Notes under the pieces: generated by a model
Told to the model about the DNA's origin: nothing
The model's database searches: none
What the model saw: the letters and a program-made list of their open reading frames with translations, nothing else
NCBI GenBank assembly: GCA_000091205.1
Contig: AP006499.2
Length of the DNA: 64,000 bases
DNA from: Cyanidioschyzon merolae
Taxonomy: Eukaryota
Reading direction: 5' to 3' (one strand)
Shown here: one piece after another, positions 1-64,000 of the stretch
Layout: every line of letters starts with the position of its first letter
Position numbering within the stretch: the stretch's first letter is position 1
Position numbers and translations under genes: made by a program

Positions 1-761
1 AACAGCTGCATCCAGGAACCGTACCAGTTATCGTTGCCGCCCGCAAGTTCAGCCGCGTCACACAAGAGTCCCATAAGCAGCATGCGCCACAACGCCTGAT
101 GCATCGTTCTGTTCGGAAAGATGCGTTCAACTCTTTGGCTCGCTGCTCGGCACTTGGGCAACATGCAGCGGCTGCTTCACGATGACGCCAGTGACAGGCC
201 CAAGTACGGAGCAACCTTTTTGACTCGTTGCTCGTGGCGCTCGCGCTCGCAACCAGGCATCATGCCTGGTGACAAACCAGCGCCAACGTAGAAGCACGCG
301 CGCGGATTAGACGCTGTAAAATAGGTTAGATTCTGAAACTTGTTGTCTCCGAACGTAGCAGAACGCTCTTCAGAACGTGAAAACATACGTAAACGTGCCT
401 CTGCCGGTGTCGGGTGCAGCGGGCTTCAGCGTATGGACAGATACGAACGTACTGACAGAACTTAACTTGCTCGTTTGTTCGGTTTCTCTCTGTTGTGCTA
501 CTTCCAAGAGGCGTTTCGAGGAAGGTGCCCCAGTGCACCGGAAGTTTCGAAAGAGCAAGACTGGTTCATTCAAGGGCACTGAAGGGTTTTTTCTCTTTAG
601 CTCTCTTTGGCAGAGTGCTTGCTTCCGACGAGTTCACCAGGGGGCACGAGTCAGCGCTTTTACAGCGCTGGTCCGCCTGGCTTGACTGAAGTAGGTTGAA
701 CACACTCTCGCCACTGTGCCAAGCCGAACTTTCGTTCCCCGAACCCAGGCAGTGCGGGGCA

Positions 762-1034
762 ATGACTGCGACTGGTTTCGCAGAGGCAGTGAAGCCCACA
801 AACCTTCTGAGCGCGCTCCAGGGAAACAGGGTGTCCGTGCGCCTCAAATGGGACCTGGAGTACACCGGCCTCCTCGCATCGTATGACTCGTACTTCAACC
901 TGGAGCTGGAGCATGCGGAGGAGCTTCAGCCGGACGGCTCAAGCCTTCCGCTAGGCGACATGATCATTCGCTGTAATAACGTTCTTTATATCCGCGACCT
1001 TCGATCCACAGTGCCGGTCCCGCCTCTATCTTGA
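762..1034 (+). CDS. SmF: Small nuclear ribonucleoprotein Sm F (Sm fold)
   Basis: ATG at 762 within ORF 696..1034. 'VSVRLKWDLEYTGLLASYDSYFNLELEHAEE...IRCNNVLYIR' aligns almost residue-for-residue with human SmF ('[26 protein letters not shown]...IRCNNVLYIR'). Confidence 0.85.
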   Translation: MTATGFAEAVKPTNLLSALQGNRVSVRLKWDLEYTGLLASYDSYFNLELEHAEELQPDGSSLPLGDMIIRCNNVLYIRDLRSTVPVPPLS

Positions 1035-1187
1035 TCAGCATTCTTTCGGATCCATTCCGAACGTTTGCGATGCAGCAGTTTGTCGCCGTATTCCGAGCAG
1101 TTACCGCAGGGCTGAACCCCAGGGATGCACAGATCGAGGGATACTCCCTTGCAAATCATTCAATCCACAGACGCATCCGTCTCGGGG

Positions 1188-2084
1188 TTATACGCTTACG
1201 GTTTCCTTCGCTTGATACGCCCTTACGATATCGAGGAAAGTGGGTTTCAGACTCGCCCCACCGACCAGAAAACCATCGACGTCAGGCTGCGCAGCAAGTT
1301 CAAGACAGTTTTCCGGGGTGACCGAGCCACCGTAGAGAATTCGCATCTGTGACGCACAGGCTTCGCTGACCTGCCGACGAATCCAGCTGCGGATTTCCGA
1401 GTGGGCCTCTTGTGCCTGAGCCGCCGTCGCAACCTTGCCAGTTCCAATGGCCCAGACAGGCTCGTACGCAATAACCACTTTGGCCCAGTCGTCGGCGCTG
1501 AGATGTGCCCTTACCGCCGAGAGCTGCCGCTCATTGACCTCCCGGGTGCGGCCGGCTTCGCGCTCCTCTAAGAGTTCCCCTATGCACAGAATCACGTGCA
1601 CGCCTTTGTCGATAGCGTATTTTGTTTTGCGACCAATGACGTCATCGCTTTCCCGTATTTCCGGTAAATGACGCCTCTCCGAATGCCCTAGAATCACGTG
1701 ACTAAGCCCGATATCCCGGATCATTTCGACCGCAACCTCACCGGTGAACGCTCCCGGTTTTCCGACCCAGCAGTTCTGCAGTGCTACCCCGAAATCAGGC
1801 CGCAAAATCGATCTCGTCAACATGGCATAAACCGATGGCGGTGCGACAACGACTTCGACCCTGTTAAAGTCGATGTTTTTCCCAGCGTTGAACGCTTCGC
1901 ACAGCTCCTGGACGGACTGCTTCGAACCGTTGCATTTCCAGTTGCCACCCACGAAGAACTTCCGGGCGCTTTGGGCGGACATGAATAGACGTGTACGTGC
2001 TGTTCTTACGATGCGCAAGCGCTGTGCGTAGCTCTCCGCCTTGCTACTGACTGCGCGGCTTGGCACACCGAGCGTCACAAACAT
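1188..2084 (-). CDS. TPI: Triosephosphate isomerase with ~34 aa N-terminal S/T/R-rich extension (probable organellar transit peptide)
   Basis: ATG at 2084. The ORF contains 'FFVGGNWKCNG', 'AYEPVWAIGTGK', 'ILYGGSV' and 'GFLVGGASLKP', the canonical TIM motifs. A second in-frame ATG at 1982 starts the mature-like sequence 'MSAQSARKFFVGGNWK'. Confidence 0.9.
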   Translation of the reverse strand: MFVTLGVPSRAVSSKAESYAQRLRIVRTARTRLFMSAQSARKFFVGGNWKCNGSKQSVQELCEAFNAGKNIDFNRVEVVVAPPSVYAMLTRSILRPDFGVALQNCWVGKPGAFTGEVAVEMIRDIGLSHVILGHSERRHLPEIRESDDVIGRKTKYAIDKGVHVILCIGELLEEREAGRTREVNERQLSAVRAHLSADDWAKVVIAYEPVWAIGTGKVATAAQAQEAHSEIRSWIRRQVSEACASQMRILYGGSVTPENCLELAAQPDVDGFLVGGASLKPTFLDIVRAYQAKETVSV

Positions 2085-3954
2085 GTTTGGAGTACGAACC
2101 CGTCGTTGCTGGCCACTGATGCAGCCGATGAGCGCAAGTCGCCGAGACTATCCACGGTGTCCAGTAATGTGCGTGTTTATACATTTTTTTCTTGATCGCC
2201 TTTCGAGGCAGCGCATACGACGCGCTCGCCCCGTTCATGCCAGCGGTGACGCACGCTACGCTGGAAGCGATCGCTGCGATGACTACATTCCAAGTCCGAG
2301 ACCCTTTTCCACGCATACCGAAGAGACAGTAAACTTTAGCAGCGTATTGTGTGAGATGTGTCATGCAGCTGCCGAATGCCATTCCGTGAATGGCCTCAAA
2401 TGGCGGAGGATTTGTTATTCGAACGGAATCGATTGTTTCACGCGAGATGTTCGGTGAGCTTTCAGCACGGTTTTTGTGGATCGAGTTGCGAACGGCCGTT
2501 GCCAAGTATTATCGTCCGTGAATCCAGCGCAATGAATCGCTTCGTCAAAGCGTTGATTGAACCTGAAAGACCGAAACCCTGCAAGAATACCGTGTACGCA
2601 TATACTATAAATAGCGATAGAGGAAGAACGGAGGCTCGTACGTATGCATCAGATAAAGGTATCCGTTAGTTTACAAAAACCTATTTGATTGCGCCGCAGA
2701 TCTGCTTTACTCCGGTGATGGCACGAGTGCCAGCGGCGAACTGGTCAAAGCAGTTGCCCCGAACAGGCGGCCGAGAACTCTCCAACTGCGTATGAATCGA
2801 CAAGTCCCTAATGCTCCATTTCAGAACCTCGAGGCTGTATGCCTGGGAAACCTTCGAAAGAATCTCAGAGCTGGAACAGATGGCAACGTTTCTTGTTTAA
2901 TTGTTATCGGACACGACAAAGGCGGTCACCAGAAGCGTACAACTCGGAGTTGGTTCATCCCCGGTGCAGTGTATAGCAGGAGATCGACATCACGATGCAA
3001 CGCTTTGTATAGATCGTGGATGAATTACGTGCTGGACATTAATTCCTTACTGAACATTGTAAGAGAGACCGCATTCCTCCCTCAGGTCAGTCATACAACA
3101 GTGCTCAGATGGTTGCGGAATAACGGAATAAACATGTATGTGCAGTCCACGCAAAGAACTGATGTTCCTTAAGTGTGCTTGCAGTCAATGGTAGAAAACG
3201 ACCAATAGATCACGCTCTAAAAAGCAAAAGTGACGCTGATAGCCGCCGCGGGCGTCTCTGCTTCTCAATAGCTTGAGCGTGTTGACCAAAAAACATGGGG
3301 ATGCAGTCGCCAAGGAGAGTGCTAGTTCATGCACTGCCGTCTTGTACCGAAATAGCAACGACAGAGTTCCTAGAACGTCGGGATCCGTACGAAGCACTGG
3401 AACCTCGAGTTGCTTTTTTAAGGTGATAAGACTTCCTCTTGACGAAACGGTCAGAGCGTGTACGGGTATTCGCGGAGCAGGGAGCACGATGTATGCACTA
3501 CCGAACTTTAAGAGAACGAGGACACTATCTGTTCTAGCTGGAGTGGATTCTTTTCGCGGCCTCAGTTCCGCTAGTAGACAAGGTTCATACAATAGCTCCA
3601 AACACTGTATCGAATCATTGAAGACTTTACCCTGACGTCTGGCGACGTCCGCCCATTGGACAAAGTGGCATTTTCCAATTTCCCTAGCGGTCGGGCTTTC
3701 GCCGATTTTATCGGGGCAGAGCTGATTTTCATTCCTACGTGCATTCCGTGGTTCAGCCACATCGAAGGAGTGTTTTTACCCTGAAACGTCATGATAGTTT
3801 CAAGTGCGAATCCCTGAAGCGTTCAGCACATGGTGACACACCGGGTACATTTTATCTGTCTTGCGCAAATCCTTCTCCCTCTGAGAAAGTCCTCACCAAG
3901 GGGCATCAAGAATTGCGTTCATCTAAAGAAATAAACCATCCAACGGATGAGCTG

Positions 3955-4345
3955 AAGTGTGCACTTCAGAAGGTCGAGATGCAACGAAGGCAGCGGAGCG
4001 CTCCGGCGATCGAAAAGCACAGAGCGCCGCTAGAGCGCTAAATGCCACAGAGGGCGCGATTTCAAGGACTTCTGCTACTGATGCGTTCCATCGTCGTCAA
4101 TAAACGCGTGGAGTTCGTGAACCGAGACTCCAACGCTGCCATCCATATCAGAAGATATGCAGTGCTGAGGACGAGACCCAAGGAACTGACGAGAGCCAAC
4201 TTTATGGGGCAACCTCTCAGTGTCAAAGTGTACAAGGGCAAGCTGAACCCCCACAGCAGGGGGCCGGTCAAAAACGCCTGGGAAGCGTCTGCACGTGGGT
4301 ATTCATTTACTCTGTATGGCCGCGAAACGTTTCCGCTTCCTTGAC
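3955..4345 (+). mobile_element. TnpB/Fanzor-like transposon relic, locus A (3'-terminal fragment)
   Basis: Translation 'VEFVNRDSNAAIHIRRYAVLRTRPKELTRANFMGQPL' is a degenerate RuvC-III motif. Nucleotide homology to loci B and C runs from ~3955 ('gtgtgcacttcagaaggtcgag') through the shared non-coding tail 'ggccggtcaaaaacgcctgggaagcgtctgcacgtggg'. It sits in an AT-richer gene-free stretch (2100-4500). Confidence 0.45.
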
Positions 4346-4527
4346 TGTGGAAGCGAAATCCGTGGTGACTTTCACAGCATTTTGGCGCGCTTTCGAGCAG
4401 CGCGCGCCAGATCCGCCGATGATCGCTGTGTTGCGCCTGGCGAGCAGCTCCGCGTGGCAAGACAGCGAGTTGTGTCGCGCGGCTGCTGCGCTTATCCAAG
4501 CCTGGGTTTCTTTGAACATAGTGCTCA

Positions 4528-7227
4528 ATGAGCAGCGTATTTGAATGCCATACTGAAATTGAGACAGAATGTGTTCATGACGAATCCTATGGAACCTTCC
4601 GCGAACCTCTAGTCTATCGCAGTCAAAGACTATCAACGCAGACGCTACGCGAGAAGCTAGCCTTGTTGGAGCGGCGGCTCAATCCACGCCCCTGGGATGC
4701 GCGTACTGCCCAGAGCGAAGTGCTTCTAGTCAACAAAAAACCTCGCTTTTGTGTGGAGGGTTTTGAAAGGCTTTCTGGGAACTACTCTGGAGAAGAACTG
4801 GTGACAGCAGGAGCTGGTGCGCCGGCGGACTCTGCCGCGAAGCTCGCGACGCCAGAAGCGGAAACCTGGGTGTATTGCGCCAAAGCCGCTGCAGATGGTT
4901 GCGGCTCTTCGGTGTGTCGCCCAGGACAGAGTGATTCCAAGTCAGGTAGTGAAACTCGGCGAACTCCGATACCGCGTGGCGAACGAGTGCCTGGGAAAGT
5001 CGATGTCGTAGCAGCGGCGACGATAACGTCAGGGGCCGCAGAATGCGCGGATGCCTCGAGTGTAGATGCGAGCGGGAAACACACAGACCAGCTGCATCCT
5101 GGTCAATCTTCGTCATGTACGGACAACAGGTTCCAGGCGGAGATTCACGACCGTACTCCAGAACATAGAAACGAGAACGATCTGCGCTGCCCTGAGAGCT
5201 GTCACCGCCGCGGGTGTGAAGCTGGCGCAACGCCACCGCCCGGTTCGCAGTCAACGAGTCCCGGCAACTCTTGCAGCGTTGCGGAGACTATTCTAACCGT
5301 CTCGCGATTCGAAGGTAGAAGTGGATGCCAGACAGAGCTCGGCTCGCAGACACCGTCGCAGACTCCAGCAGCAACCGTCGATCGTAGCAGTTCGCCGGTA
5401 GCTTCCAACAGCGGGGAGAGAAGCTGTCGAAGCGAGCCGGCTCGCCATGCGCAAGAGTGGACGACCCCTGCCGCGGTCGCGGGTCAAAGCACCATGAATA
5501 GGCCCCGAAAGAGAAAAGCGCGCGTGCCTGCTGCGGAGGAGAACAACGGCCTCACACTGGATCAGTTTTTTTCGCGAGCGGAGAAAATGACGCCAAGTGC
5601 ATCGGCCGGAGCCTGCACGTTTGAGATGGATTCCATTGAGAGCGGGAGCAGCAGGGTGAGCGCTGCGGATGACGCTCCTGGATCGCAGAGCATCGCGGGT
5701 CAGCAGGACGCGCGGCTTGTCAAAGCCACCGCCTCTGTGGAAGAAATCCACAACCAGTATGTGCTCCAAATCGAAGGGCTCTCCACACAGCTCGAGGAGC
5801 TACGTGCTGTGGCGTTCGAGCTCGAGTCTACACAGGAACGCCTCTCCCAAGTAGAACGCACCGCCGGTGCACTCCGAAATGCGCTGATGGATGCCCTGCG
5901 GGAGCAAGGCCGACTCGAGCGAGGGCTGAACGCCCGGCTAGTCGCTGAAAAGTGTCAGAGGTTAGGGCAACCAGTTATTGCTCGCAGCGGCACTGCCCTG
6001 CAAGAAGTGTGGGAGGACGGATCTGAGTTTCAGCGTCTGAGTGAGCGTCAAAACGTCATCGCCGCGGAGCGAGAATCCATCGAGAGGTCACGGAAAGAGC
6101 TTAGCAGACTGCGCCGCCCCGCTCCTGGTCAAAATGATGCCACTGCAGATGCCCCGCAATGGCTGTCTATGTACATCGCAGAACAAGAAGAGATCTTTCG
6201 CGTGCGAATTCAGCTTCTGAAACGAGATGAAGCCGCTCTCGCCGAAGAGAGAGCGAAACTGGAATGCGAACGCGCAATGCTTCTGCGTGAACTGAAACGC
6301 GTTCGCGATGAGAGTGCCTCTCGATTCCGAGAATTTCCACTGCTTGCCGATCGGTATCTTCTTCTCCGCTTGCTCGGTCGCGGTGGCTTTTCTGAAGTCT
6401 GGAAAGCCTACGATATCGAGCAGGCCCGGTATGTCGCATGCAAAATCCACCAGCTCCACGCCTATTGGAGTGAATCGCGGAAGAGCAACTACATCAAGCA
6501 CGCTACCCGCGAGTATCGAATCCATGCGACGCTCAAACATCCCCGTATCGTGAGCTTGTACGATGTGTTTGAGATCGACGACCACACCTTTTGCACAGTA
6601 CTCGAGTACTGCGGTGAGGCCTGTGACCTCGACACCTATCTCCGGATGAACCATCACGTATCGGAGCGCGAGGCCAAGTCCATCATTGCACAGGTGTTGA
6701 GCGCTCTCCTCTATTTGAACTCACAACCCAAACGGATCATTCACTACGATCTCAAGCCTGGTAACATTCTGTACACAAACGGAGAGGTCCGCATCACGGA
6801 CTTTGGCCTCAGCAAGATCATGGACGAGAACCTGAACACCATGGATGGAATGGAACTAACTTCGCAAGGCGCTGGCACCTACTGGTACTTGCCCCCAGAG
6901 TGCTTTGAGGGCATCTCTGCTACGAGCGGCGCCACGGGTCCTCGAATCAGCAACAAGGTGGACGTCTGGAGTTGCGGTATCATCCTGTACCAGCTTCTTT
7001 ACGGTGTCAAGCCATTCGGAAACGACCTTTCCCAGGAACGAATTCTGCGTGATGGCACGATCCTCAAAGCGTCGGATCGAGACCTCTTCTTTCCGGCAAA
7101 GCCAGCGGTATCCACGGAGGCCAAAGATTTTATCCGTCTATGTCTCACGCGAAATCAAATGGATCGACCCGATATTCGCTCTATTGCGATGCACCACTAT
7201 CTTCGAGGGACTATAACGATGTCCTAA
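4528..7227 (+). CDS. TLK: Tousled-like serine/threonine protein kinase (C-terminal kinase domain, long low-complexity N-terminus with coiled coil)
   Basis: ATG at 4528, 899 aa. Kinase domain 'YLLLRLLGRGGFSEVWKAYD...HYDLKPGNIL...ITDFGLSKIM...GTYWYLPPECF' matches the TLK family ('LLGRGGFSEVYKAFD', 'HYDLKPGNILL', 'DFGLSKIM'). A preceding coiled-coil region is typical of TLKs. Confidence 0.85.
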   Translation: MSSVFECHTEIETECVHDESYGTFREPLVYRSQRLSTQTLREKLALLERRLNPRPWDARTAQSEVLLVNKKPRFCVEGFERLSGNYSGEELVTAGAGAPADSAAKLATPEAETWVYCAKAAADGCGSSVCRPGQSDSKSGSETRRTPIPRGERVPGKVDVVAAATITSGAAECADASSVDASGKHTDQLHPGQSSSCTDNRFQAEIHDRTPEHRNENDLRCPESCHRRGCEAGATPPPGSQSTSPGNSCSVAETILTVSRFEGRSGCQTELGSQTPSQTPAATVDRSSSPVASNSGERSCRSEPARHAQEWTTPAAVAGQSTMNRPRKRKARVPAAEENNGLTLDQFFSRAEKMTPSASAGACTFEMDSIESGSSRVSAADDAPGSQSIAGQQDARLVKATASVEEIHNQYVLQIEGLSTQLEELRAVAFELESTQERLSQVERTAGALRNALMDALREQGRLERGLNARLVAEKCQRLGQPVIARSGTALQEVWEDGSEFQRLSERQNVIAAERESIERSRKELSRLRRPAPGQNDATADAPQWLSMYIAEQEEIFRVRIQLLKRDEAALAEERAKLECERAMLLRELKRVRDESASRFREFPLLADRYLLLRLLGRGGFSEVWKAYDIEQARYVACKIHQLHAYWSESRKSNYIKHATREYRIHATLKHPRIVSLYDVFEIDDHTFCTVLEYCGEACDLDTYLRMNHHVSEREAKSIIAQVLSALLYLNSQPKRIIHYDLKPGNILYTNGEVRITDFGLSKIMDENLNTMDGMELTSQGAGTYWYLPPECFEGISATSGATGPRISNKVDVWSCGIILYQLLYGVKPFGNDLSQERILRDGTILKASDRDLFFPAKPAVSTEAKDFIRLCLTRNQMDRPDIRSIAMHHYLRGTITMS

Positions 7228-7288
7228 ATGGTCACCCGAAAGCCAGTGGTGTCCTGAATTTCGCCTGCAAACCCATGGAGCTCACAAC

Positions 7289-8209
7289 CTACAGACCCAC
7301 AAGATCGAGATGATTCTTCACAAACGCGAAATCACCCGGGTTCGTGAGCTCAAGCGGCGTGCGAATAGAATTGCACGACAACACCATGAGCTCGATCTGT
7401 GCGTCGTGGAGCAACTCGTTCAACATTGTGGACAGAATGTATTCCTTGTGCGCGTACACGTCGTTCTCGTCAGTGCTACACCGTTTCACGCTCTGCTGCT
7501 GCTGCTGAAGATGATGATCGTCACGCAGTGCCTCCAGCTCGGACAGAAAGCGTCGAAACCGCTCGTCGGCCCGAGCGAAGATGCTCGTATCGTGGAAGCC
7601 GAAAACGTTCATACTCGTGAGCTCGTCGCCAGTATAGCGACCTTCCTCAATATCTTCGAAGCCGATGTTGTACTGTTCGACAATTTCTAAAACTCGGTGT
7701 CGCTCATCTGTCTGAACGATGGCACGGTTAACTCGCCCTTCCTTGGGCAGCACTTCGCGCAACTTGTATCCAGGCATGCACGCGGTTTTCGCCGCCGTAA
7801 TGTGATTGCATACCAGTGACAGAGCTGCCACTCCGTATAAGGAATCACCATTCAGCACTATGAAAGGTCCATGAATATGCTCCCGCGCCGCAAGCAGTGC
7901 GTCCACGGTGCCCAGCGGTCGTTTTCGCCACGCCGGTACCCGTTGCACGCAAAAGTATACTGGGAGCCCATAAAACTGTTCGCCAATGAGGGCGTGAATC
8001 GGTAAGTGTGTAGCCTCCGACACCACGAAAACGAGACTCGATATCGCTGGATAGGCCTCGCAGAGTTGACGAACAGAGAGTTCCAGGAGGGTCTCGCCGT
8101 GGCGACCCACCTCCTGGAGGCACTTGATGCGCCCGCCAAACCGGGAAGAAAGCCCTGCTGCGAGGTACACCGCTTGAATTGTCGGTTTCACCGCTTCATT
8201 CTCCCTCAT
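7289..8209 (-). CDS. Sugar-phosphate nucleotidyltransferase-like protein (GT-A/NTP_transferase fold; IspD/GMPP-like)
   Basis: ATG at 8209. N-terminal 'AVYLAAGLSSRFGGRIKCLQ' resembles the (L)AGG-x-G-x-R-(M/L)-G...K nucleotide-binding motif. 'GTVDAL' and 'LNGDSL' resemble downstream motifs of the family. Confidence 0.55.
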   Translation of the reverse strand: MRENEAVKPTIQAVYLAAGLSSRFGGRIKCLQEVGRHGETLLELSVRQLCEAYPAISSLVFVVSEATHLPIHALIGEQFYGLPVYFCVQRVPAWRKRPLGTVDALLAAREHIHGPFIVLNGDSLYGVAALSLVCNHITAAKTACMPGYKLREVLPKEGRVNRAIVQTDERHRVLEIVEQYNIGFEDIEEGRYTGDELTSMNVFGFHDTSIFARADERFRRFLSELEALRDDHHLQQQQQSVKRCSTDENDVYAHKEYILSTMLNELLHDAQIELMVLSCNSIRTPLELTNPGDFAFVKNHLDLVGL

Positions 8210-8397
8210 GGGATTGTAAAGAATCAGAGTAAACGCTCAACAAGTGGCAGTGCCGACCAGCGTGCCACGTTGTCGCCGCAGGCGCTGGGGCGCGAGAGGT
8301 AAGCACCCGCGGACAACTGGCTAGTCTGCGCTGCGTATCGACGGCCTGAGGAGGTGCGCGCGCGCGCGCCCGCGCCTCTCGGCGGCATTTTGACACG

Positions 8398-8575
8398 ATA
8401 TGCCTGTGATACCTCTGATGCTACTGCCTCTGATGCTATTGCTGATGCTGGTGCCTCTGATACCTCTGATGCTGGTGCCTCTGGTGCATCTGGCGCTGAT
8501 GCCTCTGATGCTGGTGCCTCTGATGCCTCTGACGCTGCTGCCTCTGATCCTAGTGCTGATACTAGTGCTGATGCT
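8398..8575. repeat. Triplet-phased 6/15-bp microsatellite-like array (GATGCT/GGTGCC/TCT units)
   Basis: Visible imperfect reiteration 'gatgctggtgcctct' x ~12. Translates as D/A/S/G/T-rich low complexity on + and L/M/P-rich on another frame. No flanking coding context. Confidence 0.8.
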
Positions 8576-9394
8576 GCGTTTCTCTGGGTGCTGCAGACAC
8601 ACGCGGTGTCGAGAAATCGATGACGCGACCCGCATATCCTTCCCTCGGTTATGGAGTAGATTTGCGATGTGTGTAGCGCTAATGCAGATTTGTAAATTCG
8701 CTCTTAATGCAGATACTTGACAAAAGGGTGGCGCGCTCGCGCTAGAACGCAAGAGCGAAACAAACTCGCACAAGCGCACCTCTGATCTGAGACAACGAGG
8801 CAGTATTACGGGAAGACACTCATGAACAGCGAATCCGCATTCCGAAACGCTTGGCAAACGGATCGCTCTCGCCTAGCACGTGTCATGCACCGTACCTGAA
8901 AGCGATGTTCCTGCTGACTTTTCGTGAGGTGCTCTAGCCGGCCCCGAGCATAGCACTGTTCTCGTGCAGAAAGCAGTGTATGGTGTCTAGCGCGCCCGCT
9001 TCCAGTACCGATCGTGAGCATATGGACTATTCCTGGCATGAGACTCCGAGCCCCAGGCCGCAGTTCCCAGATCAGCGGTCGATATGCAAAACGCTCCGTG
9101 ATTGCTGCCACAATCACTCTGCAGATCACATCTTCGATCATAAGGGAAACGCGCATGAGAGCGCGTCGTTCCCACGGTCCTGAAGCAGCATGCTCCGCCC
9201 GCACATCATAAGGTATCTGTGCTGTGGAGCCGCCAGCACCCCGATGCTGGGGCAGCAGCGCGAACTCGCGGCTTTTGTGGAGTCCGCGCACCCCGAAACA
9301 CGCCTGCAGGGCCATGGGCACGGCAAAAGCAGCCACCGTGTCTGGCAGAAAGCCACAGCACCACTTTCATGGCTTGTCGTGGAGAATTTCGTTT

Positions 9395-9880
9395 CCGGTT
9401 TACAGCAACTCGGAATGAGCGTACAAGGCGTGTGCACCTCGTTTCGCTACGATACTTATAGATGAGTTCCGAACATCGTATACACACCACGAACTGGGGT
9501 GTACACTTCAGAAGGTCGAGCTAGGAAAGTGCCAGCGGAGCCCTGAGGATATAAAAAGCACGGACCGCTGACAGAAGCGCAACTGGAAAGGAGAGCGAAA
9601 GTTCGTGGACTACTTGCATTAGTGAGTACAACCAGTGACGGCAAGAAACGTATGGAGTTTGTGAATCGTGACTTTAACGCCGCTATCAATATCAGGAGGT
9701 GTGCGGTGCTGGAGACGAGACCTCCAGAGTTGACACGAGAGAACTTTATTGGACAACCTCTCAAGTCGAATTATATGAGACAAGATTGGAAGAAGTAGTA
9801 GGTGGCCAGTCGAGAAAAACTGGGAGGCGTCTGCACGTCAGTGGGAGACGTTTCGTATAGGGCGCTGGTCGCCACTACTG
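9395..9880 (+). mobile_element. TnpB/Fanzor-like transposon relic, locus B (3'-terminal ~480 bp)
   Basis: 'MEFVNRDFNAAINIRRCAVLETRPPELTRENFIGQPL' is the RuvC-III D-x-NAAINI-R signature. It is ~80% nt identical to the minus strand of 46418..46900 (locus C), including a near-identical ~60-nt block ('cgatacttatagatgagttccgaacatcgtatacacaccacgaactggggtgtacacttcaga') and the post-stop tail 'taggtggccagtcgagaaaaactgggaggcgtctgcacgtcagtgggagacgtttcgtatagggcgc..gccactac'. Confidence 0.55.
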
Positions 9881-9904
9881 CACACGCCCGTAGTCTTTCT
9901 CACA

Positions 9905-10795
9905 ATGCTACGGTGGTGGTGGTGGTGCAGAAGATTCAAAGCAAACTTGCCAGTTTCTACGCTGCGTGGTGAGCAGCTTTTCGGCTCCGCGCAGCACCGA
10001 AACCTAACCCAGTCGAGTTATGTCGGCGAGAGCGTCTACTTGTGGCAGAACAAGGCTCGCGTTCACGGGCTTGTGTCGCCACGCGAAATAGCTTGCAGTC
10101 CGCGCTTGAGAAGCATATTAAGCGGGGCACTGAGCCGACGTGGTTACTCGACTCCTGCTTCGGAGAGTGTCGACGTTCAGCGGCGTCTAGATGAGCAGCT
10201 CCGCGCCAAGGCTGCTATTGCGCTGGACCCGCAGGGCCTTGCGACAGTTTTGGCCGACTCGACCCGAATCGAAGAAGCTAACGCCACAGTGCAGCCCGAT
10301 TCTACCGCGAACGAAACGCAGGCACAGCAGCGACGACGTCGACGACGTCTGTATCCCGACGGTTCCGTGAACGCTACTGGACGACGGAAGACTGCCGTTG
10401 CAGTCGCGCGTCTCTTCCCGATAGAGTCGCCCGGAGGTCCGCAGTCGACCGCAGTCGATCATGAGACGCTCGTGGAACCCCGCTTTCGCGTCAATCGTCA
10501 GGATATCGCCGATTACTTCCTTCGTGTTGATCATCGTTTGGAGATCATGCGCCCGCTGATGCTCACCGGTATGGAGAACCGTTTCCATGTTCATGCGTTT
10601 GCACGCGGCGGGGGCATCACCGGCCAAGCCGAGGCTCTTCGACTTGCCATTGCGCGAGCTTTGGAGGATTACGACCCTGAGCTACGGCGTATACTCAAGC
10701 CGGCAGGTCTTCTCACGCGAGACCCTCGCATGGTTGAGCGGAAAAAGTACGGTAGGCACAAGGCCAGAAGAGCCTTTCAATGGGTCAAACGATAA
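9905..10795 (+). CDS. MRPS9: Mitochondrial ribosomal protein uS9m (S9/S16 family) with long N-terminal extension
   Basis: ATG at 9905. C-terminal 'GGGITGQAEALRLAIARAL...KPAGLLTRDPRMVERKKYGRHKARRAFQWVKR' is the conserved uS9 C-terminus. The long N-terminal extension is consistent with an organellar presequence. Confidence 0.8.
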   Translation: MLRWWWWCRRFKANLPVSTLRGEQLFGSAQHRNLTQSSYVGESVYLWQNKARVHGLVSPREIACSPRLRSILSGALSRRGYSTPASESVDVQRRLDEQLRAKAAIALDPQGLATVLADSTRIEEANATVQPDSTANETQAQQRRRRRRLYPDGSVNATGRRKTAVAVARLFPIESPGGPQSTAVDHETLVEPRFRVNRQDIADYFLRVDHRLEIMRPLMLTGMENRFHVHAFARGGGITGQAEALRLAIARALEDYDPELRRILKPAGLLTRDPRMVERKKYGRHKARRAFQWVKR

Positions 10796-12524
10796 ACTGG
10801 CTAGGATTGCTTGCGGTTAGCTTGTGCGCCGAACGCTGGTGTCTCAACGCGGAAAATGGCAGGACCCGGGGGCATGTCCACTGATACTCTATGATGTCGA
10901 ATGACTGCGCAGCGTGACCGTCTACATATTGCTCGAATCATATCCGTTTGCTGTATATACATAAAGCTTTCAAAGCTTGCTGGATCCCTGAACCGTACCA
11001 TACAAATGCCTTGCTCCAGGCGAGAGGCGAGGCCCCTGTCTCCTGGCCTCTGATTGTCTTCGCTCGATGGTCGGCGAGAAGAGGATTCTTTTCGTTCTTT
11101 TCAGGAAGCCAGTAGTAACCGCCCTCTAGCATCCCGAAATCCATGTCCACATCACTCCCTTAGATTTTCTATTTCTTCGAATGAATGCGTTTCGAAAACA
11201 TCTATAAATCGCGAAAAAGCAATTTGATGGCACGAACCTGCGGACGGAATACCTTTGACGTGAAAGATTATAAGTGTACGCGTTTCAACGCGAGGCCAAT
11301 GACGTGCTGTTCAACGCGTGACGGGTTTTCCACAGAAGTATGCGTTGTTCTGTGTCCATTCGTATCTCTTTATCGGAGCTCGAATCCACAGTATGAAGGC
11401 TTCACATCCTCTTACTCCTTGCTTACCATTTGCTGGAAAGCATATGGAGTGGAATGCGTTGACAAGAACGTAGTTTTGTAGACAGCGTTTGATGCGTTCT
11501 GTTCTTTCGTGCAATTCTTTTCAGGACGAGCATTACGAGACGGATGGATCATTCACCAGCTGACCGGGGAACGACTGACTTGTGCATGGAACACGCTTTT
11601 CCGTAAGCTGGCAATGACAGCCCAAATTTGTTGTGCGACCTGTCTTCAATCTACAGAATACATTCCCCAAGTTGCATACCGAAGGGAAAAAACAACGTGC
11701 GTATATCGCAACAGGTGCTCCAGAATGCACCCCAACACATCCATCGACCCGCGGATACGCATATGAAGCTTTGAACTGTTACGTTTACGCATCGATACGT
11801 ATATATTCACGCAGACGCATGAACGCATGCTGGCATCAGTAACCAGAAACGAACGCATATCACTGCGCAGCGATCACTGATGTACGTCTTCTGTAACGTG
11901 TTTCATACAGCTTGCATGCTTGCCAGAACAACGAGCGTACTACTCGTGCTTGCTGGAGCACTTTCAGCATCTTACAGTATTGGACCAAATCGAGACTTTT
12001 GGCTGGACTCCAATCGTCGACGACGAGGCGGGGTGACAGATATCCAGCGCGTCAAGAATCGTGTCTGGACGTACTCGGTACCAGTACTCGGTTTTCGTAC
12101 GCGTTCTCGAATGCTGGTATTACGCACAATGCAATGCTTTTTGATGCTCTTTGGATGCTTGTGGTGACGATCGTGATCCGCTGATATGCTCCATTCGTAT
12201 CCTGTCGAGAAAAACGACACCTCCGCATCATCACCCTGATTGATCGCTTTCATGGATCGAAAAGGGACTCGTTCGCGTTCCTGCAGCAAAATCAAGAGGA
12301 ATCCTGCGCGGAAACAACATGCAACCACAAAGAGCTGGCCAGCACTCATAGATCCACTTTCGCATCCTCCACGAGCGCTTTTCGAGGTTGGGTGCTGATT
12401 GCGCCTAGTTCCGGGTAACGGGGTACCTCAAGGCGACCTCAGAGCAGCGGCGCGTTACCTAGAACGCGTGCAAGTCGGAACGAGCCGCATGATGCAAGCT
12501 TGCTGCACGAGCATTCCATGGCAA

Positions 12525-14888
12525 TCATGGGATGTTTTCCGCAAGACTGGCGTCCTGGGACACAGCCGCCTCAGACTGCTGCGCTCGCCACATCTGGGCG
12601 TACACCGTGTTGCCTTCCCGCAAAAGACTCTGATGCTGGCCTCGTTCAATAATGCAGCCATCGTTCATCACGAGGATTTCATCTGCATCGCTAATCGAAG
12701 AGAGACGGTGTGCAATGAAAATAGATGTGCGGTTCGAGGCTACCTGCTGAATAGCATGACGAATGAGCAGTTCGGTGGACGAGTCCAAGGCAGACGACAT
12801 TTCATCGCACACGAGAATGGGCGAGTTCTTCAGAATGGCGCGCGCGATAGCGATACGTTGCTTTTCGCCGCCACTGAGCATAATGCCACGCTCACCGACC
12901 ATGGTTTCGTAGCCGTGTGGGAAATGCTCCACGATTGTGTCGTGGATGTAGGCTGCTTTGGCCGCGGCCTCAATTTCCTCCTTTGTTGCATCGATGCGCC
13001 CGTAACGAATGTTGTATTCGATGGTGTTGTTGAAGAGTACGATATCCTGAGGGATGCAGGATATGGCTCTTCGGAGCGAAGCGAGTTGCACCCGTTTGAT
13101 ATCTTGTCCCCCGATGTAGATCGAGCCTTGATCAGGATCATAGAAGCGGAAGAGGAGTTTGATGATGGTGGATTTTCCACAGCCGCTGGGTCCGATGATC
13201 GCCACTTTCTTCCCGTGCGGCACATCGAATGAGATCTCCCGGAGGATCTGATGGCTAGCGGTGCTACCAGTGCTCGGTGGGTCTGCCCAAGACGGGTACG
13301 CGAAACTCACTCCCCTAAAAGCGATGCTAGCGTCGCGCTCGAGGAAGAGCGGCAGCGCCGACGCGAGCTCGACGACGCGCGGACGCAGCTGCATCACACC
13401 AAACATCATCTCCATATCCGTTAGGCTTTGGCGAACCTCCCGGTATACTGTGCCCAAAAAGTTCAGCGGCATCGACATTTGGAAGAGGAGCCCATTCACC
13501 AACACAATATCACCGACAGTGAGTTGGCCCTGCATGACTTCGCGAGCCGCCATGACCATCATCGCAGCCATAGCTACGGTAAAGATCGCGTTCTGCCCAA
13601 AGTTCAACACCGAGAGGGACACCTGCGTTTTCACATTCTCGCGTCCGTATTTTTCAAGAAAAGCTGCATATTGATCTGCTTCCACGGACTCGTTATTAAA
13701 ATACTTGACTGTTTCGTAGTTCATGAGGCTATCAGTGGCCTTATTGCTCGCCGCGTTCTCAGCAATATTCATGCTCTTGCGGAACTGCGTTCGCCACTGC
13801 GTCACCACCAGCGTGAAGATCGTATAGGCCGTGAGCGCTCCACCGGCAATAATGGCATAGCGCTCGCCGCAGCTATAGGCGAGCATACCGCAGACCAGAC
13901 CAACCTCGAGAATCGTCGGCAGGATATTGAAGACAATCGCCCGCATGAGAAAGTCGATACCACGCATGCCCCGGTCAATGGTACGCGCAAGCGCACCAGT
14001 TTTTCGTGACGAGTGATAGCTCAGATCGAGGTCCAGAATTCGGCGAAAAGTCGTCAGCGCCAAATCAGAGATCGCTCGCTGACTCACTGTTGCAAAAATG
14101 GCATTGCGGAGCTCATTTGTCAGTGATGCTGCACCACGAGCTAGTCCATAGGCGAGAAGTATCAGGACGGGCCAGGTGCTCGCGTACGCTGCGGCGGGAT
14201 CAACCGCTTTCGATAGCATATCGACTGCGATCTTGAATGTCACAGGAACCTGCACGAGAAGGATTTTGGAGACGAATAGTAGCGAAACGGCTATCGCTAC
14301 GCGTCGACGCAGAACTGGATTGTCGCGAGGCCACGCGTACCTGCTGAGTATGCGCCCAACGCCGCGAAAAGAGGCAGGTTTGACGCCCTCGAGTCCAGCC
14401 ATATCGGCGTTGCTGTGGAGAAGCTTCGACGACGTTGATGTCGATTCCGACTCGGAAATGAGGCCGAGGCTGCGAAGCCCGCGCATTACCTTCTCCGACG
14501 AGCGCTGTCGGAGTAGCAGCCAGCGCTCGGCAAGTGTCTTGGATGCTGGAGCTGGCGCGTCGGCAGGGCGTCGGAGCTTCTCTTCCGGTGCGTGTGCTCT
14601 TGGTGAACCCGCGTGGACCCGGCAACCGCGCTGAAAAGGCGATCTGCGAAATGCTTCCGAGTTCCAGAGGAGTGAGCGTTGCACCCGGTTTCTGTCATTC
14701 GCTGCTCTTTTGGTATAGTGGGCGCTGTGCATGCTATACAGCGACACTTCCTGAGCACGCACCTCATGAGTCCAACCGTTTCCTTGCTGCAAGCACCACC
14801 ATTGGATCGAGGCGCTTAGCTTGCAAGCACGCTTCCGCGATGCCACTCGCGGAAACACGCACGTACTTATCCTGAAAAGTATGTGCAT
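12525..14888 (-). CDS. ATM1: ABC half-transporter, Atm1/ABCB7-like (N-terminal TMD + C-terminal NBD), probable mitochondrial
   Basis: Walker A 'GPSGCGKSTI', signature 'LSGGEKQRIAIARAIL', Walker B 'ILVCDEMSSALD'. The TMD sits before the NBD. The listed ORF starts at a GTG (14975); the first in-frame ATG is at 14888 ('MHILF...'). A long R/S-rich presequence is present. Confidence 0.85.
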   Translation of the reverse strand: MHILFRISTCVFPRVASRKRACKLSASIQWWCLQQGNGWTHEVRAQEVSLYSMHSAHYTKRAANDRNRVQRSLLWNSEAFRRSPFQRGCRVHAGSPRAHAPEEKLRRPADAPAPASKTLAERWLLLRQRSSEKVMRGLRSLGLISESESTSTSSKLLHSNADMAGLEGVKPASFRGVGRILSRYAWPRDNPVLRRRVAIAVSLLFVSKILLVQVPVTFKIAVDMLSKAVDPAAAYASTWPVLILLAYGLARGAASLTNELRNAIFATVSQRAISDLALTTFRRILDLDLSYHSSRKTGALARTIDRGMRGIDFLMRAIVFNILPTILEVGLVCGMLAYSCGERYAIIAGGALTAYTIFTLVVTQWRTQFRKSMNIAENAASNKATDSLMNYETVKYFNNESVEADQYAAFLEKYGRENVKTQVSLSVLNFGQNAIFTVAMAAMMVMAAREVMQGQLTVGDIVLVNGLLFQMSMPLNFLGTVYREVRQSLTDMEMMFGVMQLRPRVVELASALPLFLERDASIAFRGVSFAYPSWADPPSTGSTASHQILREISFDVPHGKKVAIIGPSGCGKSTIIKLLFRFYDPDQGSIYIGGQDIKRVQLASLRRAISCIPQDIVLFNNTIEYNIRYGRIDATKEEIEAAAKAAYIHDTIVEHFPHGYETMVGERGIMLSGGEKQRIAIARAILKNSPILVCDEMSSALDSSTELLIRHAIQQVASNRTSIFIAHRLSSISDADEILVMNDGCIIERGQHQSLLREGNTVYAQMWRAQQSEAAVSQDASLAENIP

Positions 14889-15311
14889 ATTTGTAGCGAG
14901 AGCAGGGCACGCATGGAGAGCAGCAACCGGGCTGCCGCAACACGGGACGTGCCTGCTCCCTGCCTGCAGTAGCACCCGCGTGCAGCACTCGTTTCGTTGA
15001 GCCTTCGGAAACCGCCCCTTCCAGAGAAAAACAAAAGTCCCACAAGCCCGAACACCAGACGGAACTTGCCCAAATACGCAAGCAGTCCAGTTGGCTTCTT
15101 GGGAACACCAGGGCTATAAGCACCGCGTTCAGCGTACGCAACAGGCGCCCTGTCCTGAGTGTAGCTCTGTGGACGCGTCGCCGAGGATGAGCGGCTCTTG
15201 TTGCGTCGCTCCCTGTATTACTCTCGCTTGTGTTGCTGGTGGTGCGGTTTCCCTTTGGACCCGTCGTCGACATTGCAGCAACTGTGCTTTCTAGCTGCAA
15301 GCTGCCGCTCC

Positions 15312-16367
15312 ATGCCCAAACGGAGTGGTGGTTATAGAAAGAAAAGGCGCACGCAGCCGCCACAGTCGACGGAGCCTTCGGAGTCAGAGGCGAAACCTCC
15401 GCAGTCGTTTGTTTTCCGTCGAGGGCCTGCGAGTCCAGAGGTGCGAGCCCTCTTGCTTGATCTTCGACGAGTCTTGTTACCGAATACAGCGCCTCGGCTC
15501 CGAGAGGGTGATCGATCCGATCTCAAGGATCTGCTGGACGTTGCTGGACCGCTTGGGGTCACCCATTTCGTCATGTTCCGCGAGAGTCGCCTCGGTTTCG
15601 TGAATGTACGTTTCGCACGAACGCCCCGCGGACCCACCGTCACTTTTCGTCTCGAACGCTTCTCGCTGAGTTCGGACGTGCACCGAGCGCAGCGCAGACC
15701 GCTTACGTTGAAGCACACGGACTTTGAACAGGCACCTTTGTTGATACTGAGCAACTTGGACACCGACACGCCAAATACGCAGCTGCTCGTCACGATGTTC
15801 CGCAACCTCTTGCCGCCTTTGGACGTCAAGAACATTCGCTTGGAACAGGATGTGAAACGAGTCCTCTTACTTGACTGGAATGCGACGACGGAGGAGCTCG
15901 AATGGCGACATTATGGTATTCGGATACGACCGCAGGGGGTGTCGAGGACTATTCGACGCGTCATTGAACGGCGGGGGAGACGTGCGGGAGCGCTCGGCGC
16001 TGGACACCTGCACGATGTTAGTGAGCTGGCGGATCCATCACTTGCAGCGACGCTGCTTACCTCGGAAAGCGAGGCAGAGGGACCGTCTGAGTTCCAGTTT
16101 GAGCGATGGATGCCGCCCCCGAATCCAGAACCTAGCGCGATAAGCGCTGGTGTTGGTACTGCGGTATCCGGTGCCCGGAAGCGTACCACGGGTTCAGGGA
16201 GGTCGCGGATGTCAGCAGCGAGCTACGCGCCCCGAGCTGCAGTGCGTCTCATCGAGGTAGGTCCGCGGATGACCATGCGCTTGTTGAAAATTGAAGAGGG
16301 GCTCTCCAGCGGGACAGTCCTCTACCGCGCAGCCTCCTTTAGCGCACGCGATGGTGCGCAACTCTGA
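15312..16367 (+). CDS. PPAN: Brix-domain ribosome biogenesis protein (Ssf1/Peter Pan family)
   Basis: The canonical start 'MPKRSGGYRKKRRTQ' at 15312 is typical of Ssf/Ppan N-termini. The Brix-domain body is 'VTHFVMFRESRLGFVNVRFARTPRGPTVTFRLERFSL...LLILSNLDTD...VKRVLLLDWN'. Confidence 0.8.
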   Translation: MPKRSGGYRKKRRTQPPQSTEPSESEAKPPQSFVFRRGPASPEVRALLLDLRRVLLPNTAPRLREGDRSDLKDLLDVAGPLGVTHFVMFRESRLGFVNVRFARTPRGPTVTFRLERFSLSSDVHRAQRRPLTLKHTDFEQAPLLILSNLDTDTPNTQLLVTMFRNLLPPLDVKNIRLEQDVKRVLLLDWNATTEELEWRHYGIRIRPQGVSRTIRRVIERRGRRAGALGAGHLHDVSELADPSLAATLLTSESEAEGPSEFQFERWMPPPNPEPSAISAGVGTAVSGARKRTTGSGRSRMSAASYAPRAAVRLIEVGPRMTMRLLKIEEGLSSGTVLYRAASFSARDGAQL

Positions 16368-16585
16368 ACCCGTGGAGAGGTTTTTGTGCAGCGGAGCACG
16401 GACCGCTGCATATCCTTGCGGTCGTGCTCATTCGTGCCTTGTGACCGGTTCCAGCTGCACCCATTGATCAAGGGAGCGTAGCAGCAGCGCCTCCAGATGG
16501 TTAGCGCCGATGGAGTCGAGTGGGACGTGCTCTATGGCAGTGCGGTTGCCGGAGAGAGAAGCGAAGCTTGTGGTATTTTTTTACG

Positions 16586-16820
16586 GAACAACGTGCTCGA
16601 CCCGCACTGTTTCTAACCTGCCGTGTGTGCAGATGATGCGCTTCCGGGGACACAGCAAACGTCGAAGAACACGATCCGCACTGTTTCTAACCTGCCGTGT
16701 GTGCAGATGATGCGCTTCCGGGGACACAGCAAACGTCGAAGAACACGATCCACACTGTTTCTAACCTGCCGTGTGTGCAGATGATGCGCTTCCGGGGACA
16801 CAGCAAACGTCGAAGAACGT
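16586..16820. repeat. 74-bp minisatellite, ~3 copies
   Basis: The unit 'cactgtttctaacctgccgtgtgtgcagatgatgcgcttccggggacacagcaaacgtcgaagaacacgatccg' starts at 16605, 16679 and 16753. It is intergenic, downstream of the Brix gene. Confidence 0.9.
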
Positions 16821-17883
16821 GTAGTGCGAACGGGAATTCTGAATCCGAGCCCACCAGCATAATGTACTGGAGTTCCGTTCGGAGAGCGGAGCGCGGTTGC
16901 AAAGCACACCCCAAAGCTCTTTCGGGATCCTCGTGGATGGTCGTTCACGTTCGAGCCGACCGCTTGTGGATGAATTTTTGGTAACGATACGAGCGTCGCG
17001 TAACTTGACGCAGCATGGATACGTCATGCTCGCAACGCCAGCACTAGGAAAGCGCTGGTCTGCCGCACCCCGAGCAGACTCTCCACGAACAGAACAGACG
17101 CATTCACGAGCGCCGAGCGCATATCCTGCACACTTAGCGTGCGGAGCCGCTTCGCTTGCCAGGAACGGCTGCGAGCCCTCGGCAGGCGCCAGTATCCCGT
17201 GCACGAGTCGCTTAAATCTGCATACCCGCACTGTGCTGCTGCTGTGGCAGTCACTTGCTGCAACTTGATTATGATCTGCATCATTGTTCTCGTGGAGCAG
17301 TGTCCACGGTGAGCGCTTTAGTCTGGTTATGCGTCCAGAACAAGCGCTTCCAATTGTAGCAGGGGAGAGCATCTGCATTGCGGCATACAGAACGCTGTCG
17401 TAGCTGCGCGCTCGTATCCGGCGACAGCGGTCTCCTTTAACTGGGGCGAAGAAACCGTGACGCAAGCGATCGATTACGAACGAATGCATGAATGAATGGA
17501 TGGATGTTGCGCGCTTTAGAGCGTGACCCAGGGATACCGCTCGTCTTGGTCGGAACGCGTCATCAGAATACGCTCACTTGAATGCGATATGTGGAACGAA
17601 CCCAGCGAAAGCGGTACGCGCTTTTCTACTCGGTTTGCCGCTCTGTCGCATGTTTCCAACGATGGAAAGCGGACTCCTGGTAGTCTGCGCGTGACGCAGT
17701 CCAGTGATTGTACGGTCGTACAATGAGCAATGAGAAGTTTGGTTTTCGTTGACAGCGCTTCGATGGGCTACGGGTGCTGTTTTCATCCGGCGCAGATGCT
17801 CAGCGCCAGAGCGTTCTCGACCTGTACGCAAAATCGGGATGCTTCATACCCGAGCTCTAGTGTTTGCGTACTCAGGAGGCCGG

Positions 17884-19557
17884 TTAAAGAACTCTCCAGA
17901 TTGCTGTCTTGTCTGGCTCCATTTCGAACTCCACATCCAAAACAGATGTGGCCAGCGTGTGGCCCTTTCGTTTGCCGCTCACACAGAACAGCGTCGTGGT
18001 TTCCGTGCCTCGCCAGATATCCGCTCTCTCCGCATCCTGAACGAGGCGGAACAGCTCCATGTGCCGCATCTGCTCCTTGCTTTCCTGATCCTGAACATCG
18101 ATGTACCCAAAGAGGCGAATTTCTTTGTCTGTGCCAAAGCCGCTGATAGGAATAGGCACTGCCCCCGGGTTGATGTAATGAACGAGAGCCCCGGTGCGAA
18201 TCAGATTCACACCAGCGTGCGGTTTCTGCTCGGTCCATTTATCGGCAACGACGCCTGGGCGTAGCGGAGCTGTGTTCGACGACGACGATGTCGTCACAAC
18301 TGATCGCGACGGAGAAGCCTCTTTCGACTGCAGGCGGAAACGCGTCTTGCGGACCGTATACGCCTCCCAGGCAAGGCCCGGCACAAAACCAAGTGAGGCC
18401 GTTGACGAGTTCTCTTGACCAACAGCCGGAGACTTGTTTGCGTCATGCGCTTCCTTTTCTAGACGGTGCTGCTCTTCAACAATTTTGAGAGACAGCAAGT
18501 ACAGGGCACCGTAGTCAATCATAGAGGGATCTTTCAGCGCAGCAGAATGGAGAACCTCCAATTCGTGACGACCAACACCCCCGCCCAGGCGAACGACTTC
18601 GTCACAGCGGCCTGTGAGCGCAGCGGACGCTAGCAGCACCAAACGATCGTTGACATCCATGGATTTCCCATCTTTCTCGGCTTGTCGAACCGCATCGTTA
18701 TACGCAGTGCGCATTTTCTCGGGATCATGCATTCGACAGGCAATGTCGAGTTTTAGTGCCGCAGAGCGAGCCACCGATTCGCGTATAAGTTGTCGAGTCT
18801 CGGCATCGGAGACAGTTGCTGCCTCCGCAGCAAGTTCATCGAATCCTCCCATTTCGAGTAGGCTCCACGCCGACTCTAGGTACGTTTTCTTCAGCTCTTC
18901 CCGGACCTGCAGCGCTTGTTCCAAGCTGATCTTGCCGCTGGACGGGTTGTACTGCGCTGCGGTTCTGGTGCAGAAAACCGTGTGGCACCACTGCGCGATG
19001 ACAAAACGACAGGGCGCACTGAGCACTTCGTAGGACTCTATGGACTGCAGCTTCTTCAGGAGCTTGCGCTCCCGAGCAGTGTCGGCGTTGCCCGTTTCCT
19101 GAATGTTCCGGAGGGAGGCGTCCAACTGCCCAGCGAGCTCCGACTCGTCTATAATCGGGAGCGATGGAACGCCTCCTGTCGCAGTGTCCGTTTCAGAAGG
19201 TTTCGCCAGCGTCGTGCTTGACGAAGCAGGCGGAGGTGCTTCTGCGGTTTGTGCTGCAGCGCCGCTTGCGGACGCTGACGGCTCTCCGGTTACGGCAGCT
19301 GATTCGGAGATGATTCGATGATTCCCAGACGACCCGCTTTCGGTTTCACTCGACGTAACGTTAGCCGCTGTGGGTGCCTCTACGGGTTGCTCAGCGGCCC
19401 TGCCTTGGTACGTCTTTTCCGACTCCGAAGGATGCGCGGAAGCCGTGCTCGACAGCGATCGAAGCTGTGTGCGGGTGCTCTTGTAAAGGTAGTAACCGCC
19501 GATCGCTAACCCCGTGACAGTTGCTGCCGTCACCACATAGGTGAAAGTGCGACCCAT
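17884..19557 (-). CDS. Hypothetical N-terminally membrane-anchored protein (single TM near N-terminus, A/S/T-rich linker, conserved C-terminal globular domain)
   Basis: ATG at 19557 ('MGRTFTYVVTAATVTGLAIGGYYLY' predicted TM). A long uninterrupted ORF runs across a GC-rich region. I could not assign a family. The C-terminal block 'GVNLIRTGALVHYINPGAVPIPISGFGTDKEIRLFGYIDV' looks globular. Confidence 0.5.
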   Translation of the reverse strand: MGRTFTYVVTAATVTGLAIGGYYLYKSTRTQLRSLSSTASAHPSESEKTYQGRAAEQPVEAPTAANVTSSETESGSSGNHRIISESAAVTGEPSASASGAAAQTAEAPPPASSSTTLAKPSETDTATGGVPSLPIIDESELAGQLDASLRNIQETGNADTARERKLLKKLQSIESYEVLSAPCRFVIAQWCHTVFCTRTAAQYNPSSGKISLEQALQVREELKKTYLESAWSLLEMGGFDELAAEAATVSDAETRQLIRESVARSAALKLDIACRMHDPEKMRTAYNDAVRQAEKDGKSMDVNDRLVLLASAALTGRCDEVVRLGGGVGRHELEVLHSAALKDPSMIDYGALYLLSLKIVEEQHRLEKEAHDANKSPAVGQENSSTASLGFVPGLAWEAYTVRKTRFRLQSKEASPSRSVVTTSSSSNTAPLRPGVVADKWTEQKPHAGVNLIRTGALVHYINPGAVPIPISGFGTDKEIRLFGYIDVQDQESKEQMRHMELFRLVQDAERADIWRGTETTTLFCVSGKRKGHTLATSVLDVEFEMEPDKTAIWRVL

Positions 19558-20671
19558 AGTGTCTACCGGTCGAGACACGCCACACACTGCGTTTGGGCGG
19601 GTCAAGGGTGGAGGCAGCGTTCCGGCTCCGCGACGCGCGCTGCTCCGCCCGAACCCCTGGAAAGTCCTTATGATCTATTAAGTTACGTAAAAGTATATTT
19701 TAAGATAGTTTTGTACCTTAGACGCATGTCCTTGCGCAGGCTCAGTGTCGCATCGCGTGTGCGGGGATTTTCGCGATCGCGGCGCGGCCGCTGAAGGCGC
19801 GAAGCCTTGTCGACGACTGTGCGGTAACCCTGGGCCGCATCATGCTCCAGTCAGCGTCTCGGTGTCCACTGTTTTATGCGTTTTCGGGGCGCCCAGGTAC
19901 CACGTGAGCACTGGGCTCTGTGTTGGATTTCACAGAGTGCCCGCTTAGGTTCTCGGCTGAGTCGCCGATGACCGGGTTTCTGCCGTATCAGCATGCGATC
20001 ATCGGGAGCTCGCTTCCCATGTCCATGTATGTGCAAGCAGCGTCGGATAACGTCTACAGGTTTTATGCATATCGGTAGCAAGGTGTGAAAAGCTGAACGG
20101 CGGGAACGAATCTATGACAGGAAAGGCCGCTTCCTATCCGTTCCCTCTTTCGAAGTGAATCCTACACGCTGGTGGGAATACCATGAGGAGGCGGGTGAAC
20201 GCTTCGGCTGCGAGCTTACCCCACCATATCAGTACCACTCGAGTCGCAGAGGTGTCCATTCGAATCACAGCATACGTCTGTTACGGATACGGTTGCGTCA
20301 AGTCGATTCCCGTGGCAGCGAATTTCTCGATGCACCAGCCAATGACCCCTATCTGGCGTTCTACGAAAAACCTTTCTCGAATAACAAGCGCATTTCTCAC
20401 GCACTATAAGCCGGCTCGATCGAGCTGTGCAGAGAGGAAATGTAGCGCTCGCATCCGTGCCATTACCGTAGCAGCCGCTTGGCAGACCAATGGCTCTATC
20501 TGCACGTTGCGCGTTTGTATGAACAGCGTCACCCCGTATCGAAGAAGAGCTCAAAGCTGAAGCATGCAAAGGCGAATGGACCCAGAGCACCCACGAAAGC
20601 GCATCAAACACGTTCACATACCACTCGCAAACAACAAGTGTGCGCAAGCAGGCGCGCCGCCTTTGGTGCCT

Positions 20672-21142
20672 TTACTCTGCGGCAGGCGGCGAGGGTACGT
20701 CTGTTCGCGCCATTTGCTCAGCGCGCGACTTGAGTCCATGGTTGAACGCTTCAAAGTCCCGCAGCAGCCGCTTTCGAAACCGACCGCTGGGAAAGACATC
20801 GGCAGTAATACCTGAGAAACTCGCGGTGTGCGTAAAGAGGCATCCGTTCGTGGTAGGCTCGATCCGGAAAGAATGCCTACCCCTAAAGACCCATCCAAAG
20901 ACTAGTTTTCGCTCCCAGGTGAGCTCGTTGCCTGTACGTAGCTGGGTCAGCTTTGAGCGAAAACGCCGCCCTCGCCAACCGCTATCGAGCTCCACAGTGA
21001 GCGTCGCACCCAACGCTAGTTCGCCTCGTATGTTCGAAAACAGGGCGTTCCACTCTGGATACCGCTCGAAGTCACACAGAATATCCCAGATAACGGAAGC
21101 CGGGGCCAAGATCTCGATAGAAGTATTGACTTGGACGGGCAT
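20672..21142 (-). CDS. SRPBCC (START/Bet v1/polyketide-cyclase-like) ligand-binding domain protein
   Basis: ATG at 21142 ('MPVQVNTSIEILAPASVIWDILCDFERYPEWNALF...'), 156 aa. The pattern 'I.A....VW..L.D.E.Y..W' is typical of polyketide_cyc2/SRPBCC. The longer upstream ORF part is (CA)n-containing low complexity and probably non-coding. Confidence 0.6.
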   Translation of the reverse strand: MPVQVNTSIEILAPASVIWDILCDFERYPEWNALFSNIRGELALGATLTVELDSGWRGRRFRSKLTQLRTGNELTWERKLVFGWVFRGRHSFRIEPTTNGCLFTHTASFSGITADVFPSGRFRKRLLRDFEAFNHGLKSRAEQMARTDVPSPPAAE

Positions 21143-21871
21143 TACCGAGCAGCAACACACACACACAGTGCAGGGTCTGCTGCAGTTTCCGCTTCGTTTC
21201 GCCAGAAACGGTGCACTGGGAAGGTGCCAGCGACGCACCGAGGCTACGTGTCGTAGTTCGACTACAAGCACGCCGCCACCACTACCTACGACTGTAGCTG
21301 CGACGAGCCAAAGCCAAAGTCGCCCCTGAAACGGGAAACACGAACGTCTCCAGTTTCGCTCAAACAAAGTGCTTCGGTTATATCGTCGAGAACAAGAGAG
21401 AGCCCGTCGCTGGCGCAAACCCGTTCGGGAGACATTAACTGGTACAACACGTGTGGAAACCGGCGCGTTGCACACACACACACACGGCGTCTCCTGTTCG
21501 AACGCTAGAGCCGTCGAGCTGAAACCGCTCCAACCCACACTGGAGCGCTGCACCTGGACACCGCGGACAGCGGCGGCTCGCGATCTGCACGTGCGCCTCC
21601 CGAGCCTGGAGCATTGCCTGTGCTGATTCGCGAGCCGCTCGCTTTCGAATGTCATCGCGACTTGTGCGCTGGTACAGCCGAACATGCATTGGTAGATCAT
21701 GGTGTTGTTACATCGAGTTTGATCACAAAGGAACAGGCCCATTGAGATAACAGGGGTATCCATATTAAAGTTTGAGCGGTTTTCCGACTACCATTGAAGC
21801 CAGCCCTTGGAAGATTTGTCTGCGGCAGCTCCCTTTTCGTCTCGCTTGTCTGCAGCTTTGGATACGCGAGT

Positions 21872-23005
21872 CTATCCGAATTCCGCGTGGTAATTTGTCA
21901 GCATTCGAGCCATGTTATGGGCTACGTTATCGTCGGGATTTCGCAGTTTCCGGCCGACGCTCGTGCATTTGATCCATGCGCGATCGTTGCGGTCTATATT
22001 TCGCTTGCCATCTCTATGGACTCTGTAAACAGCCTCGGTGCACGCTTCGCAGCGGTGACTCTTGATTGTGGTGAGGAGTTCGCGGATGTAGACGACACGA
22101 GCTTCCCGAAACGCAGCGCTACAGCGCGTGAACGCGTGGTTTATCGCTCCGTACATGCCCTTGACGGGTACAGAGCGCTCCGCTGGATACCCGGCTCCGA
22201 TTCCGCGCCCGGTATCGTACGCTGCGATTATCGACGTCCATCGGGCGATCGCTCGGCGAGCACTCTATCGGCTACAGGTGCGAGCGCACGCTGTTCCATT
22301 CGATAGAGGATCTGTTGAACGCGACCTTGATCATGATGAAACAAGTACTGGATGGGGAATCCTGTCTCGTGATCAAGTCGGGACATTTAGATACGTGTAT
22401 GCTCTCTTCGTCCAAATATGTTTGGGCATTGTCCAACCGAAGCGATCGCTGCGTTGACCCAAGCCCATGTGCAAAATCCTTTTCTATGCAAGTAGAAGAA
22501 GAGATTGGAGCCCATAGAACCAAATCCTGTGAGAGGTATCCTGTCACTGTCGAATGGAGTATCGTCTATTGTCACGAAGAGAAGGATTTATTTTTGAAAC
22601 GTAATGGAAAATTTGACGTGGCAAGTTCAGTAAACTTGCTGCATGAGCACGTGATCAAGTCGTCAAAGCACGACATCGAGGACGCTTCCTTGCCAATCCA
22701 GAGGCGTGAGTCGCTGCGCTCACGAGTTACCTTGAAACCGAAAGATCGAAAACTTGAAGGATGCGAATTTTGGGCGTGCTCCATGTAAGAAAAGGAGAAG
22801 AACGGATGCTTTTGCGCAAGCATTGGATATCGATATCGGTTATTATGTGAGCATTTGTTCGAGGGCCCTGCGAAGAATCTTGACTCCGGTCACGCAACGA
22901 ATTCCAGCAGCATAGAGTCGAAAGCGCGACTCCGAAACCGCGGCTGGGGAACCGAAAAGCTACATATAAATCCATAAGCCGTTTTGACTGCACTTTGAAT
23001 CTCAA
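21872..23005 (-). pseudogene. Divergent TnpB-like (IS605 OrfB-like) relic, locus D
   Basis: ORF 21872..22156 has 'TTIKSHRCEACTEAV...RNDRAWIKCTSVGRKLRNPDDNVAHNMARML'. This matches a CxxC ... W-x-C-x-x-G ... D-x-N-x-A-x-N-x-AR arrangement, i.e. a TnpB zinc ribbon followed by RuvC-III. Further minus-strand ORF fragments in other frames (22272..23005) include 'IITDIDI' (RuvC-I-like) and 'WAWVNAAIASVG'. It lies in an AT-richer gene-free 3-kb divergent intergenic region and carries frameshifts. Confidence 0.35.
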
Positions 23006-24208
23006 GGTTATGCATCTGTCGAAAATCTCGAAAGTAGATCGGGAACCAGGAGCGGAGCCAGCGCTTCAGTGTCCGATTTCAATCGGAGTTCAGCATAGGC
23101 CTCGATGCTGTGCGCACATGCACGAGAATCCGTTTCGTCTCGAAGAACTTCGAGCTTCAAAGATGCGAGCTCAGCAGTTTTGCCACGATGCGTCCGTCCC
23201 ACGATGACGAAACGCAGGCATGATCGTCTGTTACCGCATCGCCGACAAGTGTTTTACGGCATCTCGATTGCATGCATTGCAGAGAGAGTCTGCTGGAATC
23301 GTTCCATGCAAAGCAGTAAACAAGCGAGCGTGAAGATCCATGCAGGCATTCGCATGCGGCGGCTGTCGTATGCCACTGATTTCCGTATCATCGCCGTGCC
23401 ACGATGCTATGCGTTGTCGTATGCATGACCCTCGCCATGCATTCGATACGCTATAAGTTGGTACCCGAACAGACGTCTGCATGCATGCTCGCATAGCGTC
23501 AGAATCATCATGCCTTTCTTTTGGAGTGACCAAAAATCCCGCGCTGTGAGCCCCGGGACGCACGCTTTCTGCAATGCACACCTCTCGCCAGCCATCAAGC
23601 GCTCCGGTTCAGCGACCGAGTGCGTGACCCGCACACGACGCCGACTTTTATCCTCACAAGGCCTGCTGCTGCACGCAGAACCTGGGCACAGAACGGGTGC
23701 AGCGCCCTGATCAACAACATGAACATTTCCCCAGCAGTATCTGCTGATACCTGGGCAATTCCGGCGGAAGTACAAAGCGCGAGACCATGCACTCGAAGCA
23801 GATACGGTGCACATTGCACAGACGATCGTGCACGAATTAACAGACATTTCTGGGGGAGCACCATAGGCGTCGTTCGAGCGACCACATTGCACAATAAACA
23901 CCCCAGTCTGATAACAGCTCACTCGAGCCATTATCCCGCGTCATGACGAGCGCTCCCCACGATTCACGGAAAGTTGACCCTGGCCAATACCATTGAGCGT
24001 AAGCGCCTGGGTCGTACTGAATCGATGAATCAAATCGGACACCCAGGAATGCACGATTCCAGAAGCGATTGCGCGGGTGCGTGCAGTGGCGCGCCAACGA
24101 CCTCGACTAGAACTTTGGAACGCGTTTTTGCCTATGGTGCTTGCTGCGTGAGTGAAAGCGCATAGAGCGTGCAGAAGCGTTTGCCTGGCGCGTAACAGTT
24201 GTCGCTCT

Positions 24209-25315
24209 ATGCCGACGACCCGTGAAGCACACGACGGCAGTTCCGGTTGCACGGAACAGGCTAGTCAGCGCGTAAAACGCTTAAGAGCCGCACTTCGCGA
24301 GCACTCGACGGCAATTGATGCAGTGAAGGACACTGTTGATGCACAGAAACTGCAGGAGTTTCTCGATCGGAATGATGAGCTTTCAGTGGACGTCGAGGAT
24401 GCGGTGGCGCAAGGTCTTCTGTCTGAAGCGTACCTCAAAATCACGCTACTGGAGCGAGCGTTGGTCGCAAAAGTGAAGACTGGGTTGAGGGTGCTCGATT
24501 CGGACGCTTTTCTTGAGCGTCTGCGAACAAAGTGGTCAGTTTCTCGGCAGCACGGCGTGCCGACTCGAGACACTTACGCTTCCGGAGTGACACTCGCGGA
24601 AAGCATAACCACAGTGCCCGAAACTAGCGAACCCGAGCGCCCGTCAGAACAGGCAGCTGCGAACCTCCGTGACGCCAGCACCGGTGACCTCGTTGTCGAT
24701 TTGGACGCGCTCGGCAAGCGATTCTATCGGTTTTTTCGAACCGCGCCTGCGCCAACTTTCATGTTTGGACTGGTAAACCTCTCAACCGAGACGGCGTCGA
24801 ATGTTTCAAGTGTTGAACAAACACCTGTTGTACGCGAACGCGCGGCCCGTGAGCGAACCGTTGTTGCTGCCACCGAACGCGCCGAACAGGTCTCGCTCAA
24901 TGACGTCCAGGAGCAGGTTCGTACGGACGTTGCAGTGAAGCAGATGTTCGATTTCTTAGAAGAACATGGCCCTATTGAGTTGTACGACCTTGTACTCGAT
25001 ACGAGCAGCTTCGGACGAACGATTGAGAACCTGTTTCACCTTTCGTTTTTGATTCGTGATGGAAGGGTAGAGTTGTGGCGTGAACATGATCAGTATATGG
25101 TGAGGCCACTGCATCGCCACGGCCAAAGTCTGGCTCGCACCGGACAGGAACCTGCGCCTGGTACAGCGGGAGCGGAGCTAGTCGCAGGCAAGCAAGCCAT
25201 CTTCCGATTCGATTGGCAAGATTGGAGTGAACTTTGCATGCAACGACATGGGAAACGAACGCTCCAACCGGGAACGAGCCCGAACCCGAGTCACAGTAGC
25301 ATCGCTGCATTGTAA
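24209..25315 (+). CDS. NSE4: Nse4/EID3-family kleisin subunit of the Smc5/6 complex
   Basis: C-terminal 'KQMFDFLEEHGPIELYDLVLDTSSFGRTIENLFHLSFLIRDGRVEL' matches the Nse4_C signature ('..NP.SF.QTVENLFY.SFL.K.G...'). The first in-frame ATG is at 24209 (the ORF listing starts at a GTG). Confidence 0.75.
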   Translation: MPTTREAHDGSSGCTEQASQRVKRLRAALREHSTAIDAVKDTVDAQKLQEFLDRNDELSVDVEDAVAQGLLSEAYLKITLLERALVAKVKTGLRVLDSDAFLERLRTKWSVSRQHGVPTRDTYASGVTLAESITTVPETSEPERPSEQAAANLRDASTGDLVVDLDALGKRFYRFFRTAPAPTFMFGLVNLSTETASNVSSVEQTPVVRERAARERTVVAATERAEQVSLNDVQEQVRTDVAVKQMFDFLEEHGPIELYDLVLDTSSFGRTIENLFHLSFLIRDGRVELWREHDQYMVRPLHRHGQSLARTGQEPAPGTAGAELVAGKQAIFRFDWQDWSELCMQRHGKRTLQPGTSPNPSHSSIAAL

Positions 25316-27087
25316 CTGCGTTCACTATGAAACAAAGCGCAGCGTTTTTGTGATGTGAGATCGATGCGTTTGGCAAGATTCTCCCGGGATACGCGCATCG
25401 TCCGGGTAACATCTAATCATTCGCAGATGATAGCGTTTGGCGCTTACGAAGCCCCGCAGCGCATCGACGACTCCGATCCACGTGAGGCACTCGGGTAGCG
25501 CGGCAGTGGGGTGCTTGGTGTGCATGTCGCGCTGCAGCAACGCGCAGAGCAGGAAGCATTCCGAGTTTTACCCGATTCTCGCAACAAAAGTCGGTTCTGT
25601 TGCGGACCGAGTCGCTCTTGTCAGTGCTGAAACAATGCGGAGCACGCAGTGATTTGTGGGGCTTTGAAACATCAAGATAATTCTTGCCGTTTAGTTAGAG
25701 CCGGGGAATCGTATTTTTGGTACAGAAGCGCCCTGCGAGATTCCCTGGCGAGGCTCATCGATTGCCATGTGTTGAGCAGGGCTATGCGATTGGCTTTTGG
25801 ATTGTTTCACACTACGACAATACAACGTATGTTCGCTCTAGCTCAGAATCTGATCCAAAAAACAGTCATTTTCACGGAGCTGCACCGAGCTTTATGCTAA
25901 ACTTTTTCGCTCTTCTGGGAACGGTTGCTCACATCCTGCTTGCGATCAGGCCTGCATCTTCTTCGCTTCCGAGGCGTGAAGCAGACAATGCGGCTCATGC
26001 GAGAAAGCGCCAGCAATGCAGAGATCAAACATTGGGCCACTGCCTTCAAATAACAGCTTTCCCGGGGTCCGTGGCGGTTTCAGGGCACCGTTTGCTGCAC
26101 TATGATCCAGCAGAACCACAAAAGAATGCGACTTGTGCGAAGCACACTGACCAGGGCTGAAATCTGTGGCCCCCGCTGGCTTGCACAACCAGCGACTTGC
26201 GAACGACTCCGCGGCTCCAGACGCTGAACGCGTACCCGTGGATGACGTGGACGCTGCCAGCACAGCAGGCTACGGCATGCGCGCTGATGTCGGACACTTG
26301 TCAAGTAACGTTAGACGGGATGAACACAGCAACTCGTCTTGGTCCGTGCATTGCGGATGCCGTGATAACAATCTGCAGACCAGGCGGCAGGGACGGGCCC
26401 TGGTTCGTGTAGGGCGGGGTTATCTTCGACCAAGCATGCTTCCATGACAGCGGGTGCGAGTCAGGCGCCCCTCCAGCGAGACTGCTTTCGGTGTGTCGCG
26501 TGTAATGCGTTATCTGATCTGGATCTCAGGTCCAAGACGCTTCGCATTCAGTCGAGGACTGGTATGCTCCATGTACGTAGTATGATCCATATTCTGGTAA
26601 AGGAGCAACGAACCGTCTCAGTCTCTTCGTACATGATCATCAGTTTCTGGGATAGATGCTTGTGCTTTTCTGAAGGAGCATTTTATCTGAAAGCTACCAA
26701 CGATGAGTGTACCGAGTACAAGCGGATGCGACACAGCACAAAAACTCCATGCACCAGCCCATCGTCCATGTATGTTCATTCCTGCAGAACCCTGCTTCTC
26801 GATGAAGACGTCAAGATCCGCCGGAGCGATCCGAGCTGCAAGATGCCCATGAACACCATTTGAGCAGAATCAAAACTCCGAGGTATCGTCGCATTTGTCT
26901 ATTTACCATCAACACAGCCAGTTTCGGTGTGCGCGACAATGGTTTCGCCTCCGCGTTGACGGCTGCTAGCTCTGGCGTAGTGAGTGTGTCTTTTTGGTCT
27001 AGATGTTGCCAGGGTACAGGCAGTGAACACTCCACAGGACAGCGTCAGACAGGTTCCCTTTTGCATCTGCGGTACTCAATACGACAT

Positions 27088-27476
27088 GGGACCAATGGGT
27101 ACCAATGGGTACCAATACGGAGGCGATATACAGCCCAGAGGGCACGGTCAAGTCAAACCGATCGGTCGCGTACGATGATATCAAGCATACTCGGTGAATG
27201 GGTACCAATATGGAGGCGAGATACAGCCCAGAGGGCACGGTCAAGTCAAACCGATCGGTCGCGTACGATGATATCAAGCATACTCGGTGAATGGGTACCA
27301 ATATGGAGGCGAGATACAGCCCAGAGGGCACGGTCAAGTCAAACCGATCGGTTGCGTGCGATGATATCAAGCATACTCGGTGAATGGGTACCAATATGGA
27401 GGCGAGATACAGCCCAGAGGGCACGGTCAAGTCAAACCGATCGGTCGCGTACGATGCTATCAAGCATACTGCCTGG
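27088..27476. repeat. 93-bp minisatellite, ~4 copies
   Basis: The unit 'gggtaccaatatggaggcgagatacagcccagagggcacggtcaagtcaaaccgatcggtcgcgtacgatgatatcaagcatactcggtgaat' sits at 27107, 27200, 27293 and 27386, preceded by a 'gggaccaatgggtaccaatgggtaccaat' stutter. The 339-aa ORF 26860..27879 is a repeat translation. Confidence 0.9.
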
Positions 27477-28065
27477 CCAGCTCACGCTGTCGCTCTATGA
27501 CGCGTCGCCACCAGCGCATTTCTGCCGCGGCACTCTTGCAAGGCGGAAAGACGCGAAGCTCATCAACGATGCAAATACAGTTACCCTCATGCCAGTTCAC
27601 CCGACCAGAGCAATACAGTACGACTCCAGTTTGCAGAGCACTCCGAGTCCCTTGCTTCCAGTCACCCGCGCCTTGGAGCATACCTTCGGGAGAGTTCCAG
27701 CACTGAGCCTTCGCGACTCCCGTTCCGTCGTCGATAGCGAGACGTATACAGGCACGCGAAAACTTTATTTCCCTAACGATTCCGAGCAGACACACACGCG
27801 TGATATGCAGAAGCGTCAGCGTGAGTTTCCAGGCTGGTACCCACTCATCGGTGCCGTCGTCGCTGGCTTCCGGTGTTAGTCGACTGTCCCAGCGCGGGAT
27901 TGGTAGTATAGCCAAGTCGCGTACCGGCTCCAGCGCGGGAGCATCCTTTGCAGGCTGTAAAGGCTGCCGGACAGCTTTATAAAGTTGGACAGCGAATACT
28001 TCAACCGCGCTGCTTAAAACCGGCAAGTTCCTGTGGTATCCCCAGTTGAGCCGGCGCTCAAACAT
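27460..28065 (-). CDS. RPA32/Stn1-family single OB-fold protein (no C-terminal winged helix)
   Basis: 'ITRVCLLGIVREIKFSRACIRLAIDDGTGVAKAQCWN...GVVLYCSGRVNWHEGNCICIVDELRVF' fits the RPA2/Stn1 OB pattern (V.ivG.V...-.y.lDDGTG.i.v..W ... G.yV.V.G.l...n.....i.v..i). The first ATG is at 28065. Confidence 0.5.
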   Translation of the reverse strand: MFERRLNWGYHRNLPVLSSAVEVFAVQLYKAVRQPLQPAKDAPALEPVRDLAILPIPRWDSRLTPEASDDGTDEWVPAWKLTLTLLHITRVCLLGIVREIKFSRACIRLAIDDGTGVAKAQCWNSPEGMLQGAGDWKQGTRSALQTGVVLYCSGRVNWHEGNCICIVDELRVFPPCKSAAAEMRWWRRVIERQRELARQYA

Positions 28066-29105
28066 AACGGCTACAACAGCCGCTATCCCGGTTCGAATCA
28101 GAACGCACCTAGTGAACGTCAAGCTCACATAGGCACTTGCGTTTCCGGGTCAAAGTTGAGTTTAGAGTCGAGCGCTCCGTAAGACGACGGCTTTTCGTCG
28201 CCGTGTGCGTGGCGACTCGGCGTAACGATGTCGTGCGCTGTACGAAAAGCACGAGCAGCAGCAGCAGCGCTCACGCCCGACACTCTCAGCGGTGGTAAGG
28301 CGAAGCGGTTCTGTTTATGCGTTGCTTCCGCACCGGCGTTGCAGATGACGTTGCGTACGCTCACTGCAGGCACTCGGCACACGATAGACAGTACGACTTG
28401 AACAGTATCTCCCATACGGAGCACTTGTGGTACCGGGTGGAGCTTGAAAGTAGAGTGGAAAATGATAGACGTTCTCCAATATGCCGGTTTCCTATCCTGC
28501 ACAACCGGAGATCTCTGGTCAGCGTAAACCCACTGTCGATCGAAGTACTCCATTCGAGGGCCGCATCTTGGCGGATGGACGCACCAGATGTTTTGGCATC
28601 CGCCAGATACACCACTGCAGCAAACGAACAGCGTGTAGGGACATGACTGCATCGGCAAGCGCTTTCATGTTCCATGGAATTCAGTCCAGAGATCCTCTAC
28701 GCACCAACATCCTTACCAGTCCAACGAGCTTTGCAGCGCAGAGCATACCGCAGGTGCGTGATCGGCAGTCGTTTGCGCCCCAGCAAATATCCAACGGCAG
28801 CTGGACGGCTCGACGGTGCCTCTGGCGGTCGCAAATCGACGCCTGGGCAAAGCGACACAAACCCCATCACACAACCGTATAGGGCGTCAAAAAGCTACAC
28901 AAAAAATGCATCTGCGAGCAGGTCCAGCAGCGCAACGTCACCGCGGATGGCAAGCGGCGATCAGCGCATGAGGCAGGCGCGCTACGCACACCCACTGTCG
29001 CGTGACCTGCTCGAGAAGCGCAACGCAGTGGAGACGCTGCACGCGGAGCACGGACCCGTCGATCCCTCAGATCCGTGGAACGCTGCGCCTAGGGAGCTTC
29101 ACGCA

Positions 29106-29489
29106 GAGCCGCCACAACCTCCCGATTCTTTCTCTTCGATAGAAAGGTCATTCAGACCAGGAATCAGTAACGATGCGATGGATATCGCATATGCGTGATC
29201 AGAGCCGCCACAACCTCCCGATTCTTTCTCTTCGATAGAAAGGTCATTCAGACCAGGAATCAGTAACGATGCGATGGATATCGCATATGCGTGATCAGAG
29301 CCGCCACAACCTCCCGATTCTTTCTCTTCGATAGAAAGGTCATTCAGACCAGGAATCAGTAACGATGCGATGGATATCGCATATGCGTGATCAGAGCCGC
29401 CACAACCTCCCGATTCTTTCTCTTCGATAGAAAGGTCATTCAGACCAGGAATCAGTAACGATGCGATGGATATCGCATATGCGTGATCC
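29106..29489. repeat. 96-bp minisatellite, 4 copies, containing the perfect palindrome CGCATATGCG
   Basis: The unit 'gagccgccacaacctcccgattctttctcttcgatagaaaggtcattcagaccaggaatcagtaacgatgcgatggatatcgcatatgcgtgatca' sits at 29106, 29202, 29298 and 29394. It ends ~15 bp before the first ATG of the Ctf18-like ORF. Confidence 0.9.
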
Positions 29490-29503
29490 GCGTTGCAATA
29501 CGT

Positions 29504-31894
29504 ATGCGAGCGGCAGCTCCCGAGGCAGTGCGCTGCGAATCGCAAGCCGCGCGCTGCCCTGCAGCGATGCGCGCGAAAAATCGCCTCCAGGAACGGCGCG
29601 CGCCGCGGCGTCGATCGCGCATCGCATTGGGTGCTGCTTGCGGCACGAGACGGTGCTTTCGGCTGCTGCAAGTGTCGTACGTACCTCATATGGATGTGAG
29701 CGGGAACGGGTTATTGATGCCTCGTAACCTGCAAGTTCGTCGTAGCGACGGTAGGGTGTTGTCTGTACGTATCCGCGAGGCATCATTGGGTGAAGAAGCG
29801 AACCTGCACTTCGGTAAGCTAGAGGCTGCAGTCGCTTGCCCGGTGGCAGGTGTTCATGAGGCGTCCAGCTGGACACGTGAGCCAGTATGCAGAACAAATC
29901 GGCAGTCGAGCAACAATGTCGACCACGAGGTGTCACAATCTGGGCTGAGCCTGGCTGATAAAGCTGCTACAGTCAACGGGATGCTCTGGTCAGACGCGCA
30001 TGCTCCCAAAGCGTATACCGAGTTGCTCGGCGATGATCGAATGCACCGGGAGTTGTTGCGCTGGCTGGTCAGCTGGTCGCAGTATCGGGACGTACGCAGC
30101 ACCTCGGGAGCATCCTTTCGGAACGGGACCGGTGCTTGTCGTCGGTTCACCGCGCCGTTGACACCCTTAGCGGTGTTGGCCGGTCCGCCCGCATCCTGCA
30201 AAACGGCGTGTGTGCGTGTTCTCGCTGAGCGGGCTGGTCTGGAAATGTGGGAGCCCCATATGCTGTTTAGAGACGGGTTGAACTGTGCAGAAAATCGATT
30301 TGCAGAGGTACTCGGGAGTGCTTCGCTACGAACAGGGCGACCAAGGCTGGTAGTTGTCGACGAGGGCGTTTTACCCGCAGAAGCCTTTGCCTCTCTGAAA
30401 CGAAGCGCCGGGAACGCTTCCGCCAACACCATCCACTGGTCGGATGTTCTTGTTCGCGTAGCGCTCACGTTGAAAAGCGTACCTGTTCTCTTCGTTCTCG
30501 ACGATGCTCACTGCCGTGAGGCCCGCATCCTCCGTGCGCAGGGAGCTGTCATTTTCACTTGCAGCCGCCCCGGTTTGCAGCCGCTCAAGAGACGTCTAGA
30601 GCAGGTTACGCGTCACTGTGGCTTGAAATTCGCCGAATCCGCCTTTCTTGAGCATCTTGCACTGGCACTTAACTGCGATATTCGAGCATGCCTGAACCAA
30701 CTCCAGCTTATTGGTGCCTGTCAATGGTCTGATGGCCTGTGGTCCACCATTGGCCTGCGTGATGCACCGGGGCCTCTGCGAGAGCAATGCTCGCAAATAT
30801 TCCGGGTGAGCGCGCGTCCAGCGTCCTATATGGTTCAGACGGGAGCCGGTGGCGTTCGTAACCGAGCGACCGGAACTGCGTCCGACGATTCTGAACGGGA
30901 TATTCCGCACCGACCAGCGTTCGGGGCATCTCAGAGCCCAGATCTCTGGAAACGACAGCATTTTCTCAGCGGTGAAATTCGCGATTATCTCGACATGTGT
31001 TTCGAGAACTATCTGGCGGTGGTGCCCTTCGATCCGCTGATGCGTCGCTGCAGCGCTGCAGTCGACTGGCACAGTTGTATCGATTCGATGATCCACAACG
31101 AGCTGGTGGACTCGATGGTGCTGGAAACGCTCGGCCTTGCTGCCCTGCAATCGTACCGTTACCATTGCGGGCGATCGACTGCACCCGTACCACACTCGCT
31201 CAAACTGGCCCGTTTCGGGTGCCTCGACGCCAACTCCCCGATGCATACGCGAAACCGCGACATCATAGAGCGATATCGACAGGCGCTTATCGAAGATTCA
31301 AGCAACGCTTCTGTACGGCAAGCATATGCGCTATCTCTGCGGCGCGAGGGCGTTCTCGTTTTCATACCGTTGCTTGTTGTCACGATGCAAGCGATCGTGG
31401 AAGCGACAGTCGCGGAAAAAGGCGCACGGCGCGCGGAGCTGCTCCGGCACCTAGGAAAGCAACTGTCGAGCTACGCGCTACGTTGGGCGGCGGATGACGA
31501 TTCGCAGGCCAACATTGCACCAGAAGCGCCATCAGGTGCTCGCCGGTGGAATGCTCTTCCGCTTGAACCAGCGATCGCTGACCTATGCATCATGCAAAGC
31601 GCTTCGTATCCGGAATGCAAACGGGAAGGCGTGCGAGCGCTTCAACGACAGTTCGGCGTGCTACTCAGGAACTGCGCTGGGCAACGGGTGCGGTCCGCTC
31701 GGAACGTCGCACTGCGCGGAAACGCACTCCACCACCACGCTGCGCATCCTCTGAGTTTACCGGTGAAACGCGACGCTAGGATATCGGAGCTTCGATCGCA
31801 TTCAGATGGCATCCAGTGCATCGTCCGTTACCAGTATCGCGAAGGGCACACGAACGCGGTCTTGCGTCCGTGTCTGATCGAGGATTTGCTATAA
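29504..31894 (+). CDS. CTF18: Ctf18/Chl12-like RFC-family AAA+ clamp-loader subunit
   Basis: 'LWSDAHAPKAYTELLGDDRMHRELLRWLVSW' parallels the Ctf18/RFC1 'LWVDKY(A/K)P..F.EL..D......L.WL..W' box. The P-loop 'LAGPPASCKTACVRVLAE' follows. The start is uncertain: in-frame ATGs at 29504, 29567 and 29690, and the first ~60 codons are very GC-rich and may be 5' UTR. Confidence 0.65.
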   Translation: MRAAAPEAVRCESQAARCPAAMRAKNRLQERRAPRRRSRIALGAACGTRRCFRLLQVSYVPHMDVSGNGLLMPRNLQVRRSDGRVLSVRIREASLGEEANLHFGKLEAAVACPVAGVHEASSWTREPVCRTNRQSSNNVDHEVSQSGLSLADKAATVNGMLWSDAHAPKAYTELLGDDRMHRELLRWLVSWSQYRDVRSTSGASFRNGTGACRRFTAPLTPLAVLAGPPASCKTACVRVLAERAGLEMWEPHMLFRDGLNCAENRFAEVLGSASLRTGRPRLVVVDEGVLPAEAFASLKRSAGNASANTIHWSDVLVRVALTLKSVPVLFVLDDAHCREARILRAQGAVIFTCSRPGLQPLKRRLEQVTRHCGLKFAESAFLEHLALALNCDIRACLNQLQLIGACQWSDGLWSTIGLRDAPGPLREQCSQIFRVSARPASYMVQTGAGGVRNRATGTASDDSERDIPHRPAFGASQSPDLWKRQHFLSGEIRDYLDMCFENYLAVVPFDPLMRRCSAAVDWHSCIDSMIHNELVDSMVLETLGLAALQSYRYHCGRSTAPVPHSLKLARFGCLDANSPMHTRNRDIIERYRQALIEDSSNASVRQAYALSLRREGVLVFIPLLVVTMQAIVEATVAEKGARRAELLRHLGKQLSSYALRWAADDDSQANIAPEAPSGARRWNALPLEPAIADLCIMQSASYPECKREGVRALQRQFGVLLRNCAGQRVRSARNVALRGNALHHHAAHPLSLPVKRDARISELRSHSDGIQCIVRYQYREGHTNAVLRPCLIEDLL

Positions 31895-32935
31895 CACCAG
31901 AAAAGTCCAGATGTTTTTCCAATACGTATGATTTGTAGCTGGTTCGTCGCTCTCACAAAATGTATGCAAACGTGATGGGGCATCCAGTACGCGTCGTTGC
32001 TTTCCCTGGCACATATGTCGGCGACGCTTGCTTGCTCTGTGTGTGGCGGAGCACAGTTCCCGATAGAATCCAAGCAGCGTTGCCACCCTCGGAGGGATAC
32101 ATTTCAACAGGTCGCTTTGGGCGGATCCTTTTTCCCAGCGGGTTCTTTGGAGCTGCCGCTCTCGATGCAGCTTCGTGCTGCTGAGCTAAATAAATATTTT
32201 CGGATGCCTGATCCCTAATCCAAGTGAGCATGAGCGCGTGCGGCGTCATCGAGCGCATCACTTTGCAGCGCTGGTTACACAATGGTGAGGATCCCGCTCT
32301 TCGCGTTCCAAATGGGTAACCACAGGGTCTTGGTTTGACCCGGACGACGTCCTTCTCTGTGCCAGTCGAGCATTGCATCAAATCACTGTGACTGGCGCCG
32401 CCACCGCCACCAGAGACTCAACCTCGTTGATCCCCCTGTAAATCCCAATTCGTTCTGCACCAGGATCCGATACGCTCCGAGGTACTTGGTTGGTGCAATG
32501 GGTCTCTAGTGGAAACATCGCAGGCGCATCTGAGAAAACTGTTCAGTGCCTGATACCCGGGATGGTGCCCCGCGTAACCCAGCAACAAGTGATGGATGCA
32601 CACACGTGCGTTACACGGCTATCATTGGCCATACTTGGCTTAGGCGAGCGACCATCAGCGCCCATCTGCCACAGGATCATTTGGTTCGTCAGGCATTTTC
32701 ATTCATGGTTCAAGTTTTCTCGCGAACCGCTTACATCGAACGGTTTCTAACAAGGCGTCCGTTCGGCAACGTCTAGAGAAAAAATCCGGGCCCATCCGAT
32801 GCCCAGCATACCAAACGTGTGCAAACAGGTGCGCTGCTGCAGAAATACACACAACGGATGCGTTCGCTTCCGAACTTGCTTCCCGCAGGCTGCACGTCAA
32901 CGCTGTATGATTGATCGAGTTACCAGAGCAACGCT

Positions 32936-33868
32936 CTAGGCTGCTTCCGCAATGTGTTCTTCGTCACGGGCTGGCGTCGCTAGCTCGGCTCGTGCATCTG
33001 CATTCGTCAGCGAGTTGGACGGTCCCGCGGGAGTGCGCATCTTCCCCGTGACACAAGCGGTTTCCTTGGCCTCAATATTGGCTACTCGTTCAAGATGCAG
33101 CGCCGAATCTCGCGCCAAACTTCTCGAGGTGGGTGCGGACTGCTCGGGTGAGGCGTTTCTTTCACGCGATGGATGCCTCATTTCCTGTGCAGGGCCTGAT
33201 AGTCGCGTATCGGGCGTTAACTCGCGCTCATCTTGTGCTGCAAGTCGATTCGTCACGAGCGGTTGCTGCAATACACGATTCATTGTGAACGCTGCTAACT
33301 CCTGCTCTTGATAGAGCTCCAACAGGGCGCGCTGGGCGTTGGCTTCGACGTCTGGGGTGACCTCACCCTGCAACGCCTGTTCGATGCTCCTCGCGTGCTC
33401 GGCTGCTTCTTGTGTCTCCAGCAGCAAGTCCTCTACACTATGCAAATCGATATGCTCGTTAAGCCTCTTCACAAGCGCCGTGCTTTTCTGGATCTGCAAT
33501 AGTGTCTGTTGCTCCAACTCTGCCGTTTCGATAAGAAGCAGCATCTCTTCGAGACGACTGAGGCACGTTTCCGCGTTTAGAACTGCTCGCTCTTGTACTT
33601 TCATTCGACGTAGCACCAACAGTGCTCGTTCACGGCGGCCTGTAGCGATCAGCGTTCGTGCAACGTCAAGCTCCCGAGCTGCGGCCTCTTCGTAGCGGTT
33701 ACGCAGTTTCGTGACGCGATCACGGGTAGCCTTGATAGCCAGAATCACCTCGTCTCGCTCAGTGATCTCTACCTGGTTCTCTGGGCGCCGGACGTCTTTA
33801 CGTCTGGCTCGTTTCCTGGGTATGACAGCATCAGCAACCGCTCTGTCGCTGACAATGCAGTTTCCCAT
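32936..33868 (-). CDS. CHMP6: ESCRT-III subunit CHMP6/Vps20 (Snf7 family) with N-myristoylation motif and long C-terminal low-complexity tail
   Basis: 'MGNCIVS...' at 33868 (MGxxxS/T myristoylation consensus, as in CHMP6 'MGNLFGRKK'). 'ITERDEVILAIKATRDRVTKL...RRERALLVLRRMKVQERAVLNAETCLSRLEEMLLLIETAELEQQTLLQIQ...LLETQEAAEHARSIEQAL' follows CHMP6 closely. Confidence 0.8.
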   Translation of the reverse strand: MGNCIVSDRAVADAVIPRKRARRKDVRRPENQVEITERDEVILAIKATRDRVTKLRNRYEEAAARELDVARTLIATGRRERALLVLRRMKVQERAVLNAETCLSRLEEMLLLIETAELEQQTLLQIQKSTALVKRLNEHIDLHSVEDLLLETQEAAEHARSIEQALQGEVTPDVEANAQRALLELYQEQELAAFTMNRVLQQPLVTNRLAAQDERELTPDTRLSGPAQEMRHPSRERNASPEQSAPTSRSLARDSALHLERVANIEAKETACVTGKMRTPAGPSNSLTNADARAELATPARDEEHIAEAA

Positions 33869-34651
33869 GGAAAGCTCAACAGCGACAGCGTAATCAATAG
33901 CACCATCGCCATCGTCATCCGAAATCTGCCGTTCTTGTGCTGGCGGTACGCGCTGCCGCGTTCGGGTTCCCGCGGCTCTGACGGCAAGCGTTCCCTCCGG
34001 TCGTGTTGCTTGCATAGGTTCGAGCACCCGTCAAACGTATGCGTACAGTTCGGGAACTGAAACGAATGTTCGTGCTTCAACTTCATCAGACGTTGCGCTG
34101 CTTCCTGGATGGGCTTGTCCCGAAATTTCTCGTCGTTTTTGAGTTCCCACGTGCTGATGCGCAGCGATGCATTCTCGGAGGCTGAGCAGGTCAATGGACC
34201 AGTTCTTCAGGAGCATGGGCGTCACACGCGGGGACTGATGAAACGGGAACTCTTTATCGCATGGAGGGTCCTCTGGTTTCTAATACGCCGGGCGTCGCGA
34301 CAGCATTGGCAGAAGCGTTGCGAATCCTGCGGACTCGAAAGTCTGAATGAGGCCGTGCGAGCGCTGATCTGTGCTGGCTCCTGTCATACAGCGGCAAAGC
34401 GTCGAAGGCGCAACGCTGAAATGACGACCAGGTATCGTCCAACTAGGTGCGAGTTCGTTAGCATTGCTGCTCCACTTCAATTGTCGAATCTATAAATCTA
34501 AAGAAAAGCTCGAAAAACATCGTAAGGAAAGAACAGGATGAGCACCGATGTGTTCCATGATCATGTGGTACGACTTGTATACCTGATTAGAGACGACTGT
34601 CCGACATGCGATCCAGCAGCGTCTGTTTTTGGGCGCCGCGCAGACGCCGCT

Positions 34652-34900
34652 GACGAGCAAGCGCTCCAGGCGCTAACGAGTAATCCGTCATTTCGTGCGC
34701 GTTCATGCCTCAAACCAGCGTTACCGATCTTCAGTCCCAGTGTACATTTGCTTTTGCAAACTCGCAGTTACGACGAGCAAGCGCTCCAGGCGCTAACGAG
34801 TAATCCGTCATTTCGTGCGCGTTCATGCCTCAAACCAGCGTTACCGATCTTCAGTCCCAGTGTACATTTGCTTTTGCAAACTCGCAGTTACGACGAGCCT
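34652..34900. repeat. 120-bp minisatellite, ~2.1 copies
   Basis: The unit 'gacgagcaagcgctccaggcgctaacgagtaatccgtcatttcgtgcgcgttcatgcctcaaaccagcgttaccgatcttcagtcccagtgtacatttgcttttgcaaactcgcagttac' sits at 34652 and 34772 with a partial third copy. Confidence 0.9.
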
Positions 34901-37569
34901 ACTGCGAAAGCGATGTGGCCTCTGGTTGCTCGCCCTGCATGGAAACGCACCTTCGATTTTCTCGCCATGTGACGTTCGATCAGCTCACCACACACCGTAT
35001 CGCGCATCCGACTACGCTCTATAGTCTTCTTCTGTACTGGTTTCAGCGCACGCCCGTACTCGTGGTTCGAGTACGTCGTACTGAATTCATGGATGGGAAT
35101 CGTGCAGCACCGAAACCTGCACGCGTTGGACGCGCTCGTCGAAATGGGCAGCGGCGCAGTATTTGCGAGTTTCAGCCTGTCCCGTGCCAAGGGCTGCTGC
35201 AAAATGACGCAAATTTTTGAGCTACTCCTTTTCCAGCTCGTTGAATAGCAAGGCGAATGTCCGCCTCGTGCCTCCCTACATCCGAAACATTACGAGGCTC
35301 TGGCGCGGTCGGATATACTCTTGCCAAAAGTCGTCGAAACGAACAATTTGGACGCTCATTTACTCACTGAATGCAGCGTACCATACCAATCGTTGCTTCT
35401 CGATACAGTGACGAGAGCGTCGAGATCGGTCCTGCCGTCGTCATGCCACTTGTTGATATGCTTCCTCACGACCACTGGGCCCGAACTTAGATAATATCGA
35501 GGCTCAGAAAAAAAGTCAGGCCGTGGTGCATCTTCAGTACCGCCCGTCGGTTGTTCCACAAAGGTTTGACCGAGGAATTCTGGGGGCATGTGAGCGCCTG
35601 GTAGCACCTCGCCCCGAACTCCGACAATCATCTCACTGACGTTGTACGTCAAGGCAAGTGGGGCCGAACAAGACCTTCCCGAAAAAGAAGCTGCAGAGTC
35701 CTTCATGGCTTCCCGCATCTCACAGTTTTGTAAGATTCTTCCCGTAGATGCGTTTTCGTACGGAGCTCTTGCCAATGATTTCACGCAGATCCTTTCACAC
35801 AGGCCGTTTTGCGTTCACGTACTTTCTCGTCCTCTTTCTGAGCGGATCTTTCTCTTCTTTCTTCTGTGGTTTCTTCACTGTCTCGTTTGCATGATGGAAG
35901 GGCACGGGTGCCGTCGCTTAGCTCTATGTCCGTTTCTCCCTTGGGTCCTAGACGCACTGGATGGATGTTGCGACGGATCTTGGCTTTCTCTATCTTTGTA
36001 TCCACTATACTTCGAGCATCTTTTCGCCAACAACCCCGATGCAAGCACGTCTGCGAACCGAAATGCGCCTTTCCATTCTCTTCTGCTATCGAGCACATAC
36101 GCAACGCCGTTGCTCACGGCTAGTGAGGCTAATGAACGGCTTTCCAGAGAAAAATTCGTCTACGAACGGTGTCACGGATGCGAATGAATCGTCTATGGAT
36201 GCGAAAGCTTACAAACGGCGTTTGACAGCATAGAAGCTGCTTCCGATTTGATACAACCAAGGAGAATAGGCTGCCACAAAGTGCAGATTAACGCCATCAC
36301 CGGCTGTGCGCTCTCTGGCCAGTTTTCGGGATGCAAAGCGACGTAGTCTACGAGCCGGACAGAAGACCACCGGAAGAAGAACCCGCAATGCGCTCCGATG
36401 AAGGAAGAGGCGTCAAACGATCCCGTCTGTTTGGGGATGATTCGGTGAGCAAACGACAGCATCGCCGCTCGGGCTGATGTCGCTTTCATTCCCGCTTGTC
36501 TTTTCTTTACGAAGAGCGGTGTGCCGCTACTCTAGGACCCCAACACAGGTCTACCATTTCTCCGGAATGAAGTCAGGTCGACTAAAACGAACATCCGTGC
36601 CACGTGTCGTCAGCGTTCGTGTTCCAGTACGAATTCGCTGGAGTGCGCTTCGTCAGCGTGCGATGCGCTCCCGAAGAAGCGCGCGTCGTTCTTCGCCTAT
36701 CTGCATCGCTTCACCACTGTTCGTTATCAAGGGTATGGAAACGTTGCATGCATGCTGTGGGTTTTTGGTAGTATTTCATAGAGAACGGATGCAGTGGCAT
36801 TGCCTGGCGAGGAAACTGTTGTATATATTGATTCTGATGAGTTCGAGTTCGATTGCTTGACGCTGAGCATATCGCCTAAGCGAACGTTCCTTCATCAACT
36901 TGCTGAAAGTTCAGTAGCTGATTCGTAAGAGGATGACCTGTTTCCGCAATCAAGCAGCAACAGCATAAAATCTTTCCACATTCTCACTCCATTCCGAAGG
37001 ATACAGTTATTTTGTTGCATACCTGCGAAGAAATAAACCAGGACAAAAAGTATATTCTGGTTGAGGTATTCTGGTACCACCGATTATGAGCGTAACGGTA
37101 GCGGCAGCGCGTCCGTGGGCATCGCCGCTGTCGCTCTTCGAACCGACGCCCTTTGTGGTTCGGCACTGCCGTTCTGTCTCCGTGCAGCGACCGCACCGGC
37201 GCTACAGGCGCTATTGCTGCCGGTTTCGGCAGGCTCGGCACACGATAGGGCGTATGAAACGACCAGAATATCCGAGATGAAGTATAGGTCATGTAACCTG
37301 AGAGTAGGAGGTTGATGGCTACCTCACCGCACACTGAAAGAAAAACACACACAAAGAAAATAAGAAACGAAAAATGCGCATAATCGGAGAACGCTGGCCT
37401 ATGGAAACGTTTTGTCCATGAAAAGAAAATGTGCCGCTGTCGCTGCGATCGGGTTGAAGGGCAGCGCGCCGGCGGCGGCGGCGGCAGCGCCAGCGACCCT
37501 AGACACTAGTCATAACCTCGCCGCTGCTGACATCATTCTATTGCCGCTGCGGCCTTTCAGAGCTTTTTG

Positions 37570-39234
37570 ATGGGCAAGCTCTACCTTCTTTTCGAGGCAG
37601 CGTCGGGATATGCGATCTTTCGAGTGGTGGAGGCTGAAGACGTAGCATCTGGTACGACTGCGGTACAGTCCTCGTGGGGAGACTTCCACCGCTTTGCGAG
37701 CATCGTCAAGTTGCGAGCCTTCGAGCCGTACGTCTCAGCGGACCAGGCACTTGAGGACGTGAGTGCCGTGTCGGAAAATCGAGTGACGCCTTTCCTACTT
37801 GAGTTCGTTCGCGGTTATTTTGGCTCGAAAAGATGTCTTCTGGGAGTCTCGGAACCGCGGTTTGGCGCAGCGCTCCAGGAACAACTGGGAAAGAAGCACG
37901 TGAGAGTTGTTGCGGACGAACACATCCAGGAGCTTTTGCGAAACATCCGGCAGCACTTCGAGAAGTTTCTCAGTGCGGAGGTCTCGAGCGAGGAGCTCTC
38001 GAAAGCACAGCTCGGTCTGGCTCACGCGTTATCCCGTTCGCGCATCCAGTTCAATCCGCAGCGCAATGATCACGCCGTCGTCCAAGCGATTCATCTTATC
38101 GACCAGCTTGACAAGGATATCAATACTTTTGGGATGCGTGTCCGCGAGTGGTACTCCTGGCACTTCCCTGAACTTGCGAAGCTCGTGAGCGATATCGTTC
38201 TCTACTGCCGTTTGGTGTGTGCTCTGGGCATGCGCTCCGAAATGACGACGAAGCAGGAGGAGGACGTGAATAGCCTGCTCCATGGCGATGAGGAGCTCAC
38301 GCAGCGGATTCTTCGTGCAGCCCGCTCCTCAATGGGAACGGAAATCAGCCCTCTGGACATCATTCAGATCCGTTTGTTTGCGCAGAGAGTGATTCAAATG
38401 GCAACCTATCGGGACCATCTGCAGGGCTATCTTGGTCAGCGCTTATCGCTGATTGCACCGAGTTTGCGGGCGTTGCTCGGTGATCACGTCGCAGCGCGAC
38501 TCATTGCGCATGCTGGCTCTCTGGTGAACCTAGCAAAGTATCCTGCATCAACTGTGCAGATCCTTGGCGCAGAAAAGGCGCTTTTCCGGGCTCTAAAGCA
38601 AGCACGGGGAAAGCGGCTCGCGCGAACGCCCAAGTATGGGTTACTCTTCAATTCGACATTCATTGCCAAGGCAAAGCAACGAGCCAAAGGTCGCATTTCG
38701 CGTTACCTGGCGAATAAAGTGAGCTTGGCAAGCCGCATCGACTGCTTCCGCTCCGATAGAATCGGCGACACATTCGGTCGCAAGTTGCGAGAGCAGGTCG
38801 AGGAGCGGCTCCAGTTCTATGAAAAAGGCTTGCGACCTCGGCGCAATGCGGCCGTAATGACTGAGGCCATGAACGAGGCGCTTGCCACCAGCGCCATGGA
38901 TGACATGCGTGGAAGCGATATCGAGGAAACTCCGAGACCTGCAGCCGCTGGCCTACGCGCTGATCGGCTGGAAAATTCTTTGCTTGTTTTTGGCTCGGCA
39001 ACCAATGCGGATGCAGAAGGCGTACCGGAATCTGCGGCCCCGGAGACGCCAGCCCATGACGTCATGATGCGGAAACGAAGCCACGATGACACATCGTTCG
39101 TTGATGCGGGTGACGCCCATTTGACGACACTGGGAGCCCAGGATAGTTCTCGAGAAGCAATTCCTCGTGAAGCCCCGCGGAAGAAGAAGAAACAAGACAA
39201 ACATCGCGCCGAGGCGGTGCACGAAACCGTGTGA
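37570..39234 (+). CDS. NOP56: Box C/D snoRNP protein Nop56 (NOP5NT + Nop domain, K-rich C-terminus)
   Basis: 'QLDKDINTFGMRVREWYSWHFPELAKLVSDIVLYCRLV', 'GARLIAHAGSLVNLAKYPASTVQILGAEKALFRALK' and 'KGRISRYLANKVSLASRIDCF...KLREQVEERLQFYEKG' match human NOP56 nearly residue-for-residue and match it better than NOP58. The C-terminus ends in KKKK. ATG at 37570. Confidence 0.85.
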   Translation: MGKLYLLFEAASGYAIFRVVEAEDVASGTTAVQSSWGDFHRFASIVKLRAFEPYVSADQALEDVSAVSENRVTPFLLEFVRGYFGSKRCLLGVSEPRFGAALQEQLGKKHVRVVADEHIQELLRNIRQHFEKFLSAEVSSEELSKAQLGLAHALSRSRIQFNPQRNDHAVVQAIHLIDQLDKDINTFGMRVREWYSWHFPELAKLVSDIVLYCRLVCALGMRSEMTTKQEEDVNSLLHGDEELTQRILRAARSSMGTEISPLDIIQIRLFAQRVIQMATYRDHLQGYLGQRLSLIAPSLRALLGDHVAARLIAHAGSLVNLAKYPASTVQILGAEKALFRALKQARGKRLARTPKYGLLFNSTFIAKAKQRAKGRISRYLANKVSLASRIDCFRSDRIGDTFGRKLREQVEERLQFYEKGLRPRRNAAVMTEAMNEALATSAMDDMRGSDIEETPRPAAAGLRADRLENSLLVFGSATNADAEGVPESAAPETPAHDVMMRKRSHDDTSFVDAGDAHLTTLGAQDSSREAIPREAPRKKKKQDKHRAEAVHETV

Positions 39235-40829
39235 CCAAGCAGGCGCAAGGATACTATCTAAATGCTCTGGGCACCGTTTGCCACTCACTGGTTAGAATGA
39301 CGGTGCCGTATCCGTGCTACAGGTGCAGAAGATATCGGTAGAGGGAGAGCGAACGTTCTCTGAAACCAAGTTCGTCTCAGAGCGTTGAGCTCTGGTACAT
39401 CTGTATCAGCATGCTGCTTTTCCTTTTGTTTGTGTTTCTTGCAGGCATTCAATAAAAGGCATGCATCTTGTAGATCTGAGAAAGGTCGCGGAAAGATCAC
39501 GCTGTCATTGTCAGCAGCAGAAAATGGTCGCTCTCATACGAGGCAGTTATTCTGTGATCAGATGGTGGATGAACCACGCTTCTCGAAGAGCTGAACGTCG
39601 TGCACGCCAAAAAGAACTTGTGAAACTCTCTTCACACGATTTTCTCTTCCTTAATTCATTCCAATCCATCTGTACACTGAGAAACACGACCAAACAAGCC
39701 GCAGGCTGTGAGGATGATGCATCGTTGGTACCACCGGTGATGAAAAGGCACGGATGGAAAACGTGAACAGCACACCTCTTTGGAAGACACTGGCCCTATC
39801 AAAGCTACACGATCGATTTCTTTATGTGATGTGGATCCGTATTCACCAACGGGCGGATATCCGTCCTACTCTATGCAACCTTATTCAGGAGCATTACCAG
39901 ATTTGCGTAGGAGTCCTCCAGGAGGGCCAAATCGAGCTTCGTCGAGAAGCGACACGCGCGCGTTCCGACGACATCACCCGTGGCGGCAATGCTCTGATGC
40001 GGTTCCTTCCAAGTCGCCAGACTGACAAGATCGCTCGACACCGCATCCTCCGTTGAGGCGCTCGTCTCGGATTTGACGTTTCGCATGCTTCGGGCCTGAT
40101 CCCAGACGACATCTCTTTCCGTCACTAAAAAGCGGTCAACGAGCACGCAAAAGAGAAAAGCGTTGCGCTGCTCTTCCTCCGAATCCAGTCACTTTCGATG
40201 AACCCAGCCAAAGGCATGCCAGTCCTGTCTCCGAATCACCTCTGTTCTGGCCCTACAGACGCTATTCCGGATGATCAAGGCAGACTCGGCGACTGGTGGA
40301 ACATACGACATAGCCGTCATTACCGAAAACAAGTACGTGTGGAAGCTGGTGGTACCCTGGGGCACGCTGCAAAAATGATAGACGCGCTCCCCGATGTCGA
40401 TCACGTACCACGCTCTCCGGAACTCGCTTTTCACGCCACCGTTCTACGAATGTTGAGCGTGCATCAGATCATCGCTCCTCGCGTATCACACTGACCGGGA
40501 TTCCTGTTTCATGGCAAAGTTCCGTGGATTGCAAACAGCCACGGGATCAGCGGATCCGCCTCCGCGTTGCCGCTGCCGTTCCTGGACGAAAACGATGGTG
40601 CTGGTGCGCCGCCCAGCCACCCGGCTCTGTCTTGCCGATACGCAACACTTTCCAGCAGCGCTGTACATGTGTTGCCGCTGTTGTGCGCTTTCACCGATGA
40701 CTGTAGAGCACGCGGCGTCCGACTTGCTCGCATATAGCCTACGGTTTTGGAACTAGCGTATAACGCGTTTGTGCTCGTCTTGGCCACTCCATTGACCCGT
40801 TTACGACCCAGCGTCCAGGGTTGCCAGAT

Positions 40830-41456
40830 ATGGCGCTCGACTTGGCAGCCGACCCAGAGGCGTTTCGGCAACTCGAGTCTACCCACCAGATCGTCGTCGT
40901 TGTCTTCTACCGGGGACGCTGGTGTGCGGTTTGCTGCGCTTGGCTTTCGCGATTCCAGGATACGCAACCGGCACTGGAAACCTTTCTGGAACAACATGAC
41001 GCGTGTTTGGTTTTTGTCTCCGCCCAGGAAGCGTCCGAGATGCATCGCCTGGTTGACAACATACCCTGTCTCAAATGTGAACGTGTTTATTTGCTTGCAG
41101 ATGAGCGTACCGAGTTCACGCGCTGGTGGAACAAGCGCGGTTACGGTCAAGTCTTCATTTCACCGACCACAAAGCAATATGGGTATCGATATTCGCACGG
41201 ACTCTTGCAACCAGCCTTGTTCATTCTTCATCATGGCGAGTGTATGTACAAGTGGTGCAGCCTCCCGAATGTGCGGAATCTGGGCGGCGCCACTGGACGT
41301 CCGGATCCTCCGCTTGTCTTGGCAGCGGTGACCGAGCGCTTCGCCTCTGATGCAGCAGGGTCGCTTGCTGGCGGTGAAAGGACGATGCCAGCTACACGGG
41401 AACGTACATGGGTGTTTTTCCGCCGCATTGTTCGTAGGTTATTCGGGAAATTTTAA
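40830..41456 (+). CDS. Thioredoxin-fold redoxin/AhpC-TSA-like protein (PRXL2/AAED1-like) with CxxC
   Basis: 'VVVVFYRGRWCAVCCAWLSRF' is an [F/Y]..G..C..C-type redox motif on a thioredoxin-like fold, consistent with 'LVFVSAQEASEMHRL'. ATG at 40830. Confidence 0.5.
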   Translation: MALDLAADPEAFRQLESTHQIVVVVFYRGRWCAVCCAWLSRFQDTQPALETFLEQHDACLVFVSAQEASEMHRLVDNIPCLKCERVYLLADERTEFTRWWNKRGYGQVFISPTTKQYGYRYSHGLLQPALFILHHGECMYKWCSLPNVRNLGGATGRPDPPLVLAAVTERFASDAAGSLAGGERTMPATRERTWVFFRRIVRRLFGKF

Positions 41457-42387
41457 TATGCATATGGATCTACAGGTAGACAGCGTGCATGCTGGGCATC
41501 GCGGGAGCGCTCCACTGCGCTTCGATATGGCGATTCGATGGCGCTCGCTGGCAGCGGATTCCCCGCTCAGCCGTACCCATGATGACCCGCTCCTGGGTGA
41601 CGTCCATTGCAGCAATACCTGCCTCGCTGCGAGCATTCATGGTCATTGTGGTATGCCAAAGGTCCCTGGGTTGACCAAGCCCGCTTTGCGTCAGCGGGAA
41701 TGCACTGGAACGGGCGGTGCTTGGAAACGTTCGCGTCGGCGCTGGGGGCCAGGCGCTGCTAATCCGCAGCAATGCTACCTGCTGGAGGGACTAGTTCCAC
41801 TGATTCATTGGATATTGCGAGCAATAAAATATAGTGAGATCGCAAGGCGACCAGACCTTGGGACTCGGTGTTCGCGCTCATGCCTGAACGAGCAGATACT
41901 GCGGAGAAGCGACGCTTGATCCCGCCATCCGCGAGGCAACTAGCGCGGTAACGGAGTACCTCAGCCGGCCCTGGCGCATCAGCATGGACGCTCGGCCATC
42001 CGCATGGGACAACTGCTTTTCTGTGGCATGCCTTCCATGCCACTCGCCGTGTCAAGCGTCGTGCCACTGCTGCTGATTCTGATGCAAGCCGCATACGCTG
42101 GAGGCGGTCAGCAACTGCATCGAAGGTCGGCTTCGTACTCCTGCGGATCCCGGGCGACAGCCCATGCGGTGCACATGAACCCGCCACGAGGCAGTGTTTT
42201 CTACTCTGGCGAACGACGACTTGCTGCAAGGCAGCTGTGACAACAGGGAATTCGGATCCAGCGCTTATGATGAAAGCAGCCGCCGTACCGTGGCTAGTCT
42301 CGGTAGACAGAAATAGACCATCTGCGGGCACGCATTCTCCAGGCCAGCGCTGCCGCGTGGTGGTATTGTGTCGGAGAGCTGCCGGCC

Positions 42388-45300
42388 TCAGCGGGCAGTT
42401 ACAACCAGTGGACCGGGATACGCAAACGGCAGCTCGCTGGCTTCCCTGCGCCCGGTAGTCTCATTCAGCGAGTGATGCTGGATTTGACTCAGGCCCTGCC
42501 GGTTCCGAGTCACATAGATGTACGAGTCAGCGTACTCCCGAATATGAAGATAATCGAGGAAGCGCTCTTCATGGGTTATGAGTATAAGCTGAAAATTGCG
42601 TTGCTGTGCACGTTGTTGGATCAAGAGAGATAGCGATGCAGCGAGCGCTTTCACGTGGCTCTCGTCCAGGTTGGTCGTCGGCTCATCGAGCGCGAGGACC
42701 CCGCAGGCGTTCCCAAAGTTTTCCGCCAGCGCAAGGCGGATCAAGAGACATGCGAGCACTTTTTGTCCAGCCGAGCAGCGACCACGCATATCAAGCCAGG
42801 TATCACCCTGGCGCATCACTACCCTGTAGTGATAGGTCCGACGACCCATTGGAAGCGAGTCCGCCACAAAGTCGGATCGTATCTCGATTTCCTCGATATC
42901 GGAGCCGAGGTAGGTGCTCTGCCAGAGCTCCCGCAGCACTCGATTGATGCTGCGCATCTTGAGATCGTGATAGCGCATGATGGCCAAGTCCAGCGCCCGA
43001 TGGTAATTGCGCAAATCCCTGCAGACCAGCTCGATCACGTCACACTGCAAACGAAGCGCTTGGAACTGTTGCTCCGCTTGTGCAAAAACGTCCGCATCGA
43101 GTTCCACGGTGAGTGCCCGCAACTGCTCTGCGAGTAAATCACGCTGACCACGCAAATGATGAACTTTTTCCCGGAGCGTATCGGCTTCCGCTTTTGCCGC
43201 CTCTAACGCGGACACGTGCGGATCGTGTTCATCGGTCATTGGCAGGGTGCTTGCTAGCTCCACGTCTTTCTGTTGCAATTCGACGAGCATTTCCTGCAAC
43301 TGGCGGTACCGAAGGTTGTCGCGCACTTGACGCAGATACGAATCGGCGTTCTGGCGTTGCCCGGCCCACTGAGCTACAACCTGCACTGCCTGCGCTTCTT
43401 CGGCGAGCGTCTGTATGATTTGCTCGCGGCAGGTCTCGAGCTGCTTGTGGGCAAGTTTGTGTGCGTCACCTTCGAATCGTCTCGACTCTTGGATGTAGAC
43501 TTGAAGTCGGTTTTCAAGACGGATAAGATCTGTATGGATTGCTCGGTGTCGCGAACGAACGGCTTCCAGACGCGCCAACAACGCTGCACTCGCCGGTGGC
43601 GCTGCCTGCAACAGAGCTTCCTCTACTTTTTGATCCAACGCGCAAAGGGAAGCCTGCTTTTCTGATCGCTGTTTGCGTTTTTCCGCCAGACATGCTTCCA
43701 GCTGGTCACGGTCATGCTGCTTGGCGCGCTCCGCAGTGAGTTCCTTCTCAGTGGTCTGGATTAGATCATGGAGCTCTTGAGCGCGTACAAGGAGCTCTTG
43801 GCGACGCCCAAGCAGCGTGTCGAGTTCCCCCCGCAACGAAGTCTCTTCTCTTGCCAAAGCGTCCCCCGCGGACGTCGGTTGATGCGGTGCTTCGCGGGTG
43901 TCGACTTCCAATGCTGCAACTACCGGCGACGAAGCTGCGATTCCGGATGCCGAGCTGGGCCCCGATGGTGCCATCTCCTGACGCAAATGAGCCAAACGTC
44001 GCGCATACCAGAGGAGCTCTCGGGCATCGGCCAGTTCATGTTCAGCGACTTGCTGATCCGTTCGTTCGCTCCGTCTCGCATCTTCTAAGCGCTGGATCTC
44101 GGATTCGGCGCTGCGAATGCGAGAGATGCTTCGCTGCTCCTGTAAAGTGATCGCAGCACGCTCCTCCAGCAAACGCCACTGATGCTCCGCCCTGTTCAAA
44201 GCATCCTGAACGTATTCCAAGGAGTCGGAGTCTGCCGCCTGGGTCAACGTATTTCGTACTCGAGCTAGGGCGGACTCGACATTGGCCGCCTCGGCCATAC
44301 CGCTGAAAGCGCGGTCGCATAGCGGACAGGTTTTCTGTTCGTGCACGCGCTTGCGCATTTCTTCGAGCCAATTCGCTTGTCCGTCACGTTCTAGGGCTGT
44401 GCTCTCCAGCTCGAGATGTCGACGTTTCAGCGCTGAAATTTGAGATTTGAGGCACTCTGCATCCACTGTGCCTGGTTGCACACTTGCGTCGATTTCTCGC
44501 AGGCGGCTGCGCATCGAGAGCAGCCGTTCGCTTTCTTTGTCGCAAATAGCGCGCCGCAAGCGCATCTCCAGTTCCGTGCCCATGATGCGATTGCGTACGG
44601 CTGATAGATTGCGTTCGGCGGAGGCGAGACGATCTTGCGCTTCGGAAACGGAGCAGGATGGTAGCCGCCTCTGCTCCAGTAATCGTTGAATGGATGCTTC
44701 CTCTTCCTCGCGAAACTTTTGGAATGCCGCGGCTATCGCGCTTGCATTCGTGTCACCACGAGTAGCCGTGTGCGTCACGTCATTTCGACGAGAGGCCAGG
44801 TTTTTCGTGCGTACTTCGAAAATTTGTTCAAGACGTTTCCGAATAGTAGACATTCGGTCCATGTCGGTCTGGTTCGAAAGCTCTTCGTCCACCTGCTGCT
44901 TTTCTGCCTGAAACTGGACTAAAAGCGCCGATTTCATCGCCACAATCTCGACATTCATCGGGAGCGACTGCAAGCGTGCAGCGGTTTCCGCGCATGCTTC
45001 CTCCAGAGTGGCGATTTCGTTCCGAATCTGCTGCGCCTGACGCTGATCGGATTCCAGTTCGAGCTTCAATTTTTGTTCACGCTGGAGTGCATCCTCCCAG
45101 AGGCGCTTGAAGTGCTCCATTTCCCGTTCGCAGTCATTGCGAGAACGCTCCAGGATATGGATTAGATCCTTGGCACTCCGCTCAATGGCTCCTTCTCCTA
45201 TGTCCGTGCCATCAATCGAATGGCTTTTCCGGATTTCCCGCAGCAATTCAGCACATGATGCACGCTGCCGCTCTATGGCTGCCTGTTGGCAGCTGTAAGC

Positions 45301-46356
45301 AGCGCATTCCTCTTGGAGACGCTGCTCGCGATCCCGCAGAAGCTGTAACTGCTTTTGCAACTGCAAGCTCTCCTCGGATGCTTTTCTGTACTCAGCATCA
45401 ACTTGACTGTACTCAGCAGTGATGCGAGTAAGCAGTCGCTCCAGATCTTGGGTTGTTTCCGTGAGTTCTTTGCCGAGTTCGCGCCATAAACGATCACGTT
45501 CCTCAGTCCGGATTCGGATTTCGTCACGCAGCGCCTGCAACTGCCGGCGCCGTTCGACCTCCTTTGCACGCGCTTCCTCAAGCTCTGTGACCGCTCGTAT
45601 TTTCTCACTCAGTTCCGTTTCGAGGGTCCCCAGCGAATTCGACCATTCGAGGCATTGGGCTTGCATGCTTCGACAGTTTCGTTGCTTTTGCTTCAGGTTT
45701 TCGAGGCGATCCCGCCAACGCTCTAGTTCCGAATGCAGAATCTTGAGTTCGGCGAGCTTCTGCTGCGCACACTTCTGAATCGCGATGAGGGCTTTTGCGT
45801 AACCGCGTGCCTCGAAAATATCGTCGAATTTTTCCTTGACTTTCTTCGGATCTTGCAACGGCCATAGGGACTCTTCTTGATGAACGAAAATCACGTTCTC
45901 TAGAACCGCCTGGCGCACACCAAGAAACGCTGGAGCCATCGCATTAATGTCATTGCATCGGTTTGAGGTTTTGATGTGCTGTCCGTCCTTGTCCCGAATG
46001 CTGAGGCTTGTCTCCACGGTGCTGAAACTCTGTTTCCCAGCAGTTGTGAGCCGAAGCTGGAGCTGGCGGTTCACGGTAATCTGTCGACCAAGCGCGTCTT
46101 CAAATAGCAGGCGAATTTTGGCCTTCGTTTCCTTGCTTTCACGCAAACGTGGATCGTGCACAAAAGCGGCGCCTTTGTCGACGAGCGGCGGCAACTCGCC
46201 AGTCGTTGCCAAGCGCAGGCACTCCACTATGGTAGTCTTTCCGGTGCCGTTCGCCCCCAGTATGACGGTTATCGGCGCCTGGAAGCGTAGGCGTTGCTCT
46301 TCATCCGGACCGAAACTCCGTACGCCTGAGAAGCCTAGTTTGATCAGACGTGACAT
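42388..46356 (-). CDS. RAD50: DNA double-strand break repair protein Rad50
   Basis: N-terminal 'MSRLIKLGFSGVRSFG...ITVILGANGTGKTTIVECL' (Walker A). The zinc hook 'CPLCDRAF' sits in the middle of long coiled coils. C-terminal signature 'SGGQKVLACLLIRLALAENF...LALDEPTTNLD'. ATG at 46356 (the listing begins at a GTG two codons upstream). Confidence 0.9.
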   Translation of the reverse strand: MSRLIKLGFSGVRSFGPDEEQRLRFQAPITVILGANGTGKTTIVECLRLATTGELPPLVDKGAAFVHDPRLRESKETKAKIRLLFEDALGRQITVNRQLQLRLTTAGKQSFSTVETSLSIRDKDGQHIKTSNRCNDINAMAPAFLGVRQAVLENVIFVHQEESLWPLQDPKKVKEKFDDIFEARGYAKALIAIQKCAQQKLAELKILHSELERWRDRLENLKQKQRNCRSMQAQCLEWSNSLGTLETELSEKIRAVTELEEARAKEVERRRQLQALRDEIRIRTEERDRLWRELGKELTETTQDLERLLTRITAEYSQVDAEYRKASEESLQLQKQLQLLRDREQRLQEECAAYSCQQAAIERQRASCAELLREIRKSHSIDGTDIGEGAIERSAKDLIHILERSRNDCEREMEHFKRLWEDALQREQKLKLELESDQRQAQQIRNEIATLEEACAETAARLQSLPMNVEIVAMKSALLVQFQAEKQQVDEELSNQTDMDRMSTIRKRLEQIFEVRTKNLASRRNDVTHTATRGDTNASAIAAAFQKFREEEEASIQRLLEQRRLPSCSVSEAQDRLASAERNLSAVRNRIMGTELEMRLRRAICDKESERLLSMRSRLREIDASVQPGTVDAECLKSQISALKRRHLELESTALERDGQANWLEEMRKRVHEQKTCPLCDRAFSGMAEAANVESALARVRNTLTQAADSDSLEYVQDALNRAEHQWRLLEERAAITLQEQRSISRIRSAESEIQRLEDARRSERTDQQVAEHELADARELLWYARRLAHLRQEMAPSGPSSASGIAASSPVVAALEVDTREAPHQPTSAGDALAREETSLRGELDTLLGRRQELLVRAQELHDLIQTTEKELTAERAKQHDRDQLEACLAEKRKQRSEKQASLCALDQKVEEALLQAAPPASAALLARLEAVRSRHRAIHTDLIRLENRLQVYIQESRRFEGDAHKLAHKQLETCREQIIQTLAEEAQAVQVVAQWAGQRQNADSYLRQVRDNLRYRQLQEMLVELQQKDVELASTLPMTDEHDPHVSALEAAKAEADTLREKVHHLRGQRDLLAEQLRALTVELDADVFAQAEQQFQALRLQCDVIELVCRDLRNYHRALDLAIMRYHDLKMRSINRVLRELWQSTYLGSDIEEIEIRSDFVADSLPMGRRTYHYRVVMRQGDTWLDMRGRCSAGQKVLACLLIRLALAENFGNACGVLALDEPTTNLDESHVKALAASLSLLIQQRAQQRNFQLILITHEERFLDYLHIREYADSYIYVTRNRQGLSQIQHHSLNETTGRREASELPFAYPGPLVVTAR

Positions 46357-46417
46357 AAACACACGAACAGGCGACCTTTCTCGCGCCTAAACGACAAACG
46401 TTGCTGCGGTCGACAGC

Positions 46418-48710
46418 ATCGTAGTGGCGGCGAACGCGCCCTATCCAAGACGTCTCCAACTGATGTGCAGACGCGTCCCAGTCTTTTCGGACCGGCCACC
46501 TACTAATGCATTCGACTTCTTCTCGTATATATCCATCTTGACAGATTGTCCCACAAAATGCTCTCGTGTCAATTCGGGAGGTCTCGTCTCCAGCACCGCA
46601 CATCTTATGTTGATTGCGGCATTAAAACGTCGGTTCACGAACTCCATATGTTTCTTGCCGTTGCTTTTAGAACTCACTCATGCACGTGGCCCTTCAACTT
46701 TCATCCTCCTTTCCATTTGCTCTTCCGTCAGCGCTCCGTACTTTTCTATATCTTCAGGGCTCAGCTGACACTTTTCCATCTCGACTCTCTGAAGTGTGCA
46801 CCCCGTTCATGGTGTGTATACGATGTTCGAAACTCATCTATCGGTATCGTAACGATACGCCTGGCGCATTCCTTGTACGTTTTTGTCGACGGAGCTGGCG
46901 TAGTCCCTTTTTTGGACGCCCTGCTGCATATGCTTCTACTAGCCTTTGACTCTCGTCCTCCGTGAAAGCGCTCAACTGATTGAAAAAGTTGGCGAATGCA
47001 CGCTGCTTCCTACAGTACATGTTCATACGCTGCCGAGCCGGCCGGGGCGTGGTACACTCTCCTCACAGCACATCCCAATGAGCAACGCGAACTTGTATGA
47101 ATTTCAGAAAAGCCTCAAAGTTCGCGCCGCGGCTCGTCACCTCGCTCAAAGCTTCCAGGTGCTCTTTCACTCCTGCATGCCATGTCTCACTTTTCTTCCT
47201 CGCATTCATGATTCCCGATTCTCGATAGAATCCCGCTCTCGAGAATCTCAAAAGACGCACGTCTTTCTGGCGCAAGTTACCGTCGATGCTCTCTTCCATA
47301 CGCTTCGGTGCTGCGATGGTTCTGATTATCGTGTGTTCCCATGGTCCGAGCCAGTGACAAAATCGTTACCCTGAACTTTCTGCGTCACTGGATCCGCCTT
47401 TTTGTTTTCTTCATGCTTCGTCATGGGCGATATCGAAGACGTAACTGGACGTTTCGCCTTCAAGCGCCGATAGTGTACGCACATGGCTACTCCATCGGTT
47501 TCGATTATCCCAGTGAATACCTTTTGCTTGCTTACTTTGAGTCGTTTGAAATCGAAGGTATTCTTCCAGTAGGTCTCCCGGTTTTCACCGGGGAACTCCG
47601 TGTTGCTTTCATCGAACTCCGGACGGATCTCCTTCGTGATGCTGTAGAGGACTCTGGAGTCGATGGTCACAAAATTTGACTCGATGTTGCACAACGGAAC
47701 GCAATTGAAGCGCTTCCCCATTAGGAAAGCCTTACGTCTCTCCCACTCTTCATTGTTTTTCCTTACTCAGCTTCATCTCCGCGTTGCGTTCTAGTTCTCG
47801 GTTCAAAAACATGAAATATCGCAAGACGAGGCGATTGTATCTTTCCTTATCTTTTTTTCAACTCTGATATCTTTTCCGCTGGACTCGCCAGCCCCAGTAC
47901 CGCACGGTGCTCTTGTATAACCGCACGGATTACGGAAGCTTCATTTGTGCCCTCGTTTGACGCCTTCTTGTCGACGAATTCGACCTCATCTTCATGCTTG
48001 GGATCCTTCGTGATGCCATTGATAATCGCCCACATTCCTTTGCGAGAGATGCCAGGGTACAGCGCAAACACGGCGCGTATCATGAAATGTTCGAGGTTCA
48101 CTGTGAAATGGTTCTTCAGGTTCGTGATGTACTTCATCGCTCCGTAGGTGTAAATATCCGCTTCACCCTTGTATCGAGTACCGTTGAAGCGGTATTCGGC
48201 GTAATTTTCGTGAACGCCATGCACTCGCTCATTTCTCCTCGACGGTTCCCCTGTACCAAGCATCAGGTGACGAATAAAGGTCTTGTCGAAAAACTCGTAC
48301 GGAACCTCGTCTGTTTCCATGTGCGTCACGTCGCGATACATCTCCTTTACGAAATGCAGCAGTCCTGACGATGCCTTTACAATACTCATGGGGTACGAGT
48401 CGACACGGTTTCTGATGGCGTCTCGCAACTTTTGCCTGCAGAGATCCTTGATATGCCCAAAAAGACAGGCTTTCACCACCATCTCGTCGTTGTGTCGTCT
48501 TTCGTGCGGGTTCTGACTTCGGGCTTCCCTGTTTTGCTTCTTCGTCTTGTCTTGTTCCTCTTTGCTCCGCCATGTTTTTCGTTGTCTCCGGCAGCCAGTG
48601 ACATTTAGCCTCCAGGTCCTCAACTTGCTTTTCCATAACTTTCTTGTATTTATTTTGGAAAGGAACGCACGTAGAACGCTTCTGCTACAAACGGCGAAAA
48701 TCACTTGAAT
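46418..48710 (-). pseudogene. Decayed Fanzor/TnpB-like (IS200/IS605-family RuvC nuclease) gene, locus C, the longest copy
   Basis: The minus-strand ORF fragments 47847..48704, 47326..47721, 47063..47299, 46838..47026 and 46441..46677 lie in frames 2,0,1,1,0 and are separated by stops or frameshifts. The final fragment reads '...KKHMEFVNRRFNAAINIRCAVLETRPPELTREHFVGQ' (RuvC-III). '[11 protein letters not shown]' is RuvC-I-like. 'IPIDEFRTSYTHHERG' is a Cys-to-His-decayed zinc-finger remnant. 'CTLQRVEMEKCQLSPEDI' is separated from the RuvC-III frame by a single TGA. The region is AT-richer than its flanks. Confidence 0.5.
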
Positions 48711-48921
48711 GAGCTTACTTGAGGGTTGGAAAACAATTCAGCTGAAAAACTATACTTTGCTATTACTTGAACGCAAATACAACTTTTACGGTAGAACAAC
48801 ACGCAAATATTCAGGATCGCGTTTCCCTTCAACGGCGAGATACTCCTCCTGTCTCATGCCTGCCAGATATCCCAGGTGTGCGTATCGACCACGCTATATA
48901 GAACAAATAACAGAGACTAAC

Positions 48922-49572
48922 GATGAACTAGCAACGATATAAATATTTATTCCCCCTAGATGAAACGTTAAAAACGGTAAAGGCTTCCCGTACTGTCGAA
49001 AGTTTACCTTACAGGCGGAGGGTCCCGCGAGCCGGGCGACTCTGCTGGGCTGGTGCCCGGTGTGCCTCTAAAGTGGCAGGTGCTGTGGCGAGACCTGAGC
49101 AACTCGTCCGAAACGCAGTTCAAGCTGGAATAAGGGGCATTTGGCCTGCGTTTCAGCGTCGCCCCGGTCGCAGTGGACTCCCAGCATATCGCTTCGCGCT
49201 GCCGCAGACAGTATGTCTGTCCGCGTAGCTTGCAGGCTCCCCGAATAATTATGTATTCCGACCTCGTGTCGAGTGCACCACGCCTCGAGTCAACGCCCGC
49301 AGCGGAACAGCAAAGCCGTACAGTCTCCGGGATATATCTGCTCTGGCGGTTTTGGCGCCACCGCGGGGGCCGCAAGGCAGGCACTCAGCACACGATAGCG
49401 TGTACAAAACGACCCGTATACTCGGGAGGAAGTAAAAGCAATGGAACTTGAGGGCAGGTGCTTCATGATGGACGCCTTTTCGATTACCACTATCCATCCC
49501 GCAATCTGGGATCCATGGTCGATGGAGACGAATTTTGTCATCGGAAAAAATCGATCGCCATCCCATCGGCCT
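48922..49572. repeat. 650-bp dispersed direct repeat, copy 1 (98.5% identical to copy 2)
   Basis: Aligns base-for-base with 50844..51505 (about 9 differences). It lies ~110 bp upstream of the Rab ATG (49782). Confidence 0.9.
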
Positions 49573-49781
49573 GATGGCGCTCCTGATGGCAATGCGCGCC
49601 TGTATACAACAGGGGCGCGAAACTGTCTCGGTTCCCATACGGGTCGTGTTTCACGTTAACGCTGCTCGACTCCTGTGTGTTTGTGTGTGCCCGACGTGAT
49701 AGTGGCCAAGCGGGAAGGCTCGCCCTTCTTTCCATTGAACCGTTATGCGTGGAATCCTCACCTGTAAAACTACCTGTTGTG

Positions 49782-50384
49782 ATGCAGAGACCTTTGGTTG
49801 CGCTGAAGATCGTTCTCGTGGGCAATAGTGCAGTGGGCAAGTCATCTCTCTTGCTACGATTTGCGGAAGGCACGTTTGCGGAACTGCCAGCCACAGTAGG
49901 CGTAGACTTTCGAGTGATCTCACTGGAAAACGTCCAGGGCTATCGTGTCAAACTCACCTGCTGGGACACCGCGGGACAGGAAAAGTTTCGCACCCTGACG
50001 TCATCTTATTATCGCGGTGCACACGGTGTTATTATGGTGTACGGTATAGATGATCCAGAGTCGCTGAAGCATCTTGAGACAGCTTGGCTAGAAGAAGCGA
50101 GACGGTATGTGAATAACCCAAACGCTGTTTATATGATAGTGGGCAACAAATCGGACCTGCCGACTGCTGTGGTGCCCAGGGCAGACGGGCGGCGACTCGC
50201 TGAGCGTGTTGGCGCACTCTTTCTCGAGACAAGTGCAAAGTCAGGTTCTGGAGTATCGGAGTGCTTTGTAGAGCTTGTTGCACGTATATTGGAGGCACAA
50301 CCCCATGTAACAGGTGATGGCGAGCAAGCAGGAGTTCAACTGGAAGCCGGTCCGTATCATGAAACAGCCTCATGTCTTTGTTGA
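49782..50384 (+). CDS. Rab-family small GTPase (Rab18-like), C-terminal CxC prenylation motif
   Basis: 'KIVLVGNSAVGKSSLLLRF' (G1), 'TVGVDF' (switch I), 'WDTAGQEKFRTLTSSYYRGAHGVIMVYGIDD' (G3/switch II), 'GNKSDL' (G4), 'ETSAKSG' (G5). The protein ends '...SCLC*'. ATG at 49782. Confidence 0.85.
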   Translation: MQRPLVALKIVLVGNSAVGKSSLLLRFAEGTFAELPATVGVDFRVISLENVQGYRVKLTCWDTAGQEKFRTLTSSYYRGAHGVIMVYGIDDPESLKHLETAWLEEARRYVNNPNAVYMIVGNKSDLPTAVVPRADGRRLAERVGALFLETSAKSGSGVSECFVELVARILEAQPHVTGDGEQAGVQLEAGPYHETASCLC

Positions 50385-50843
50385 TCATCGCCGAGCTGAG
50401 CATCGCGCTGTGCACACTAGACATGATTCGGAAGCGATGGACCTGGATTTCGAGCCGAGTGGGGAGGCTCTGCAGCTGAATAGCACCAAGCTTGTAAAAT
50501 TCTCCTAACAACATACATATTTGCAGACATTAGGTAGTGCACAATTTGATGACCCGCACAACAGCGAGTTTGCGGTATGTCTCGAAAATCCAGTGGGCAT
50601 GTGCAGAGATACACATATGAGGTACAAGGCAAATTCCACAAGAATCCGACGATGCGTCTCAAGTGTACGGATTGTTTGTCCACGTCATCGGTGCATAAAG
50701 AAGCCGCTACACGGCACCGTGACGCAAAGACAGGTATCACACCGACGCTTTCAGAAAAGTACACACTTTGCGTAGCGCATTGCTGCGCGTCTTTCCAAGG
50801 TCCAGCGAAACCGAATCGAGCCTAGATCGAGGTGCACAGCAGG

Positions 50844-51505
50844 AGACTAACGATTAACTAGCAACGATACAAATATTTATTCCCCCTAGATTAAACGTTA
50901 AAAACGGTAAAGGCTTCCCGTACTGTCGAAAGTTTACCTTATAGGCGGAGGGTCCCGCGAGCCGGGCGACTCTGCTGGGCTGGTGCCCGGTGTGCCTCTA
51001 AAGTGGCAGGTGCTGTGGCGAGACCTGAGCAACTCGTCCGAAACGCAATTCAAGCTGGAATAAGGGGCATTTGGCCTGCGTCTCAGCGTCGCCCCGGTCG
51101 CAGTGGACTCCCAGCATATCGCTTCGCGCTGCCGCAGACAGTATGTCTGTCCGCGTAGCTTGCAGGCTCCCCGAATGATTATGTATTCCGACCTCGTGTC
51201 GAGTGCACCACGCCTCGAGTCAACGCCCGCAGCGGAACAGCAAAGCCGTACAGTCTCCGGGATATATCTGCTCTGGCGGTTTTGGCGCCACCGCGGGGGC
51301 CGCAAGGCAGGCACTCAGCACACGATAGCGTGTACAAAACGACCAGTATACTCGGGAGGAAGTAAAAGCAATGGAACTTGAGGGCAGGTGCTTCATGATG
51401 GACGCCTTTTCGATTACCACTATCCATCCCGCAATCTGGGATCCATGGTCGATGGAGACGAATTTTGTCATCGGAAAAATCGATCGCCATCCCATCGACG
51501 CGCTT
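50844..51505. repeat. 650-bp dispersed direct repeat, copy 2
   Basis: See copy 1. It lies ~118 bp upstream of the p23 ATG (51623). Confidence 0.9.
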
Positions 51506-51622
51506 CCAATGCCTTCGCGGAGCCGACGGCGTCCGCGTGTCCCGCAGCATCCGTATCTTGTTGCGTCTACTTAGGTGCGCAACACAGGTAACAGAGTATT
51601 CGTCTGAGATCAGGTACGTGAA

Positions 51623-52333
51623 ATGGTGCTTACTCCAGATTTTTGTTGGGCGCAACGCAAAGACAAGGTATTCGTCACCGTGAAGGTTCCAAACGTGCAG
51701 AAAGACACTGCTGTCCTGAAGGTCACCCCCGAAGGACAGGTGTACTTTAAGGGAACCGGCGGTGAGATTGGGCACGAACGGGAGTATGAGCTCGACATTC
51801 GGTTGCTTCACGGAATCAAGGCGGAGGAAGCACAGCACGGCATCCAAGCGAGGCAAGTGTACTTTGTGTTGCCTAAAGCGGAGGCCGGTGAATGGTGGCC
51901 ACGACTCCTTCACGATCCGGGCCGAAATGTACACCTGTCCGTGGACTGGAACCTCTGGGTCGACGAGGACGAGGATGATCAGTTTGATTTCGGTAGTCAC
52001 TTTGGATCGCGTGATATGGCCGACCTGGACTTTGGAATGGGTGACGACGACGACCTTGGTGACGACGAGGACGACGACGACGACGACGAAGGCGTTGATG
52101 GCGAGGGCGGCCTCGGCGACACGGAAGAAAAGGAGGACGCCCAGGAAGCCGCGGCGGACGTGACGCCGACGTTGTCTGAGAACCACATGCACCGCGATCA
52201 GGAGGCAGATGAGAATGACGTTGTTAAGAGCGAGCCAGGTACCGTGACTGAGGCTGCCAAGGATCTGGGTAAAAATGCCGAGTCCGTACAGGCAGCGTCA
52301 ACCGAGGGGCCTGCGTCAGTGTTTTCCTCTTGA
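51623..52333 (+). CDS. p23/Sba1-type Hsp90 co-chaperone (CS domain + acidic tail)
   Basis: 'LTPDFCWAQRKDKVFVTVKVPNVQKDTAV...' follows the p23 N-terminus ('WYDRRDYVFIEFCVEDSKDV'). 'WPRLLHDPGRNVHLSVDWNLWVDEDED' follows 'WPRLTKE..K.NWLSVDFNNWKDWEDD'. An acidic D/E-rich tail closes the protein. Confidence 0.8.
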   Translation: MVLTPDFCWAQRKDKVFVTVKVPNVQKDTAVLKVTPEGQVYFKGTGGEIGHEREYELDIRLLHGIKAEEAQHGIQARQVYFVLPKAEAGEWWPRLLHDPGRNVHLSVDWNLWVDEDEDDQFDFGSHFGSRDMADLDFGMGDDDDLGDDEDDDDDDEGVDGEGGLGDTEEKEDAQEAAADVTPTLSENHMHRDQEADENDVVKSEPGTVTEAAKDLGKNAESVQAASTEGPASVFSS

Positions 52334-53818
52334 GCTGGACACGAGGCTTGATAGGTTGCGTACAACTGCCAGCGATTATTTTCAGTAAAAGATTCACAAA
52401 AATCGTGCACAAGATGTTTACCATCGTTTAACCATAGTTTTTCTCCAGTAATAGCATTCTAGGCCTGAGCATACCGCGCCGTGCGGCGGCAGCATGGTCG
52501 ATTGCGTGCCTGGGCCCTGAGCGACTGAAAATCCATCGTGTTCCGAGCGCTGTGCTCGCAAACCTCGTTCACAGTTGTTCCATGAGGTCTGCATACCCGC
52601 CAGAAGCTGTGATCTGCAGCAAGTGGCGAGCTTGTCTAGAACAGCGCGCGGCAGGTCGCCGAGAGTTGTGTTGTGTCATGACTTGTGCGGCATTTTCGGG
52701 TATTACATACGAGCTGCCCGAGCATACCACCAGATGATCCGTTTCTTGAACAGGGCAGTGAGGAATCCCAAAGTTGCCTGCACCGATGCGGGTGCGTCAG
52801 CAGACACGCGCGCATAGATTCATGGCGCACGACACATCGCCGCCGTCGTTATCACGCGCGCGCCTTCCGCACACCTTTCTCGGATCCATGGACGAATGTC
52901 TCAAACAATGGCTCACGCATTCTGTCCACTCATGTATCCGAAGCGCACACCGTGCACTCGGATTCCGGTTAAAGCGATGCAGTTCAACTGGGGCCGGCTC
53001 CGCACGCGACTCAGGGAATGCACCTGAACTGCGACCAACACGCTTTCAGTCCGTGCGTTCGTTCGAAGCTCTGTACGCGCATTGGCTGATCATGGAACCC
53101 GATTTTGTCTAAGTTCAGGTTTCCGGGTGTGTTGCTCGGAGAGGACGTGCGTGCCCAAGTCGTGCATTACCCTGGTGTAGCAAATACAATGCGTTTTGCG
53201 CATTTCTGTGATATGCGACCAAGACACTGCTGCTTCGGAGTGTATGATCCTCTCAGCAACTGAAGTTGACACCCCAGGAGCACCGGCATGAATCACCCTG
53301 TCTCCGTGCAGCGTCCGCAGCGATGCTGCGGGCACCCCGGTGACCGCTCACGAGAGGCACGACACCCCGAGGATCGTATGAATGTTTCACGATCCCCCAA
53401 GTCTCGATAGGACGTGTTCGTCGTCTGTGGAGGATCTTGTGCGGAGTAGTGATTACGTCCCTGAATGCCGATACCAGCTGACAGCCTGACCATCCATCGG
53501 TAGCTTCATAGAACCGCAGCCCCCGCCCCCGCCACCGGCACCATCGAAAGCGAAACATGCGCTGAAATACAGCGCAGCGGATGGATCCTGTACATACTAG
53601 GTTAAAGACATCCACAAGATGATCCACGGACCCCTGTGTCATGGCGTGCATGCGCATCGCCCGCGGCATCGCGAGGCGCACGCCGCCTCGAATCCAACGG
53701 GAGGCAACGGTGCGTGCGCTGCTGCTGATGCGTGCTGCGGATCCTCTGACGCGGGTACGCCTGTTGCGCTTTCGACGTGTAGGCACCTTGCGAGCGGTGA
53801 TCGAAGCGCTAGATTCTA

Positions 53819-55267
53819 ATGCATTGTGCACGCTTTGTATTAGCGTTAGGTCGGCGTGACTTGCGTAGGGCAGAGAAGAGTTGGCCGAGTGATGTATGGA
53901 AAAGGGCGGTGCGAGCGCTGAGCACCTCAAGCGCCACATCGCTTCAAGAGGCCGTGCGCTCAAAGATTGAGCCGATGCGAGCTCAAGTCCACGAGGTTCG
54001 GGAACGATTCGGTGAAGAAGTTCTTGACGCGTGCACCGTTAATCAGGCCTACGGTGGGATGCGCTCTCTGAAGGCCATGGTCTACGAGACGTCACTCCTT
54101 GATCCGCAGGAAGGCATTCGTTTTCGGGGGTTTTCGATCCCCGAGTGTCAACGGTTGTTGCCAAGAGCAAAGCCCTCGGGCGAGCAACCACTTCCCGAAG
54201 GGCTTCTGTGGCTCCTCCTGACAGGTGAAATTCCGACGGAGTCGCAGGTCGAGAGCGTTTGCCAGGATTTGAAGCGGCGGGCAGCCGTTCCCCCGGAAGT
54301 GTTGCGCTTGTTAGACGAACTACCCCACGAGCGCATGCATCCCATGACGCAGTTCTCGGTAGCTGTTAGTCTTCTGCAGCATGAGTCAAAGATGGCAGAG
54401 GCGTATGCGCAAGGCGCTCCCAAGTCGACCTTCTGGGAATACTGCTTGGAAGACGCATTGACGCTTATCGCTCGGTTACCAGCAGTGGCTGCGAGAATCT
54501 ACCGTAATACGTTTCACGGCGGAAAGCATGTGCCAGCGGAAAAAATTGAAAAAGTCGATGACATGGGCATGCGTTTGGCGAGGTCACTAGGCTTTGAATT
54601 GAACGAATTTGATGAGTTGATGCGGTTGTACCTGGTGCTTCACGCGGATCACGAAGGTGGAAACGTGTCGGCGCATGCCGTGCGCCTGGTCGGTTCGGCG
54701 CTAAGTGACCCGTACTTGTCATTTGCAGCTGGTCTGAACGGTTTGGCGGGACCATTGCACGGCCTGGCAAATCAGGAAGTTTTGCGTTGGCTGCTACAAA
54801 TGAAAGAAAAGCTCGGCAATCGTCCGATGACGACGGAGAATCTGAGGGAACTCTGTTGGGAGACCCTGCGAGAAGGCCACGTCATTCCGGGGTTCGGTCA
54901 CGCGGTCCTGCGGCGAACCGACCCGCGCTACACAGCGCAGCGTGAATTCGCACTCAAGCATTTACCGCACGACGAGATGTTCCAGCTTGTTTCCAAGTTA
55001 TACGAAGTCGTTCCGCGGGTGCTGGAGGAGCAGGGCAAAGTGAAAAACCCGTGGCCCAATGTCGATCAGCATTCAGGAATTCTGCTTCGCTATTATGGAT
55101 TGGTCGAAAGCAACTTTTATACGGTGCTCTTCGGCGTGAGTCGGGCACTGGGAACGCTCTCCTCGCTCGTGTGGGACCGTGCTCTTGGTCTGCCCATTGA
55201 ACGCCCCAAATCAGTCACGACGCAATGGATACGAGAACACTTCGAGAAGCGTTCGGTTTCTGCATAG
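53819..55267 (+). CDS. CS: Citrate synthase, mitochondrial-type, with N-terminal presequence
   Basis: '[15 protein letters not shown]', '[14 protein letters not shown]' and '[10 protein letters not shown]' are the citrate synthase active-site motifs (H274, H320, D375 equivalents). ATG at 53819. The N-terminal stretch is R-rich. Confidence 0.9.
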
Positions 55268-55690
55268 ACTAGCCACCTCTGGCGCTGGCGCGCGCAAACG
55301 CCGGCACCGCGAACACAACCGAGAACGGCCTGCATCTGTCTGTCGCAGGCGCACAACTCGAAAAGGTCCGTACGAGTCATATGCCGAACACACAAGCCTG
55401 AGCCGCATCGATTCCAACGAAGGTTACTTGTGGTAAAAGCAATGACACGAGAATTTCGTACGCGCATTGGCTCACAGCGCGCTTCATCCTCTCCGTCACC
55501 ATTGCGTCGTGCACACACCGCGTGCTGGTTTGGATTGCACGTATGCTTCATGCTTGCAGGAAAGATGCAGCATCCACGCGCTCCTTGGATGCCGCATGGC
55601 GGAGTGCCTGGAATCTCATGCGACCTAGGCGGCCGTACTGGGTGCTCTTGCGGGGTTGCCTCACGAACCGGCAACTGCCGGAAGCGTTTG

Positions 55691-56581
55691 CTACGCCTGT
55701 TGCTCTTCGACGACAGCAGCACTTGGCCGCCGGCGCTCGGAAAACTTGCGATGAACAACTCGTGCGCGCTCTTCGAAAGCGCGGACCATTTTCCTAGCCA
55801 CCTCATTGAAGAACAAGTCCACGGCAGCCTGATATACTGGAGAGCGGAACCGAAAGTCTACATAAAAATCAACCCAAGACTCGTTGGGATTCTTCCCGGG
55901 TCGAAAGCGCCATTCATTAACCAGATGTTCGAAAAGCTGGCTCGTCGTGGCGGTTGCTCGCACTGCTCGGTCCGGCTCGAGACGCACCAGCGAAATGTAC
56001 TTCTCGTGGAAAAGCTGGAAGCCTACCTTGAGCTCCGCTTCTAGCAAACGTTCCCCGTATCGCTGAATAACTCGGGAGCTGGTGCACCACGGCACGAACT
56101 CGTGGTACCGTTCAACGTCTGCAACGACGCTGTAGAGCTCGTGTGCGCTAAACGGAACGAGTTTGCTCTCGCTGAACGAGCGTGAAAGTGCTGTCTGAGT
56201 GCTCCGGTCTCGCGGTGCTTCCGAAACAGTAGCACTGCGTAGTTTCCCAAAGAAGTCACGTTTGCTGCCGAGCACAGAAAAAGGTAGCCCATCGGGCTCG
56301 AGTCTGGAAAAGATCGTGACGTAAGCCGTACGCAACGGTGTCGGTGTCCGGCCAGGAAACGCTGCGCTCCGCCTAGTGCTCAGGTTTCGAGAATCTATCC
56401 CCGAGCCTCGTTGCCAATGCGCACCAGTGCTTCCAATGAATCGGTGAATACGATGCATCCGCATTGTTTTGCTTAGAAGCATCTTGGCGGGCTGAAGAAC
56501 CCGCCCGCCAAAAACGCTCTCCAGACGCAGCAGTTGGAAGGCGCCATGACCCGTAAGCGCTTGCGCGTTCGCCTGCGGCAT
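55691..56581 (-). CDS. COQ10: Coenzyme Q-binding protein COQ10 (SRPBCC/START) with long N-terminal extension
   Basis: 'FSAHELYSVVADVERYHEFVPWCTSSRVI' matches the COQ10 core ('Y...LY.VV.DV..Y.EFVPWC'). ATG at 56581. About 150 aa of R/S-rich N-terminus may be presequence, or the true start may be an internal Met. Confidence 0.7.
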   Translation of the reverse strand: MPQANAQALTGHGAFQLLRLESVFGGRVLQPAKMLLSKTMRMHRIHRFIGSTGAHWQRGSGIDSRNLSTRRSAAFPGRTPTPLRTAYVTIFSRLEPDGLPFSVLGSKRDFFGKLRSATVSEAPRDRSTQTALSRSFSESKLVPFSAHELYSVVADVERYHEFVPWCTSSRVIQRYGERLLEAELKVGFQLFHEKYISLVRLEPDRAVRATATTSQLFEHLVNEWRFRPGKNPNESWVDFYVDFRFRSPVYQAAVDLFFNEVARKMVRAFEERARVVHRKFSERRRPSAAVVEEQQA

Positions 56582-59500
56582 ACTGCGGAGCCACAGTGCA
56601 CCAAGGAAAGTGTGGTTTTTGCAGGGGCTTTGCCAACGGGAGGCGAATTTTTCTACTGCCGGTCAAGGGTGCAGAAGAAGCACTCGGGAGATCCTGAAAG
56701 CATTCATCGAGGCTATAGCATAAAGAAAGTTGGACGAAGGAGGTGAAGTGTCTTTGTGCCCTCTGCAGCGTGACTTGTCGATGAGCAGCGGTCGACGCGT
56801 ACCGGCACGCTCGCTAGAGCGCTCTTGCAGAGCGACGTGAAAAACTTGCATTCATGAAGAAAACACCACGGGAACGTAGCGCTTAGGAATATATGCCTAA
56901 ATGCAGTTTTTGGTGCTCGTTCGTCCAGCTGTGACGGAACGCCGATGGAGTCGTAGAAAACGGGATTCGCCTGTCATAGACGTGTACCCAAGCTAGACTG
57001 AACTGGCAATGGGTCGTCTAACGCGCCTGTCAATACTGCAGTTTGGGTCTTTTTTCTACTGCCTTCAACACAATCCTCTGTGCGCTTTTTCTGTGGCTGA
57101 TCCGTGTTCCTCTATCCTATCTTGGGCTCTAAATACGCGGGTCTTTAGCTTTCCCCCAGCCCCAGTGGAAGCAGTCGTACGACGTTGAGGGAGCGTTCAA
57201 GCGCCGATTTCGGAGCTCCCAGCTCTTGTCCATGCATTTGATGCACAGGGCGAAGTTGCGGCCTATGATTCGCTTGCCATTTTCTACTTCACTGCATACA
57301 CCCTGACTGTGCACACCGCAGCAGTGACACTACTTTGGGCAGGTGTTCGCAAACTTGCACCAAATCCCTCGCCTCAAGCCCAACTCTGTGGTGCGTAAAC
57401 GCTCGCTTCACCTCTTTCTACATGCCCCTGACGAGTACGGAAGGCGCAACGCATTGCCTTCCTCCGTTTCCGCTCTCGGTGCCGGACCCTATTATCACGG
57501 GCTTCTTCTGGGCGATACCCGCGGCGAGTTCAGTGTCCACTGCATGTGCAAGCGCATGCTGTTCCATCCTACACGAGGATTTGTGGAACGGGATGTCGAT
57601 CTTGATGAATCGAGAACCGGTGACGAATTCCAGGCGGGGAAGCAGTCGAGAAATTTGGATCCGTCAATACGCATTTTTTTGCCAAGCGGTGACGCAATCT
57701 CTGCACCGGAAGCGATCGCTGCGATGACGTGAGTCCGAGTCCAGACCCTTTTCTGGACAAGCGGAAGGAACCGGAGCCTCCAACAGCATAGCTCTCGAGA
57801 AGTATCATGCTACTGTGGTATGTCGTTCGTCGCTAAACACAAAGATAGGAGGATTTGTTTTTTGTACGGATCCGATTACGAATTGAAGATAAATTTTATT
57901 TTCAGGACAATGTTACGAACAAGTCTTCAAAAGACGACGACGACGACGCCTTTTCTCTTCGTACATCGGGTGGTGCGAATTGCTGTGCCCACGAATCCCT
58001 ACGAAACATCAAGATCGAAGAAATGACGCAGACGTGATTTGATCATTCTACTCGTAAAGAACGGAGAGGAATGGATGCTTGGACGTGTGCATTGGATAAT
58101 GGTATCCGGCGTTTACGAATGCCTGGTCGAGGCCCGTACAAATCATCCTGAGTCCTGTGCCGAAACGAATTCCATCGGCTGGGCGTCGAAGAAGCCACTC
58201 CGAAAACACGACCGACATTCGTGTAACGACAGCCGGCTCCGTACGCCGTTATTCCCGCACATCGAATACTGGGGCTGCAAATCCAAAAAACAACTTTGGA
58301 AAACCTGGATAGACGGGAACAGTGTGAGCGGTTCAGTGCCCCAGTTCAATTATCACGCGGACGAGGACTGCTTCGTACCACCAATAGAAAACGCAGTATT
58401 GGGATGGAGCACTAGTATCCAGGTGTGCACCTATCATGATAGAAGCGTTTCCAGTCGGCACCATCGAGGATCCCTCACTTGCCTCACCTACCGATTATCC
58501 TGGAAAAAACGGCCTGCAAATGATGAATGTATCACGAGCACTGCATTCCAGGGTGGCATTTGTCTTGCAAACAAAACGAAATGTGCGCTTTATTTCCCCC
58601 ACATGTAACCCAGAAACACCTAAATGCCTCGACTGGATCGGTCGCGCTGGTGGCAGTGCACAAAGCGTCCAAGTGTGTCGTGCGGTCGCGAGTGCCACTG
58701 CGGAGTGACGGCCTCTGCATGTGCTGGAGTCACGATATGCATACAACCATGCCATGAAGTATGTGCCGATGTCAACGCACACTCTGTAAGGTCGAAATGC
58801 TCTTCGCACGAAGAAACAGGCGACAGCCTCTCCGGTGTCATATCCGGTAGAACGTGGCTGTCACGATGGATACCAGCGGCCGACTTTGATACACTCTTGC
58901 TGGGACTCTGGTGCGCGTGCTCACGGAACTCATGCGAGGGCAGCGGAATTTACAGCTGCATGTAAAGGATTGCGGGTTCTGATGCCGGGGGCTGTTGTCC
59001 CGATTCACTCTGTCAAACGCTTACCACGGAATGAACTGGTTCGATGTATGGTGCATTGAGTCTGCGCCATCCCTTGCATGTCCACGGGCATGGTTTGTCG
59101 TGAACGTATATCGCGTGAGCCCATAACCGTGGCGGGTATCGAGTCTCGCTCGTGTCTGAGTACAGCTGAAAAAATTCTTATCAGAAGGTTTGGAGAATGC
59201 CTGATAGGGAAATAAGACTCGCGTCTGCACATCAGGCGAATAAGCTGATTCGGTCTTCCTGTTGATACCGCAGTCAGCTAGCTGTCAAGGCACACAAAAA
59301 GATTCACGATATGCTCGTCTAGCGAAACGGTTTCACACGCATACCAGGCGAACTAGCTGGCTCGTTCTAGCTATCGAAGCTGCAGCGAACGAATCAGCGA
59401 TTCCCCGTAAGAAGGCTCATGGTATGCCAAGGTCGGTAAGAGGCCATACATTCGCCAACCAGGAGAGCCAGCTTGTTCGTTATTCCCGGCGACGCTGCAG

Positions 59501-60092
59501 CCGACTTGAAGCCCCTGGGCACCGTGTGCTTCGTGCTTGCACCAACGGCTCGAAGTTCATCGATCACGCTTTCTACACGCTCTAACGTCGACAGCGCTTC
59601 TCAAGAAACCGATAACTCGTTTTCCGTACATGCAGCTATCGGATAGACAGGAGAACAAGTGCACTGAGATTCGTGTTCCTTCCAATACACCCGGTCGCTT
59701 GCCATCGAACCATGGAGTGCCACTGCGTCCTCGCGAGACGCACCCGCATGGATTCATCCACTACCATCCAATGTCAAATCCAGCATTATTCCAAAAGCAC
59801 TGTTGACTGACTCAAGACCATCTTATCGTATGCGCTCTGAAACACGCGCCTCTGTCAAAAGCCATAGAACGCAGTATGCGCTTTCTTATAGTCTGTGACA
59901 GCTCGCCGGTGGACGATACCCGGGGCGGCAGTCGCGGGCCTTGAGCCGGCCTCGAAACCCCCCCACCGACACACGGCGTAAAGTCGTTGCGCTCGGGTTT
60001 GGTCGGTAGCCGCGAAAGTGTTCAGTAGCGTTCGGTAGCGCTACTTTGTAAAGCGGTGAACGGCACAGGTGTCCCGGTCAAGCTCGACGCTC

Positions 60093-62123
60093 ATGGACGC
60101 GGAGACTTCACGGCAAGCAGAAACGCTTCGGGCGCTCGAGCGAGCGCTCGTTCGGACCGAGCACGATAAGGTCCTGGCGCTGAGTAGCCAGCTTCTCGAA
60201 GGACCGGTTACGCAACCAAGCTCCTCTGATCGGTCCGAGGAAGCTGCGCTGCTGAGAGCTCGCCTCTTCCAGGTACGCGGCACAGCGCGGGCGAACCTCG
60301 GGCAGACGGAGGCTGCTGTCGCCGACCTGGAGCAGGTTCCGGAGGTTTTTCGCGACGAGTCACTGCGGTTCCTGCTGGCGTACCTTTACTACCAGATACG
60401 CAACCTAAGTGCCGCGAAACAGCACATACCCCAGGAAACTGCTGAGGGTGCCGAGTTTCCGAGCACATCGCGGCGAAGCTGGGACCTGCTACGTGCCCAA
60501 GTGGCGTACGTGGAAGGAAAACTCGACCAGGCCGCCAATACGTGGCTGCGGCTTTTATCGTCTAGCGTTGATCACGCAGAAACTGGAGCACTATGGACGA
60601 ACTGGTTTGCTGCCCAGAGTAGCAAGTCTGCGCCTGTTGACTTGAGCGGGGATGCATCCCAGGGTCTCGGAGTTCTTCGGGACGCCCAGTTATACGAGGG
60701 CCTCTTTAACGTCGCCTTGTGGTGCTCGCTTCGTGGAGATGCCGACACCGCAACAGACTTGCTTGAGGATGCCCGGCGTGTTGCTGTTTCTGAGCTAGGA
60801 ACCGAGCAGCACGTGGATGTCGCCCGTATCGACGTGCAGCGTGGATGCCTCCTGCAGCACCAGGGGCAAGAGCTCGCTGCACAGGCAGTGTATGCGCAAC
60901 TTGCCACGTGGCAGGCTCCGCGAGCGATCGTGCCTGTCGATGGAACAACAGACTGGGTACGCGCCTTCAACCTTAGCGTTATCGAAGGGTGCCTGGACGC
61001 GTTGCTCGATAGCGAGCCCAGCACATGGACGGTAACCGATGCGCAACGTCAAATTCTGTACTGGGATCGGGCACTCGTGGCCATTCAGCGGAAGCAGCCG
61101 CGTATAGCGCTGGATGCTGCTGAAGCTGCATTCATGCATCGTAATGATGCTGCGATGCTCAAAGCATGTGCATTGGATTCGCTCGGGCGACACGAGGATG
61201 CCGAGCAGCTACTACTCGCGCATCATCTGGTGATGCCCGCTGCGCAGCTGCGCTACCAACGAGGGGATCTCACCGGAGCGCTGGCCCTACTCGAGCAACT
61301 ACCGATACTGGATTCGCCGACAAACTCAGGCACTGTCCTAGGTCGGAATCAGCCTGCAAACGTGCTTTTTCGGGTTTCCGTGTACCGGCGACAAGGGCAG
61401 CTCCAGCGAGCGCTCGAGGCGCTGCAAGAAATCGACCATAGGAAGCTCAGTACCCGCCGACTTTATGTGGAGATTTTGCTCGAAAACAAACAGTACAACG
61501 ACGCTTTGGACTACCTGGCAAAAGATGCAATCTCTGATTGCGTGCTTGAGAGCTACCGCCTTATCGCCCTTAGCTATATCGATCCACTTGCCGCCGAGCA
61601 GGTCTTGCCGAAGCACATCGAAGAGCGTATCGCGAGAGAGGCATCCATTCGGAGCCATCAGGGTGGATGGCGCGCGCCCACGTCGGAATCCACGTTCGGA
61701 ACGCTGCGAAGCAACCAGCAGGGACCATATGACACCGAACCTGCAGCAGCACGAGCAGCATCCGCTCGACCCAGCGACGCTGGAAACGCCGAAACGGTTG
61801 CATCTAGGCGCCGGCGAGGGCATCGTAAGAGTCGAAACCCGCTACCACAATCTTTTCGAGCAGATGCCCCGCCGCCGGATCCATCGCGCTGGCTGCCCCG
61901 TCACCAGCGTCCGGGCTCTCGGCGGAAAGCACGGCGTCAAGCGGGAGCGCCGGGCTCAGCCACAACAGACAGGGCAACCCAGGGGAAGATAGAGACCGCA
62001 ACAGAACTCGACGCACAAATTCGAGCAGCGTCGGCCGCTGCCAAAGTGCTCCCCATGAAAGGCGCTGCCACCAAGTTGGCTGGAAAGAGGCGTGTGCGGC
62101 CATCGCGCGCCGGCCGCTCCTAG
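60093..62123 (+). CDS. SRP72: Signal recognition particle subunit SRP72 (TPR N-terminus, K/R-rich C-terminal RNA-binding tail)
   Basis: C-terminal 'PPPDPSRWLPRHQRPGSRRKARR' corresponds to the SRP72 RNA-binding 'PDPERWLP.RER' box. The N-terminal two-thirds is TPR-like. The first ATG is at 60093 (the listing starts at a GTG). Confidence 0.75.
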   Translation: MDAETSRQAETLRALERALVRTEHDKVLALSSQLLEGPVTQPSSSDRSEEAALLRARLFQVRGTARANLGQTEAAVADLEQVPEVFRDESLRFLLAYLYYQIRNLSAAKQHIPQETAEGAEFPSTSRRSWDLLRAQVAYVEGKLDQAANTWLRLLSSSVDHAETGALWTNWFAAQSSKSAPVDLSGDASQGLGVLRDAQLYEGLFNVALWCSLRGDADTATDLLEDARRVAVSELGTEQHVDVARIDVQRGCLLQHQGQELAAQAVYAQLATWQAPRAIVPVDGTTDWVRAFNLSVIEGCLDALLDSEPSTWTVTDAQRQILYWDRALVAIQRKQPRIALDAAEAAFMHRNDAAMLKACALDSLGRHEDAEQLLLAHHLVMPAAQLRYQRGDLTGALALLEQLPILDSPTNSGTVLGRNQPANVLFRVSVYRRQGQLQRALEALQEIDHRKLSTRRLYVEILLENKQYNDALDYLAKDAISDCVLESYRLIALSYIDPLAAEQVLPKHIEERIAREASIRSHQGGWRAPTSESTFGTLRSNQQGPYDTEPAAARAASARPSDAGNAETVASRRRRGHRKSRNPLPQSFRADAPPPDPSRWLPRHQRPGSRRKARRQAGAPGSATTDRATQGKIETATELDAQIRAASAAAKVLPMKGAATKLAGKRRVRPSRAGRS

Positions 62124-63378
62124 TTGAGGCCACGAGCACCTTGAAAGACAAGCTCACGACTAGACACTAGCGGCGACTTGCAACCCAAATGAATCGCTCC
62201 GCGAGATGCGTATGCGCGTCCGTGTAGATGCACGGATGCGTGCGCGCAAGGCGTACACGTGTACATAGACCTGCACGCGTCTAGATGCGAGTGTGCATTG
62301 GCGCGGGAGCAACGCCGTGCTTGTTCTGGTAACTTTCAACCGATACCTGTCGTCGCTAAATTTCCAGTTGCATACGCTGAAATCTTGATCTCATCGGGAA
62401 TACACGAAGCACCCCTGAACAAGCTGCTAGAAAAGTGGTAGGTTCCTGTTTCTCACAGAGGCCGGTTCGGATGCTGCCAATCTATCCCGGATTTTTATCT
62501 GGCGTTGCGTGCGGAACGCATGGAGTACCGCTCGCACTGTTGATCGTCATGACAGCCGACCAGCGATCTCAGCGGCCTCAGAACCACGTCCAGCAGCAAC
62601 AGGTGCAAAAAAAGCTGCAGCGTCGATCAGAATGCTGGTCAGGGATACAGCAACGCGAGGGCGCCTGCTGCTGCTGCTGCTGCACGCAACCGTGCTGCAT
62701 ACCTCATGCAGAGAGCGAAAACGACGACAGCGCAGCGGGTTCTTAACGTTTCTCGTGCGCGAGGCGTATAACAAAAGCCGCAACAGTCCGAGGCGCTTTT
62801 CAGTTACAGTGTGTGCTCGGCATGGGTGCTCCATATCGCTCCGAAGAAGCGAACATGGGCAAGTCCTCTATCCTGCACTGCACGCGACACGAACATGGAG
62901 ATGAGTTTCCCGCAACAATCACCATGCTTAGTGGAATACGTTACCCGAGATTGGGCTTTTCGCCTACTGGAGCTGATGCCGTCGACAACGCAACCCCAGT
63001 TTGACGACATCGCTCGAGACGGCACTCGTTGCGCGCTGTTCAATAGTTGCACTTCATGTCTTCCTCGTTTCCGCAGGCGAAACGCTAGGCGATACAGATG
63101 CACACTGGTCGAATGCCTTCCAGCGACAGTTTTTGCAAGTGATATCCTGTATTCCGCACATGCATTCCTAGCAGTTGCACCCGTTTCGAACATCTCATAG
63201 GAACGTTTTAGGCAGCTATCGCGATCACCCTCCGTGAATCATCACGGTTCCATGTGGAATTCGAATGGTTGATCCACCGCTGAAAGCATGCCGCCGCGGT
63301 GAATTCTGTGGCTGACGCTCTGAGCATCGTTCGACGACAGACGAAAATTCGCTGGCCGCATCACTGCAGCTCAGGTTA

Positions 63379-64000
63379 TCATTGACTTCGTTCACGTTTC
63401 GATTCACGACTCAAGGGCTCCGGCCGATTCTCCGGAGGGTTTCGCTTCGCTCCCGGCCGAGCAAGGCTATTGTACCCCCCTGGGGACAATTCAGATGCAC
63501 GAAGAGGTGCGGATGCTGGCGTCCTGGCTGCGGAATCTGGACGTCTAAGGTTGGTATAGGTTACGGCGCTGCGCATGGCCGCCGCCGTCGTCGCCGCCGG
63601 CGCCGAACCCCGCACGCCATAGGCAATATTGGCTACCGGTGCCGCTGGGACGCCTCCTTGTGCCATCCGGAGGGGACCATGGGACGGCACTGGACCCTGC
63701 CGCGCCTGCATAGCCAGTGCTGCTCCTGCGTTGGGCGCGATTCCTCCGACACCCTGGGCATGCCGCTCCAGTTGGCGTCGTTTGCGAGCCTGATACTCAT
63801 GTACAGAGTCATATCGAGGGAGCTCCTCCGGTCGGCACGGCAGTGGCTCCGTCGTGAACCACGGATGCTGGAGCGCCTCAGCGGCTGTGGGTCGCCTTTC
63901 TGGACAAATTGTCAAGAGTTTTTCGGCGAAATCCAGGGCGATGGAACTCAAGCCCTTGCTTCCGAAAACCGTCCGAAAGACGTTCGGGTAATGCTTGGCC
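63379..64000 (-). CDS. CDK-family (CDK9/CDK12-like) protein kinase, C-terminal fragment; the gene continues beyond the window end
   Basis: The reading frame is open to the window edge: '...AKHYPNVFRTVFGSKGLSSIALDFAEKLLTICPERRPTAAEALQHPWF' (kinase subdomain XI, CDK-like). An A/P/G-rich tail follows. The N-terminal kinase lobes lie past position 64000. Confidence 0.7.
   Translation of the reverse strand, partial: AKHYPNVFRTVFGSKGLSSIALDFAEKLLTICPERRPTAAEALQHPWFTTEPLPCRPEELPRYDSVHEYQARKRRQLERHAQGVGGIAPNAGAALAMQARQGPVPSHGPLRMAQGGVPAAPVANIAYGVRGSAPAATTAAAMRSAVTYTNLRRPDSAARTPASAPLRASELSPGGYNSLARPGAKRNPPENRPEPLSRESKRERSQ

Follow-up and report, generated by a model that had tools for sequence, protein, structure and literature searches.

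Relic B, one of three related segments (A, B and C) in a 64,000-nucleotide stretch of DNA that was analyzed as a whole (the window), is best read as a dead copy, 5'-truncated and frameshifted twice, of a high-copy Fanzor1-type element; the host genome is eukaryotic, compact, and poor in introns. Fanzor nucleases are eukaryotic relatives of TnpB, which is guided by RNA. Taking all the evidence together, the explanation that we favor, and consider probable, is that B is the fossil of an element whose 3' end served as a guide-RNA scaffold in the active ancestor. Because B is a dead fragment and no intact nuclease is present within the window, no present-day guide-RNA function is implied. The likeness among the three relics is best accounted for by a common origin in one transposon family and subsequent near-neutral decay, and comparisons of conservation, B-C identity, and covariation gave no evidence of selection acting in place on A, B, or C. 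The original prediction had described B as a right-end fragment sharing a conserved non-coding tail and a terminal hairpin with A and C, and had proposed the tail as a candidate guide-RNA scaffold. That observation is partly confirmed and its interpretation partly supported: by analogy with characterized systems the guide-RNA idea is reasonable for the family, but the evidence originally offered for it does not hold. As first written, the finding means very little, since it concerns a decayed copy of a known element type.

Relic B and the Fanzor family it belongs to

Blastn of positions 9301-10000 against the window aligned B (9420-9878) with the minus strand of relic C (46879-46421) at 79.05% identity over 463 nt (E=1e-108), in agreement with the ~80% over ~480 bp first noted, and with relic A (3949-4296) at 69.3% identity over 355 nt. 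Six-frame translation identified all three as pseudogenised C-terminal parts of a TnpB/Fanzor-like nuclease (Table 1). When the family consensus described below was compared with the window, blastn matched consensus 2360-2844 to window 9417-9899 (88.7%), and global alignment of B gave 88.9% identity with two 1-nt deletions. Homology does continue past the apparent stop of B, as originally stated, reaching 'gccactac' (9871-9878) and, against the family consensus, extending beyond 9878 to about 9899-9927. Comparison of 61 copy termini places the right-end boundary at ~9927, and B, correctly called a right-end fragment, retains the right end of the element.

Table 1. Features of the window that bear on relic B, its relatives, and the candidate RNA module
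Feature	Position	Strand	Basis or remark
Relic B, 5'-truncated Fanzor1-type pseudogene copy	9417..9927	+	Last ~147 codons, 3' UTR, and right end
Block of ~60 nt coding for the RuvC-II catalytic motif (ILIDEFRTSYTHHELGCTLQKV, including IDEFRTS)	9451..9513	+	Translation
First 1-nt deletion (frameshift) in B	9553..9554	+	Consensus codon 732; alignment to consensus
RuvC-III motif codons, VNRDFNAAINI	9651..9683	+	Translation; conserved in homologue alignments
Second 1-nt deletion (frameshift) in B	9762..9763	+	Consensus codon 802; alignment to consensus
5' arm (GTAGTAGGTGG, AVVGG codons) of predicted long-range helix	9795..9805	+	Pairs with CCACTAC (9872-9878) in the UTR
False stop codons TAG TAG in B	9796..9801	+	Homologous ORFs read through
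Ancestral C-terminal codons (...VVGGQSRKTGRRLHVSGRRFV), with family stop TAG at 9858-9860	9802..9860	+	Larger part of the originally described 'non-coding tail'
Inverted repeat of the originally described hairpin, CGTCT (9828-9832) and AGACG (9846-9850), 13-nt loop	9828..9850	+	Inside ancestral codons RRLHVSGRR
True non-coding 3' UTR and right end in B (~67 nt)	9861..9927	+	Family homology ends ~70-85 nt past the stop
Degenerate copy of the family terminal stem-loop (CCGTAG 9888-9893, CTACGG 9908-9913)	9888..9913	+	dG -10.2, z -1.1
Host ORF with ribosomal protein S9 domain, directly downstream of B	9905..10795	+	Pfam PF00380, E=2.7e-39
DDE_3 (Tc1/mariner-IS630 type) transposase relic, directly upstream of A	3032..3775	+	tblastn with the DDE_3 proteins of loci L083, L085, and L086, E=2e-11
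Relic A, older copy truncated at both ends (consensus 2432-2783)	3947..4296	+	Ends inside the hairpin loop
Relic C, nearly full-length pseudogenised copy	46366..48881	-	blastn and tblastn against the consensus

B keeps only motifs II and III of the split RuvC domain, and six-frame translation places them in different frames, so that an earlier reading of the same letters met stop codons and took parts of the sequence as non-coding. The deletion after 9762 puts the rest of the B ORF out of frame and gives rise to the tandem false stops listed in Table 1. The ~60-nt block that had been singled out as almost invariant is 90% identical between B and C (56/62); it is coding, in a frame other than the one first chosen, and its DEFRTS motif is near-invariant in alignments of homologues.

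With the repaired B translation as query, a protein search returned 192 short unannotated metagenomic ORFs, and more than 435 copies of the family are present in related metagenome contigs. We fetched 79 loci, drawn from a handful of related JGI samples, whose copies are 80-86% identical to B. Nearly all of them are broken: the in-frame ORF is shorter than 200 aa at 74 of 96 tail-anchored sites (a set that includes a few chance anchors), and the longest reaches 629 aa. An anchor match at window 59030-59344 was considered as a further family copy and rejected as a chance match. The majority-rule consensus of the copies restores an intact 833-aa ORF carrying GADPGNTNI, DEFRTS, and NRDFNAAINI, and the D/E/D catalytic residues of the split RuvC are invariant or nearly so in an alignment of the family with distant homologues. 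The conserved core of the element spans ~2.84 kb, includes an internal coding tandem repeat (~26 aa), and has two or more alternative conserved 5' segments upstream of it.

Searched against the PDB, a profile of the family and its distant homologues matched the Fanzor1 proteins of Parasitella parasitica (PpFz1, 9cf0; E=2.4e-17) and Guillardia theta (GtFz1, 9cer; E=3.2e-5), with no non-Fanzor match below E=0.8 and no match to TnpB or Cas12 at E<1; a single-sequence search gave SpuFz1 as its sole match (E=3.1). These profile matches bear out the original assignment of the relics to a TnpB/Fanzor-type nuclease, and at the level of sequence the family is a decayed Fanzor1 element, a known kind. 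Pfam family PF07282 scored 13 bits in the B translation (E=0.12; cut-off, 26.3) and 26.9 bits in a distant relative (P0205). A Pfam search of the long ORF of one locus (L047) returned no family, PF26935/DUF8286 appearing only in precomputed annotations. The zinc-ribbon (TNB) domain (CxxC...CxxC) that lies between RuvC-II and RuvC-III is typical of Fanzor1, though not strictly defining, and its cysteine pairs are absent from the family consensus. From the copies, a consensus Fanzor1 can be rebuilt that is intact over 833 aa, has a defined 3' module of ~100 nt, and represents a lineage lacking the zinc-ribbon cysteines; this protein could be resurrected for a test of RNA-guided nuclease activity.

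The family also bears a basic C-terminal extension of ~20 aa. Intact relatives at ~40-50% identity (P0183, P0188, P0197) lack this extension, ending in ...GQPLVHRVGKTLRR and a stop, and the tail is therefore not comparable across lineages. Immediately upstream of intact relatives (39-52% identity) there is a same-strand gene for a DDE_3 (PF13358) transposase; relic A follows the remains of such a gene, and a divergent relic at 34.9-36.7 kb of the window has the same arrangement. The B/C family has no adjacent DDE_3 gene and is probably a non-autonomous, nuclease-only unit. No significant terminal inverted repeat was found between the class-II left end and the right end (44 of 1000 shuffles scored at least as well as the best alignment), and scans of the relatives yielded a sole plausible pair, a possible 30-nt inverted repeat in one locus (L082; 853-882 and 4464-4493, 73% complementary).

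Relic C has its family stop at 46443-46441, and a subfamily 5' segment extends the copy to 49568. Relic A is less complete than had been supposed. The tail and hairpin were said to be common to A; this is correct for the 5' hairpin arm, but homology stops within the loop, and the 3' arm, the stop codon, and the right end are all absent.

Coding and non-coding parts of the tail

Homologous metagenomic ORFs run through the tail of B as ...NFVGQPLKVELYEKKLEAVVGGRSKKTGRRLHVSWRRFV and a stop, which is shared by 12 of the 22 aligned, and the consensus ORF terminates in RRFV-TAG. On these alignments, 59 nt of the supposed non-coding tail correspond to the last ancestral codons of the nuclease, and the cgtct/agacg inverted repeat with its 13-nt loop, present just as described, falls within them. 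Conservation at the three codon positions of the tail is.91/.93/.85, compared with.92/.94/.82 in the preceding ORF, third positions varying most; the tail evolved as coding sequence, without extra constraint at synonymous sites. Its description as non-coding holds for 9861 to ~9927 and fails for 9802-9860, the frameshifted last codons. The opposite possibility, raised together with the original prediction, that the tail is ordinary coding sequence of an unrelated read-through ORF, is right in that most of it is coding, but the frame is the frameshifted one of the nuclease itself.

The argument for a guide RNA had rested on conservation of non-coding sequence above that of the coding part. B and C are 81.0% identical (64/79) over the tail as first delimited (9802-9880) and 79.9% identical (302/378) over the part first taken as coding, and among ~80 copies the majority fraction stays level, at 0.85-0.91, from one end of the element to the other, with tail windows at 0.91 and 0.85. 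Neither the B-C identity nor the ~80 copies revealed extra conservation of the tail over the coding part, and the apparent conservation of non-coding sequence is a frameshift artefact.

Predicted RNA structure and the guide-RNA proposal

Fanzor guide RNAs are encoded in the 3' region abutting the right end (PMC10432273, PMC10530073); that of GtFz1 overlaps the last 17 codons (PMC10432273), and RNAs of the 3' non-coding region are recovered along with other Fanzors on purification, with conservation that reaches into the ORF (PMC10530073). The original prediction placed the guide RNA at this same position, and because Fanzor1 guide RNAs map there, the idea is plausible by homology, as is a guide RNA from the true transposon end of the family. 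In the active ancestor, the last ~13-25 codons and the ~70-85-nt UTR would have been transcribed as a guide-RNA (omegaRNA/fRNA) scaffold whose terminal stem-loop abutted a guide read from flanking DNA. Such an RNA would have measured 90-130 nt, beginning near consensus GGAGGCGTCTGCAC or the AVVGG codons and running 15-20 nt past the right end. The candidate module in B extends from ~9815 to ~9927, comprising the last codons and the UTR to the end of family homology, and would now be a fossil. We counted in favor of a guide RNA the published position, the folding of the terminal 38 nt, the stem found in two subfamilies, the strand asymmetry of folding, and an ORF-less ~100-nt module; against it we counted the lack of covariation, the RNAalifold result, the modest folds, the Rfam result, and the paralogy of the ORF-less loci.

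The hairpin on which the original prediction centered contributes little to this case. A 38-nt fold around its inverted repeat has a mean z of -0.84 in 70 copies; among 68 copies, changes in the stem are one-sided and disruptive, with no compensatory ones, and one pair is C-G in 48 copies and C-U in 16-18. Pair counts made on the consensus minimum-free-energy and centroid structures gave 2642 standard-pair cells (2620+-9 in shuffled controls) and 38 compensatory cells (31.5+-4.9 in shuffled controls). The covariance analysis suggested for the tail copies thus returned no covariation above shuffled controls in ~68 copies, a negative result of limited power because dead copies decay neutrally. 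RNAalifold, with similarly low power under neutral decay, found essentially no consensus structure in the ~68 copies (approximately -1.2 kcal/mol or 0).

Predicted folds of the whole tail are modestly better than those of shuffled sequences, at -49.4 kcal/mol (z=-1.8) for the consensus and with z=-2.7 for B and z=-1.0 for C. The predicted fold has four parts: a long-range helix, a CCGGUC/GACUGG hairpin, the cgtct/agacg hairpin, and a terminal stem-loop. The long-range helix, taken from minimum-free-energy and centroid folds of the consensus, B, and C, has pairs that persist in 82-96% of copies, which does not exceed the level expected from base conservation. The strongest structural feature is the terminal ~38 nt inside the right end rather than the cgtct/agacg hairpin, with a mean z of -1.66 in 70 copies versus +0.33 for a coding control. 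In its intact form (subfamily type 1), the terminal stem is predicted to have 17 bp, five of them G.U pairs (dG -23.8, z -6.5); in subfamily type 2 it has 13 bp, its 5' arm differs, and its register is shifted (z -2.2). This register-shifted stem in two subfamilies is the only suggestive point in favor of conserved structure. In 60-68 of 70 copies, which are non-independent, folding of the sense strand is favored over that of the antisense strand by ~4-10 kcal/mol, and this asymmetry may simply reflect a G+U-rich sense strand. Rfam 15 gave 0 matches at the gathering threshold over the whole window, although Rfam may hold no Fanzor RNA model; at E up to 10 there was none for B, and a copy in good preservation (locus L036) had only sub-threshold miRNA-hairpin matches on the terminal stem.

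In four loci (L017, L018, L039, L065) the element is represented by its last ~100 nt alone, beginning at GGAAGCGTCTGCAC and ending at the right end, and the ORF is absent. They are paralogues of one larger repeated unit, situated ~715 nt upstream of another full copy, and for this reason we rejected them as strong evidence for independent 'ghost' guide-RNA loci. They may represent a single extreme 5' truncation that was later duplicated.

Much of the above would also fit a tail with no RNA function at all, made up of C-terminal coding sequence, an ordinary 3' UTR, and a transposon end, in which A, B, and C resemble one another through shared ancestry and the stems are by-products of sequence composition or a DNA-level terminal sequence recognized by a transposase. 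The flat conservation, the absence of covariation, the coding signature in the tail, and the modest overall z-scores are consistent with this explanation, as is the adjacency of relatives to a DDE_3 transposase, an enzyme for which binding sites at the termini would be required. We nevertheless regard it as somewhat unlikely, given that purification of every Fanzor examined to date has brought along RNA from the 3' end or right end (PMC10530073, PMC10432273), that the terminal stem depends on its five G.U pairs and loses much of its strength on the opposite strand, and that the left and right ends do not form a significant inverted repeat.

Host genes beside right ends

Uninterrupted ORFs of the window match Pfam families of a Ser/Thr kinase, an ABC half-transporter, a RAD50-like protein, Nop56/58, SRP72, citrate synthase, and ribosomal protein S9, and by this gene content the window is evidently from a eukaryote with a compact genome. 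Host ORFs stand close to all three relics. The first in-frame ATG of the S9 ORF (9905) lies inside the end of relic B; the kinase ORF that follows relic A has its ATG at 4528; and the RAD50-like ORF (42388-46362, identified by Pfam) that follows relic C has its ATG at 46356. Across 53 distinct flanks of family copies, a same-strand ORF of at least 150 aa starts within 600 nt of the right end in 37, and 24 of these 37 begin within ~42 nt of the element boundary; an opposite-strand ORF is found at only 9 of the 53 (37 versus 9, binomial p=4e-5). Insertion close to gene starts, with later survivorship within a compact genome, could produce such a bias, as could use of the right end as a promoter or 5' UTR. 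If it reflects targeting or promoter donation, the bias bears on how Fanzors coexist with compact eukaryotic genomes.

One explanation for the retained tails, which we hold to be unlikely, is exaptation by the host, with the right-end module acting as promoter or 5' UTR of the downstream gene and the tails being kept by host-level selection. The excess of same-strand ORFs fits this explanation, and so does the order within the window, where A precedes the kinase, B ribosomal S9, and C the RAD50-like ORF. The pattern of truncation is ambiguous: A and B have both lost their 5' parts and B keeps its right end, but A has lost its 3' end too and persists with its right end gone. The tail is, moreover, no more conserved than the rest of the element, and insertion preference at gene starts combined with survivorship would produce the same pattern equally well.

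It is distinctly unlikely, in our judgment, that the ~100-nt right-end module combined both roles, as guide-RNA scaffold and as outward-facing promoter or 5' UTR ahead of host start codons. Were this so, Fanzor ends would drive the expression of dozens of host genes, including those for ribosomal S9, the RAD50-like protein, and transporters, and the retention of the tail in truncated relics such as B would be accounted for.

An IS200/IS605-style right end, in which a TnpA (Y1/HUH) transposase recognizes a subterminal hairpin as single-stranded DNA, would suit the strong subterminal stem-loop just inside the right end and the relationship of the nuclease to TnpB, but is most improbable. The host is a eukaryote, no TnpA-like (Y1) gene was seen, and only the right-end stem-loop is present; a DDE_3 transposase accompanies the intact relatives and relic A, and published Fanzor1 elements ride in eukaryotic DNA transposons (PMC10530073).

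Comparison with known systems

With bacterial TnpB of IS200/IS605 elements, the family shares the position of the candidate guide-RNA gene, at the 3' end of the ORF and the right end. In those elements (e.g., ISDra2), the 3' end of the nuclease ORF is also part of the omegaRNA guide gene, whose own end coincides with the right end, and the guide is read from flanking DNA. The family differs from them in its eukaryotic host, in having no TnpA, and in having no Rfam match.

The 'ghost' loci of Spizellomyces punctatus have no Fanzor ORF and keep the right-end/omegaRNA region (PMC10432273). The four ORF-less loci described above resemble them in holding only the last ~100 nt, but differ in being paralogues of one larger repeated unit. 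The Fanzor1c elements of Tc1/mariner transposons (PMC10530073) are matched by the intact relatives, by relic A, and by the relic at 34.9-36.7 kb, all of which lie behind DDE_3; the B/C family differs in having no adjacent DDE_3 and no significant terminal inverted repeats.

Also among the nearest known systems are the Fanzor1 nucleases SpuFz1, GtFz1, and PpFz1 (Saito et al. 2023, PMC10432273; Jiang et al. 2023, PMC10530073). Compared with these, the copies detailed here are decayed, and the family has lost the zinc-ribbon cysteines, carries the ~20-aa basic C-terminal extension and the internal ~26-aa tandem repeat, and has a candidate RNA module known from sequence, with a predicted fold that shows no covariation. 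The family has in common with them the RuvC D...E...D motifs, significant profile similarity to the solved PpFz1 and GtFz1, a eukaryotic host, a multicopy transposon context, a lysine/arginine-rich N-terminus, and a candidate RNA module that is comparable in size (the SpuFz1 scaffold is 75 nt) and is located at the 3' end of the ORF, adjoining the right end.

Right ends and adjacent host genes

Across the metagenome loci (L001 to L081) and the window, there is a strong bias for the right end of the Fanzor1-type element, its 3′ terminus, to lie just upstream of the start codon of a host ORF on the same strand. Same-strand ORFs (at least 150 aa, starting within 600 nt of the right end) follow 37 of 53 distinct right-end flanks, versus 9 of 53 with an opposite-strand ORF (binomial P = 4e-5), and in 24 flanks the ATG lies no more than ∼42 nt from the boundary. 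The pattern suggests that the element either inserts at gene starts or donates a promoter or 5′ UTR.

Features of the element family and of the window
Feature	Location	Strand	Remarks
Right-end junctions	window 4296-4528, 9905-9927, 46354-46366
Second, divergent Fanzor-like relic and DDE_3 transposase relic	window 34945-35511 and 36149-36723	-
Additional weak DDE_3 transposase relic	window 39461-40242	+	22-26% aa identity, E about 1e-4
656-nt direct repeats	window 48913-49568 and 50843-51497	minus-strand orientation
Last ∼100 nt of element without ORF	L017:743-840, L018:1126-1220, L039:812-909, L065:796-893
19-nt inverted repeat	L089:3252-3270 / 3365-3383		79% complementary; P0188, relative at ∼47% identity

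Terminal variants, end modules and tandem copies

A (GGT)5 microsatellite at window positions 9912-9927 coincides exactly with the right-end boundary of relic B, and it appears to have arisen from the type 1 subfamily's terminal motif, GGCG(G/T)TG(N)TGGTG. In one copy, at L041:655-750, the element's final ∼45 nt (CGCCACTACTGTACAC...GGCGTT) are duplicated in tandem. Each of the four ORF-less end modules is followed by a full copy whose left edge lies ∼715 nt downstream of the module, and the four loci are paralogous across at least 900 nt. Head-to-tail tandem copies are frequent, with a spacing of 3.2 to 3.9 kb (L018, L053, L056, L058, L075, L076, L078, L079); in L018, tails fall at about 1220, 4430, and 8309.

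Other relics and the 5′ segment of relic C

The divergent Fanzor-like relic shares ∼30% amino acid identity with the family consensus, and a DDE_3 transposase relic lies directly upstream of it, a gene order that matches intact relatives. The 656-nt direct repeats are 98.6% identical and separated by 1.27 kb of unique sequence, and one of them is the 5′ segment joined to relic C. This segment also occurs in ∼25 metagenome loci, in some joined to the Fanzor core and in others separate from it.

Coding region of the family and its relatives

The family consensus has lost the CxxC...CxxC zinc-ribbon cysteines between DEFRTS and NRDFNAAINI; distant relatives P0204 to P0207 retain them. The ORF also contains a coding tandem repeat of ∼78 nt (unit roughly VVDAAKDEEKKEADPATQEVEDND; L047:3100-3480, consensus codons about 400 to 520), whose copy number differs among element copies. 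In the locus encoding the intact relative P0188, RuvC-III codons pair through the inverted repeat with sequence immediately 3′ of the stop codon, an arrangement analogous to the long-range helix predicted for the family of relics B and C.

Follow-up and report, generated by a model that had tools for sequence, protein, structure and literature searches.

What kind of element left the coding relics that lie in the 3-kb divergent intergenic region between an SRPBCC-domain ORF (20672-21763, minus strand) and the Nse4 gene (24152-25315, plus strand) of Cyanidioschyzon merolae? The window, i.e., the whole stretch of 64,000 nucleotides that was analysed, is intron-poor, has about 55% G+C, and carries ordinary housekeeping genes (TPI, LSm, Rad50-like SMC, Nop56/58, Rab, Snf7, and ribosomal S9), as well as an ORF assigned by eye as protein kinase-like. 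A search of the whole window with Rfam at the gathering threshold returned no RNA families. A first-pass annotation had described a divergent TnpB-like relic in the intergenic region, here called locus D. As a whole, locus D is very probably a dead, non-autonomous copy of a Tc1/mariner/IS630-type element with a Fanzor1 tail, residing in a Cyanidioschyzon merolae-type red alga; this is its best explanation, and its overall identity can be given with a shade more confidence still.

Locus D spans 21711-23095, with coding relics on the minus strand and TA at both edges (Table 1). For the annotation of this region, it accounts for about 1.4 kb of the 3 kb between the SRPBCC and Nse4 genes. The remaining intergenic DNA (23098-24208 and 21143-21710) is single-copy, and the SRPBCC ORF has a long 5' extension that enters transposon sequence.

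Table 1. Coordinates of locus D, its parts, and related copies in the window.
Feature	Coordinates	Strand	Evidence
D'', third copy, transposase half only, truncated about at the junction	2203..2919	-	blastn, nhmmer, tblastn
Flanking TA (putative target-site duplication, gene-3' side)	21709..21710		sequence and alignment of 18 family copies
TIR, decayed; D = CATCGAGTTTGATCACAAAGGAAC, family consensus CACCCRTGTCAGAWTAAAATGGAAC	21711..21735		18-copy consensus mapped onto the window
Fanzor1 C-terminal relic: G-motif, E-x-x-T-T, C4 zinc ribbon (TNB), RuvC-III 'RD..NAA.NI'	21771..22306	-	HMM, tblastn, PF07282 on consensus
Transposase/Fanzor junction	22300..22312 (near 22306)	-	P0008 versus P0003/P0006 alignments on consensus
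N-terminal relic of ~235 codons, Tc1/mariner/IS630-type DDE transposase	22307..23015	-	tblastn, PF13358 on consensus, P0008
Second TIR, decayed, …GTGTCCGATTTCAATCGGAGTTCAGCA	23071..23095		consensus mapping
Flanking TA (putative target-site duplication)	23096..23097		sequence
200-nt family fragment, transposase HTH region	34336..34536	-	nhmmer E=1e-14
D', second full-length copy, 65% identical to D, 76% to consensus	56985..58363	-	blastn, nhmmer

The ORF that first drew attention to the locus (21872..22156, minus strand) is real; it has 94 codons, encodes the peptide exactly as it had been quoted, and sits inside the Fanzor relic. It had been read as a zinc ribbon followed by a RuvC-III motif of the TnpB type, and comparison with Fanzor1 proteins, both by HMM and by tblastn, bears this out: it is a decayed segment of that kind. 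Fanzor1 protein sequences were taken from the supplement of Bao & Jurka 2013 (PMC3627910). A profile HMM was built from the ~150-200 C-terminal residues of 19 published Fanzor1 proteins, none of them from the D family. This profile gave 18.8 bits for the actual minus-strand sequence 22264-21875, which is free of stops (E=1.1e-4 when the 1,844 fragments from six-frame translation of the window are searched); when the complete window was shuffled 20 times with dinucleotide composition preserved, the top score ranged from 4.8 to 11.4 bits. In the six-frame scan, D ranked alongside A, B, and C, the other TnpB-like loci of the window. A marginal match at 24280-24110 on the minus strand (10.7 bits) falls inside the shuffle noise and was rejected. 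Two Fanzor1 proteins, P0006 and P0003, also aligned directly to the real D sequence by tblastn (E=2e-14 and E=8e-12, respectively).

General databases give a different impression of the window copy. A Pfam search, which the first-pass annotation had suggested as a check, was negative for TnpB, transposases, and recombinases in the six frames of 21764-24151 and in single ORFs, and positive only on the family consensus; the window copy by itself is therefore under the sensitivity of Pfam, and locus D was identified from the consensus together with custom and pairwise comparisons. A phmmer search of the PDB with the ORF gave the WRKY33 DNA-binding domain as the best match (E=0.002, 21.6 bits); a PDB sequence search with the stitched protein of locus C gave no match. 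Given the blank Pfam result and WRKY33 as the top PDB match, locus D is undecidable if read alone. Moreover, there are long ORFs on both strands at the locus, and a six-frame concatenate of D found no match among 5.8 billion protein clusters. The WRKY33 match, the ORFs on both strands, and the failure to match any cluster would suit an ORF that arose by chance or the remains of some other zinc-finger protein, for example one with a DNA-binding domain of the WRKY type. Such an origin is nevertheless highly improbable, since the Fanzor profile and real Fanzor proteins match significantly. A WRKY identity was rejected: the Pfam WRKY model has no match, and the consensus restores CHRC...CMKC...RNRDLNAAINI, not WRKYGQK...HxH.

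The consensus derives from a dispersed family of repeats of ~1.38 kb, to which locus D belongs and of which the window holds three copies and one fragment. By blastn, D (21964-22937) is 65% identical to 57233-58205, and part of it also matches 2264-2467, all in the same orientation; nhmmer delimits a discrete unit of ~1.3 kb. A 20-mer common to the three window copies, GAAGCGATCGCTGCGWTGAC, retrieved 74 metagenome loci, about 55 of which come from the same organism (their composition is that of the window) and correspond either to the window loci, with ~99% identity, or to additional paralogues. After the removal of near-identical sequences, at least 18 distinct copies remained in same-organism metagenome contigs. 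Their consensus is 1,377 nt long, and each copy is 71-76% identical to it. The 20-mer itself was considered as a conserved functional site and rejected: copies that were not seeded on it show 2-6 mismatches. Its invariance is mostly a matter of ascertainment, because the copies reached only through their neighbours carry mismatches.

With the consensus, both Pfam and the protein clusters respond. The Fanzor1 profile rises to 76 bits (E 2e-23), and PF07282 (Cas12f1-like TNB, formerly OrfB_Zn_ribbon) scores 29.5 bits (E 9e-7; cut-off 26.3). The stitched consensus has eight matches in the protein database in which D had none. Three of the proteins recovered, P0006 (712 aa), P0002 (551 aa), and P0003, belong to Fanzor1, possess the N-terminal half and RuvC-I, and share 45-47% identity with the consensus in its Fanzor part. 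Against the 19 published Fanzor1 proteins, the best blastp match is CRe-4 (31%, E 2e-13), and identity to Fanzor1 proteins other than CMe-1, the Fanzor1 element already described from this alga, is 25-32%. Mapped back onto D by tblastn, the Fanzor part of the consensus is 54-83% identical. Its closest relatives, the conserved G and E-x-x-TS motifs, and the lack of an IS607 serine recombinase support assignment to the Fanzor1 class, as far as sequence comparison can tell.

The consensus also clarifies how the zinc ribbon has decayed in D. The first-pass annotation had recognised a zinc ribbon correctly, but took 'CEAC' as its first CxxC. In the consensus, the ribbon reads EHLTTVKCHRC...CMKC; alignment with published Fanzor1 proteins shows that CHRC has become SHRC and CMKC has become WIKC in D, so that the window copy retains the TT and two of the four cysteines. 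The CEAC is an accidental, shifted CxxC, because the genuine first pair lies three residues earlier and reads SHRC, and the 'WxC' that had been noted is the decayed CMKC. In the RuvC-III motif, where the consensus has RNRDLNAAINI, D has RNPDDNVAHNM, which retains the Asp but not the Arg. The frame of D ends prematurely, at a stop in 21872-21874 that lies ~35 codons ahead of the consensus stop.

In TnpB and Fanzor nucleases, the RuvC-I aspartate lies 125-275 residues upstream of this module, together with the WED/REC N-terminal half. Both are absent from the D family, where Fanzor homology begins only ~40 residues before the G-motif and the sequence upstream is transposase; the RuvC-I motif GLDPGRVN is present in the relatives P0006 and P0002.

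The transposase relic retains its start ATG (23013-23015), from which ORF 22890..23015 of the minus strand reads MHNLEIQSAVKTAYGFICSF... It holds the HTH regions and the regions of the first two catalytic Asp residues, with frameshifts and stops breaking the frame. A tblastn search of the window with the consensus transposase aligned 23008-22577 (58%), 22581-22426, and 22469-22254. On the consensus, PF13358 (DDE_3) scores 36.8 bits (E 4e-9; cut-off 28.6) over profile positions 3-116 of 146, on the same (minus) strand as the PF07282 match, and HTH_Tnp_Tc3_2 gives a weak match (17.8 bits). Two neighbouring minus-strand motifs that had been taken for further TnpB pieces, 'IITDIDI' in ORF 22727..23005 and 'WAWVNAAIASVG' in ORF 22387..22575, do exist, but they are transposase residues, from the HTH and the DDE core, respectively; the latter is a decayed form of '...TRT.VIAAIASSG' in the core.

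An intact relative of this part was also recovered. P0008 is a 307-aa transposase (Pfam HTH_Tnp_Tc3_2 and DDE_3) that begins with MYSLD, as does the consensus transposase, and the two are 30% identical over 250 residues. In the catalytic triad of Tc1/mariner/IS630 transposases, the third D/E follows ~34 residues beyond the second D. P0008 runs on past ...DNVAFHKT with ...YSPDYNPIE..., whereas the D family is without that part; the region is replaced by Fanzor sequence, and the third catalytic residue is missing. Because the DDE_3 match ends at position 116 of 146 and the catalytic triad is incomplete, the D family is considered non-autonomous.

The two parts meet within a few codons. Transposase homology stops at ...MDNIAFHKS, and Fanzor homology starts at (L)YRMEQHALARAAD..., with a shift of one frame between them. 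On the minus strand of the consensus, nt 84-854 align with P0008, while nt 785-1261 align with P0003 and P0006 in another frame. The first of these frames reads MYSLDIQSAAIRAYGF...GVAPSTLCRW...LFVAIDETAFDSSMIPLTGYAPRGSR...VIAAIASSG...CFIMDNIAFHKS, and the second ...LYRMEQHALARAADRVLAEGIAQKKPVIVGYGTGRG...PVKGMYRAMKQAF...VVDIWEHLTTVKCHRCEG...RLCMKCVDNSRKQRNRDLNAAINILRLL...ERPAYL. The junction was set right after ...FHKS because the Fanzor frame is far better in the overlap (14 of 23 residues). A weak, P0008-like 'YSP...P' in the transposase frame, within the first 70 nt past the junction, was judged to be due to chance, the Fanzor frame being much stronger there. Since the 18 copies behind the consensus have ~75% identity, it may be wrong by one base at the junction, and the fusion may possibly have been in frame originally.

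The ends of the element bear on its class. The family has the same 25-nt TIR consensus at both ends, as mutually inverted copies. A search of the window for this TIR with up to 3 mismatches found none; the window TIRs are too decayed for a direct search and were placed by alignment to the consensus. The family may insert at TA, which is present at 10-11 of the 33 scored family flanks, against about 2 expected. It stands on both sides in two of 17 copies (D and one other), and five copies have GA on one side.

The first-pass annotation had labelled the locus IS605- or IS607-like, i.e., what remains of an IS200/IS605 or IS607 element of the prokaryotic kind, in which TnpB accompanies a Y1 or serine-recombinase TnpA. 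The CxxC...C...D-N-A-N pattern of the ORF is as expected from such an element, and TnpB and Fanzor have the PF07282 C-terminal module in common. However, the label does not fit an element with 25-bp TIRs and TA flanks, the other two thirds of which are a Tc1/mariner/IS630-type DDE relic. Among proteins, eukaryotic Fanzor1 sequences match best; Fanzor2/IS607 types are not the closest. A Y1 or serine-recombinase remnant, which the label would lead one to expect, was detected by Pfam neither in the consensus nor in any of the six frames of 21764-24151. There is, in our judgement, next to no chance that the label is correct.

How did a transposase front come to be joined to a Fanzor tail? A metagenome contig of 3,273 bp from ENA ERZ1426603 carries the gene for P0008 at 110-1033, followed on the same strand by a gene for a 636-aa PF07282 protein at 1126-3036. 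Since an intact transposase-then-TNB layout exists, one internal deletion suffices for the D family. This origin, with amplification in trans after the deletion, is likely. The starting element would have been a composite of ~3 kb with the transposase and then Fanzor1 in the same direction, and a single internal deletion would have joined the first ~235 transposase codons, out of frame, to the last ~180 Fanzor1 codons. The deleted copy could then have been multiplied by a transposase acting in trans on the element ends, giving rise to dozens of copies, which would have drifted ~25% from the consensus after amplification.

The main alternative is a recombinant origin, by illegitimate recombination or template switching between a separate mariner/IS630-type element and a Fanzor1 element, with the rest of the account unchanged. 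Fanzor elements are often chimeric (Bao & Jurka, PMC3627910), and the parent is absent from the sampled sequence: no parent element bearing D-family TIRs was recovered, and neither the window nor 0.48 Mb of sampled contigs yielded a trace of the missing N-terminal 535 aa of Fanzor or of the missing C-terminus of the transposase. In addition, a D-lineage Fanzor on contig L078 adjoins a D-like TIR without a detectable transposase upstream. We nevertheless consider a recombinant origin unlikely, since the layout from which a single deletion would be enough does exist and since the family TIRs are mutually inverted copies, as expected from one parent.

Whichever way the chimera arose, its copies have decayed. 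Diversity among the copies varies neither with codon position (0.26/0.28/0.28 and 0.27/0.27/0.28 in the two parts) nor along the element, which argues for neutral decay after insertion. The window copy would make no transposase, with the third catalytic residue absent and several frameshifts, and presumably no nuclease, being without WED/REC/RuvC-I, having lost two of the four zinc ligands and the R of 'RD', and carrying a premature stop. Nothing in the sequence suggests a present function for locus D. A functional or domesticated chimera, in which an HTH-DD front is combined with a RuvC-II/zinc-ribbon/RuvC-III tail, or the retention of the copies as regulatory sequence 5' of genes, might be proposed on the grounds that all three window copies lie just 5' of minus-strand genes in the same orientation, and that the locus is 99.1-99.5% identical in other metagenome samples. 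However, the unique flanking DNA is equally conserved (98.8-99.6%), and agreement in orientation among three of three copies has a chance probability of about 0.25. Stops and frameshifts abound in the copies, the two parts are in different frames, and the codon positions are equally diverse, so retained function has only the slightest probability. Each of these readings, whether of an IS605/IS607 relic, of a chance or WRKY-type ORF, or of a functional fusion, is contradicted by tested features.

The first-pass annotation had also counted two TnpB-like lineages in the window, D being separate from loci A, B, and C, and this count holds. Loci A, B, and C are already-described CMe-1 Fanzor1 elements, because CMe-1 and CMe-1A match there. 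The CMe-1 consensus (734 aa) matches C at 46447-48587 of the minus strand over residues 18-733, mostly at 78-82% with one decayed stretch at 49%, and its amino-acid identity is 78-83% to B and 57-71% to A. At the DNA level, the first 630 nt of CMe-1A are 80-81% identical to 48911-49543 and 50843-51473, which matches the published divergence of the family. These matches by themselves assign the window to C. merolae or a close relative. D has no nucleotide similarity to A, B, or C, as had been stated and as blastn confirmed; tblastx of D, D', and D'' against these loci gave nothing collinear, and tblastn of CMe-1 against D gave no match. A third lineage may be represented by a divergent relic at 34945-35511.

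CMe-1/CMe-1A is the sole Fanzor1 family reported for Cyanidioschyzon merolae, with ~150 copies, a length of 3,169 bp, and no TIRs (PMC3627910). The D family shares its host alga and the Fanzor1 C-terminal module, but its amino-acid identity to CMe-1 is only 23% over the shared ~160 residues. D has the TIRs, TA flanks, and transposase relic that CMe-1A lacks, as well as a short zinc-finger linker and the C4 cysteines that CMe-1 lost. To our knowledge, neither the D family nor its chimeric, truncated form is included in the paper that catalogues the Fanzors of this alga (PMC3627910). Locus D thereby adds a second Fanzor1 lineage, and a mariner-type vehicle, where the literature lists one family without recognisable ends. 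Furthermore, if the deletion origin holds, Fanzor-bearing composites can spawn amplified deletion derivatives that resemble 'TnpB relics' when read alone.

The contigs with the closest intact Fanzors of the D lineage resemble giant-virus DNA. The RPB2 encoded on L079 matches cellular Pol II with only ~400 bits over 550 residues, barely better than it matches archaeal enzymes, and is surrounded by many small ORFs. On L078, there are a 2,625-aa Peptidase_S74 protein, UvrD, and ATG8, and a D-like TIR, GTTCCATTTTTTCCTAACAAAGGTG, lies just past the Fanzor stop.

The relics of the alga are thus linked to intact relatives on giant-virus-like contigs from metagenomes of unverified origin. Because the RPB2 that accompanies these closest intact Fanzors is divergent and of viral type, and other genes there are virus-like, a giant virus may have been the source from which the alga acquired the D lineage. 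The contigs would fit the viral spread of Fanzors suggested by Bao & Jurka (PMC3627910). It is tempting to join this to a further speculation, namely that the Fanzor 3' end was kept for an omega RNA gene and that both the transposase and a Fanzor ribonucleoprotein served the copies in trans; taken jointly with giant-virus entry, this is very doubtful. The short elements would be served by the transposase via their TIRs, and by the Fanzor ribonucleoprotein for homing or retention. If true, they would be a eukaryotic counterpart of bacterial TnpB-dependent PATE-like elements.

Among known systems, non-autonomous DNA transposons that arise by internal deletion include Ds from Ac, defective mariners, and MITE precursors. 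Similar to what is proposed for the D family, they keep both ends and fragments of the coding sequence, multiply in trans, and share one common deletion junction; the D family differs from the Ds type in that the deletion would span two genes and result in a transposase-Fanzor chimera. Bacterial TnpB of the IS200/IS605 and IS607 groups (PF07282/PF01385) has a homologous zinc ribbon and RuvC-III. In contrast to those elements, the D family lacks a TnpA of the Y1 or serine type as well as subterminal hairpins at its ends; its host and vehicle, like its nearest relatives, are eukaryotic or viral.

The closest parallel comes from Mariner elements that have captured Fanzor1 and that have 24-33-bp TIRs and TA duplications (Bao & Jurka 2013, PMC3627910). 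Elements of this kind, with Fanzor1 inside Mariner/Tc1, are PUl-1, PUl-2, and PUl-4 of Pythium ultimum and PGv-1 of the Phaeocystis globosa virus (PMC3627910). Like the D family, they combine a Tc1/mariner-type transposase and Fanzor1 in one element with TIRs, their Fanzors have the C-terminal [TS][TS]-x-x-C4-...-RD arrangement, and they are connected with large DNA viruses; they also have a TA duplication, which is putative in the D family. In its Fanzor part, the D family is about 25-32% identical to the PUl proteins. They are 3.4-3.8 kb long, have complete genes, and occur in 1-8 copies, whereas the D family is 1.38 kb long, consists of a transposase front and a Fanzor1 tail only, and is multi-copy and fully decayed. 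Both the capture of Fanzor1 by Mariner elements and the derivation of non-autonomous transposons by deletion are known already; locus D is a case of Fanzor1 in Mariner as described by Bao & Jurka 2013 (PMC3627910), but one that is truncated, non-autonomous, and dead.

All three copies of the D family in the window, namely D itself (a decayed element with a transposase front and a Fanzor1 tail) and two related copies, lie directly upstream of minus-strand genes and in identical orientation. The copy next to TPI is missing its Fanzor half. This common placement may be due to chance (p about 0.25) or to a preference in insertion or retention.

At D, the SRPBCC ORF (363 codons) has its first 17 codons within the terminal repeat of the element, and its Pfam domain begins only at residue 210. 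The true start is probably a Met near 21142, and the gene is therefore probably much shorter than the ORF. A stop-free stretch of 207 codons runs antisense to the transposase/Fanzor relic of D; it had no match in Pfam or database searches and is probably a compositional accident.

Features in the window, with coordinates and strand where assigned
Feature	Position	Strand
CMe-1/CMe-1A copy, locus A	3949-4300	+
CMe-1/CMe-1A copy, locus B	9422-9857	+
CMe-1/CMe-1A copy, locus C	46447-49543	-
CMe-1A 5' region in locus C	48911-49543	
Further CMe-1A 5' copies/fragments (TE-N2_CMe-like part)	50843-51473; 37135-37308; 28277-28529	-
Rab GTPase gene	49677-50384	
D	21711-23095	
SRPBCC ORF downstream of D	20672-21763	-
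Stop-free stretch over D	22165-22785	+
D-family copy	56985-58363	
COQ10-like SRPBCC ORF downstream	55691-56581	-
D-family copy	2203-2919	
TPI downstream	1188-2084	-
D-family fragment (200 nt)	34336-34536	
Tandem repeat (2 x 120 nt)	34652-34891	
Divergent Fanzor-like relic	34945-35511	-
96-nt tandem repeat	29104-29583	
93-nt tandem repeat	27104-27563	
74-nt tandem repeat	16598-16819	
GAT/GCT-rich short-period repeat	8398-8564	

A third, divergent Fanzor-like relic is 29% identical to residues 464-650 of CMe-1, the published Fanzor1 family of C. merolae, and scores 18 bits against a Fanzor1 profile. It is not close to the D lineage, and it adjoins both a D-family fragment and a tandem repeat. 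Elsewhere, the 96-nt, 93-nt and 74-nt tandem repeats each consist of three to four near-identical units; of these repeats and the GAT/GCT-rich one, several are contained in long ORFs or stand at their beginning.

CMe-1/CMe-1A itself is represented in the window by loci A to C. Locus C is an almost full-length element of about 3.1 kb, which spans CMe-1 protein residues 18-733 and includes the 630-nt 5' region of CMe-1A. This region and the nearest further copy, spaced 1,930 nt apart and 98% identical over the first 300 nt, bracket the Rab GTPase gene.

The intact proteins closest to the D-lineage Fanzor are found on two metagenome contigs, L078 (6001-8376) and L079 (1-6833). These look like giant-virus DNA, with a divergent RPB2, a 2,625-aa Peptidase_S74 protein, UvrD and ATG8. 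The database protein P0004, a 610-aa ORF found on 17 contigs, shares with Fanzor no more than the C-terminal ~200 residues; these follow a low-complexity N-terminus that is unrelated.

Follow-up and report, generated by a model that had tools for sequence, protein, structure and literature searches.

A decayed Fanzor1 transposon gene between RAD50 and Rab in Cyanidioschyzon merolae

Introduction

What are the broken minus-strand reading frames that lie between the RAD50 and Rab GTPase genes of Cyanidioschyzon merolae, and could the protein they once encoded still work? In the window, meaning the whole 64,000-nucleotide stretch of DNA analysed here, a sequence-only reading had described positions 46418-48710 (locus C) as a decayed member of a resident Fanzor/TnpB-like transposon family. 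That interpretation was right: the locus is real, it is inactive here, and its family was already published in 2013.

Bao and Jurka reported CMe-1A, a Fanzor1 element of C. merolae with about 150 copies, which show ~80% identity to a consensus of roughly 3 kb, have neither TIRs nor TSDs, and share their 5′ 635 bp with the element TE-N2_CMe (PMC3627910). The family of locus C matches this account and, by the published description, is probably CMe-1A.

Results

A broken gene in a divergent intergenic region

Locus C occupies a divergent intergenic region, with RAD50 on one side and the Rab GTPase gene on the other (Table 1). Five proteins of the window exactly match entries from chromosome 17 of C. 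merolae 10D (BAM82072-75 and BAM82086), and the accessions BAM82086, 82087 and 82088, corresponding to RAD50, Rab and p23, are consecutive. Since these numbers leave no gap, and no NCBI or EukProt protein is found among the homologues of the stitched locus C product, the locus is unannotated in strain 10D.

The run of mixed-frame minus-strand ORF fragments noticed earlier comprises six fragments: 47847-48704 (285 aa), 47326-47721 (131 aa), 47063-47299, 46838-47026, 46678-46779 and 46441-46677. Residues 3-752 of the best homologue (P0001) align by tblastn across 48566-46549 in six consecutive pieces (E 1e-98 to 7e-142), and the gene as a whole resolves into six collinear frame pieces, 48566-47853, 47857-47759, 47754-47347, 47404-46910, 46910-46788 and 46803-46441, ending with a TAG stop (46441-46443). 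The coding sequence is broken by five frameshifts and by stop codons at two in-frame positions (AHWDVL*GE and GPRA*VSS).

Stitching the pieces together yields a product with 35 homologues (best E 5e-296), 30 of them at 52-75% identity and five at 24-32%; against family members over the whole length, identity is 61-76%. Because a phmmer search of the PDB with the stitched product returned only noise, a family profile was needed to establish a link to known structures. The sole PDB match of this profile is the Spizellomyces Fanzor SpuFz1 (8gkh), with an E of 1e-16 over WED, RuvC and TNB, and this similarity to an experimentally characterised Fanzor places the family in Fanzor1. The five frameshifts and two in-frame stops, combined with an Asp-to-Arg replacement in RuvC-III (below), mean that the locus C gene cannot work. 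We are highly confident that locus C is a dead copy of a CMe-1A-family Fanzor1 gene.

Table 1. Coordinates of locus C, its parts and the related copies and repeats in the window
Feature	Position	Strand	Basis or remark
Copy A, older 5′-truncated relic (VEFVNRDSNAAIHIRR)	3937..4344	+	blastn, tblastn (tblastn span 3937-4272)
Copy B, 5′-truncated, last ~110 codons and 3′ tail	9419..9927	+	blastn, tblastn (tblastn span 9419-9887)
Copy D, much more diverged Fanzor relic	34945..35511	-	tblastn, 28% identity with P0001 (E 1.4e-9)
Conserved non-coding 3′ tail of element	46384..46440	-	alignment of 61 element tails
Fanzor1 pseudogene (locus C)	46441..48566	-	tblastn with P0001 and P0007, three-frame translation, 755-aa stitched product
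RuvC-III position	46627..46629	-	Arg (NRRFNAAINI) where the family has Asp (NRDFNAAINI, invariant D725)
RuvC-II catalytic Glu codon (IDEFRTS)	46833..46835	-	kept; aligned to family-invariant E656 (VDEFRTS) and SpuFz1 DEYKTS
RuvC-I catalytic Asp codon (GSDHG)	47344..47346	-	kept; aligned to family-invariant D484 (GADPGNT)
5′ leader of core element	48567..48893	-	blastn against 38 other element heads, window against L001, junction alignment
656-bp dispersed repeat, abutting Fanzor core 5′ end	48913..49568	.	98.6% identical to 50843-51497
Second copy of 656-bp repeat, same orientation	50843..51497	.	126 nt upstream of p23 co-chaperone gene (51623)

The two ends of the element

Conservation of the 61 element tails continues for ~75-95 nt beyond the stop and then collapses. 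The tail of locus C contains a GGCG..CGCC hairpin and a GCCACTAC box that hardly varies among copies, and its terminal hairpin is decayed. Its blastn homology to copy B and to a related locus (L001) ends at 46421. The right end of the element falls within 46384-46421, and from there to the downstream RAD50 start codon (46354-46356) is about 30-65 nt. In well-preserved copies the terminal hairpin has stems of 12-18 bp and the terminus reads ...GGTG.

For 42 tails aligned with MAFFT, RNAalifold predicted no consensus pairs, as the 5′ arm contains indels that throw the two arms out of register; tail structure was assessed instead by single-sequence folds and by a test of native versus chimeric arms. 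Arms of the terminal hairpin paired better with their own partner than with partners taken from other copies (-23.85 versus -21.66 kcal/mol), a result reached in 0 of 2000 permutations (Wilcoxon p 0.052), and the fold z-score is only -1.8. A long-range stem candidate, AGTAGTGG/CCACTACT, is conserved, lacks compensatory changes and is not claimed here, and the Rfam search produced two noise matches only. The tail may be an omega RNA scaffold, a transposition signal or both.

At the other end, the homology common to most copies stops at about 48881-48893. The 656-bp repeat comes next, leaving 214 nt to the downstream Rab start codon (49782), and related loci hold ~20 more copies at 65-75% identity, some at Fanzor 5′ ends and some solitary. 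By the published description, this repeat is probably the TE-N2_CMe module. Most related metagenome loci are without it and bear a different 5′ extension, of which there are at least three kinds. The 5′ ends of the elements are heterogeneous. A search of the element ends for TIRs, which the sequence-only reading had proposed, detected none: neither the window nor 39 element heads contain a 5′ counterpart of GCCACTACTGTACAC, the box upstream of the hairpin.

Other copies of the family

The earlier count of four copies in the window holds, as A, B, C and D are all recovered by tblastn with P0001. Copy A lies about 190-230 nt upstream of a tousled-like kinase gene (4528), and the RuvC-II region of copy D reads IPIHEFSTTYSNHEYG. 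At the DNA level, the repeat within the window is restricted to the last ~460 bp of locus C, which are 79% identical to 9420-9878 and 66% identical to 3962-4294.

A further 71 family loci are found on Cyanidioschyzon-type metagenome contigs, and the family is carried on a multicopy mobile element. Eight interior 5′-truncated loci keep their 3′ end (L043, L044, L045, L057, L059, L061, L067 and L068), a small sample of which at least five are independent and to which copies A and B of the window are additional; every apparent 3′ truncation among the metagenome loci is a contig end. The relic at locus C is itself present in wild strains, at 99.1% identity. Look-ups with p23 and RAD50 returned only 99%-identical strains carrying the same relic, with contigs that break in the 656-bp repeat and no empty site, and neither RAD50 nor the 235-aa Rab ORF had an exact match in the contig index.

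Proximity of element ends to host genes

The host may now use the relic 3′ end and the 656-bp module as promoter, as 5′ leader or even as first codons, with RAD50, mtS9, Rab and p23 as the genes concerned. We advance this only tentatively and consider it somewhat unlikely. Such use would explain why 3′ ends are retained, as they are in all interior truncated copies, and the high identity of the relic in wild strains is consistent with it. The element right end is at most ~65 nt from the RAD50 start codon. In copy B, the sole usable start codon of mtS9 (mitochondrial ribosomal protein S9; 9905) falls inside the loop of the terminal hairpin, whose 3′ arm, GCTACGGTGGTGGTGG, supplies codons 2-8 (LRWWWWC). 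Of 41 non-redundant insertion sites, 33 have their nearest downstream ORF (at least 200 aa) on the same strand, with a median of 102 nt separating the right end from the ATG, and 12 of 16 sites have a divergent upstream neighbour; these counts derive from ORF-based gene calls and may still include some strain-level duplicates. However, the orientation bias is partly expected if insertions are simply tolerated in the larger intergenic regions, the divergent ones, which makes 50% the wrong null, and rolling-circle, one-ended transposition also produces 3′ retention (PMC3627910).

Host use of this kind would complement the pseudogene reading and exclude nothing in it.

Catalytic residues and zinc ribbon

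The active site of SpuFz1 is formed by D383, E541 and D606, with D383 acting as a metal ligand (PMC10432273), and our homologue alignment shows no variation at the catalytic D, E and D. In locus C, the RuvC-I-like block that had been recognized upstream ends the 131-aa fragment, and the profile alignment pairs its Asp with the IDPN motif of SpuFz1. RuvC-II, which had been overlooked, is found at about 46821-46841 in another frame; its IDEFRTS includes the [TS][TS] that follows the Glu.

The RuvC-III-like motif is in the last fragment, as proposed, where the sequence reads MSSKSNGKKHMEFVNRRFNAAINIR. Here the catalytic residue is lost: the RD of the RD-x-NAA-x-NI signature is present in the family and in copies A (NRDSNAAIHI) and B (NRDFNAAINI, intact and near consensus) but is absent from locus C. 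The substitution by Arg makes locus C a member by descent that is nonetheless catalytically dead. All three RuvC positions can be recovered and are collinear with those of intact homologues, so the resemblance that was first noticed is not a stray motif match.

Introns, programmed frameshifts or stop-codon readthrough could in principle keep such a gene alive. The largest fragment is an open frame of 285 aa, and a few introns do occur in C. merolae. Adjacent tblastn pieces, however, abut or overlap (47853/47857, 47759/47754, 46910/46910 and 46788/46803), leaving no intervening sequence for an intron, and the two in-frame stops fall within conserved blocks. As the RuvC-III Asp is also gone and the locus is unannotated in 10D, we reject a live gene as very improbable.

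The CxxC..CxxC zinc ribbon invoked previously does not hold for the Cyanidioschyzon subfamily. A C4 zinc finger between RuvC-II and RuvC-III is the Fanzor1 motif of Bao and Jurka (PMC3627910); in this subfamily the region is THHELGC...EKC, with LLALVST replacing the second Cys pair, and even the best-preserved members have HH...C...C only. Among the homologues, CNRC...CNSNEDIC is seen solely in a distant one (P0035). Since the whole subfamily is without the canonical C4 ribbon, nuclease activity is uncertain even for its intact members.

Predicted fold and the distinction from bacterial TnpB

The AlphaFold model of P0001 is of moderate confidence (pLDDT 67, pTM 0.56). Its top Foldseek matches are seven Fanzor structures (E 8e-14 to 3e-10, TM 0.43-0.67); weak Cas12 matches rank next, and Fanzor alone is found at E < 1e-9. 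The family is predicted from this model to have the Fanzor/TnpB fold, with WED, REC, split RuvC and TNB. Its relatives number 5812 among 1.84 billion representatives at E ≤ 1e-3. The Pfam check suggested for TnpB domains (OrfB_IS605 and TNB) was negative for the six fragments and the stitched product, even at E ≤ 10, and in homologues, including distant ones, PF07282 stays below threshold (12-23 bits against a cut-off of 26.3).

The D..E..RD-NAA-NI motif set is common to TnpB, and locus C might on that account be a bacterial IS200/IS605 TnpB brought in by recent horizontal transfer or by assembly contamination. Against this, the PDB profile match is to a eukaryotic Fanzor and to neither TnpB nor Cas12f, the fold matches Fanzor only, and Pfam OrfB_IS605 is not matched. 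Moreover, nuclear genes that match C. merolae exactly flank the copies, and further copies occur amid eukaryotic genes on many contigs of Cyanidioschyzon type. A bacterial origin of this kind is hardly credible and is rejected. Chance resemblance of the short NAA-x-NI motif, with which the silence of Pfam on the fragments would agree, is likewise rejected and has a negligible probability given collinear homology over ~700 residues with E down to 5e-296.

Discussion

Taken alone, locus C is of little weight, being one of ~150 decayed copies of a family catalogued in 2013 and left out of the genome annotation. It does mean that nearly all of the apparent promoter DNA separating RAD50 from Rab consists of transposon relic. 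Our additions to the published description are modest: a conserved 3′ non-coding tail with a long terminal hairpin, the keeping of 3′ ends in truncated copies, and an element 3′ end that usually precedes, by ~100 nt, the start codon of a host gene on the same strand. These features are testable clues to the movement of Fanzor1 elements and to their reuse by a minimal eukaryotic genome.

Like CMe-1A, the element comes from C. merolae, has a Fanzor1 ORF as its sole gene and is about 3 kb long (~3.15 kb from 46384/46421 to 49568). Copies in both cases are ~80% identical to one another, no TIRs are detected, and a 5′ module of ~635-656 bp also exists as a separate short repeat. Helitron2-type non-autonomous elements are similar in having 5′-truncated copies with intact 3′ ends, a 3′-terminal hairpin, no TIRs and a 5′ end common to a short, ~650-bp non-autonomous element. 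They differ in possessing an asymmetric TIR/5′ hairpin, whereas the CMe-type family lacks a 5′ counterpart of the box upstream of its hairpin. The RuvC D-E-D core is shared with IS200/IS605 TnpB, as is a gene 3′ end that overlaps a conserved, structured element end; unlike those elements, the locus C family lacks both a Pfam OrfB_IS605 match and a TnpA gene, its N-terminal half is long and of Fanzor type, and its setting is a eukaryotic nucleus.

By homology, the intact ancestor would have been a TnpB-derived nuclease of ~750 aa with WED/REC/RuvC architecture. Following the mechanism described for Fanzor (PMC10432273), it would have bound an omega RNA transcribed from the element 3′ end, whose 3′ flank would act as the guide, and would have cut matching double-stranded DNA beside a short target-adjacent motif; such guided cutting may have helped the element to persist or spread. 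We infer both RNA-guided cleavage by intact family members and the mode of transposition.

A broader scenario is speculative, and we think it doubtful. CMe-1A-type Fanzor elements might be Helitron-like, one-ended (3′-anchored) rolling-circle passengers whose structured 3′ terminus (candidate omega RNA scaffold plus terminal hairpin) has repeatedly been co-opted in this very compact genome as host promoter, 5′ leader and even initiation codon, with the RAD50 leader and the mtS9 presequence MLRWWWWC as possible examples. Wild C. merolae strains might also retain, at a locus syntenic with 10D chromosome 18 between BAM82337 and BAM82338, a Fanzor1 that is almost intact, adapted to heat and degenerate in its zinc ribbon. 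The alga lives at about 42-50 °C and at low pH, and a family member repaired to the consensus could provide a compact, heat-tolerant genome editor, although its activity is uncertain given the missing zinc ribbon.

The closest characterised structure, SpuFz1 (8gkh; Saito et al. 2023), agrees with the family in profile (E 1e-16), fold (TM 0.53-0.67) and aligned catalytic D/E/D, yet is only ~14% identical. SpuFz1 has a CxxC...CxxxxC zinc ribbon, in place of which the Cyanidioschyzon subfamily carries a 20-residue insert. The subfamily also differs in bearing variable tandem 25-aa repeats (KHEE..DP.TQ.V.DND) just before RuvC-I, an array that is modelled as disordered in P0001.

Locus C is a Fanzor1 pseudogene

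Locus C lies between the RAD50 and Rab genes on chromosome 17 of Cyanidioschyzon merolae 10D, an intron-poor thermoacidophilic red alga. The accessions of RAD50, Rab and p23 are consecutive; therefore, no annotated feature lies between RAD50 and Rab. The sequence-only reading described a run of minus-strand ORF fragments in mixed frames here, and inspection of the frames bore this out. With tblastn, residues 3–752 of P0001, the best homologue of locus C, are covered over 48566–46549 by six consecutive pieces in differing frames. Neighboring pieces abut or overlap, and thus the breaks are indels rather than introns. We stitched the six pieces into a product of 755 aa. An additional frame contains TIPIDEFRTSYTHHE, and two in-frame stops fall within conserved blocks (AHWDVL*GE and GPRA*VSS).

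The stitched product has 35 homologues in a large protein collection. Thirty of them, every one from JGI metagenomes, share 52–75% identity with it (E = 1e-133 to 5e-296), and the remaining five share 24–32%. The set contains no NCBI or EukProt protein, so 10D is without an annotated Fanzor. No TnpB-type domain was found by Pfam, a check the reading had proposed, in either the locus C pieces or the stitched product, and phmmer of the latter against PDB sequences returned noise only. A profile from an alignment of ten homologues, searched against all PDB sequences, gave a single match: SpuFz1, the characterized Fanzor of Spizellomyces punctatus (8gkh and six related entries; E = 1e-16), aligned across the WED, RuvC and TNB regions. 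Three catalytic positions are invariant in the ten homologues, D484 (GADPGNT), E656 (VDEFRTS) and D725 (NRDFNAAINI), and align to the SpuFz1 motifs IDPN, DEYKTS and NRD. SpuFz1 D383, E541 and D606 are the ligands of two magnesium ions (Saito et al., PMC10432273).

The AlphaFold model of P0001, based on the same alignment, has moderate confidence scores (pLDDT 67, pTM 0.56). Foldseek against the PDB ranks seven Fanzor structures at the top: SpuFz (E = 8e-14, TM 0.53–0.67), followed by those of Parasitella and Guillardia. The matches after these are to Cas12 and are weak. Homologues, profile match and fold matches together support the earlier view of a decayed member of a Fanzor/TnpB-like transposon family. 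The gene belongs to a large family: of 1.84 billion representatives searched with the profile, 5812 are relatives at E ≤ 1e-3. Judging from these similarities, the ancestor of the locus C family was presumably an omega-RNA-guided DNA endonuclease.

Both RuvC-I and RuvC-II could be recovered in locus C. Their respective catalytic residues, the Asp of GSDHG and the Glu of IDEFRTS, are retained and align to the invariant family positions. The RuvC-III Asp, present in copies A and B, is replaced by Arg. Locus C therefore descends from a Fanzor1 gene and is now a pseudogene, a decayed, unannotated and nonfunctional copy.

The CxxC..CxxC zinc ribbon named in the sequence-only reading as part of the RuvC-III hallmark does not hold for the Cyanidioschyzon subfamily, in which the second Cys pair is missing. 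The canonical C4 ribbon is absent throughout, the region reading THHELGC...EKC with LLALVST replacing the second pair and carrying a 20-residue insert; CNRC...CNSNEDIC is present only in a distant homologue, P0035. Directly before RuvC-I, a 25-aa unit (KHEE..DP.TQ.V.DND) occurs in one to four tandem copies in the subfamily and is disordered in the model. P0001 has four units (KHEE..K.A.P.TQ.V.DND..V; residues ~375–471, pLDDT ~24) and locus C has one.

Features of the window
Feature	Position	Strand	Accession	Remark
Run of ORF fragments, locus C	46418-48710	-
Last ORF fragment, locus C	46441-46677	-		MSSKSNGKKHMEFVNRRFNAAINIR
131-aa ORF fragment, locus C	47326-47721	-		C-terminal end is the RuvC-I-like block
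25-aa repeat unit, locus C	47347-47440	-
Locus C right end	46384-46421
Copy A	3937-4272	+
Copy B	9419-9887	+
Copy B terminal hairpin	9871-9928	+
Copy D	34945-35511	-		28% identity to P0001; much older relic
Copy A 3′ end to tousled-like kinase	4294-4528			~190-230 nt
Copy B 3′ end to mitochondrial S9	9878-9905			ATG inside terminal hairpin loop
Copy C 3′ end to RAD50	46356-46421			<= ~65 nt
656-bp repeat, copy 1	48913-49568			directly beyond locus C core homology
656-bp repeat, copy 2	50843-51497
Tandem repeat	27104-27563			unit 93 nt
Tandem repeat	29104-29583			unit 96 nt
Tandem repeat	16598-16819			unit 74 nt
Tandem repeat	34652-34891			unit 120 nt
61-nt sequence	2264-2324
61-nt sequence	22439-22499
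61-nt sequence	57709-57769
Triose-phosphate isomerase			BAM82072	exact protein match of window ORF
Tousled-like kinase			BAM82073	exact protein match of window ORF
CMQ174C			BAM82074	exact protein match of window ORF
Mitochondrial ribosomal protein S9	9905 (ATG)		BAM82075	exact protein match of window ORF
RAD50			BAM82086	exact protein match of window ORF
Rab GTPase		+	BAM82087
p23 co-chaperone		+	BAM82088

Relation to the CMe-1A family and other copies

The locus C family is already known, having been published in 2013 as CMe-1A, the one Fanzor1 family listed for C. merolae (Bao and Jurka 2013, PMC3627910). In that work, CMe-1A numbers ~150 copies, ~80% identical to a consensus of ~3 kb. CMe-1A and TE-N2_CMe, with which it shares its 5′ 635 bp, are both without TIRs and of unknown classification. 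Locus C fits CMe-1A by the published description rather than by alignment to the Repbase consensus. A literature search for Fanzor and C. merolae found nothing beyond this paper and two passing mentions. The new details are modest and unproven. They comprise the degenerate zinc ribbon, a nearly intact copy from wild strains, the 3′ hairpin, the retention of 3′ ends and the placement of these ends close to start codons of host genes.

All four copies claimed for the window (A–D) were recovered by tblastn of P0001. At the DNA level, the repeat is limited to the last ~460 bp of locus C (79% with copy B, 66% with copy A). Most other copies are homologous to locus C over the stretch from 46421 to ~48893, and with the adjoining 656-bp repeat the composite element, from its right end to 49568, measures ~3.15 kb. 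The two window copies of this repeat are 98.6% identical, whereas ~20 copies dispersed in related contigs, some at Fanzor 5′ ends and others solitary, show 65–75% identity; the difference suggests a recent local duplication or gene conversion of the pair. The pair forms direct repeats flanking the Rab gene. Metagenome contigs from close strains end inside the repeat, and two metagenome loci (L053, L056) consist of two head-to-head Fanzor copies with one 656-bp module between them.

A scan of metagenome contigs yielded 71 loci, and some of the adjoining genes cluster with 10D proteins at the 90% level. The majority are as broken as locus C. The best copy, P0001 (L001:10001-12259), comes from a wild strain and is nearly intact; it has 752 open codons and all three catalytic residues (D, E, D), with no ATG upstream of the conserved N terminus and a premature stop after RuvC-III, ~35 codons short of the usual family end. 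Its flanking genes share 90%-identity clusters with BAM82336, 82337, 82338 and 82340 of 10D chromosome 18, and it is syntenic with the interval there between BAM82337 and BAM82338. The locus C relic upstream of RAD50 is also present in wild strains, at 99.1% identity. On several contigs (L058, L070, L025, L057, L059), a second element 3′ tail lies a few kb from the first.

A conserved 3′ tail

In 61 aligned element tails, conservation extends to ~75–95 nt beyond the stop codon and then collapses. First in the tail is a small GGCG..CGCC hairpin, next comes a box that is almost invariant (GCCACTAC), and last is a terminal hairpin, the 3′ arm of which runs to the element terminus (...GGTG). The terminal stem is 12–18 bp in well-preserved copies; it reads ACCGTTGGCGTCGTTCGA CTT TCGAACGGCGTTGATGGT in L044 and CACTGCTGCC...GGCAGTGGTG in L001, and is decayed in locus C. 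Native arms fold better than arms swapped between copies (mean −23.85 vs −21.66 kcal/mol), with the native mean reached by 0 of 2000 permutations and a paired Wilcoxon p of 0.052, which lends modest support to covariation of the arms. RNAalifold on the MAFFT tail alignment gave no structure, because indels put the arms out of register. A conserved long-range pairing had zero compensatory changes, the last 260 nt have a fold z-score of −1.8, and Rfam returned no match. In TnpB and Fanzor systems, the transposon end is transcribed into the guide RNA, and the 3′ flank provides the guide portion (PMC10432273). By analogy, the tail is the candidate scaffold of an omega RNA; a role as a transposition signal is equally possible.

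Element class

Every interior truncated copy lacks its 5′ part and keeps its 3′ end, as seen in eight listed loci (L043, L044, L045, L057, L059, L061, L067, L068), of which at least five are independent, and in window copies A and B. Apparent 3′ truncations are all at contig ends. This 3′ retention, combined with the terminal hairpin, the lack of TIRs and a 5′ end common to a short non-autonomous element, recalls the Fanzor1-carrying Helitron2 elements of Chlamydomonas (Bao and Jurka 2013, PMC3627910), and on this likeness we hypothesize that the C. merolae Fanzor elements are Helitron2-like. A search for a 5′ counterpart of the box that precedes the terminal hairpin found none. At least four unrelated classes of element 5′ end were distinguished, all meeting the core at a single point.

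Position relative to host genes

Each of copies A, B and C has its 3′ end directed at the nearby start codon of a host gene on the same strand, and all three copies are in divergent intergenic regions. Non-redundant insertion sites were surveyed with ORF-based gene calls and possibly retain strain duplicates. In 33 of 41 sites, the nearest downstream ORF of at least 200 aa has the same orientation as the element (median gap 102 nt), and in 12 of 16 the upstream neighbor is divergent. For the same-strand bias, the binomial p of 1e-4 is overstated, since elements that prefer larger divergent intergenic regions, or are tolerated there, would by that alone be expected in more than 50% of cases. 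One 656-bp repeat precedes Rab by 214 nt, and the other precedes p23 by 126 nt. The relics may be putative present-day promoters or leaders of the adjacent host genes.

The start codon of the S9 precursor in the copy B hairpin loop is its sole usable one, and codons 2–8 (LRWWWWC) of its MLRWWWWC N terminus are the hairpin 3′ arm plus the element terminus (GCTACGGTGGTGGTGGTGGTGC). From this correspondence, the N terminus of the S9 presequence appears to be transposon-derived.

Among other repeats in the window, the 120-nt tandem pair adjoins copy D on its 3′ side, at the expected site of the RuvC-III region of that copy. The three 61-nt sequences (pairwise identity 62–72%) begin with a conserved GAAGCGATCGCTGCG.

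Follow-up and report, generated by a model that had tools for sequence, protein, structure and literature searches.

Retroposons with a 3′ tail in common with a partner LINE are known from "stringent" LINE/SINE pairs, for example UnaL2/UnaSINE1, and from HAL1-type derivatives. The repeats analysed here are most closely related to CMe-1A, a Fanzor1 element of Cyanidioschyzon merolae that is 3169 bp long and has ~150 copies, which are ~80% identical to their consensus (Bao & Jurka 2013, Mobile DNA 4:12, PMC3627910). The 5′ 635 bp of CMe-1A are equivalent to TE-N2_CMe, which has ~70 copies per C. merolae genome and was left unclassified in 2013; the names are those of Repbase (Bao & Jurka 2013, PMC3627910). 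A search for subsequent publications on CMe-1A turned up only this 2013 paper (PMC3627910).

The window that we analysed is a stretch of 64,000 nucleotides of C. merolae contig AP006499.2. It contains two repeats in direct orientation, with start positions 1930 bp apart according to a repeat search, MAFFT and blastn alike. The repeats and their surroundings are as follows.

46384..48912, minus strand: rest of the CMe-1A to which copy 1 belongs, a 5′ leader followed by a degenerate Fanzor1 ORF that is split into at least four frame segments relative to the 734-aa consensus ORF (alignment, tblastn)
48913..49568, minus strand: repeat copy 1, 656 nt, TE-N2_CMe-like 5′ module of a full-length CMe-1A (MAFFT, blastn, consensus alignment)
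49782..50384, plus strand: Rab-type GTPase gene between the copies, with a 200-aa product from the likely ATG at 49782, as in the Cyanidiococcus orthologue
50843..51497, minus strand: repeat copy 2, 655 nt, solo TE-N2_CMe matching consensus 1-628 at 80.6% (MAFFT, blastn)
51623..52333, plus strand: p23/CS-domain gene, 126 bp past the end of copy 2

Copies 1 and 2 are 98.6% identical, with 8 substitutions and a 1-nt indel, and MAFFT finds their flanking sequences unlike each other. The repeats start with GAGAC and end with CATCG. An earlier note on this DNA had reported such a pair at 48922-51505, and the pair is real, although these limits are ~9 nt off at each end. That note was also right that other repeats in the window are far less alike (the Fanzor relics are 66-79% identical in blastn) and that the copies are non-coding; the ORFs inside them have no Pfam match. 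Its distance of ~110 bp to the downstream gene applies to a GTG-started ORF (109 bp), but the likely Rab ATG is 214 bp away and the p23 ATG 126 bp. Perfect coding or tandem arrays are likewise present in the window.

Positions 1-3130 of the published CMe-1A consensus align to 49543->46421 on the minus strand with 84.9% identity. A global alignment carries the 3′ end of the element to 46384, such that copy 1 and the Fanzor relic next to it jointly correspond to consensus positions 1-3169 at ~85%. Consensus positions 1-628 correspond to 49543->48913 in copy 1 and to 51473->50843 in copy 2. Given that the consensus aligns end to end at 49543->46384, copy 1 forms the 5′ module of a single CMe-1A that is full-length but frameshifted, while copy 2, which matches positions 1-628 only, is a solo TE-N2_CMe. 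The suggestion that the duplication might be transposon-associated, made because copy 1 abuts the Fanzor relic, thus holds in a stronger form. In a tblastn search, residues 18-733 of the consensus Fanzor1 ORF are covered by the relic, and RuvC-type motifs (TDGV and NAAINI) are visible. However, the ORF pieces fall in frames -3/-1/-2/-3, and the Fanzor1 copy at 46384-48912 is therefore a pseudogene. We found no inverted repeats of at least 30 nt within 47000-53500. By eye, there is a weak, palindrome-like resemblance of 12-17 nt around AACGTT.

Both repeats are, judged by these alignments, copies of the already catalogued TE-N2_CMe, and in this respect the finding is ordinary. We found 43 stretches with the family core in hot-spring metagenome contigs, where the same-species origin of non-orthologous contigs is an assumption. 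Among long metagenome relatives, identity to the consensus is 68-85%, and near-full-length relatives at other loci are 73-74% identical to the repeat. The earlier note had held that many genomic copies would make the repeat a plain non-autonomous TE. In substance this is the case, in view of ~70 TE-N2_CMe and ~150 CMe-1A copies (PMC3627910) and the 43 metagenome stretches. This is an old family, its members being ~80% identical to the consensus, and it looks long inactive, with frameshifted Fanzor and LINE ORFs in every locus inspected.

The order RAD50 (minus strand), Rab, p23, citrate synthase is identical in Cyanidiococcus yangmingshanensis, where citrate synthase is 82% identical, and this synteny indicates that the Rab gene is ancestral at its position between the copies. 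A trypanosomatid source for the DNA, to which the intronless genes might point, was rejected on the citrate synthase match and this synteny. No homology to the repeat occurs in the Cyanidiococcus intergenic regions. The CMe-1A 3′ end and the RAD50 start codon (46356/46362) are separated by 22-28 nt, and the part of the RAD50-Rab spacer that is not TE is ~240 bp, compared with 200 bp in Cyanidiococcus. Upstream of p23, the promoter-proximal block conserved with Cyanidiococcus starts exactly at the end of copy 2. Ancestral promoter DNA is thus kept outside the insertions. The CMe-1A (46384-49568, minus strand) sits in an ancestrally 200-bp RAD50-Rab intergenic region, and copy 2 is a solo TE-N2_CMe between Rab and p23.

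The ancestral position of Rab also bears on a reading of the repeat-Rab-repeat arrangement as an LTR retrotransposon. LTR pairs are recognized by TG...CA termini, a 4-6-bp target site duplication (TSD), a PBS and PPT and an internal region owned by the element. We rejected this reading: the termini are GAGAC and CATCG, there is no TSD and the "internal" Rab is syntenic in Cyanidiococcus.

The positions beside gene starts could instead reflect function, with the repeat being a multicopy structured RNA gene or a promoter/5′-UTR cassette for Rab and p23 that is kept by selection. Both copies are oriented like the gene immediately downstream, a short family member also lies upstream of a NOP56/58-like gene, and no part of the family is better conserved than the core. 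However, family members also adjoin unrelated genes, in both orientations and nested with LINE and Fanzor relics, and the orthologous Cyanidiococcus intergenic regions are devoid of the element despite conservation of the genes and promoter-proximal blocks. Rfam yields nothing credible, either at the gathering threshold over the whole window or at E<=10 over the repeat and 36900-37600. For 17 diverse cores, the RNAalifold energy is -10.7 kcal/mol, to which covariation contributes ~0 (-0.01 kcal/mol). We therefore consider a functional unit very improbable, and the idea of a multicopy RNA gene under concerted evolution, raised in the earlier note, is not supported, given the lack of an Rfam match (E<=10), of a tRNA-like head and of covariation in the 17 members. 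The position of the copies next to gene starts is explained by the compactness of the genome, which tolerates them nowhere but in intergenic DNA, and not by a role as promoters or RNA genes.

Another RNA-based candidate was the omega-RNA of Fanzor/TnpB. The genes for such RNAs sit at the 3′ end of the nuclease ORF or overlap this end, beside the right end of the transposon. The repeat lies on the 5′ side of the ORF (consensus 1-635, with the ORF starting near 905), and we rejected the omega-RNA reading because this is the wrong side.

A different relationship emerges when the repeat is read antisense to Fanzor. In this direction, it has a core of ~200 nt and a terminal motif (AAACGTTTTGTCA..GAAAAA) in common with the 3′ end of a LINE that encodes RVT_1. 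The relevant stretches are the following.

49285..49467, plus strand: LINE-shared core in copy 1 (repeat positions ~373-555), also present in the LINE 3′ end and in 295-nt members
51215..51397: equivalent core stretch in copy 2
37135..37429, plus strand: short superfamily member of 295 nt, a copy of the LINE 3′ end with an exact 12-bp TSD (GCCGCTGTCGCT), upstream of the NOP56/58-like gene

The repeat and the LINE tail are 68-70% identical over ~200 nt. At least six LINE fragments have an RVT_1 ORF and ORF2 C-terminus followed on the same strand by core and tail; the RVT_1 ORF (Pfam, E=2.6e-23) and ORF2 C-terminal sequences are directly upstream of the core in L008, L016, L021 (twice), L026, L036 and L045. 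When the 5′ 370 nt of the repeat were compared with LINE ORF2 regions by tblastx, no convincing coding homology emerged outside the core. In several metagenome loci (L026, L045 and L011/L014), the LINE tail abuts the Fanzor unit in the opposite relative orientation, which counts against the overall reading given below.

Short members have exact TSDs of 9-15 bp at their boundaries, and only 1.3% of shuffled flanks reach 10 nt or more. A long member (L016/L020) has an A-rich end followed by a 12-13-bp TSD, (A)TCGATACGTGTA. The A-run is present at both window copies, but no TSD is recognizable for copy 1, copy 2 or the whole CMe-1A copy, including on inspection of the flanks. There is also no tRNA-, 5S- or 7SL-type head (ARAGORN found no tRNA, and Rfam was empty at E<=10 over 48800-49700), so TE-N2 is not a canonical SINE.

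The shared core and terminal motif, the A-rich ends and the 9-15-bp TSDs in relatives suggest that this family, unclassified in Bao & Jurka (2013), retroposes in a LINE-dependent manner, a result that goes beyond their paper. TE-N2, antisense to Fanzor, would be a retroposon mobilized by a non-LTR retrotransposon with a common 3′ end. Insertion would proceed by target-primed reverse transcription (TPRT), which would account for the A-rich 3′ end, the variable TSDs and 5′ truncation. We put the probability of our overall reading at roughly 85%: the repeats are a pair of TE-N2_CMe sisters, copy 1 within a pseudogenized CMe-1A and copy 2 solo, of a LINE-mobilized retroposon. A more far-reaching version is doubtful. 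In it, the whole CMe-1A composite would be mobilized by the LINE through the common 3′ tail, as a 3.2-kb retroposon with an antisense gene for a TnpB-like RNA-guided nuclease, and solo TE-N2 copies would be its 5′-truncated or internally initiated progeny. If true, this would settle the "unknown" class of 2013 and add a retrotransposon to the DNA-transposon vehicles for Fanzor.

The two window copies are sisters. They have 131 differences from the consensus in common, whereas copy 1 has 6 private differences and copy 2 has 2. This agrees with the earlier view that they are very recently related (98.6% identity; 131 shared versus 8 private differences). Moreover, positions 49544-49568 of copy 1 consist of an A-rich run, GAAAAAAT, and 17 nt that are otherwise found only in copy 2, which has the same A-run and the same extension; this 17-mer occurs at only these two places in the window. 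At the other end, the 5′ limit of the identity between the copies is within ~7 nt of the published TE-N2 boundary (consensus 628 versus 635). Given the 131 shared differences and the common 17-nt flank, either one copy was recently templated on the other or gene conversion keeps the pair alike.

Conversion would mean that two old, independent TE-N2/CMe-1A insertions flanking Rab were repeatedly homogenized, in a form of concerted evolution. On the Fanzor side, the identity goes no further than the homology does, as conversion would require, and diagnostic variants are shuffled between the copies in different strains: repeat position 633, for example, is deleted from copy 2 in the window, whereas metagenome contigs L047 and L025 have this 1-nt deletion in copy 1, and just one site is seemingly fixed between the copies. 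Contig L033, in which the copies are fused into one and Rab is missing, is the expected recombination product. However, short-read metagenome assemblers, unable to phase a repeat of 656 bp, would produce the mosaics and the collapse in L033 just as readily, and L025 is a loop contig. The 17 nt past the A-rich terminus are also identical, although the flanks of independent insertions should stay unconverted. Finally, because other members are ~73% identical to these copies, conversion would have to be uninterrupted since insertion. We regard this explanation as possible but the less probable one.

Alternatively, a DNA-level segmental duplication, such as break repair templated on the neighbour, could have copied the 656 bp from one intergenic region to the next without transposition machinery. 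Neither copy has a TSD or extra poly-A, and the common 17-nt flank is in keeping with such an event. A third, near-identical "master" copy was also not found, in that all ~99%-identical matches to a core pattern with 22 specified bases come from this locus. However, one breakpoint would have to fall within ~7 nt of the TE-N2_CMe end (628 versus 635) inside a 3.2-kb element, which has a chance of about 1 in 200 if breakpoints are random. We judge segmental duplication unlikely, even more so than conversion.

We infer retro-copying, and not duplication at the DNA level or conversion, as the origin of the pair. Not long before the divergence of the sampled strains, one copy would have served as template for the other, and the copying would have taken in the entire TE-N2 unit along with 17 nt of 3′ flank. 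No A-rich sequence lies beyond the 17-nt extension at either copy, which leaves retro-copying undemonstrated for these two. As the family seems long inactive, retroposition as young as 1.4% divergence is also less expected.

The earlier note had considered that the pair might be an assembly artefact, i.e. a falsely duplicated or collapsed repeat. Metagenome contigs L001, L002 and L003 do break at or inside the copies, and L033 has a single copy and no Rab. However, the independent contig L047, from another sample, contains copy 2 and, because the locus is cut there, just 268 nt from the 3′ end of copy 1, and repeats the arrangement with a spacing of 1929-1930 bp. L025 and L002, from other samples, carry copy 2 with the Rab segment. 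Since the copies also differ at 9 positions and in their flanks and Rab is syntenic in Cyanidiococcus, there is next to no chance of an artefact. An exact-protein look-up of Rab for a separate Rab contig in sample Ga0080006 returned nothing on record. Direct repeats flanking Rab break or collapse short-read assemblies, and L033 therefore appears to have no Rab. Such a conserved but repeat-flanked Rab calls for caution with gene presence/absence calls in cyanidiophyte metagenomes. The pair also shows recent copying or homogenization between neighbouring TE copies in a compact red-algal genome. The homology to the LINE end and the TPRT-style TSDs are of modest use for TE annotation and bear on the spread of Fanzor in eukaryotes.

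Among known systems, TE-N2_CMe and CMe-1A themselves are closest. The likeness consists in homology over the whole length, ~80% identity to the consensus, the lack of terminal inverted repeats and a multicopy, dispersed distribution, and nothing essential differs. Relative to the rest of the TE-N2_CMe family, however, the window pair is unusually alike (98.6%, where members are otherwise ~80% identical to the consensus) and has a private 17-nt 3′ extension.

New copies that carry the downstream flank of their parent are known from L1 3′ transduction and from the "fuzzy right ends" of Replitrons (Craig 2023, PMC10288648). The window copies resemble both in the 17 identical nt past the family terminus, which are expected with read-through from one copy. 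The differences are that there is no poly-A or TSD after the extension and that the repeats have no associated Rep/HUH gene. Replitrons were not detected in red algae (Craig 2023, PMC10288648).

Compared with stringent LINE/SINE pairs, TE-N2 differs in having no pol III-type head, in the joining of the module antisense to Fanzor1 in CMe-1A and in the lack of TSDs at the window copies. It resembles these pairs in the LINE-shared core and motif, in its A-rich 3′ end and in having relatives with 9-15-bp TSDs and 5′-truncated copies.

The earlier note described near-identical direct repeats beside a Rab gene, and repeat finding, MAFFT and self-blastn all agree that the pair is real:

48913-49568: copy 1, 656 nt
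50843-51497: copy 2, 655 nt

The copies are direct repeats 1930 bp apart with 98.6% identity (8 substitutions and a single 1-nt indel; pairwise MAFFT). Self-blastn of the window revealed no third full copy within it, and the remaining dispersed repeats are less alike (66-79% identity), as the note had said. None of the repeat-internal ORFs (126, 92, 129 and 100 aa) matches Pfam. Downstream of copy 1, the likely Rab ATG at 49782 follows after 214 bp and the GTG at the start of the Rab ORF after 109 bp; downstream of copy 2, the p23/CS-domain gene has its ATG 126 bp away. Four perfect or near-perfect tandem arrays in the window (29104-29488, 27104-27470, 16598-16818 and 34652-34898, with periods of 96, 93, 74 and 120 nt) have 2-4 copies at 97-100% identity, exceeding the homogeneity of the repeat pair. 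Self-blastn also aligned about 1 kb at 21964-22937 with 57233-58205 (65% identity), probably paralogous genes, and 2238-2434 matches 57680-57877 at 69%.

The repeat is an already known element. C. merolae contains ~150 copies of CMe-1A, a 3-kb Fanzor1 element, each ~80% identical to the consensus, and a separate element, TE-N2_CMe (~70 copies), shares 95% identity with the 635 bp at the 5′ end of CMe-1A; both elements are without TIRs, and their TSDs and class were left unassigned (Bao & Jurka 2013, PMC3627910). Positions 1-3130 of the 3169-bp CMe-1A consensus (Additional file 2 of Bao & Jurka 2013) align to 49543->46421 at 84.9%, with the 3′ end reaching 46384 in a global alignment, and positions 1-628 align to 51473->50843 at 80.6%. 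Therefore, copy 1 and the abutting Fanzor-like relic form a single full-length minus-strand CMe-1A, whose Fanzor ORF is split into at least 4 frame segments. Copy 2 is recognizable by its sequence as a solo TE-N2_CMe. The consensus alignment confirms the transposon association that had been suspected and refines it to CMe-1A/TE-N2_CMe, and the ~70 and ~150 published copies match the outcome that the earlier note had named as refuting its idea, namely many copies of a plain non-autonomous transposable element.

Two isolated CMe-1A fragments also occur in the window:

3947-4296, + strand: consensus 2737-3088, 71%
9417-9885, + strand: consensus 2665-3137, 89%

Both match only the 3′ end, where a Fanzor omega-RNA and right end would be expected, and 5′ truncation in TE-N2 polarity (antisense to Fanzor) does not explain them.

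The citrate synthase encoded at 53819-55267 is 82% identical to its Cyanidiococcus yangmingshanensis orthologue and has a 100% match only in a JGI metagenome protein. Because of this similarity to Cyanidiococcus, a GC content of ~55% and long, uninterrupted ORFs, we assign the window to a cyanidiophycean red alga. RAD50 (- strand), Rab, p23 and citrate synthase have the same order in Cyanidiococcus, where RAD50 and Rab are just 200 bp apart with no Fanzor relic, and the intergenic DNA shows no detectable similarity to the repeat. Rab thus occupied this position ancestrally, and the repeats and Fanzor relic are lineage-specific insertions around it.

The proposal that the repeats are an RNA gene family is rejected, given that the repeat has no Rfam match even at E<=10 and that RNAalifold on 17 diverse cores (the part shared across the family) yields a covariation term of zero (-10.7 kcal/mol). 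A promoter role is without support, as ancestral promoter-proximal DNA is retained outside the insertions. The non-transposon part of the RAD50-Rab spacer (~25 + 214 bp) is in line with the 200-bp ancestral spacer, and the block upstream of p23 that is kept in Cyanidiococcus begins exactly at the end of copy 2; the insertions therefore lie just outside the retained DNA. Their siting 5′ of genes reflects where a compact genome tolerates insertions. At 46356-46384, only 22-28 nt separate the 3′ end of the CMe-1A copy from the start codon of RAD50, which lies on the same strand, so RAD50 may have its promoter or 5′ UTR inside the transposon.

A scan of JGI metagenome contigs with a pattern of 22 specified bases drawn from the repeat found 43 stretches (numbered with L below), which blastn divided into orthologues of the window locus (~99%) and many other loci. 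Among the orthologues, L047 has copy 2 together with the 3′ portion of copy 1, spaced as in the window (~99%), and L025 and L002 have copy 2 with a Rab segment (~99%). At other loci, near-full-length relatives are 73-74% (L012/L046 and L013/15/16/20/39) or 68% (L021) identical to the repeat, and L028, L032/44 and L040 have partial relatives. A shorter element of ~295 nt, which also has the terminal motif AAACGTTTTGTCA..GAAAAA, occurs at many loci, and the common core is ~180 nt (repeat positions ~373-555). The window has two further family members:

37135-37429, + strand: short member, 295-nt copy of a LINE 3′ end
28277-28529, same orientation as both repeats: diverged core, CMe-1A consensus 13-249, 68.5%

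The short member, with relatives at >15 metagenome loci (75-89% identity), precedes a NOP56/58-like gene (37567-39234) by ~140 bp. At L026 8774-9085, a further CMe-1A relic stops so near a glycerol-3-phosphate dehydrogenase-like gene that a single ORF (6680..9085) spans both. In some relatives, part of the Fanzor ORF (consensus 2117-2197) is tandemly repeated 3-4x in units of ~75-78 nt, leading to a repetitive acidic insert (ORF 9334..10173):

L026 9797-10027
L045 4298-4528
L030 8185-8330

On the window + strand, antisense to Fanzor, the core reads as the 3′ terminus of a non-LTR retrotransposon. L016 has an ORF matching Pfam RVT_1 (E=2.6e-23) and an ORF2 C-terminus bearing a CCHC-like motif, both continuing into the short element without a change of strand, and the layout from ORF2 C-terminus to tail is also found in L008, L021 (twice), L026, L036 and L045. 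Short members have sharp ends with exact TSDs at their boundaries, and some that bear TSDs are 5′-truncated; in a shuffled-flank control, >=10 nt were shared in only 15/1150.

TSDs of short members
Window 37135-37429, + strand: exact 12-bp GCCGCTGTCGCT
L044: TCGAAAGAGTATC
L018/L037: ATCGCGCCCTCGC
L019/L017: ATACAGCATGCAGTG
L040: TGCGCGAATCG

The long, TE-N2-type member in L016/L020 has the end GAGACAAAA, with (A)TCGATACGTGTA on both flanks, and the 5′ ends of long members in TE-N2 polarity are scattered from consensus positions 550 to 661. We infer that TE-N2_CMe is probably a LINE-dependent retroposon. A canonical SINE is ruled out because a tRNA-like head and an Rfam match are absent. The whole CMe-1A composite, which has Fanzor in antisense, may move in this manner too. 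In L026, L045 and L011/L014, the LINE tail joins the Fanzor unit with the opposite relative orientation. Junctions with the LINE 3′ tail directly upstream of the Fanzor unit on the same strand, opposite to the published CMe-1A consensus, are as follows:

L026 11579-11855
L045 2474-2750
L011 3361-3655 / L014 5074-5368
L021 12926-13107

The Fanzor unit next to such tails starts at consensus positions ~640-700, so the 5′ edge of the unit seems to have been joined to LINE-derived sequence repeatedly.

Copies 1 and 2 themselves are sister sequences: 131 differences from the consensus are common to both, with 6 private to copy 1 and 2 to copy 2. On the Fanzor side, their identity stops ~7 nt or less from the TE-N2 boundary as published. 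Toward the opposite end, it extends beyond the consensus terminus into an A-run (GAAAAAAT) and then 17 nt (CGATCGCCATCCCATCG); this 17-mer is found nowhere in the window outside the two copies. All ~99% matches to the repeat in the JGI metagenome blastn belong to the window locus, so there is no separate master; one copy served as the template for the other. Both the unit-level boundary and the carried-over flank are as expected from read-through copying (3′ transduction). However, no TSD was found around copy 1 or copy 2, so a duplication at the DNA level may instead have produced the pair. Gene conversion between the copies is a serious rival or contributor, given that diagnostic variants are assigned differently to copy 1 and copy 2 across strains and that contig L033 fuses both copies without Rab. 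Short-read assemblers also yield such variant mixing and such a fusion at a 656-bp repeat; L025, for instance, is a loop contig. The copying of one copy from the other is about as old as the sampled population, since divergence between the copies (1.4%) is similar to that between the window and orthologous metagenome contigs (0.4-1.1%). L033 (Ga0080006_1145879), a 131-kb metagenome contig with 99.3% identity to the window, carries the repeat once (5418-6073) and is missing the 1274-bp Rab segment (window 49569-50842); either the assembler collapsed the loop, or recombination between the direct repeats really deleted the segment.

The only unusual feature of the pair is the recent local copying or homogenization of two neighboring copies of TE-N2_CMe/CMe-1A. 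Beyond Bao & Jurka 2013, the LINE tails and TSDs provide a modest new lead on the classification of this family.
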